A DNA stretch of 25,008 bases. Origin: an uncultured Armatimonadia bacterium (lineage in GTDB: Bacteria > Armatimonadota > Zipacnadia > Zipacnadales > JABUFB01). The DNA lies in the NCBI GenBank assembly GCA_964542355.1, contig CAZIWQ010000005.1, forward strand, positions 1 through 25,008, read 5' to 3'. A program made the translations under genes and the position numbers. Under the pieces are notes generated by a model, which was not told the DNA's origin, did no database searches, and was given only the letters and a program-made list of their open reading frames with translations. Shown here piece after piece: positions 1 through 25,008 of the stretch (the first letter of the stretch is position 1; each line of letters begins with the position of its first letter).

Positions 1-2
1 TC

Positions 3-1451
3 CAGCCCTCGCGCGGCCTTGCCGGCCACACACGCTCCGTAGACCTTCAGCCCCCAGTCCTCCCAGGCCTGGCGGGCCGCCGACAAGAGCGCCGTCTTTC
101 CGGTCCCCGCGATCCCACTGACTACCTGCACCGACCCCGGCCGGCGGGTGATATGCTCCAACGCCTCTGTCTGCTGCGGCGTCAGGGAGATGCCCCTCTT
201 GTAGTACAGCCACCATTGTGCCTCTATGAACCAGTGTTTGCTGACCACATGCCGCCGATCACCCCTAGACTGCTCCACCATACTCAACAGGTGCTGTTCC
301 AGCGCCAGCACCTCGCGTGTCGTATACCGCCGCTCCCCCTCCCACTCCCCCAGACACAGCACCTCCTCGGAACTGCGCAGCTCCTGGGCAGCACGGGCCG
401 TGATCTCTCGCGCCGTCAGCCCCGTCCCTTGGCCGAACTCCGCCATCCGTCGCACCAGGTCCCGCGCCGTGAAGTGGTTGGCATCATGGGTGAGCAGCTC
501 CAACGCGCCGGCGGTGATCCCATGCAGCGCCTCGTGAGTGTTGATCTGCCGCCGCGAGCGGTGCAGAACGCCTGCGACCTGCTGCGGGCCCCAGCCTAGT
601 CTCTCCCCAATTTCGTGCCACTGAGCGAATAACTTCTCCCGCGGCTCCGGGGCCACGTCCTTCTTGTCCCGCGTCAGCACCGCCACCGTGGCCGCTCCTC
701 CGGCACTCGACCACCCGCGCTCCTCCATCGCCGTCATGATCTGTTGGCGCCGCTTCGAGAACTCCTGCATGACCCTCTCCGAAACTCCCGCCACCTCGAA
801 CCAGGTCTGGACACGAACACACCTTACCCCCAGCCCCTGCTCCAACTGCGTCGCGAACTCCGCTCGGTATAGCGCCCCCGCAGCCATCTTGTGCTGGTAG
901 TAGGGTCGGCTGCGGATCGTCCCCGTGGTCCCATCCTCCCGGACCCCCAGGTTAGGGATCAGCAGATGGGTATGGAGCAGCGGGTCCTTGGCCCGCGAGG
1001 TATGGTGGTCGAAGGCTGCCATCGCCAGGGCAACACGTTGCTCGTGCACCCCGCCCCGGCCCCGCCGCGTGAAGGTCGCCTGCTCCTCTAAGTAGCGTAG
1101 CGCCTCCTCAACCGCCCGTGCGTGGGCCGCCTCGATCACCTGCCTTATCTCCGGCGACGCCTGGCTCCACAGCACACTCACGCTCTTCGGCGCCGAGAAG
1201 GTCAGGTCCCAGCCCTGCTGTCGCTGGGGTTGCCCGGCGCTCTGCACCAGCGCCGTCTCCCCGTCCGGTGAGAAGCCCTGCAGGAGATTGTGTAGTGGCT
1301 CTCTGTTCACCATCCCCATGAGCCCCAGGGCCTCGGCGCCCTGACCCAGCCACCGGCCCGGTGGCTCACCGCCAGCCACGTAGTAGTCCTCTCGTGCCAG
1401 GTTCAGGTAGTACTCCTCGCGCCCGCTCCCCATGGCCCCGATGGACAGCAT
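3..1451 (-). CDS. mobF: MOBF (TrwC/TraI-like) conjugative relaxase fused to RecD-like helicase, 3'-truncated by the window edge
   Basis: Not in the ORF track; manual translation from ATG 1451: MLSIGAMGSGREEYYLNLAREDYY (paired Tyr), WDLTFSAPKSVS, HUH motif HHTSRAKDPLLHTH, then Walker A GIAGTGKT and GKAARGL at the edge. Frame checked at 1451, 887 and 5. Confidence 0.93.
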   Translation of the reverse strand, partial: MLSIGAMGSGREEYYLNLAREDYYVAGGEPPGRWLGQGAEALGLMGMVNREPLHNLLQGFSPDGETALVQSAGQPQRQQGWDLTFSAPKSVSVLWSQASPEIRQVIEAAHARAVEEALRYLEEQATFTRRGRGGVHEQRVALAMAAFDHHTSRAKDPLLHTHLLIPNLGVREDGTTGTIRSRPYYQHKMAAGALYRAEFATQLEQGLGVRCVRVQTWFEVAGVSERVMQEFSKRRQQIMTAMEERGWSSAGGAATVAVLTRDKKDVAPEPREKLFAQWHEIGERLGWGPQQVAGVLHRSRRQINTHEALHGITAGALELLTHDANHFTARDLVRRMAEFGQGTGLTAREITARAAQELRSSEEVLCLGEWEGERRYTTREVLALEQHLLSMVEQSRGDRRHVVSKHWFIEAQWWLYYKRGISLTPQQTEALEHITRRPGSVQVVSGIAGTGKTALLSAARQAWEDWGLKVYGACVAGKAARGL

Positions 1452-1454
1452 GGT

Positions 1455-1847
1455 TCAGCCTCCGATCTCCCTCTCGCTCAGGTTCTTGTTGACCCAGCCC
1501 CTGGCTTCCTCGACCGTCATCTGTCCCCCGCCTACCAGCAAGGCCACTACCGCCAGCCGGAAGTGGTCACCGAACTGTGCGAACGCGTCTCGCAGCTGGC
1601 TGATCTCCGCCAGCCCCTGCAGTTGCGCGAGCAGCTGACGCAGGCCGGAGACTTCCCCGCGCAGTGCCACCAGCTCATCCTGCAGCTGGAGGGTCTCGCC
1701 GCCCATCAGGCCCTCCACCACCAGGCGACGGGCATGCTCACCGGCACTGCAGCCCAGCAGTTCTGCCCGCTCGCGTAGGACCTTCTCAGCGGTCTCATCA
1801 AGCCGAAAGGTAATCGGGTTAGAGCGTTTGGGAGTGGGTTTGGTCAT
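1455..1847 (-). CDS. Ribbon-helix-helix relaxosome accessory protein (TrwA/MobC-like role) with coiled-coil C-terminus
   Basis: N-terminal PITFRLDETAEKVLRERAELLGCSAGEHARRLV fits an RHH pattern; stop is 3 bp upstream of the relaxase ATG; lies between oriT and relaxase. Start taken at MTKP (1847) rather than the track start 1901. Confidence 0.7.
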   Translation of the reverse strand: MTKPTPKRSNPITFRLDETAEKVLRERAELLGCSAGEHARRLVVEGLMGGETLQLQDELVALRGEVSGLRQLLAQLQGLAEISQLRDAFAQFGDHFRLAVVALLVGGGQMTVEEARGWVNKNLSEREIGG

Positions 1848-1878
1848 CGCCTTCGGGGCTCCTCGTGACGGCTTATGT

Positions 1879-1918
1879 GTATACCAATACGTATACCTCA
1901 TTTGAAGCCATTTGGCAA
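1879..1918 (-). promoter_or_regulatory. Candidate promoter of the RHH-relaxase operon with GTATACC direct repeats
   Basis: Minus strand TTGCCA (1918-1913), 17 bp, TATACG (1895-1890); GTATACC at 1879-1885 and 1891-1897 overlap the -10. Confidence 0.35.
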
Positions 1919-1944
1919 GCTATAATGTCGTTTGAAACGCTCTG

Positions 1945-1975
1945 TGGTGCACCATAGGTGCATAAGGTGTGGAAG
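1945..1975 (+). other. Predicted MOBF oriT, nic between 1970 and 1971
   Basis: TGCACC-ATA-GGTGCA hairpin (1948-1962) followed by 8 nt TAAGGTGT then GG; same layout as the R388 nic (GCGCACC-GAAA-GGTGCG TATTGTCT^) and F-like GGTGT^GG; adjacent to the relaxase operon. Confidence 0.75.
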
Positions 1976-2323
1976 GTGGTGGTTTACGGAGAGGCAGGAG
2001 GGGTGAGGAGGGTACAGGGGCGCAAGGCAGGGCCAGGAGGCAAAGCGCTGGGAGCGCAGCAGGAGCGAGGGTCAGGTCTGGTGGACGGGCGTGGCGGTGG
2101 CGGCAGGGCAGGGAGATGTGTAGCGGCGGAGAGCTGCGGGAGGAGTGGGCAGCGGCGCGAGGGGGCGCTGGCTGCTCGGGTGCAGGCTGATGGGGCCAAG
2201 GACGACGGAGTGGCGACGGCTGGTCTGGAGTGAGGTTCGGGAGCCTCTTCCCTATCTGCTGACTGTCGGTGTAAGTGGCGACCGACCAGACTACCCGTCT
2301 GGCCGGCCGCCGGATCAGCTCAC

Positions 2324-2617
2324 TCAGTATTCATCGGGCAGCAGGATCGTTGTGACCGAGCGGTCGGCCTCGGTGATGACCCAGAACTTGTGTCCCGACT
2401 GCGACTGGTACGCCGACAGCAGCCGGAACCCCTCGCGCACGGACAGGTCGTTCTCCTCGCGGTCCGCGGCGCAGACCTCGCCCCAGTCCCCCCGACAGTG
2501 CCGGCTCAGGGCGGTCATCACGTCCTCATGGCTCAGCGCCTCCTGCGCTCCTGGGGTGATGCAGATGCTCCCCAGACTGAATGGTGTCTGTTGCTCCTTG
2601 GTGTCTTTGTGTATCAT
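2324..2617 (-). CDS. Conserved small plasmid/ICE hypothetical protein (ITPGA...RH..GDWG...WVITEADRSVTTILLPDEY family)
   Basis: Recognisable motif set; GGAG RBS upstream of ATG 2617; 97 aa. Confidence 0.8.
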   Translation of the reverse strand: MIHKDTKEQQTPFSLGSICITPGAQEALSHEDVMTALSRHCRGDWGEVCAADREENDLSVREGFRLLSAYQSQSGHKFWVITEADRSVTTILLPDEY

Positions 2618-2669
2618 CGCTCTATCTCCATCAAAAAGGGGCCGGCCACCCGAGCCGACCCCACAGTTA

Positions 2670-2924
2670 CTACTCTGCACTCTCCTCGGCCTCGCTGCCT
2701 GTGACCAGGTCCCGGAACATCAGGGTGTGTGCCTCGTCCAGCGCCTTGATCACCAACGGCAAGTCATCGCGCCAGAAGCTGTCCGACGTTTTCCACTCCT
2801 CCCCGGACTTGTATCTCCGGCTGACCGTCACGGTGTAGCGCACGCCGTGCTCGGTGTTGTTCGGCCAGATCGTGGCCCGGATGCGCCCATAACGGATCTC
2901 GGCGACTGGTTTGCTGTTTGCCAT
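2670..2924 (-). CDS. Small beta-rich hypothetical protein, possibly ssDNA-binding (PC4-like fold is an inference)
   Basis: 84 aa MANSKPVAEIRYGRIRATIWPN...YTVTVSRRYKSGEEWKTSDSFWRDDL...; GGGAG RBS; acidic tail SEAEESAE. The upstream part of the 275-aa track ORF is low-complexity and not credible. Confidence 0.75.
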   Translation of the reverse strand: MANSKPVAEIRYGRIRATIWPNNTEHGVRYTVTVSRRYKSGEEWKTSDSFWRDDLPLVIKALDEAHTLMFRDLVTGSEAEESAE

Positions 2925-2925
2925 A

Positions 2926-3002
2926 GCTGTTCTCCCAAAAGGGGGATGGTCCATTCCATCCACGCGTACCTGGTGGAATGGACCAGCCCCCGAGGGAACA
3001 GC
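2926..3002. repeat. 77-nt imperfect inverted repeat directly upstream of the 84-aa gene
   Basis: TGGTCCATTCCA (2947-2958) and TGGAATGGACCA (2974-2985) are perfect complements; GGGGG/CCCCC and GCTGTTC/GAACAGC extend the stem. Confidence 0.85.
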
Positions 3003-3480
3003 GGGGCCCTGCCGGTGGGGAAGCGGAAGCAGAAGCCGGGAAGGCACGGGAAGTGACGGCCCCCCCAGGGGCTGGCGCGCCCCGTGCCCGGCAGCGACGC
3101 GACCGCCGGCGGGAATGGCCCATGGCAGACAGCCCAGGCCGCCAGAGAGCCGCGGGCGCACGGGCAACTGGCCGGGGAAACGGTAGGCACGGCGGGCAAC
3201 GGTCAGGGAAGCCGAACAGCCGGGAGAGGGGACCACGACGTAGGGCGCAGACAGTTGCTGCGGGTGGCTCAGGCGCGGGGCGTTGCCCCTGTCGGCAGGG
3301 GTGACCTGGGCAGGGCGCGAGGCACGGCAGAGAGCATGACCGGGGGGCGCGGGGGACGGCCAGAGAGGGAGATGACCGGTGAGACACAAGCGGCGCCGCG
3401 AGCACAGACCTGACCGGGGGAGCCGGCTGAGGCCGGGCGCGCAGCCAGGAGCAAGAGGTCCTGCGGCGGGATCGGCAGGG

Positions 3481-4725
3481 TCACGAGGAGGGGTCATGGT
3501 CCAGCTGAGGGGAGGGGCAGGGCGGCAGCTGCCGGTTCACAGTGCGGTCCCAGGCCCAGAAGTCCAGCACGCGGCCCCGTTCGGCAAAGAACGCCAGGCA
3601 CCGCTCGCGATGACTGCCCGGAGCGTCGAAGGCCGCCAGACAGCGGGCGCGCATGGGCTCTGACAGAGGCAGGCGCGCGTGAGCGGCACGGAGCTGGGCC
3701 TCGTGGGTCTGAAACTCCTCCCACAGTCTGGGCTCCTGGGCCATGATCTCCCCCAACCGCTGGTCGAGGTACCCCGCATACGCTGCCTGCCAGGCGGCAG
3801 CATAGTCATCTCGGGCGCGGTTGGCCTCAGCGCGCGCGGCGGTGGCAGCCTGCCGTCGCGCGCACGCCTGTGCTTGTCGGTAGCCCCGCGGTGGGCCATA
3901 GGCCCCCTCGATGGCGCACCGCAGCCACGCCCCCGGACTGCCCCGCAGTTCCGCTGCTTTGTAGGGCAGGTAGGCCAGTTGGCGGCGGCATTCTGCGGGG
4001 CTGGCGCCGGCGAGCCGCACCGCGTCCTCCCGGTTCACGTCCTGCGCCACCAATGCGGCAACGAGGTCCTCAGTAGCAGCTTCTGCTGCTGTTTCTTGTT
4101 CTGTCTCTTGTTCTGTCTCTTGTCTCTCCCGTTCTGGGAGGACCCCCTCTCCCAACATCGGAGGACCCCCGCCAGTATCTGAGAGGACGTTCTCCCGATC
4201 TGGGAGAGCCCTCTCCCCCACCTCCGAAGAGACCTGCTGAGCAGGCAGGGCCGGTTCATTCCCAAGCTCACCGACGAAGTCGAGATTGAGGCGGTACGTC
4301 GTTTGATCGTGCTCGCCCGTGCTGGCATCCAGGTTTCGTTGGCGAACGAGTAGCCCCCGTGCTTCCAGCGACTTGGCCGCCCGCGCCACGCTCGATACGG
4401 ACAGCCCCGTCCCCCGATCCAGCACACTCCCGTCGCGGCGGCGGATCCCCCGCGCCAGCTGCTGCAGGCTGATGCGGTCCCGGTCCTTCCCAAAACCGTA
4501 CGTCCGGCGGGCCACGTACAACAGCACTTTGAGTTCAGCCCCGGTGAGTGCCCACATCCAGTGATCCAGGATCAAGTCTGGTATCTGTGTGCTGTTCGGT
4601 ATCAGGCTCCTGACCATAGGCCCCCCACTGACTGCGCGAGTGTCTCGATCCTCTGATGCGGCCACCCCCTCTCTCGATGCGCCATCGTTTGGCTGCTCAT
4701 CCCGTTGTGTAGCTTCCTCGCTCAA
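3481..4725 (-). CDS. Phage O-like / wHTH replication initiator, paralog 1 (TTG start 4725; alternative ATG 4617)
   Basis: STQIPDLILDHWM..LTGAELKVLLYVARRTYGF.KDRDRISLQQL..GI..RDG..LDRGTGLS...V.RA.KSLE.RGL wHTH; internal DNA repeats; helical SPGAWL..AI domain. Confidence 0.75.
   Translation of the reverse strand: MSEEATQRDEQPNDGASREGVAASEDRDTRAVSGGPMVRSLIPNSTQIPDLILDHWMWALTGAELKVLLYVARRTYGFGKDRDRISLQQLARGIRRRDGSVLDRGTGLSVSSVARAAKSLEARGLLVRQRNLDASTGEHDQTTYRLNLDFVGELGNEPALPAQQVSSEVGERALPDRENVLSDTGGGPPMLGEGVLPERERQETEQETEQETAAEAATEDLVAALVAQDVNREDAVRLAGASPAECRRQLAYLPYKAAELRGSPGAWLRCAIEGAYGPPRGYRQAQACARRQAATAARAEANRARDDYAAAWQAAYAGYLDQRLGEIMAQEPRLWEEFQTHEAQLRAAHARLPLSEPMRARCLAAFDAPGSHRERCLAFFAERGRVLDFWAWDRTVNRQLPPCPSPQLDHDPSS
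4095..4222. repeat. Intragenic iteron-like array of rep1 plus 12-bp tandem repeat
   Basis: TCTCCC-N5-GGGAG-like dyads at 4125, 4148, 4170 (degenerate), 4191, 4212 (degenerate), period 21-23 bp; CTTGTTCTGTCT x2 plus a partial copy at 4095-4127. Confidence 0.6.
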
Positions 4726-4821
4726 CTATCCACCAGGCCCGAGCACCTGACAAGGTGCGCGCAGGAATGAGTAATGTAGTCCGCACGCCCGGCCTGGCGT
4801 CAGACATCTGCCGCAATGCCT

Positions 4822-4938
4822 CAATACTGTACTACCGTAATACCGTCAGACAGTCAAGCCTCATAGCCGCTAAACCGTACTACGGCTGCACTGTAATACG
4901 GCAGTGCCGCTTCGCGTCTTGACATCCTTGCGGTATTG
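4822..4938. repeat. Candidate centromere/operator 8-mer repeats (consensus YAMTACYG) upstream of parA
   Basis: CAATACTG/TACTACCG/TAATACCG tandem at 4822-4845; CCGTACTACGG 4875-4885; CTGTAATACGG 4891-4901; inverted CGGTATTG 4931-4938. Confidence 0.6.
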
Positions 4939-4947
4939 CTGTTCAAT
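4919..4947 (+). promoter_or_regulatory. Sigma70-type promoter of the parA operon
   Basis: TTGACA (4919-4924), 17 bp, TTCAAT (4942-4947), 25 bp before the ATG at 4973. Confidence 0.6.
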
Positions 4948-4972
4948 GCCCCTACTCGAACCGAGGGATCAC

Positions 4973-5752
4973 ATGACACGGACCATCGCCATCTGCAACC
5001 AAAAGGGTGGGGTCGGCAAGACCAACACCGTCGCGAACCTCGGTGCTGCTTTCGCCCAGATGGGGAAGCGGACGCTGCTGGTCGACCTCGACCCCCGCGG
5101 TGATCTCACGTCGTCGTTCGGCATCGATGCGGATACGCTGGAAGTGACCGTCTATGAGGCGCTCTTTGACCCAGCGGTCTCGCTGGTGGACGCCTCGGTG
5201 CTGCTTCCTGCTGACAATCTGGCCCTGGTCCCCGCCAATACCAATCTGGCGGCCGGCGAGATGCTGCTGATGGAGCGGGGGAGAGGGGACAGGGAGAGGA
5301 TACTGGCTGATCTCCTGCAGCAAGTCAGCCCGGAGGTCGAGTTCGTCCTCATCGACACCCCACCAGGGCTGCAACTGCTCACGGTCAACGCTCTGGTCGC
5401 CGCACGCGAGGTTCTGGTCCCCCAGCAGTGCTCTTTCATCAGTCTCCATGGCCTCAAACAGCTTCAGAAGACGGTGGATGGCGTCCGCGAGGCTCTCAAC
5501 CCCGAGCTTCACATCTGTGGGATCGTGGCGACCATGCTGGACAGGCGCACGCTCCATCACCGCGAGGTCATCACACTGATGCGCGAGGCCTTTGGTGAAC
5601 TGGTCTTCGAGACCATGATCCCCACCAGCATCCGCTTTCAGGAGGCCCCGGCGACGGGCACACCTGTCATCCAGTACGCTCCGCAGTCTACGGGAGCTGT
5701 CGCCTATGTTGCACTAGCTATGGAGGTGCTAGACCGTGGCAAAGCGAGCTGA
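4973..5752 (+). CDS. parA: ParA/Soj family partition ATPase (short, type Ib-like)
   Basis: MTRTIAICNQKGGVGKT deviant Walker A, LLVDLDP, LIDTPP; GAGGGA RBS before ATG 4973. Confidence 0.95.
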   Translation: MTRTIAICNQKGGVGKTNTVANLGAAFAQMGKRTLLVDLDPRGDLTSSFGIDADTLEVTVYEALFDPAVSLVDASVLLPADNLALVPANTNLAAGEMLLMERGRGDRERILADLLQQVSPEVEFVLIDTPPGLQLLTVNALVAAREVLVPQQCSFISLHGLKQLQKTVDGVREALNPELHICGIVATMLDRRTLHHREVITLMREAFGELVFETMIPTSIRFQEAPATGTPVIQYAPQSTGAVAYVALAMEVLDRGKAS

Positions 5753-6194
5753 ACTGCCGAAGGCCAACGCCTTCTTCGGGGGCGCGTCCCCAGCGACGCG
5801 GGAGGCTGTAGCCCCGTCTCATGAACCTGCCGAAGCGGCCGCTGTAGTGTCTGAGGGTGCGACCGAGCTTCCTCTCCAGGAGGCACCCCCAGCGCCTGTT
5901 GCTGTCGAGGCTGGACGCGGCGCTACAGGTACACCTGAGGCTGTGGTCCCCCCTGAGGCCGTCGTCAGCACCACCACCAAGGACGGGGGGGGCGACGTGG
6001 AGAAGGTCACCTTGTACCTTCCCCCTGACATCATCCGACAGCTTGAGGTGACACGGGTTGACCTGCTCGTGCGGTACGGCGCGAAGGTCAACCGCTCACG
6101 GATCGCCGCCGCCATCCTCCGGCAGACGCTGGAGGACATCTCCCAACATCACCCCACGGGAGATCGCCTGATGGAGGCCCTGACGCGGGCATAG
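5736..6194 (+). CDS. RHH partition adaptor (ParG-like) with long flexible N-terminus
   Basis: GTG start overlaps the parA end; Ala/Pro/Glu-rich linker; C-terminal KVTLYLPPDIIRQLE...VNRSRIAAAILRQ RHH pattern. Confidence 0.7.
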   Translation: MAKRAELPKANAFFGGASPATREAVAPSHEPAEAAAVVSEGATELPLQEAPPAPVAVEAGRGATGTPEAVVPPEAVVSTTTKDGGGDVEKVTLYLPPDIIRQLEVTRVDLLVRYGAKVNRSRIAAAILRQTLEDISQHHPTGDRLMEALTRA

Positions 6195-6228
6195 AGCACA
6201 CGCCGTCGGTAACCCAGGAGTTCATGCT

Positions 6229-7488
6229 ATGCCGCCCCCCAAGGATGATGACTTCGAGTTCGAAGGCTTCTTGGCGCCCTCCTATACCCAGGTGCCGGAC
6301 GAGGCCTTCGACAAGCTCATGGCCAGGCTCAGTCCCGCTGAGTTTAAGGTCATGATGTACATCATCCGTCGCACCTTTGGGTTCAAGAAGGGCGCCGACG
6401 CGATCTCCATCAGCCAGATTGTCTCCGGCATACGAACCAAAGACGGCACGCAGCTCGACATGGGAACGGGCCTCACCAGACGGGGTGTGACCAAAGCACT
6501 GGCCGAACTGGCAAGGCGCAAGGTCATCGTGGTCGAGCGCCGACGCAGCGTGAAAAAGGGCTTCGAGGCCACCGTCTACCGCCTAAACATCATCGGCAAC
6601 CTCGGCAATTTCCCCCATCCCGATGATCCCCGCGTCCAGCCGCTCCTGCAGCTTCCGCAAGACCCTAGGGAACTGAGTTCCCTAGGGCTAGGGAACTCAG
6701 TTCCCCAGGCTAGGGAACTGAGTTCCCTAGAACAAGAAACAGTAGTACAAGACACAGAGAAACAACAACAACAGCCCCGTCCGCGCCGGGCCAAAGCCTC
6801 CCCCAAAACCACACCCGTCAGCGAACCAACGGATGTTGTTGTTGCTTCTTCGAATGATACGACGACAGACACGGCCAACGACATCCAGACCGGTCTCGCC
6901 GCTCTCGGCGTCGCACAGTCGACCATACGCAGCCTGCTCAAGAACCGGGACCACACGACAGTGGGACGCTGGGTCGCCTATGTCGAGCATAAACTGGCCA
7001 GCGGCTGGATGCCTCATGAGTCTCCGGCGGCGTGGATTGTCACGGCCATCCGCTCCGGTGACTGGGTCATCCCGGATTGGTTCCAGACACCTGAAGAACA
7101 GGCCGCCGCCGCCGCTCAAGAGGTACAGCTGGTTGAGGCAGAGAGAAGACGACGTGACGAGGAAGCAGAACTTGAACGCCGCAAAGCTGAGCAGCAACGG
7201 CGCGCCGTCGAGAGTGAACTGGGGGTAGGGGAGAGCACGCGGGAGACCTGGGAACGGGTACAGGATCTGCTCCGGGACACTGAGCACTTCTCAGTTGCGT
7301 TCCTCGGCAGCCACCTGTTGCCGCTCAACGGTCGCGTGGCCACCGTGGTGACTTCAGCCCCCTTCTTCCGGGAGGTCATTGAGAAGCGCGCCGAGGCTCT
7401 GTGTTCAGTCATCTCCGAGGTGTCTGGCAAGAACATCGAGGTCGTAGAGGTAAAGCTCTTCCAGCCGACAGCGGGGGCGGGGAAATAG
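6229..7488 (+). CDS. Phage O-like / wHTH replication initiator, paralog 2, with DnaA-domain-I-like C-terminus
   Basis: YTQVPDEAFDKLMARLSPAEFKVMMYIIRRTFGFKKGADAISISQI..GIRTKDG..LDMGTGLT aligns by eye with paralog 1; AGGAG RBS; internal palindromic repeats. Confidence 0.8.
   Translation: MPPPKDDDFEFEGFLAPSYTQVPDEAFDKLMARLSPAEFKVMMYIIRRTFGFKKGADAISISQIVSGIRTKDGTQLDMGTGLTRRGVTKALAELARRKVIVVERRRSVKKGFEATVYRLNIIGNLGNFPHPDDPRVQPLLQLPQDPRELSSLGLGNSVPQARELSSLEQETVVQDTEKQQQQPRPRRAKASPKTTPVSEPTDVVVASSNDTTTDTANDIQTGLAALGVAQSTIRSLLKNRDHTTVGRWVAYVEHKLASGWMPHESPAAWIVTAIRSGDWVIPDWFQTPEEQAAAAAQEVQLVEAERRRRDEEAELERRKAEQQRRAVESELGVGESTRETWERVQDLLRDTEHFSVAFLGSHLLPLNGRVATVVTSAPFFREVIEKRAEALCSVISEVSGKNIEVVEVKLFQPTAGAGK
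6663..6730. repeat. Three 21-bp palindromic iteron-like repeats inside rep2
   Basis: CTAGGGAACT(G/C)AGTTCCC(T/C)AG at 6665-6685, 6688-6708, 6710-6730, followed by an A-rich tract. Confidence 0.9.
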
Positions 7489-7616
7489 ACCACGCGATCA
7501 GCCCTCCTTCAAGCCGTTCCTACGAGGCTCCCCTCTCCCCAAGGCCCTCGGACCAACGCCGAATAGCCGGGTGAAGGTCACACCCACTCCCAACCCTTCC
7601 AAGGAGGCGCAAGCTG

Positions 7617-11126
<3,510 letters not shown>

Positions 11127-11207
11127 GTGGGGCGAGGGGGGCTATGGCCGCACCTCCGCTGCCGCTGAGGTCCTGGACGCGCTGGGGTAACCGCCTCCTG
11201 CTCGTGA

Positions 11208-11270
11208 ATTGATACTTCTGGGCGCTCTATGTACCAATCCGAGCCCGCGATTGATACTTCGGTACCAATC
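11208..11270. repeat. Duplicated ATTGATACTTC / GTACCAATC motifs upstream of the methylase
   Basis: ATTGATACTTC at 11208 and 11250; GTACCAATC at 11231 and 11262; ATTGATAC and GTACCAAT are 7/8 complementary. Confidence 0.7.
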
Positions 11271-11300
11271 TGCCGGGCTGCTTGTTGTTGAGGTCCTGTG

Positions 11301-14156
11301 ATGCCCTACCGCAAGAAGCTCATCGAGGTTGCCCTGCCGCTCGAAGCCATCAACCGGGAGGCGGCGCGGGAGAAGTCCATCCGGCATGGGCATCCGTCCA
11401 CGCTGCACTTGTGGTGGGCGCGGCGGCCGCTGGCGGCGTGTCGGGCCGTGCTCTTCTCGTCGCTGGTGGACGATCCCGAGGAGCCCGAAGCACCCCAGGA
11501 GTATCTCGACGAACTCGACAAGCTGCCGGGGGGCGTGGGGTTGCCGCCGGAGACGCCCATCGGGGAGGTCCGGCGCGAGAAGCTCTTCCGCTTCATCGAG
11601 GAGCTGGTGAAGTGGGACAACTCCAACAACGAGCGGATCATCGGCACTGCCCGGCGGCTGATCCTGGCGGCCACGGAGGGCAACCCGCCGCCGGTGCTGG
11701 ACCCCTTCTGCGGCGGGGGCTCGATCCCCCTGGAGGCGCAACGGCTCGGGCTGGAGGCGCATGGCAGTGACCTGAACCCGGTCGCGGTGCTCATCACCAA
11801 GGCCCTAGTCGAGATCCCGCCCAAGTTCGCCGGGCAGGCGCCGGTGAACCCGGAGGCGCGCCGGCGCAAGGACACCTCGGCCTGGCCCGTCGCCACCGGC
11901 CTGGCGGACGATGTGCGGTGCTACGGCAAGTGGATGCGCAACGAGACCGAGAAGCGTTTTGGGTACCTCTATCCGAAGGTGAAGCTCCCGAGAGAGCAAG
12001 GTGGGGGAGAGGCGACGGTCATCGCCTGGTTGTGGGCCCGTACGGTACAGTGCCCGAACCCAGCCTGTGGGCGCGAGATGCCACTCCTGTCAAACCTGGT
12101 GCTCTCGTCTAAGGCGGGCAAGGAGTGCTATCTTCGCCCCGTCTTCGATGCCCGCGTCCTGTCGTTTGACGTAGGGCCGAACCGCCCTGCACACCCAGCA
12201 GATCCGAAGAAGGGCTTCAAACGGGGGATGTCGGGCATCTTTGAGTGTGTCTTCTGCGGGACGGTTACAACGCGGGACTACGTCGCGACAGAAGGTGTTG
12301 CAGGCCGACTGGGGCGGATCCAGACTGCCGTTGTCGCTGAAGGACCAAAGGGGAGAGTATACCTCCCAGCCGAAAGCTCTCCGACACCTGAGAACGTGCC
12401 AGAAGTGAACGACACCCGTGGCCTTGATGTGGAGTTTGCTCCAAACCCTCGCGACCTCTGGTGCCGGAATTTCGGACTGACACGACCGCGGGATGCCTTC
12501 ACGCCCCGCCAGCTCGTGGTACTGACGACCTTCTGTGATTTGGTCGGCGAGGTACGCGGGAAAGTGCGCGAGGACGCCCTCGCCGCCGGTATGGCCGACG
12601 ACCCCATATCGCTCGACGCTGGCGGCACGGGGGCGCAGGCGTACGCCGACGCCGTGGGGACGTATTTGGCTTTGGTCGCCAGCAAGGCCACAGCATTCCA
12701 CAACACGCTCGCGCGCTGGCGCGCTGGAGAGGACAAGTCCGCCCCCGCCATCGGACGACAGGCGATCCCGATGGTATGGGACTTCACTGAGGTCAATCCG
12801 TTCGCCGGCGCAGGCGGAGACTTCGACGGGATCACAGATGGTGCCGCCAAGACGTGCGCGTCTCTGCCAGCGGCACCCAGAGGGACTGCACAGCAACTGG
12901 ACGCAGCCGCTTCCCTGCTTACCGCCCCTCGTCCACTCATATCAACCGATCCCCCGTATTACGACAACATCGCCTACGCCGACCTATCCGACTTTTTCTA
13001 CGTGTGGCTGAGAAGATCGCTGGGCAGTGTATACCCGCAGCTCTTCTCCACGCTCCTCGTGCCGAAGGCGCAGGAGTTGATAGCAGCGCCTTATCGCTTC
13101 GACGGCAGCCGGCAGAAGGCTCAGAACTTCTTCGAGGACGGCCTGGGCAGAGCCTTCAGCCACGCAAGGAGCGCGCAGCACTCTGCCTATCCGCTTCCTG
13201 TCTTCTATGCCTTCAAGCAGACCGAGACGGAGGAGAACGACCACGACGCCGACGCGTCCACTTCGGCCTCAACGGGTTGGGAAACCATGCTGGAGGGTCT
13301 GCTGACTGCGGGGTTCTCCATGACTGGCACCTGGCCGATGAACACCGAGATGAAGACGAGACAGGTTGCGATGGGTACCAACGCCCTTGCCTCCTCCATC
13401 ATCCTGGTCTGCCGCCCTCGTCCCGACAACGCACCGATGGCAACCCGCCGCGAGTTCACTTCAGCCCTGCGCAAAGAGCTGCCACCCGCGCTGGCACAAC
13501 TCACCCACGCGGGCATTCCACCGGTGGACCTGGCGCAGGCGACCATCGGGCCGGGCATGGCCGTCTTCTCCCGCTACTCGAAGGTGCTGGAGGCCGACGG
13601 GAGCCCCATGACCGTCCGCACCGCGCTCCAGATCATCAACCAGGAGCTTGACGCCTACCTGACCGAGCAAGAGGGCGATCTGGACGGCGACACCCGCTTC
13701 TGCATCGCCTGGTTCGAGCAGTACGGGCTCAACGAGGCCGCCTTCGGCGAGGCGGACGTGCTCGCCCGCGCCAAGAATACCTCGGTTGAGGGTATCGAGG
13801 AGGCCGGCGTCCTCCACGCCCGCGCCGGTAAGGTGCGCCTGCGCCAGCGTTGCGACTACCCGGAGGACTGGGACCCGCAGACCGACCGCCGCCTGACCGT
13901 CTGGGAGTGCACCCAGCACCTGATCTGCGAGCTGGAGCGGAGTGGGGAAGAGGGGGCGGCGGCGCTTGTCCGCCGTCTCGGTGGCGGCATGAGCGAAGAC
14001 GCCCGCGCCCTGGCCTACCGCCTCTACGCCATCGCCGACCGCAAGGGCTGGACCGACGAAGCCCGCGCCTACAACGGCCTGGTGGTCTCCTGGCCGGCCA
14101 TTGTCGAGAAGGCAGCACGGGCACCGGCGGCGGAACAGCCGGGGCTGTTTGAGTAG
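11301..14156 (+). CDS. DUF1156-type N6-adenine DNA methyltransferase
   Basis: KKLIEVALPL..IN...REKSIRHGHPSTLHLWWARRPL N-terminus; motif I DPFCGGGS; motif IV TDPPYYDN; Cys pairs CPNPAC and CVFC in the central region; ATG 11301 (GTG 11298 alternative). Confidence 0.92.
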   Translation: MPYRKKLIEVALPLEAINREAAREKSIRHGHPSTLHLWWARRPLAACRAVLFSSLVDDPEEPEAPQEYLDELDKLPGGVGLPPETPIGEVRREKLFRFIEELVKWDNSNNERIIGTARRLILAATEGNPPPVLDPFCGGGSIPLEAQRLGLEAHGSDLNPVAVLITKALVEIPPKFAGQAPVNPEARRRKDTSAWPVATGLADDVRCYGKWMRNETEKRFGYLYPKVKLPREQGGGEATVIAWLWARTVQCPNPACGREMPLLSNLVLSSKAGKECYLRPVFDARVLSFDVGPNRPAHPADPKKGFKRGMSGIFECVFCGTVTTRDYVATEGVAGRLGRIQTAVVAEGPKGRVYLPAESSPTPENVPEVNDTRGLDVEFAPNPRDLWCRNFGLTRPRDAFTPRQLVVLTTFCDLVGEVRGKVREDALAAGMADDPISLDAGGTGAQAYADAVGTYLALVASKATAFHNTLARWRAGEDKSAPAIGRQAIPMVWDFTEVNPFAGAGGDFDGITDGAAKTCASLPAAPRGTAQQLDAAASLLTAPRPLISTDPPYYDNIAYADLSDFFYVWLRRSLGSVYPQLFSTLLVPKAQELIAAPYRFDGSRQKAQNFFEDGLGRAFSHARSAQHSAYPLPVFYAFKQTETEENDHDADASTSASTGWETMLEGLLTAGFSMTGTWPMNTEMKTRQVAMGTNALASSIILVCRPRPDNAPMATRREFTSALRKELPPALAQLTHAGIPPVDLAQATIGPGMAVFSRYSKVLEADGSPMTVRTALQIINQELDAYLTEQEGDLDGDTRFCIAWFEQYGLNEAAFGEADVLARAKNTSVEGIEEAGVLHARAGKVRLRQRCDYPEDWDPQTDRRLTVWECTQHLICELERSGEEGAAALVRRLGGGMSEDARALAYRLYAIADRKGWTDEARAYNGLVVSWPAIVEKAARAPAAEQPGLFE

Positions 14157-14189
14157 TTGCAGGCGAGGACGCCCCAGAACCACAATACA

Positions 14190-14219
14190 TGGTGAACTCA
14201 CCACTTTTTGTGGTATGAT
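14190..14219 (+). promoter_or_regulatory. Extended -10 promoter with overlapping inverted repeats (candidate autoregulatory operator)
   Basis: TG-G-TATGAT at 14211-14219; TGGTGA-AC-TCACCA at 14190-14203; ACCAC-TTTTT-GTGGT at 14200-14214. Confidence 0.5.
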
Positions 14220-14226
14220 GAGTGTC

Positions 14227-14880
14227 ATGAACACGACGAGCGAGAGAAGCGAACCGACTGGTTTGTTCGGGAGAACGCGCAGTGCGGTGCTGGGCCTGCT
14301 GTTCGGACAGCCGGAGCGCGACTTCTACCAGCAGGAAGTGGCGCAGGTGGCGGGGGCGAGGCTGAGCGCGGTGCAACGCGAACTGGCGAGCCTGGTGGCT
14401 GCGGGACTGGTAACGCGGCGCAAACGGGGGAACCGGGTCTACTACCAGGCGGACGCGCGCTGCCCCCTGTTCGCCGAGGTGCGGGGCATCATCGCCAAGA
14501 CGACTGGGCTGACGGGGGTCCTGCGCCGGGCATTGGAGCCACTGCAGGAGCGTATCGCGGTCGCCCTGGTGTTCGGCTCGCTGGCGGCAGGCACGGCGAT
14601 GAGCGGGAGCGATGTGGATGTCCTGGTGGTGGGAGATATGTCACTGCGAGACGTGGCGCCGCTGCTCGCGCCTACACGGGAAGCGTTGGGGCGAGAGGTG
14701 AACCCGGTGGTGGTATCGCTCGGAGAGCTGCGGGAGAAGATCGCGAGGGGCGACCACTTCCTGAGCACGGTGCTGTCGGGACCGAAGCTGTTCGTGATCG
14801 GAGACGCCGATGACCTTGGACGACTTTGCGCAGAGGGGCATGCTGCACCAACACAAGACGACGGCCCAGGAGATCGCTGA
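14227..14880 (+). CDS. wHTH (ArsR/MarR-like) fused to minimal nucleotidyltransferase (MNT antitoxin-like)
   Basis: N-terminal wHTH (SAVQRELASLVAAGLVTRRKRGNRVYY); GS-LAAGTAMSGS-DVD is exactly GSX10DXD. Start could be 14215, 14218 or 14227. Confidence 0.85.
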   Translation: MNTTSERSEPTGLFGRTRSAVLGLLFGQPERDFYQQEVAQVAGARLSAVQRELASLVAAGLVTRRKRGNRVYYQADARCPLFAEVRGIIAKTTGLTGVLRRALEPLQERIAVALVFGSLAAGTAMSGSDVDVLVVGDMSLRDVAPLLAPTREALGREVNPVVVSLGELREKIARGDHFLSTVLSGPKLFVIGDADDLGRLCAEGHAAPTQDDGPGDR

Positions 14881-15316
14881 CCTGTGGGCGATAGCCGAGG
14901 TGGGGCTGGCAGACGCTCGTGTGGGAGCGATCTCGCTGGACCGGCGCTTTACCGCGGCATACGACGCGGCGCGGTCGCTGGCGACGATCCCCCTGGCGTG
15001 CGCGGGCTACCGCACCGCCGGCGCGGGACACCACGCCACGACCTTCGCGACACTGCCCCTGACTATGGGTAGCGAGTACCAGCCCCTTGTTGCGTTCCTG
15101 GACATGTGCCGGGTGAAGCGGAACGTCTCTGAATACCGGCGCGTGGGCCAGGTCCAAGCGGGGGATGTACAGGACCTGATCGAGGCAACGGAGGAGCTGC
15201 AGGCCAAGCTGGAGCAGTGGCTCGCGACAGAGCACCCAGCCCTGAAGCCCAGCGCCGGGGGGCCGCCCGAGACAACATCGGACGCGCAGGCCTCATCGCA
15301 GAACAGTGAGGAGTGA
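14810..15316 (+). CDS. HEPN-fold protein paired with the MNT
   Basis: RFTAAYDAAR...GYRT..GHH...LDMCRVKRNVSEY; R-X4-Y in place of R-X4-H; overlaps the MNT 3' end. Confidence 0.75.
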   Translation: MTLDDFAQRGMLHQHKTTAQEIADLWAIAEVGLADARVGAISLDRRFTAAYDAARSLATIPLACAGYRTAGAGHHATTFATLPLTMGSEYQPLVAFLDMCRVKRNVSEYRRVGQVQAGDVQDLIEATEELQAKLEQWLATEHPALKPSAGGPPETTSDAQASSQNSEE

Positions 15317-15322
15317 AGTACC

Positions 15323-18121
15323 ATGGCATTGAGGTCCTGGCGTGAAGTCGTGACCCCCCATCCCGATGTGGCCACCGGCCGCTACCATCAGGCAGAGTTC
15401 GCCGCGGACCTGGCCCAGGTGCTCTCTAAGAAGGCGGAGCCGGAGTACCAGGACCCGGCGGAGTTCTTCGCCCGCACCTACCTGACCGAGGGCATCTCGC
15501 GGCTCCTGCAGGTCTCGCTGGAGCGTCTGAGCGGCAAGGGTGGAGAGCCGGTCATCCAGCTCAAGACCGCCTTCGGCGGCGGCAAGACGCACACCATGCT
15601 GGCGCTCTACCACTTGGTCTGCGCCGAAGCAGCCCCGGATAAGCTCTCCGGCATCCCGGCAGTCCTCGAAGCGGTCGGCATCGAGGCGCTGCCCCAGGCG
15701 AAGTGCGCCGTCATCGCCGGAACCGCACTGAACCCGTCTCGTGAGCGTAAGGACGCAGCGGGGAACGGCGTGACCGTGAGGACGCTCTGGGGAGAGATCG
15801 CGGCACAGCTCGGCGGGCAGGAAGCCTACGCCATCGTCGAGAGCGCCGACCAGACGGGCACGGCGCCGGGTTCTGACGATCTGGTGGCGCTCTTCGAGCA
15901 CGTGGGCCCCTGTGTGGTCCTGCTGGACGAGCTGGTCGCCTACGCCCGGAACATCTACGGGAAGCAGGGCCTGACCGGCGGCAGCTTCGACTCAAACATG
16001 ACCTTCGTGCAGTCACTCACCGAGGCTGCCCGCCGCAGTCGGAATGCGCTTCTGGTGGCCGCGATCCCCGAGTCGAACATCGAGATCGGGGGAGAGGCCG
16101 GTGAGGCGGCGCTGGCGCGCATCGAGAACACCTTCGGGCGCATGGAAGCCGTCTGGAAGCCCGTAGGAGCCACAGAGGGCTTCGAGATCGTGCGCCGGCG
16201 GCTCTTCACCCCGGTGAAGGACGAAAAGGCCCGAGACGCCGTCTGCTCGGCCTTCAGCAACCTGTATGCCGAGGGCGCCGCCGACTTCCCCGCCGAGTGC
16301 AAAGAGGGCGCGTACCTGCAGCGGCTCCGCTCCGCGTACCCGATCCACCCCGAGGTCTTTGACCGGCTGTATGGCGACTGGGCCACGTTGGAGCGTTTCC
16401 AGCGTACCCGTGGTGTGCTGCGCCTCATGGCCAGCGCGATCCACGAGCTGTGGACGCGCGGTGATCAGGCGCTCCTCATCATGCCGGGCTCGATCCCCCT
16501 GGACGCGCCCCGCGTCCGGGACGAGCTGACCCGGTATCTGACGGACGGCTGGACCGCCGTCGTGGACACGGATATTGATGGGGAGCAGTCTGAGCCCCGG
16601 AAGATCGACGAAGCGAACCCCCGGCTCGGAGCCCTATCTGCAGCCCGCCGGGTCGCCCGGACTGTGTTCCTGGGCAGTGCCCCCTCGGTACGCCAGCAGA
16701 ACGTCCGGGGCGTCGAGGACATCCGAATCCGCCTGGGCGTCGTTCAGCCCGGCGAATCGGTGGCCGTCTTCAATGACGCCCTGGGGCGCCTCAGCGACCG
16801 CCTGACGCACCTGTACGGTGAGGGTGGGCGGTACTGGTATGACCTGCAGCCCAACCTCAAGCGGACAATGGAGGACCGCGCGTCGCGGCTGAAGCCCGAC
16901 GCTGTGGAGGTGGAGATCGAGCGCCGGCTGCGCGCCGAAAAGGAGCGCGGCGCCTTCCGCGCAGTCCACGTCTGTGTCCCCAGCGCCGATGTGCCGGATG
17001 AGCCGACAGCGCGGCTGGTGGTGCTGAGCCCCACAACCCCGCACCGTCGAGGTGGGGGAGAGGCGCCGGCCATAGGGGCCGCGAGAGAGATCCTGGAGCA
17101 ACGCGGCAACAGCCCCCGGCAGCATCGGAACATGCTAGTGTTTGTGGCTCCCGACGCGGATGGTCTCACGGCGGTCGAGCAGGAAGCCCGGAAGTACCTG
17201 GCCTGGAAGTCCGTTGAAGAGGACCACGAGACCCTCAACCTCGACGCGCGTCAGCATCGCCAGGCGGTGGAGGCCAAGGAGCGATCAGACGAGACCGTGG
17301 ATGTGCGCCTCCAGGAGGCCTACTGCTGGTTGCTTGTCCCGACCCAGGACGGCACGGGCCCATTGGAGTGGGAGACGACCCGGATCGCGGCGGGGAGTGA
17401 CTGCCACGTCGCGCGGGCATCGAGGAAGGTCACGGGGGCTGAGCAGCTGATCGCGCGCTGGTCGCCGGCGCTCCTGAAGATGGAGCTGGATCGTTGGCTA
17501 TGGAAGGACGCGGCGCACATCTCCACTCAGAAACTCTGGGAGTACTTGGCCACCTACTGCTACCTGCCCCGCCTACGGGATGTGGAAGTGCTGACAGAGG
17601 CGATCAGGGAGGGCCTGAAGAGCCGCGACTACTTTGCGTACGCTGGCAGTGTCGACGAGAGCGGCCGCTACCTGGGCCTGCAGTTCGGTGCGGCTGGGGC
17701 AAGCGTGTACGTAGATTCCGCAAGCGTACTGGTGAAGCCCGAGGTGGCCGCGGATCAGCTCGCGGCCGCTGTCCCCGCGACGGAAGACGCGCTGCCAGTG
17801 GACGTGCCCAACGGTGGCGCCGTGCCTCCGGTACGCGAGAAACCGACGCAGGTTGAGCTCCCGCTGGGGGAAGGGGGGCCTGCCGCCCCTACACGCTTCT
17901 TCGGGAAGGTCGTTCTGGACAGTGCCCGTGTCGGCCGCGACGCAGGCCGGATCGCCGAGGAGGTCATTCAGCACTTGGCGGGCCTGGTAGATTCGAATGT
18001 GCGCGTGACGCTGGAGATCGAGGCCGACATCCCATCCGGAGCCTCGGACGCCGTCGTGCGGACAGTGACCGAGAACTGCCGGGTGCTGAAGTTTGAGGCG
18101 CAGGGGTTTGAGGAGAGCTGA
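15323..18121 (+). CDS. DUF499-type AAA+/P-loop ATPase of restriction-like systems
   Basis: SWREVVTPHPDV...AEFAADL N-terminus; Walker A TAFGGGKTH; Walker B VVLLDE; YPIHPE; FQRTRGVLR; C-terminal RFFGKVVLD...VTENCRVLKF. Confidence 0.9.
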   Translation: MALRSWREVVTPHPDVATGRYHQAEFAADLAQVLSKKAEPEYQDPAEFFARTYLTEGISRLLQVSLERLSGKGGEPVIQLKTAFGGGKTHTMLALYHLVCAEAAPDKLSGIPAVLEAVGIEALPQAKCAVIAGTALNPSRERKDAAGNGVTVRTLWGEIAAQLGGQEAYAIVESADQTGTAPGSDDLVALFEHVGPCVVLLDELVAYARNIYGKQGLTGGSFDSNMTFVQSLTEAARRSRNALLVAAIPESNIEIGGEAGEAALARIENTFGRMEAVWKPVGATEGFEIVRRRLFTPVKDEKARDAVCSAFSNLYAEGAADFPAECKEGAYLQRLRSAYPIHPEVFDRLYGDWATLERFQRTRGVLRLMASAIHELWTRGDQALLIMPGSIPLDAPRVRDELTRYLTDGWTAVVDTDIDGEQSEPRKIDEANPRLGALSAARRVARTVFLGSAPSVRQQNVRGVEDIRIRLGVVQPGESVAVFNDALGRLSDRLTHLYGEGGRYWYDLQPNLKRTMEDRASRLKPDAVEVEIERRLRAEKERGAFRAVHVCVPSADVPDEPTARLVVLSPTTPHRRGGGEAPAIGAAREILEQRGNSPRQHRNMLVFVAPDADGLTAVEQEARKYLAWKSVEEDHETLNLDARQHRQAVEAKERSDETVDVRLQEAYCWLLVPTQDGTGPLEWETTRIAAGSDCHVARASRKVTGAEQLIARWSPALLKMELDRWLWKDAAHISTQKLWEYLATYCYLPRLRDVEVLTEAIREGLKSRDYFAYAGSVDESGRYLGLQFGAAGASVYVDSASVLVKPEVAADQLAAAVPATEDALPVDVPNGGAVPPVREKPTQVELPLGEGGPAAPTRFFGKVVLDSARVGRDAGRIAEEVIQHLAGLVDSNVRVTLEIEADIPSGASDAVVRTVTENCRVLKFEAQGFEES

Positions 18122-18259
18122 AGGGCGTACTGACGAGCCTACGAACGCGGCACTGTTGCCCGTGCGAAGGGCACTCGATTTTGGCTTCCGGGAAGGCGAT
18201 AGCAGGGAAAGACGAGACGCAATGCTGGATGGCAAGCCATGTAAGGATCCCGATGGCCA

Positions 18260-19171
18260 GTGACTGAGTACCACCTGCAACTTCCGGGGAACTGGGTCCA
18301 CGCACAGGTTCTGGAAAACGCCCTGGGCAGGGCTGGTGAGCCACACGGGGACGTTTACGGTTCCATGCGCTGTGTGTTTCCGTCTGGCTGCAAAGTCATG
18401 GTAGACGCGTGCGTACGGCTTCTCTCACTTGTGAACCAGTTGGCGCATGTTGGAAGGCAGGTAACACTCGAATTCGAGGAAGGGCCGGATGGCACGATGG
18501 GGTACCTCGACCGGATCGGCTTCCTCGAACAGCTGGCTTCCACAGTTGCCGTAGTTCCAGCGCCTCCGGCACAGTCCGCAGGGGCTCGCTACCGCGGGCG
18601 CAATCCGGAGCTCGTTGAGCTACGGGCGATAAGCTTGGGGAAACGAGACAGAGATCTGCCACAGCAATTGGCCGACGCGGTCGTGGAGGCATGTTCCGGG
18701 CGCACTGACCGCAAGCCATTGGGGCATGCGACATATACTCTCTTTGCTGAGCTGGTCGACAATATCTTCGAGCACAGCGAGACGCAAGTCGATGGGTACG
18801 CAGCGGTGCAGGCATACCATGGTGGAGGAGAGGTCTGGGTAGCAGTATCGGATAGCGGGTGCGGGATCCTGGAAACGGTCCGACCGTCACTCAAAAACGG
18901 CTCGCTTCGGCGCCTATCAGACCCGGAACTCATTGTACATATGTTCAATGAAGGCCTGTCACGATTTGGGGCACAACGCGGATGCGGTCTACACCAGTGT
19001 GCTAGTCACGCCCTGAAGTACCAAGCCCATCTTCTGCTTCGCCTGCCGACATCTTGTCTTGAGCTGGTGCCCGGCGACGGCTGCTACGTACCCAACAAGG
19101 CATATATCCAGGCGGGCTTGCCGCTTCTCTGGGGGACGCATATCGTCTTCCAGTTCCGGCTTGACAAGTAG
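18260..19171 (+). CDS. capK: STAS-like plus GHKL (SpoIIAB-like) kinase, CapK-like
   Basis: N box FAELVDNIFEHS, G1 VSDSGCGI, G2 RGCGL; N-terminal domain with MGYLDRIGF; GTG start; adjacent STAS-wHTH gene. Confidence 0.72.
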   Translation: MTEYHLQLPGNWVHAQVLENALGRAGEPHGDVYGSMRCVFPSGCKVMVDACVRLLSLVNQLAHVGRQVTLEFEEGPDGTMGYLDRIGFLEQLASTVAVVPAPPAQSAGARYRGRNPELVELRAISLGKRDRDLPQQLADAVVEACSGRTDRKPLGHATYTLFAELVDNIFEHSETQVDGYAAVQAYHGGGEVWVAVSDSGCGILETVRPSLKNGSLRRLSDPELIVHMFNEGLSRFGAQRGCGLHQCASHALKYQAHLLLRLPTSCLELVPGDGCYVPNKAYIQAGLPLLWGTHIVFQFRLDK

Positions 19172-19193
19172 CCTCACTTCTGGTTTAATGAAG
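19161..19193 (+). promoter_or_regulatory. Near-consensus sigma70 promoter in the capK 3' end driving capS
   Basis: TTGACA (19161-19166), 17 bp, TTTAAT (19184-19189) with extended TG at 19181-19182. Confidence 0.7.
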
Positions 19194-19196
19194 GCG

Positions 19197-19748
19197 ATGA
19201 ACGAGAAGAGTGTCACCATACGCCTGCGGGATCACATGGACCATGACGACGCCTGGGGGCACGCCGCAGGACAAGAGGTGTTCAGTAGGCTACTTGCGGT
19301 GCTGCGGGCACATGTGGGGATCGCGATGTTCCGTGTCTCACTGGAAGGTGTGACACGAACAGACGCATCCTTTCCTCGTGAGAGCGTAGTACGTCTCGCC
19401 AAGCAGTTTCGGAAGGAGAAGGGGTTCTGCTTGGTCAATGCGGCCGATAGTGATCTTCTCGACAACTGGGATGCGGCAGCGCAGAAGCAGGAGCAGCCGC
19501 TTGTGGTCTGGCGCAGCGATGAGTGGCGCCTGCTAGGCCCCAAGCCTTCGGAGGGACTGCGACCTCTGTTTGAGCACGTACTAAGCCGAGGAGCGGTGAC
19601 GACAAGTGAAGCCTGCGAGGCACTTCAGCTGAATGCGCCGAACGCAAGCAATAAGCTGAAGACGCTGTGGGAGCAAGGGTACCTGCTCCGGCGAGAGCGA
19701 GCCGCTGTAAGCGGCGGCCTAGAGTATGAGTACTTCATCGCTCGATAG
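19197..19748 (+). CDS. capS: STAS-like (DUF4325-like) plus wHTH transcriptional repressor, CapS-like (alternative ATG 19188)
   Basis: STAS-like RVSLEGVTRTDASFPRE with candidate phospho-Ser; C-terminal wHTH TTSEACEALQLNAPNASNKLKTLWEQGYL...SGGLEYEY. Confidence 0.72.
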   Translation: MNEKSVTIRLRDHMDHDDAWGHAAGQEVFSRLLAVLRAHVGIAMFRVSLEGVTRTDASFPRESVVRLAKQFRKEKGFCLVNAADSDLLDNWDAAAQKQEQPLVVWRSDEWRLLGPKPSEGLRPLFEHVLSRGAVTTSEACEALQLNAPNASNKLKTLWEQGYLLRRERAAVSGGLEYEYFIAR

Positions 19749-19778
19749 ATTAGGCCCTTTTTGTTGGAACTTCATTCA

Positions 19779-19793
19779 TCTGGTTCATTGAAG
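19779..19793 (+). promoter_or_regulatory. Second copy of the TCTGGTTyAwTGAAG motif upstream of the MBL gene (candidate operator)
   Basis: TCTGGTTCATTGAAG matches TCTGGTTTAATGAAG (19179-19193) at 13/15. Confidence 0.5.
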
Positions 19794-19889
19794 CAGAATT
19801 GGCGCGGCGATAGGCAATCCTCACAGGCGGAATAGGTCCAAGGTGGAGGACCACAAAGTCCAAAACGGAGTGCAAGCTGGAGGTACACC

Positions 19890-25008: not shown

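Follow-up and report, generated by a model that had tools for sequence, protein, structure and literature searches.

Two lambda O-like initiator genes with predicted in-gene origins flank one partition module on a plasmid-like contig from wastewater sludge

Results

Two intact rep genes flank a single par module

The window analyzed here (the whole stretch of 25,008 nucleotides) belongs to a plasmid-like contig from wastewater sludge, and it carries two complete predicted lambda-type replication units back to back around one partition module. The gene order is rep1 on the minus strand, divergent from parA, followed by a gene for a 152-aa protein and then rep2 on the plus strand (Table 1); there is a single parA and a single 152-aa gene between the reps. 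The ORF listing of the window gives two intact rep ORFs, 3481..4725 (minus) and 6229..7488 (plus). We rejected TTG 4725 as the start of rep1 and took ATG 4617, since the supposed N-terminal extension has a 2-nt indel in a 91%-identical relative, L009. The promoter-like site upstream of this ATG also speaks for the shorter gene.

Table 1. Features of the region, with positions in the window
Feature	Position	Strand	Description
rep1	3481..4617	-	378-aa initiator; ORF, Phage_rep_O, AlphaFold model
Rep1 domains			O-like winged helix aa ~11-110; disordered linker aa ~120-172; helical C-terminal domain aa 174-360
ori1 inverted repeat	4071..4091	.	CAGCAGCAG..CTGCTACTG, directly after A-rich tract; reported hairpin
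ori1 A-rich purine-skewed tract	4089..4122	-	3 x CAAGARACAG, 12-nt period; encodes QETEQETEQET
ori1 repeat array	4133..4219	-	~4 imperfect palindromes, type GGGAGnnnnnnCTCCCAGA, spaced 21-23 nt
ori1 repeat copies	4199-4219, 4176-4196, ~4155-4175 (degenerate), 4133-4153	-	
rep1/parA common control region	4618..4972	.	Promoter-like site for rep1 at 4753-4725 (minus); 4 x GTAMTACSG at 4829-4901
parA	4973..5752	+	Walker-type partition ATPase; ORF opens at GTG 4904, likely start ATG 4973
152-aa gene, parA partner	5736..6194	+	ORF; conserved C-terminal KVTLYLPPDII..NRSRIAAAIL segment
rep2	6229..7488	+	419-aa initiator; ORF, Phage_rep_O 41.2 bits, AlphaFold model
Rep2 domains			O-like winged helix aa ~24-120; disordered linker aa ~125-210; helical middle; coiled coil
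ori2 repeat array	6665..6730	+	3 x 21-nt palindrome CTAGGGAACTGAGTTCCCTAG, spaced 23 and 22 nt
ori2 A-rich purine-skewed tract	6731..6776	+	AACAAGAAACAG..ACAACAACAACAG
ori2 inverted repeat	6758..6849	.	Arms 6758-6776 (AGAAACAACAACAACAGCC) and 6831-6849 (GGATGTTGTTGTTGCTTCT); 19 nt, 89% complementary
Rep2 C-terminal alpha/beta domain	7231..7458	+	aa ~335-410; resembles DnaA domain I and DciA

A sequence-only reading of this DNA had proposed that the two genes encode homologous O-like initiators with a common wHTH and a common SPxAW..AI segment. BLASTP aligned Rep1 with Rep2 over 271 aa at 32% identity (E=3e-26), so the two are homologous, and the match spans both the wHTH (ELKVLLYVARRTYGF / EFKVMMYIIRRTFGF; RDG..LD.GTGL) and the SPxAW..AI segment. 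Both proteins also scored above the gathering score of 28.7 bits for Pfam PF04492 Phage_rep_O, Rep1 with 34.8 bits and Rep2 with 41.2. Scores for the NCBIfam equivalog domain TIGR01610 phage_O_Nterm were 27.4 and 31.4 bits, under the curated cut-off of 45.5. Judged by these profiles, Rep1 and Rep2 are distant relatives of lambda O and not equivalogs. The same reading held that the two differ in repeat sequence and C-terminus, and this was borne out: the repeats are different sequences, and searches with Rep1_C and Rep2_C queries gave no cross-match between the two C-termini. We rejected a recent duplication as the source of the pair, because each gene shares 55-90% identity with genes of other elements and only 32% with its partner.

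Each rep gene contains origin-like sequences

Both genes have repeats, then the lowest-GC purine-skewed tracts of the region, and then an inverted repeat. In lambda ori, a palindrome follows the AT-rich tract. Each array falls in DNA that codes for a segment modeled as disordered (AlphaFold models, pLDDT<50). We scanned the GC content of 40-mers across 3300-7700 (mean, 63.5% GC) and found that the lowest 40-mer, at 6728-6767 (35% GC), lies in the ori2 tract, while the ori1 tract holds a tied second-lowest one at 4081-4120 (42.5% GC). The coding strand of these post-array tracts is 72-81% purines, and both tracts are candidate unwinding elements. Within the window, CAAGARACAG is confined to the three copies of the ori1 tract (minus) and one copy at 6733 (plus), four matches in all versus 0.07 expected. 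The earlier reading, in which each rep has its own repeat array and the two have an A-rich tract in common, is thus upheld.

The ori2 palindrome CTAGGGAACTGAGTTCCCTAG had three matches in the window versus 0.00 expected. A related array, three copies of CTAGTCAACTGAGTGGACTAG, occupies the same place in a 55%-identical gene of another element, L001, where the inverted-repeat pair is also present. Rep2_C-class genes keep the order of repeats, (CAA)n, and TGTTGTTGTTGCT; the conservation of (CAA)n is visible in the DNA itself, and 8 of 10 such genes (53-69% GC) retain TGTTGTTGTTGCT.

The ori1 repeat pattern was weakly significant in the window (6 matches versus 1.9 expected), and the position and sequence type of the array are kept in L009, L008, L006, and L010. 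Compared with L009, rep1 is under purifying selection (dN/dS 0.17 overall and 0.03 in the wHTH). Synonymous divergence is depressed in the array (dS 0.135 versus 0.32-0.39 in the flanks), and omega in the origin segment is 0.73 with low dS; here the DNA is constrained and the peptide is not. The 18 Rep1-class genes, with GC contents of 44-75%, keep the order of repeats, two to three copies of CAAGARACAG, and (CAG)3..(CTG)3, and the repeat sequence itself varies. The (CAG)3..(CTG)3 inverted repeat is found in L006, L008, L010, L011, L014, and L022. Codon use in the QET motif of these 18 genes is nearly invariant: Gln is CAA at 51 of 51 positions (35% elsewhere) and Thr is ACA at 50 of 51 (14% elsewhere). 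CAAGARACAG, common to both origins, is fixed at synonymous sites in genes from metagenome-assembled genomes (MAGs) assigned to several phyla.

The Rep2 C-terminus resembles DnaA domain I and DciA

We compared the end domain of Rep2 with PDB sequences by profile and matched DnaA domain I (4tps_B, E=4.5e-5). Foldseek matched 4tps_D (TM 0.71, rmsd 2.3), DciA (8a3v_C), and 2wp0_D; the Foldseek E-values are modest (4e-3) because only ~77 residues align. Among 21 members of the Rep2 family, Pfam found DnaA_N in 2 and Phage_rep_O in 18. The helical C-terminal domain of Rep1 was unmatched, with no recognizable helicase-contact fold.

The par module and its control region

ParA matched Pfam AAA_31 (E=1.4e-47) and CbiA, and its NCBIfam ParA-type matches were below the curated cut-offs. 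The gene has a dN/dS of 0.085 versus L009. The adjoining 152-aa gene is conserved in L009, L008, L001, L006, and L035. Its product had been labeled RHH; we found no HMM support for this, and what stands of the label is a conserved strand-helix-helix-like sequence pattern at the C-terminus. The protein is a candidate centromere-binding adaptor. The control region holds four of the five GTAMTACSG matches in the window (0.18 expected), and these repeats are a candidate centromere or operator. The module may be a type Ib partition system, in which a small Walker ParA acts with an RHH centromere-binding protein and repeated upstream sites: the ParA is clear and repeats lie upstream, and the putative adaptor lacks an HMM match. 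The gap between the 152-aa gene and rep2 is 35 nt, and rep2 is therefore probably in one operon with par.

The layout recurs with different Rep partners

We searched for the synteny of rep, parA, small gene, and rep, as the earlier reading had suggested, and found that it recurs in three other elements in which the Rep partners differ. In L008, a Rep1-type gene diverges from ParA, a small gene, and a Rep that combines an HTH_36 N-terminus with a C-terminus of the Rep2 type. In L034, an HTH_36/Rep2_C Rep diverges from a ParA-led set that ends in a Rep2-type gene. L001 has two Reps and two ParAs. The Rep in the slot beside par has a Rep2-type C-terminus in all four elements (the window, L008, L034, and L001).

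Each Rep class also occurs as the sole Rep, "alone" being defined on flanks of ±3 to 10 kb and not on whole replicons. In a scan of genome contigs, 17 of 18 Rep1-class loci had no Rep2_C-class gene within 10 kb, and the same is true of L006; Rep2_C-class genes are alone in L033 and on the P0007 contig. Because of these lone occurrences, the contigs argue that each class would be self-sufficient.

The second Rep of L001 is a pseudogene: loss of 22 nt, precisely one repeat unit, shifts its reading frame, and assemblies from five samples show this break. Dual-Rep states thus include dead copies. The sequence-only reading had taken degeneracy of one copy in related elements as a sign against two replicons. 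Such degeneracy was found in this one relative, where the Rep2 ortholog is the intact copy and the broken copy is a third Rep type. In our view, the broken copy speaks for redundancy of the two replicons and not against them.

Context of the element and distribution of its relatives

The contig carries a NikA-like mobilization gene and a TrwC-like relaxase. It ends with the relaxase on one side and an integrase at the right end, and we found no terminal overlap, so the contig is not closed. The presence of par, rep, and mob genes favors a plasmid; given the integrase end and the unclosed contig, the element may instead be integrative. We found no phage structural genes on the contig, no P-like or DnaC-like helicase-loader gene next to either rep, and no DnaA boxes in a search for them. 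Downstream of rep2 lies the HmaA helicase of a defense system, and the small ORFs that follow rep1 matched nothing.

In independent runs from sludge and wastewater, the two reps co-occur at even depth. Relatives are found in MAGs of Gemmataceae, Armatimonadota, Pyrinomonadaceae, and others, as well as Chloroflexota by source names. Among the 72,556 sequenced plasmids of PLSDB there was one match, to the N-terminal domain alone. The Rep1 query had no match in 50,697 records of cultured phages, and neither Rep C-terminal module was found in viral contigs.

Discussion

The two units resemble lambda ori, which lies in the middle of the initiator gene and in which several dyad-symmetry repeats precede the AT-rich tract where unwinding occurs (PMC7466680). 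Both reps share this sequence anatomy, along with the Phage_rep_O domain and the exchange of N- and C-terminal modules between relatives. By analogy with lambda O, the N-terminal domain of each Rep would read the repeats and the C-terminal part would link to the helicase pathway. Unlike a lambdoid module, neither rep has a P-like loader gene beside it, the context is that of a plasmid with par and mob genes, and two units stand side by side. The two Rep C-terminal domains, moreover, are not related, and neither turned up in viral contigs, nor did Rep1 in cultured phages.

In the repABC operons of alphaproteobacterial plasmids (p42d), genes for a partition ATPase and its adaptor are joined by that of the initiator, which itself contains oriV; this oriV lies in an A+T-rich stretch, and replication is lost when silent mutations are made in it (PMC3155836). 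The order of parA, 152-aa gene, and rep2, with its 35-nt gap, likewise gives a partition ATPase, a putative adaptor, and an initiator with a predicted in-gene origin. In contrast, the RepC in-gene origin has no iterons, repABC does not include a second, divergent initiator, and Rep2 matched no RepC family in Pfam and NCBIfam searches.

The contig, with two intact rep genes and a full predicted origin in each, also recalls multireplicon plasmids such as IncF FIA/FIB/FII, in which fusion or exchange has put at least two replication systems on one backbone (bioRxiv 10.64898/2026.05.05.722934). In Pseudomonas PFP plasmids, chimeric replicon modules can be separated and are exchanged between families, and a second replicon is present in one plasmid (PMC5304414). 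As in these plasmids, one of several replicons may decay, as in L001. Here, in contrast, both replicons come from one distant family, and they flank, and apparently share, a single par within 4 kb. Since this layout recurs with different partners, it seems to be a stable design and not a one-off cointegrate.

Rep2 differs from DnaA in having the domain I-like fold at the C-terminus of a lambda O-like plasmid initiator, with no AAA+ domain and no domain IV. DciA is bound to DnaB in 8a3v, and by analogy we infer that the matching last ~77 residues of Rep2 could contact the helicase.

We lean toward the view that the region is the maintenance core of a mobilizable plasmid of a sludge bacterium, with two self-sufficient theta-type lambda O/ori replicons and one parA-adaptor module, put together by module exchange. 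N-terminal winged-helix dimers would bind the palindromic repeats of their own gene, inside the linker-coding DNA. The nucleoprotein complex would then open the adjoining A-rich purine-skewed tract, and the C-terminal half would bring in the host helicase. Rep1 would recognize repeats of its own and act through an all-helical C-terminal domain; Rep2 would use a different repeat sequence, and its DnaA-domain-I/DciA-like end could contact DnaB directly. We expect rep1 to be expressed from its own promoter, divergent from parA, and rep2 is probably transcribed with the par operon, the arrangement of repC in repABC. The pair would have arisen by replicon-module exchange and not by duplication in place. 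The two replicons would be functionally redundant, and therefore either could be exchanged or dropped; the plasmid would probably gain a backup origin or a broader range of hosts. The earlier claim of a dual replicon, with two lambda O-style in-gene origins around one par module, is supported as far as sequence analysis reaches, because both genes are intact, the origin anatomy is complete and conserved at the DNA level, the synteny recurs, and lone-Rep contigs exist. The rep1 repeats are imperfect, one of the four being degenerate, and this counts against the two-replicon explanation.

We weighed several other explanations. There may be a single active replicon, the other being a silent fusion remnant that is decaying or is kept for incompatibility/exclusion or for regulation of neighboring genes. 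The broken Rep of the L001 lineage and the many relatives that manage with one Rep fit this idea. We nevertheless think it unlikely: both window genes are intact with complete sets of repeats, A-rich tracts, and inverted repeats, rep1 shows purifying selection and origin-specific synonymous suppression versus its 91%-identical relative, and it is the Rep2 ortholog that is intact in L001. It is likewise improbable that Rep1 and Rep2 form an obligate or cross-talking pair, in which, for example, Rep2 recruits the helicase for both origins or the common domain and CAAGARACAG couple them. The central SPxAW..AI domain and the post-repeat motif are indeed common to both genes, the par-adjacent slot always holds a Rep2-type C-terminus, and the Rep1 C-terminal domain has no recognizable helicase-contact fold; against this, each class occurs without the other in the loci described above, and each gene has its own complete origin anatomy. 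A particular form of coupling, to which we give rather little credence, would make CAAGARACAG a sequence-specific element read by the common central domain of the Reps or by a conserved host factor, with Rep2 loading the helicase at both origins as part of a two-initiator system.

The replicons could also divide labor over the life cycle, one serving low-copy maintenance coupled to par and the other firing only after conjugative entry or induction. Phage P1 uses oriR for plasmid maintenance and the in-gene oriL for lytic replication. The probable cotranscription of rep2 with par, the separate promoter of rep1 and its orientation with the mob genes, and the relaxase and integrase on the contig are consistent with such a division. 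We consider it quite doubtful, however, as the two replicons share one type, we identified no regulatory switch, phage structural genes are absent, and the searches of viral contigs with the Rep C-terminal modules and of cultured phages with Rep1 gave no match. Very improbable, in our judgment, is that the internal repeats are mere coding repeats of flexible linkers, that the Reps are DNA-binding regulators, and that the true origin lies on an unsequenced part of the element. The contig is incomplete and the repeats do translate into repeated peptides, but they are DNA palindromes about two helical turns apart, their synonymous positions are fixed against genomic codon bias, and the constraint is on the DNA and not on the peptide. 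Both proteins, furthermore, have a replication-initiator domain, and Rep2 has a DnaA-type domain as well.

An in-gene origin and multiple replicons per plasmid are classical principles; the Rep family itself, however, is without a characterized member. For replication biology, the family offers a natural series in which recognition and output modules have been swapped, a lambda O-like initiator fused to a DnaA-domain-I/DciA-like domain, and a clear in-gene case of DNA-level selection beating codon bias. The host bacterial groups are without cloning vectors, and in Planctomycetes the standard broad-host-range replicons reportedly fail (bioRxiv 10.1101/2024.01.22.576637). A compact replicon of ~1.2 kb that combines initiator and predicted origin in a single gene, and that has a recognizable origin signature, is therefore a practical vector lead for such phyla.

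Two initiator genes flank one partition module

The window has a GC content of ~65% and is an entire metagenomic contig of 25,008 bp, and we found no terminal overlap that would mark it as circular. A DNA search found no near-identical sequence among plasmids. Two studies contributed three sludge runs with window-identical pieces that span both rep genes, evenly covered at 2-5x, and a ~95% variant in one wastewater run also contained both genes. Apparent joints in the run contigs were considered as deletion variants and taken as spurious, as their sides were 21-38 nt and inconsistent between runs. GC skew was confounded by gene orientation and was left out of origin placement.

The sequence-only reading had started rep1 at TTG 4725, which is too long. 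We compared rep1 with the relative locus L009, whose Rep1 is ~90-91% identical, and found a 2-nt indel inside the supposed N-terminal extension; the two are collinear from ATG 4617 on. A promoter-like site, TTGTCA-17-GATAGT, lies at 4753-4725 upstream of rep1. Because of the indel and this site, we assigned Rep1 a length of 378 aa.

Features of the window, with predicted origin elements (ori1 in rep1, ori2 in rep2)
Feature	Position	Strand	Description
Relaxase ORF	1-1901 region	minus	TrwC/TraI type, at least 484 aa, runs off left contig end
NikA-like accessory gene	1455-1901	minus	precedes relaxase, left of rep1
rep1	3481-4617	minus	378 aa, start ATG 4617
ori1 inverted repeat	4071-4091		CAGCAGCAG..CTGCTACTG, next after the CAAGARACAG units
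ori1 A-rich tract	4089-4122	minus (rep1 coding)	3 x CAAGARACAG, 12-nt period
ori1 array	4133-4219	minus (rep1 coding)	~4 imperfect palindromes of form GGGAGnnnnnnCTCCCAGA, spacing 21-23 nt
rep1-parA spacer			355 bp; 4 x GTAMTACSG at 4829-4901
parA	between rep1 and rep2	plus	ORF
152-aa gene	after parA	plus	ORF
rep2	downstream of 152-aa gene	plus	ORF
ori2 array	6665-6730		in rep2; 3 x perfect 21-nt palindrome CTAGGGAACTGAGTTCCCTAG, spacing 23 and 22 nt
ori2 A-rich tract	directly after array		in rep2; AACAAGAAACAG...ACAACAACAACAG, 72% purines
ori2 inverted repeat	6758-6776 and 6831-6849 (arms)		after A-rich tract
HATPase_c protein	18260-19171
375-aa protein	19890-21017		weak MBL/LmuA-like matches
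E2-E1(ThiF)-JAB fusion	20980-23277		765 aa
Tyrosine recombinase	24105-24902	minus	Phage_integrase, E=5e-27; right end of window

Rep1 and Rep2 are homologous O-like initiators

Rep1 and Rep2 aligned with E=3e-26 and 32% identity over 271 residues, and both scored over the gathering score of Pfam Phage_rep_O. These results bear out the proposal that the two are related O-like initiators. Both fell under the cut-off of the NCBIfam lambda-O equivalog model. The alignment covers the winged helix, the linker, and the helical segment up to SPxAW..AI, and nothing aligned beyond it. The closest matches of Rep1, and of Rep2, sit in other elements and not in each other. Since each Rep is closer to genes elsewhere than to its partner, the pair was put together and did not arise by duplication in place.

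To the C-terminal side, the Rep2-family profile matched DnaA domain I (4tps_B, E=4.5e-5), and the last ~77 residues of the Rep2 model superposed on that domain (4tps_D; TM 0.71, rmsd 2.3 A). They also superposed on DciA in its complex with DnaB (8a3v_C) and on the HobA-bound DnaA domain (2wp0_D), and 2 of 21 Rep2-family members matched Pfam DnaA_N outright. The Rep1 C-terminal helical domain was modeled confidently. It had no match in the PDB, and a fold search with the whole model gave generic winged-helix matches only.

The Rep2-type C-terminal module is scarce: a set of 1.84 billion representatives contains 68 clusters of it. In IMG/VR viral contigs we detected relatives of the N-terminal winged helix but of neither C-terminal module, and a search of cultured phages with Rep1 gave no match. 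PLSDB gave a single match, to the N terminus only, in a Miltoncostaea megaplasmid. This locus (L039; Miltoncostaea oceani plasmid NZ_CP064357.1, 787117-791868) is carried by a cultured actinobacterium on a megaplasmid of 816 kb, and its order of O-like "replication protein," AAA ATPase, and DnaB-like helicase is that of a phage-style initiator-loader-helicase module.

Each rep gene contains a predicted origin

We found palindromic repeats, an A-rich tract, and an inverted repeat in both genes, in agreement with the earlier claim that each initiator has its own in-gene array. The three copies of the ori2 palindrome compare with 0 expected by chance, and no Rep2-type repeats occur elsewhere in the window, promoters included, at up to 3 mismatches. 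The ori2 tract is the lowest-GC 40-mer in 3300-7700 (35% versus a mean of 63.5%), and the ori1 tract ties for second lowest. Within the window, CAAGARACAG is confined to ori1 and ori2 (4 matches versus 0.07 expected). In AlphaFold models, the repeat-coded segments (Rep1 120-172 and Rep2 ~125-210) are the sole long low-confidence stretches, each a linker flanked by a winged helix and a C-terminal half that are both modeled confidently. The window has no DnaA boxes; as 1.45 were expected, their absence says little.

We then gathered relatives by protein search, contig look-ups, and scans of genome and metagenome contigs. The 18 Rep1-class genes have 44-75% GC. Some of their loci lie in metagenome-assembled genomes placed in Armatimonadota, Gemmataceae, and Pyrinomonadaceae, and others on metagenome contigs with no assignment. 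All 18 show the same order: ~4 palindromic repeats, 2-3 copies of CAAGARACAG, and (CAG)3..(CTG)3. The palindromes vary by lineage (e.g., GGTAGGCCAGAAAAAAGCCTACC, GGTGGTCTCAAAATCGGACCACC, and GTCGGAAAATCCGAC). In the QET motif, the Gln codon is CAA in 51/51 cases versus 35% elsewhere in the same genes, and the Thr codon is ACA in 50/51 versus 14%. Genes with a Rep2-type C-terminal module (Rep2_C class) carry repeats, (CAA)n, 25-65 nt, and TGTTGTTGTTGCT, regardless of their N-terminal domain.

Between rep1 of the window and L009, dN/dS was 0.17 overall, 0.03 in the winged helix, and 0.17 in the C-terminal domain. Over the origin segment, dS was 0.135 versus 0.32-0.39 in the flanks, and dN/dS rose to 0.73. 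Low dS with raised dN/dS is the mark of selection that acts on the DNA rather than on the peptide of the linker.

The two-Rep layout recurs with different partners

Four elements contain two Reps, in three different combinations. Besides the window, these include L008 (7.3 kb), where a Rep1-type gene (67% identity) points away from parA and parA is followed by a small gene and a 420-aa Rep. The C-terminal half of this Rep is 51% identical to Rep2, and its N terminus has a different winged helix (Pfam HTH_36) and different repeats. In L034, an intact HTH_36/Rep2_C Rep is divergent from parA, and a Rep2-type gene after parA is cut by the contig end. L001 (85.7 kb, recovered from several samples) repeats the window order of parA, small gene, Rep2-type gene (55% identity), and HmaA. 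It has in addition another parA and an HTH_36/Rep2_C Rep that is broken into two reading frames. In these two-Rep elements, the Rep adjoining par always has a Rep2-type C terminus.

Compared with the intact L034 gene, the split L001 Rep has lost 22 nt, exactly one origin repeat. With a repeat period that three does not divide, slippage of repeats within an in-gene origin also destroys the initiator. The split gene lies at 3100-4330 of L001 and also occurs in L002, L003, L028, L029, and L037. A 143-aa HTH_36 ORF in L001 and a 146-aa ORF in L006 were rejected as truncated Rep2 copies, as BLASTP against Rep2 was not significant; a stop-to-stop ORF scan identified the 143-aa ORF as the N-terminal half of the frameshifted third-type Rep.

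Within the available flanks, a Rep1-class gene is the only Rep in L006 and L010-L027, and a Rep2_C-class gene is the only one in L033 and on the 38-kb P0007 contig. L009 has a divergent parA and small gene beside its Rep1-type gene and then ends.

Partition module and neighboring genes

Four of the five GTAMTACSG repeats in the window (0.18 expected) lie in the rep1-parA spacer, where they may serve as a centromere or an operator. The 152-aa protein had been read as an RHH protein. That fold found no HMM support, as neither Pfam (also at E up to 10) nor NCBIfam gave any match; the protein has a conserved C-terminal segment common to small proteins after parA in relatives. As rep2 starts 35 nt after the 152-aa gene, it probably shares the par transcript.

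The relaxase and NikA-like genes indicate that the element is mobilizable, and the relaxase cut by the left end shows the contig to be incomplete. The NikA-like gene begins in the 40-mer with the lowest GC content of the window (1873-1912), a possible mark of oriT. Downstream of rep1, two small ORFs that look conserved (2324-2930, minus) have no family match: one of 118 aa with the motif GDWG..WVITEADRS..TTILLPDEY and one of ~86 aa (MANSKPVAEIRYGR...). Between them and rep1, the only ORFs in ~550 nt (2930-3480; 73% GC) are long, overlap one another, and are doubtful as coding sequences.

Directly downstream of rep2 is a complete Hma defense system (7617-18121): HmaA (SNF2 helicase with NOV_C), HmaB (DUF1156 methylase), and HmaC (DUF499 ATPase), each a PADLOC match over its full length. 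HmaB and HmaC are separated by an inserted PDC-M05A nucleotidyltransferase/HTH gene (14101-14880); L001 has the same rep2-HmaA junction, with Fic and ParB_N genes inserted instead. A possible second defense-like cluster (18260-24028) includes a 269-aa ORF with no match and the E2-E1-JAB fusion, which is similar to the accessory genes for ubiquitin-like conjugation in CBASS-type systems, although we saw no cyclase. The tyrosine recombinase may serve in multimer resolution or as an integrase. In L006 (1-1803), a Rep1-class relative lies near BrxL (BREX) and a ThsB-TIR gene. These neighbors and the Hma system suggest that defense islands are frequent on plasmids with replicons of this family.

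Discussion

The best-supported reading is that the region belongs to a mobilizable plasmid with two replicons, each predicted to be a lambda-type "origin-in-gene" unit. The units would differ in repeat specificity and C-terminal output domain and would have one partition module and one control region in common. The dual-replicon proposal of the sequence-only reading is supported by two full predicted origin sets, by the occurrence of each Rep class alone elsewhere, and by the recurrence of the layout with swapped partners. From the complete anatomy of each unit and its occurrence alone elsewhere, we infer that each is autonomous.

That only one replicon is active is unlikely; L001 does carry a broken second Rep, and the window has two full predicted sets. 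We hold it equally unlikely that Rep1 and Rep2 form a cooperating pair, as each class is also found as the only Rep. A division of labor over the life cycle seems improbable. That the region has no origin at all is very improbable.

In ori-lambda, a palindrome follows the AT-rich tract. The lambda origin lies midway through its initiator gene, with the repeats ahead of an AT-rich tract (PMC7466680), and rep1 and rep2 have this order too. Operons of the repABC type have oriV inside the initiator gene, and synonymous changes to it in repC stop replication (PMC3155836). The row of parA, 152-aa gene, and rep2, with its predicted in-gene origin, resembles their layout. In-gene origins and multireplicon plasmids are both known. 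A literature search for Phage_rep_O plasmids with repeats found none. Judged by the collections and papers that were searched, the new elements are the occurrence of this Rep family as a plasmid replicon in phyla that have been little studied, an origin signature across the whole family, an O-like initiator fused to a DnaA-domain-I/DciA-like domain, and a recurrent two-initiator layout around one par module.

The partner swaps and the dead copy in L001 suggest that the two replicons are redundant. Candidate reasons for having two are a backup origin, escape from incompatibility, or establishment after transfer; a further candidate is that two helicase-recruitment routes may give a wider host range.

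What the first reader, a model, noticed from the sequence alone, without database searches (positions are those of the whole stretch)
19161..19793. Internal near-consensus promoter predicts a leaderless capS mRNA; the same 15-mer recurs exactly 600 bp downstream before the MBL gene
TTGACA-17-TTTAAT with extended TG lies in the last capK codons. The expected +1 (about 19196-19197) coincides with ATG 19197. TCTGGTTTAATGAAG (19179) overlaps this -10, and TCTGGTTCATTGAAG (19779) lies in the capS-MBL gap, with TTGTTG-17-TTCATT at the equivalent offsets. This is a ready candidate operator pair: CapS would repress itself and the effector operon while capK stays outside the repressed unit.
Basis: partly seen in the sequence, partly recalled or inferred. 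Interest (0 to 1): 0.66.

Follow-up and report, generated by a model that had tools for sequence, protein, structure and literature searches.

The report
CapS repressor's two operator-promoter sites
The two look-alike sequences flanking capS are almost certainly the two binding sites of the CapS repressor, a defence-gene switch described in 2026; this is a new example of it, with the added prediction that capS is made from an mRNA with no leader.

Summary
TTGACA (19161-66), a 17-nt spacer, TG and TTTAAT (19184-89) sit 7 nt before ATG 19197. The two 15-mers lie 600 bp apart, but they match at 13 of 15 positions, so they are not "the same".

Comparison with 117 related loci from many phyla shows both sites are conserved non-coding DNA.
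- **Site 1:** TTGAC[A/T], then 17 nt (with TG), then TT[C/T]AAT, then 7 nt, then the start codon. This holds in 84 of 88 distinct sequences.
- **Site 2:** a T-run follows the capS stop codon, then three phased half-sites, [..GTTCA][TCTGnTTCA]n[TGAAnnAGA].
- **Covariation:** the half-site changes together at both sites between lineages (TTCA/TGAA here, TTAA in gammaproteobacteria).

This logic is already published (Chambers et al., EMBO J 2026). CapS is a STAS-wHTH repressor that binds its own promoter and the downstream operon's promoter. The kinase CapK releases it by phosphorylation after DNA damage. The window's proteins are clear homologues, so this is a new member of a known system.

New details:
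- TTCA half-sites.
- A CapK without the N-terminal HTH.
- A predicted leaderless capS whose first codons form an operator half-site.

No transcription start data exist. The promoter assignment at site 2 is weak.

The parts
18260..19171 (+). capK: a STAS-GHKL serine kinase of 303 aa. It lacks the N-terminal HTH of the studied CapK.
   Evidence: Pfam HATPase_c E 4.6e-6. It is 32% identical (E 1e-44) to E. hormaechei/roggenkampii CapK WP_001567866.1 from that protein's residue 58 onward. The catalytic Asn N218 aligns with window N168. The start (GTG 18260) is conserved in relatives.
19161..19166 (+). -35 hexamer TTGACA of promoter P1, inside the last capK codons
   Evidence: Read. TTGAC[A/T/C/G] is present in 84 of 88 distinct relatives, with a 17-nt spacer in 82 of 88. 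It is conserved wherever the capK stop codon falls (-8 to +23) and in two reading phases, so the constraint is on the DNA.
19181..19189 (+). Extended -10 of P1: TG-G-TTTAAT (family consensus TGnTTCAAT). It has T, not A, at hexamer position 2.
   Evidence: TG in 74/88; TTCAAT 39, TACACT 23, TTTAAT 6, TTAAAT 6. It was not called by the generic promoter scan.
19179..19206 (+). Operator site 1: three phased 9-bp elements, TCTGGTTTA | ATGAAGGCG | A | TGAACGAGA. It holds a narrow palindrome TTTA-A-TGAA (19184-92) and a wide palindrome TTTA-N10-TGAA (19184-19201). The right half is the capS start codon plus the second codon.
   Evidence: This corresponds to promoter #1 / ChIP peak #1 of PMC13373217.
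19196..19197 (+). Predicted transcription start of capS (G19196 or A19197), giving a leaderless or 1-nt-leader mRNA
   Evidence: Inferred from geometry. A start codon lies exactly 7 nt after the -10 in 84/88 distinct relatives (ATG 63, GTG 20, TTG 1). ATG 19197 is the only in-frame start codon between the -10 and the conserved Ile8. No TSS data exist.
19197..19748 (+). capS: a STAS-wHTH repressor of 183 aa. The phospho-acceptor Ser58 is encoded at 19368-70.
   Evidence: PDB 9z71 E 6.8e-36 and 9z72/9z73 E 6.7e-35 over residues 8-179. It is 38% identical to WP_001567865.1. The motif TDASFPRES and the residues N, K and GG are invariant.
19758..19762 (+). T-run after the capS stop codon (5 T here, 5-9 in relatives) at a fixed distance upstream of operator site 2. 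It may be a -35/UP-like element, a terminator tail, or both.
   Evidence: the centre of site 2 lies about 22 nt after the T-run in most loci. In the window a hairpin at 19716-56 precedes it (-26 kcal/mol, z -2.9), but the hairpin is not conserved.
19770..19797 (+). Operator site 2: CTTCATTCA | TCTGGTTCA | T | TGAAGCAGA. It holds a wide palindrome TTCA-N10-TGAA (19775-92) and a narrow palindrome TTCA-T-TGAA (19784-92).
   Evidence: The TTCA/TGAA wide cores occur in 43 of 58 distinct relatives. This corresponds to promoter #2 / ChIP peak #2 and the 'wide palindrome' of PMC13373217.
19761..19789 (+). Candidate promoter P2 for the MBL operon: TTGTTG, 17 nt, (TG)TTCATT. Each hexamer matches consensus at 3/6. 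The expected +1 is near 19796-97.
   Evidence: Read. In relatives the -35 position is TTTTT[G/A/T/C] and the -10 position is TTCAnT. TG is present in only 16/58. This agrees with the paper's statement that the middle half-site is part of the -10. The assignment is tentative.
19879..19883 (+). Shine-Dalgarno GGAGG, 6 nt before the MBL start codon
   Evidence: Read directly from the sequence.
19890..21017 (+). Metallo-beta-lactamase-fold protein, the first gene of the regulated 'MBL pathway' operon
   Evidence: PADLOC weak MBL hits. The same gene order occurs in relatives L028, L032 and L036. [quoted passage not shown]
21022..23277 (+). E2-E1-JAB fusion protein (Cap2/Cap3-like). The likely start is ATG 21022 (751 aa).
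   Evidence: Pfam Prok-E2_A, ThiF and Prok-JAB. PADLOC E1-E2 and JAB. The gene is 751 aa in the 92% relative L028.

Best explanation
The finding is the pair of CapS operators that bracket capS in a CapK-CapS regulatory module.

**The proteins.** CapS is a STAS-wHTH protein with its phospho-acceptor at Ser58. It binds as dimers or higher oligomers to phased TTCA/TGAA half-sites.

**Site 1 (19179-19206).** It overlaps the extended -10 and the start point of a promoter. The -35 of that promoter (TTGACA) is written into the last capK codons. Bound CapS blocks its own transcription.

**Site 2 (19770-19797).** It sits between a T-run and the 93-nt leader of the MBL / E2-E1-JAB operon, and blocks that operon.

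**The switch.** capK is transcribed from further upstream and is not under this control. When CapK is activated, it phosphorylates Ser58, the CapS dimer falls apart, and both units are de-repressed. In the studied homologue the activator is single-stranded DNA from DNA damage or repair.

**Leaderless capS.** Transcription from P1 is predicted to begin at or 1 nt before ATG 19197, so capS mRNA is leaderless. Its first two codons (ATG AAC) double as the right half of the wide palindrome.

**Shown here:** sequence anatomy, cross-phylum conservation, covariation of the two sites, and homology of both proteins.

**Shown elsewhere for a homologue:** binding at two sites, repression, autoregulation and phosphorylation.

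**Inferred:** binding by this CapS, both start sites, and the exact P2 elements.
For: **Anatomy and chance levels**.

**Site 1 in 88 distinct relatives**:
- -35 is TTGACA in 47 and TTGACT in 27.
- The spacer is 17 nt in 82.
- TG is present in 74.
- A start codon lies exactly 7 nt after the -10 in 84.
- In-frame stop codons inside the motif in L002 and L014 show it is not coding.
- TTGAC is kept whatever the capK stop position or phase.

**Site 2** is conserved in 58 well-anchored distinct relatives. This holds whatever the downstream cargo: MBL, patatin-like, TIR-like, YegP-like and others.

**Covariation.** The half-site covaries between the sites: TTCA.TGAA with TTCA.TGAA, and TTAA.TTAA with TTAA.TTAA. 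Within-locus identity is 11.4 of 19 against 10.4 between loci. None of 2000 permutations reached this value.

**Footprint.** In the 92% relative L028 the operator and promoter blocks are kept while the spacer and flanks diverge.

**Protein homology.**
- CapS matches solved CapS structures 9z71 and 9z72/9z73 at E ~1e-35, with the phospho-serine aligned.
- CapK is 32% identical to the studied kinase, with the catalytic Asn conserved.

**Published experiments on the homologue** (PMC13373217):
- Two ChIP peaks at the equivalent positions.
- Narrow (1-bp) and wide (10-bp) palindromes with the same half-site.
- Kd of 0.3-0.9 uM.
- Deleting capS, or S54E, de-represses both.

**Leaderless prediction.**
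- Only ATG 19197 can serve downstream of the -10 and still encode the conserved Ile8-Arg-Leu.
- 41 of 48 main-group sequences use ATG.
- Only 2 of 48 have an SD-like tetramer in the gap.
Against: - No transcription start data exist for this or any relative. The only RNA evidence is one 155-nt metatranscriptome contig (19208-19362), which is uninformative.
- The P1 -10 (TTTAAT; family TTCAAT) lacks the critical A at position 2.
- P2 matches consensus at only 3/6 + 3/6. Its -35 position is just a T-run in relatives, and TG is present in only 16/58.
- In a Ktedonobacteria-like lineage, half-site 3 is the Shine-Dalgarno of the downstream gene. That does not fit a start site downstream of it.
- In the experimentally studied Enterobacter locus, capS starts 22 nt after its -10 and the TTGAC is absent. 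Leaderless geometry is therefore not universal.
- The half-site tested in vitro was TTAA, not TTCA.
- The window's CapK lacks the HTH domain.
Confidence: 0.8

Rival explanations
1. Site 1 is only an operator or roadblock, not a promoter. capS would be translated from a capK-capS read-through transcript, using ATG 19188 or 19197 and the GAAGG just upstream. capS mRNA would then not be leaderless.
For: - The -10 lacks A at position 2 and was not called by the scan.
- GAAGG lies 2 nt before ATG 19197.
- An in-frame ATG lies 9 nt upstream in several relatives, giving MK.MN.
- The studied Enterobacter capS has a short leader.
Against: - TTGAC, the 17-nt spacer and TG are conserved regardless of capK frame or stop position. 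An operator alone does not explain this.
- The upstream ATG overlaps the -10 and is absent or followed by stop codons in many loci.
- SD-like tetramers occur in only 2/48 main-group gaps.
- As RNA, the read-through form would pair the AUG in a hairpin of -10.6 kcal/mol.
Confidence: 0.12
2. Site 2 is an operator without its own promoter. The MBL operon would be transcribed from P1 through capS, and CapS bound at site 2 would act as an internal roadblock. The T-run would be a weak terminator or pause.
For: - P2 hexamers are weak: 3/6 + 3/6, and TTTTTn at the -35 position in relatives.
- In one lineage half-site 3 is the SD of the next gene, so the start must lie upstream of it.
- Most main-group loci have no strong terminator after capS.
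Against: - Gammaproteobacterial relatives have clear hairpin-plus-T-run terminators between capS and site 2, so a new promoter is needed there.
- The window itself has a terminator-like hairpin before the T-run (z -2.9).
- The T-run sits at a fixed distance from the operator centre, at the -35/UP position.
- The published work treats it as promoter #2.
Confidence: 0.15
3. The conserved palindromes act as RNA hairpins, controlling translation or stability, rather than as protein-binding DNA.
For: Site 1 folds as RNA to -10.6 kcal/mol (z -1.9), with the AUG in the stem.
Against: - Site 2 has no significant RNA structure (z -0.08).
- The middle half-site flips orientation between loci while the spacing is kept. 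This fits protein half-sites, not a stem.
- The homologous DNA sites are bound by CapS in vivo and in vitro.
Confidence: 0.04
4. The resemblance between the two 15-mers is chance similarity between two AT-richer gaps.
For: About 575 pairs matching 13/15 are expected among all 15-mer pairs in 25 kb (my estimate).
Against: Both sites are also conserved in about 90 distinct relatives at fixed positions.
Confidence: 0.01

Closest known systems
CapK-CapS of Enterobacter roggenkampii / Vibrio cholerae (Chambers, Rani, Min, Villa, Corbett; EMBO J 2026, PMC13373217; PDB 9z71, 9z72, 9z73)
   Same: - Gene order: capK, capS, then an immune operon. The module sits downstream of a methylase-containing system, and the paper lists MBL operons among the cargo.
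- CapS is a STAS-wHTH protein with the conserved phospho-serine and DNA-contact residues.
- There are two CapS sites, one in the capK-capS gap and one after capS.
- The sites are built from one half-site, used as a narrow (1-bp) and a wide (10-bp) palindrome, and they overlap the predicted promoters.
   Different: - The half-site is TTCA/TGAA, not TTAA.
- Both the narrow and the wide palindrome are present at each site.
- The -35 is a perfect TTGACA inside capK, which the Enterobacter locus lacks.
- The start codon lies 7 nt after the -10 (predicted leaderless), against 22 nt in Enterobacter.
- CapK lacks the N-terminal HTH.
- Nothing has been tested experimentally for this locus.
CapW/BrxR and CapH-CapP, other DNA-damage-responsive repressors of CBASS, BREX and Bub operons (as cited in PMC13373217)
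   Same: A small regulator is encoded just upstream of a toxic defence operon and represses it by binding palindromes over the promoter until a damage signal arrives.
   Different: - The protein folds are unrelated (WYL-wHTH; HTH plus metallopeptidase).
- Release is by ligand binding or proteolysis, not by serine phosphorylation of a STAS domain.
SpoIIAB-SpoIIAA / RsbW-RsbV partner-switching modules
   Same: A GHKL kinase phosphorylates a conserved serine on helix 2 of a STAS protein.
   Different: Here the STAS protein is itself a DNA-binding repressor and no sigma factor is involved.
Phage lambda cI expressed from PRM (own knowledge, not tested here)
   Same: A repressor gene is transcribed as a leaderless mRNA from a promoter overlapped by that repressor's own operators, and it is autoregulated.
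   Different: - The proteins are unrelated.
- Lambda cI also activates PRM.
- The leaderless status of capS is only predicted.

Membership tests
CapK-CapS regulatory module | [quoted passage not shown] | tested here: met
   phmmer E 6.8e-36 (9z71) and 6.7e-35 (9z72/73) over residues 8-179. BLASTP 38% identity, E 2e-46, to WP_001567865.1.
CapK-CapS regulatory module | Conserved phospho-acceptor serine in the STAS domain (S54 in E. roggenkampii, S58 in V. cholerae) | tested here: met
   Window Ser58 in TDASFPRES aligns with TDSSFPRES of 9z71 and with the S58A position (TDAAFPRES) of 9z72. The position is S or T in all 27 aligned homologues.
CapK-CapS regulatory module | Conserved wHTH DNA-contact residues (N145, K151, G169-G170 in the studied protein) | tested here: met
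   N, K and GG of ..NASNKLK.. and ..SGG.E. are invariant columns in the alignment and aligned in the PDB hits.
CapK-CapS regulatory module | A GHKL kinase (CapK) encoded immediately upstream, with the catalytic Asn | tested here: met
   HATPase_c E 4.6e-6, 27.5 bits against a cutoff of 26.4. 32% identity, E 1e-44, to WP_001567866.1, with N218 aligned to N168.
CapK-CapS regulatory module | CapK architecture HTH-STAS-GHKL | tested here: not met
   The window CapK (303 aa) aligns from residue 58 of the 368-aa protein, so the HTH is absent. The start is conserved in relatives. The paper reports that deleting the HTH had no effect, so this is a variant and does not exclude membership.
CapK-CapS regulatory module | capK-capS followed by an immune operon, often after an R-M-type system | tested here: met
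   HmaA/B/C lie upstream, and MBL, E2-E1-JAB and a membrane protein lie downstream. The same order occurs in L028, L032 and L036.
CapK-CapS regulatory module | Two palindromic sites with one shared half-site, in the capK-capS gap and after capS, spaced 1 bp (narrow) and 10 bp (wide) | tested here: met
   Site 1 has TTTA-A-TGAA and TTTA-N10-TGAA. Site 2 has TTCA-T-TGAA and TTCA-N10-TGAA. Both are conserved and covary in relatives.
CapK-CapS regulatory module | CapS binds these sites and represses; CapK phosphorylation, triggered by ssDNA, releases it | not testable with these tools
   Known only for the E. roggenkampii homologue.
Sigma-70-type promoter (P1) | -35 and -10 hexamers with a 16-18 nt spacer | tested here: inconclusive
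   The -35 matches 6/6, the spacer is 17 nt and TG is present. The -10 matches 5/6 but has T at the key position 2. Strong cross-phylum conservation of the -35, spacer and TG argues for function.
Leaderless mRNA | The transcription start coincides with the start codon (leader of 0-2 nt); AUG start; no SD needed | not testable with these tools
   Geometry alone predicts it: ATG lies 7 nt after the -10 here and in 84/88 relatives. No 5'-end data exist.

The most novel reading that the evidence does not exclude
In most lineages (at least six phyla), capS is made from a leaderless mRNA. Its promoter, operator and start codon form one compact cassette of about 46 bp (TTGACA ... TGnTTCAAT ... ATGAAC). 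The -35 is encoded inside capK. The first two codons (Met-Asn/Lys) are fixed because they are an operator half-site.

Read-through transcripts from capK would bury the AUG in a hairpin formed by the wide palindrome. CapS synthesis would then depend strictly on de-repression of P1. The CapK-CapS paper describes none of this.
Probability: 0.5. Interest if true: 0.4.

Novelty: new member of a known kind. Interest (0 to 1): 0.3.

Why it matters
This locus looks like a working example of the CapK-CapS switch, placed between an Hma (helicase-methylase-ATPase) system and an MBL / E2-E1-JAB defence operon on a mobile element.

The comparative data add four points to the published model:
- The two-operator layout is conserved across phyla.
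- The half-site has diverged (TTCA, TTAA and other variants) while the 1-bp and 10-bp spacings are kept.
- The half-sites at the two sites evolve together.
- The capS promoter is fixed 7 nt before the start codon.

These features give a simple sequence signature for finding CapS-controlled defence cargo. They also give a testable prediction, leaderless capS, about how the repressor pool is reset after induction.

Tried and rejected
- **RNA evidence for the start site.** Searches found only DNA metagenomes (sludge and wastewater) plus one wetland metatranscriptome contig covering 19208-19362, which cannot locate a 5' end. A relative from an enrichment culture had no RNA runs.
- **T-run as a conserved intrinsic terminator.** Rejected as a general explanation. 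The median z of the upstream 45 nt was -0.5, with no consistent hairpin in the main group. Gammaproteobacterial relatives and the window itself do have one.
- **Third CapS site inside capK (TTCAATGAA at 18944).** Not conserved even in the 92% relative.
- **Rfam.** No RNA family anywhere in the window.
- **Close plasmid or phage relatives.** None found.
- **Recognition-helix residue versus half-site type.** Only a loose trend, with small A/G at helix position 4 in TTAA lineages, and it is contradicted by the studied protein.
- **Direct versus inverted relation of the sites.** Both arrangements occur among relatives, so neither orientation is the rule.
- **The 600-bp spacing.** The distance between the sites is not conserved.
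Full report
**1. What is in the sequence.**

- capK (18260-19171) ends CTT GAC AAG TAG.
- TTGACA occupies 19161-66. A 17-nt spacer follows, ending in TGG.
- TTTAAT occupies 19184-89. Seven nucleotides follow (GAAGGCG), then ATG 19197.
- A second in-frame ATG at 19188 overlaps the -10.

capS runs to 19748, and the MBL gene starts at 19890 behind a GGAGG.

The two 15-mers start exactly 600 bp apart but are 13/15 identical, not the same. The generic promoter scan did not report P1. It demands A at -10 position 2, and here that base is T.

Site 2 is a 19-bp palindrome, TCTGgTTCAtTGAAgCAGA. The longest relation between the two sites is a 30-nt inverted repeat, 19175-19204 / 19772-19801, 77% complementary.

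Chance does not explain these features.
- The 15-mer finds 3 places at <=3 mismatches against 0.15 expected.
- The family-derived promoter pattern occurs once against 0.01 expected.
- TTCA-N10-TGAA occurs once in 25 kb, at site 2.

**2. Genes around it.**

Upstream lie HmaA, HmaB and HmaC (PADLOC bit scores of 1161.8-1747.9 over the full length), with a nucleotidyltransferase gene between hmaB and hmaC.

Downstream of capS lie four genes:
- an MBL-fold protein;
- an E2-E1-JAB fusion (Prok-E2_A, ThiF, Prok-JAB);
- a 252-aa membrane protein;
- a tyrosine integrase on the other strand.

The first 7.5 kb carries NikA-like, RepO-like and ParA genes. The window is therefore a mobile element. Sludge and wastewater metagenomes hold it.

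**3. Comparative test.**

I collected 117 loci encoding CapS relatives (40-92% identity) from genomes and metagenomes. They include Chloroflexota/Ktedonobacteria, Acidobacteriota, Desulfobacterota, Myxococcota, Cyanobacteria/Melainabacteria, Bdellovibrionota, and Beta- and Gammaproteobacteria.

*Site 1.* Among 88 distinct upstream sequences:
- the -35 is TTGACA (47), TTGACT (27) or TTGACC/G (10);
- the spacer is 17 nt in 82;
- TG precedes the -10 in 74;
- the -10 is TTCAAT (39), TACACT (23), TTTAAT (6) or TTAAAT (6);
- a start codon lies exactly 7 nt after the -10 in 84 (ATG 63, GTG 20, TTG 1).

In-frame stop codons inside the motif (L002, L014) rule out coding conservation. The capK stop codon falls anywhere from 8 nt before to 23 nt after the TTGAC, and in two phases, yet TTGAC is kept. 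The constraint is therefore on the DNA, as expected for a -35.

In the main group, 41 of 48 sequences use ATG and only 2 of 48 have an SD-like tetramer in the gap.

The conserved Ile8-Arg-Leu requires translation to start at or before codon 8. ATG 19197 is the only in-frame start codon downstream of the -10. If P1 drives capS, the mRNA is leaderless or has a 1-nt leader.

*Site 2.* In 58 well-anchored distinct sequences, a run of 5-9 T follows the capS stop codon. About 22 nt after its end lies the centre of [..GTTCA][TCTGnTTCA]n[TGAAnnAGA]. The outer cores form TTCA-N10-TGAA in 43 of 58.

The site is present whatever gene follows: MBL, patatin-like, TIR-like, YegP-like, small conserved proteins or large proteins. 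It therefore travels with capS, not with the cargo.

*Covariation.* Lineages with TTCA/TGAA at site 1 have it at site 2. Gammaproteobacterial lineages have TTAA at both. Within-locus identity of the two 19-mers exceeds between-locus identity (11.4 against 10.4), and none of 2000 permutations reached it. Relatedness inflates this test, but the lineage-level switch is clear.

Depending on the locus, the two 28-mers are direct repeats (up to 26/28, L008) or inverted repeats (up to 25/28, L089; 20/28 in the window). The outer half-sites are fixed and the middle one flips.

In the 92% relative, the promoter and operator blocks are intact while the spacer and flanks have diverged.

**4. It is a known system.**

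A literature search found Chambers et al. (bioRxiv February 2026; EMBO J June 2026, PMC13373217), who named CapK and CapS. In E. roggenkampii:
- CapS is a STAS-wHTH homodimer.
- ChIP-seq shows one peak in the capK-capS gap (promoter #1, narrow palindrome TTAAaTTAA). A second lies between capS and the operon (promoter #2, wide palindrome TTAA-N10-TTAA, with a middle TTAA said to be part of the -10).
- Kd values are 0.9 and 0.27 uM.
- Deleting capS, or S54E, gives constitutive expression of both CapS and the reporter.
- CapK phosphorylates S54 after DNA damage and is activated by ssDNA.

The paper lists 7 MBL operons among the cargo. It also finds 88 of 443 loci placed directly after an R-M-type system, as here.

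The window's CapS matches the deposited structures at E ~1e-35, with Ser58 on the phospho-site. CapK is 32% identical to the studied kinase with the catalytic Asn conserved, but it lacks the N-terminal HTH. The paper found that domain dispensable.

The paper contains no mention of a leaderless mRNA or a mapped start site.

**5. What differs or is added.**
- The half-site is TTCA/TGAA.
- Each site contains both a narrow and a wide palindrome. At site 1 these are 19184-92 and 19184-19201. At site 2 they are 19784-92 and 19775-92.
- The right half of the wide palindrome at site 1 is the start codon plus the next two bases. This explains why the family begins Met-Asn or Met-Lys almost without exception (ATGAA in the great majority).
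- The studied Enterobacter locus is the outlier. It lacks TTGAC, and its ATG lies 22 nt after the -10.
- A Ktedonobacteria-like lineage has a canonical TACACT -10. Its third half-site is TGAAGGAGA, which also reads as a Shine-Dalgarno for a downstream ATG of capS and for the cargo gene.

**6. Weak points.**

There are no 5'-end data. The only RNA signal is a single 155-nt metatranscriptome contig inside capS.

The P1 -10 is non-canonical at its key base. The likely reason is that it must also be a CapS half-site.

P2 is weak by sequence (3/6 + 3/6). In relatives the -35 position is simply the T-run, and TG is present in 16 of 58. Its start site cannot be fixed. The Shine-Dalgarno-in-half-site lineage suggests that the start lies further upstream there, or that the cargo is read through from P1.

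The T-run may also be a terminator tail. Clear hairpins precede it in gammaproteobacterial loci and in the window (z -2.9), but not generally.

As RNA, site 1 would fold (-10.6 kcal/mol, z -1.9) with the AUG in the stem. That might silence capK read-through transcripts. Site 2 has no such structure.

**7. Verdict.**

The system is already known, and this is a new member of it with a diverged half-site and an HTH-less kinase. The one element beyond the literature is the conserved leaderless geometry of capS, which remains a prediction.

Noticed in passing
window 19175-19204 and 19772-19801: capS is bracketed by an imperfect 30-nt inverted repeat (77% complementary). In relatives the two operators are direct repeats in some loci and inverted repeats in others.
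   Followed up: yes
window 19758-19762; all related loci just after the capS stop codon: A run of 5-9 T follows the capS stop codon in nearly all relatives. It sits at a fixed distance (about 22 nt) from the centre of operator site 2. Its role is unresolved: UP/-35-like element, terminator tail, or part of the CapS footprint.
   Followed up: partly
window 19716-19763: A terminator-like hairpin (GGCCUAG...UUAGGCC, then C-UUUUU-G; -26 kcal/mol for 69 nt, z -2.9) ends capS in the window. It is not conserved in the 92% relative L028.
   Followed up: yes
L001, L010, L040-L054, L070, L076, L083 and others (Ktedonobacteria-like loci): This lineage has a canonical -10 (TACACT). Its third half-site, TGAAGGAGA, occurs at both sites. 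It also reads as a Shine-Dalgarno for a downstream capS ATG and for the cargo gene's start codon.
   Followed up: partly
L118 (E. hormaechei plasmid pIMP-20710, identical over the 36-nt oligo to the published E. roggenkampii locus): The experimentally studied capKS locus sits on conjugative IncHI2-type plasmids of many Enterobacteriaceae and in a few E. coli genomes. Its capS has no TTGAC -35 and starts 22 nt after the -10, unlike most relatives.
   Followed up: partly
window 18260-19171: CapK here, and in its close relatives, lacks the ~55-residue N-terminal HTH domain of the published CapK architecture.
   Followed up: yes
window 14101-15316: An HTH-nucleotidyltransferase gene (Pfam NTP_transf_2) and an overlapping 168-aa ORF with no family match lie between hmaB and hmaC. 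This looks like a toxin-antitoxin-like insert inside the Hma system.
   Followed up: no
window 20980-24028: The longest-ORF starts are probably too early. By comparison with the 92% relative, the E2-E1-JAB gene likely starts at ATG 21022 (751 aa). The following membrane protein likely starts at 23270 (252 aa), overlapping the JAB gene's end by 8 nt.
   Followed up: partly
window 1-7500 and 24105-24902: NikA-like, two RepO-like and ParA genes lie at one end, and a tyrosine integrase at the other. The defence cluster rides on a plasmid-like or integrative element with no close match in PLSDB.
   Followed up: partly
window 18944-18952: A lone TTCAATGAA core lies inside capK. It is not conserved in relatives, so it is probably chance.
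   Followed up: yes
window 19208-19362: One 155-nt contig from a wetland metatranscriptome (4 mismatches) covers the 5' part of capS, starting 11 nt after the predicted start. No coverage lies upstream. This is compatible with the prediction but not informative.
   Followed up: yes
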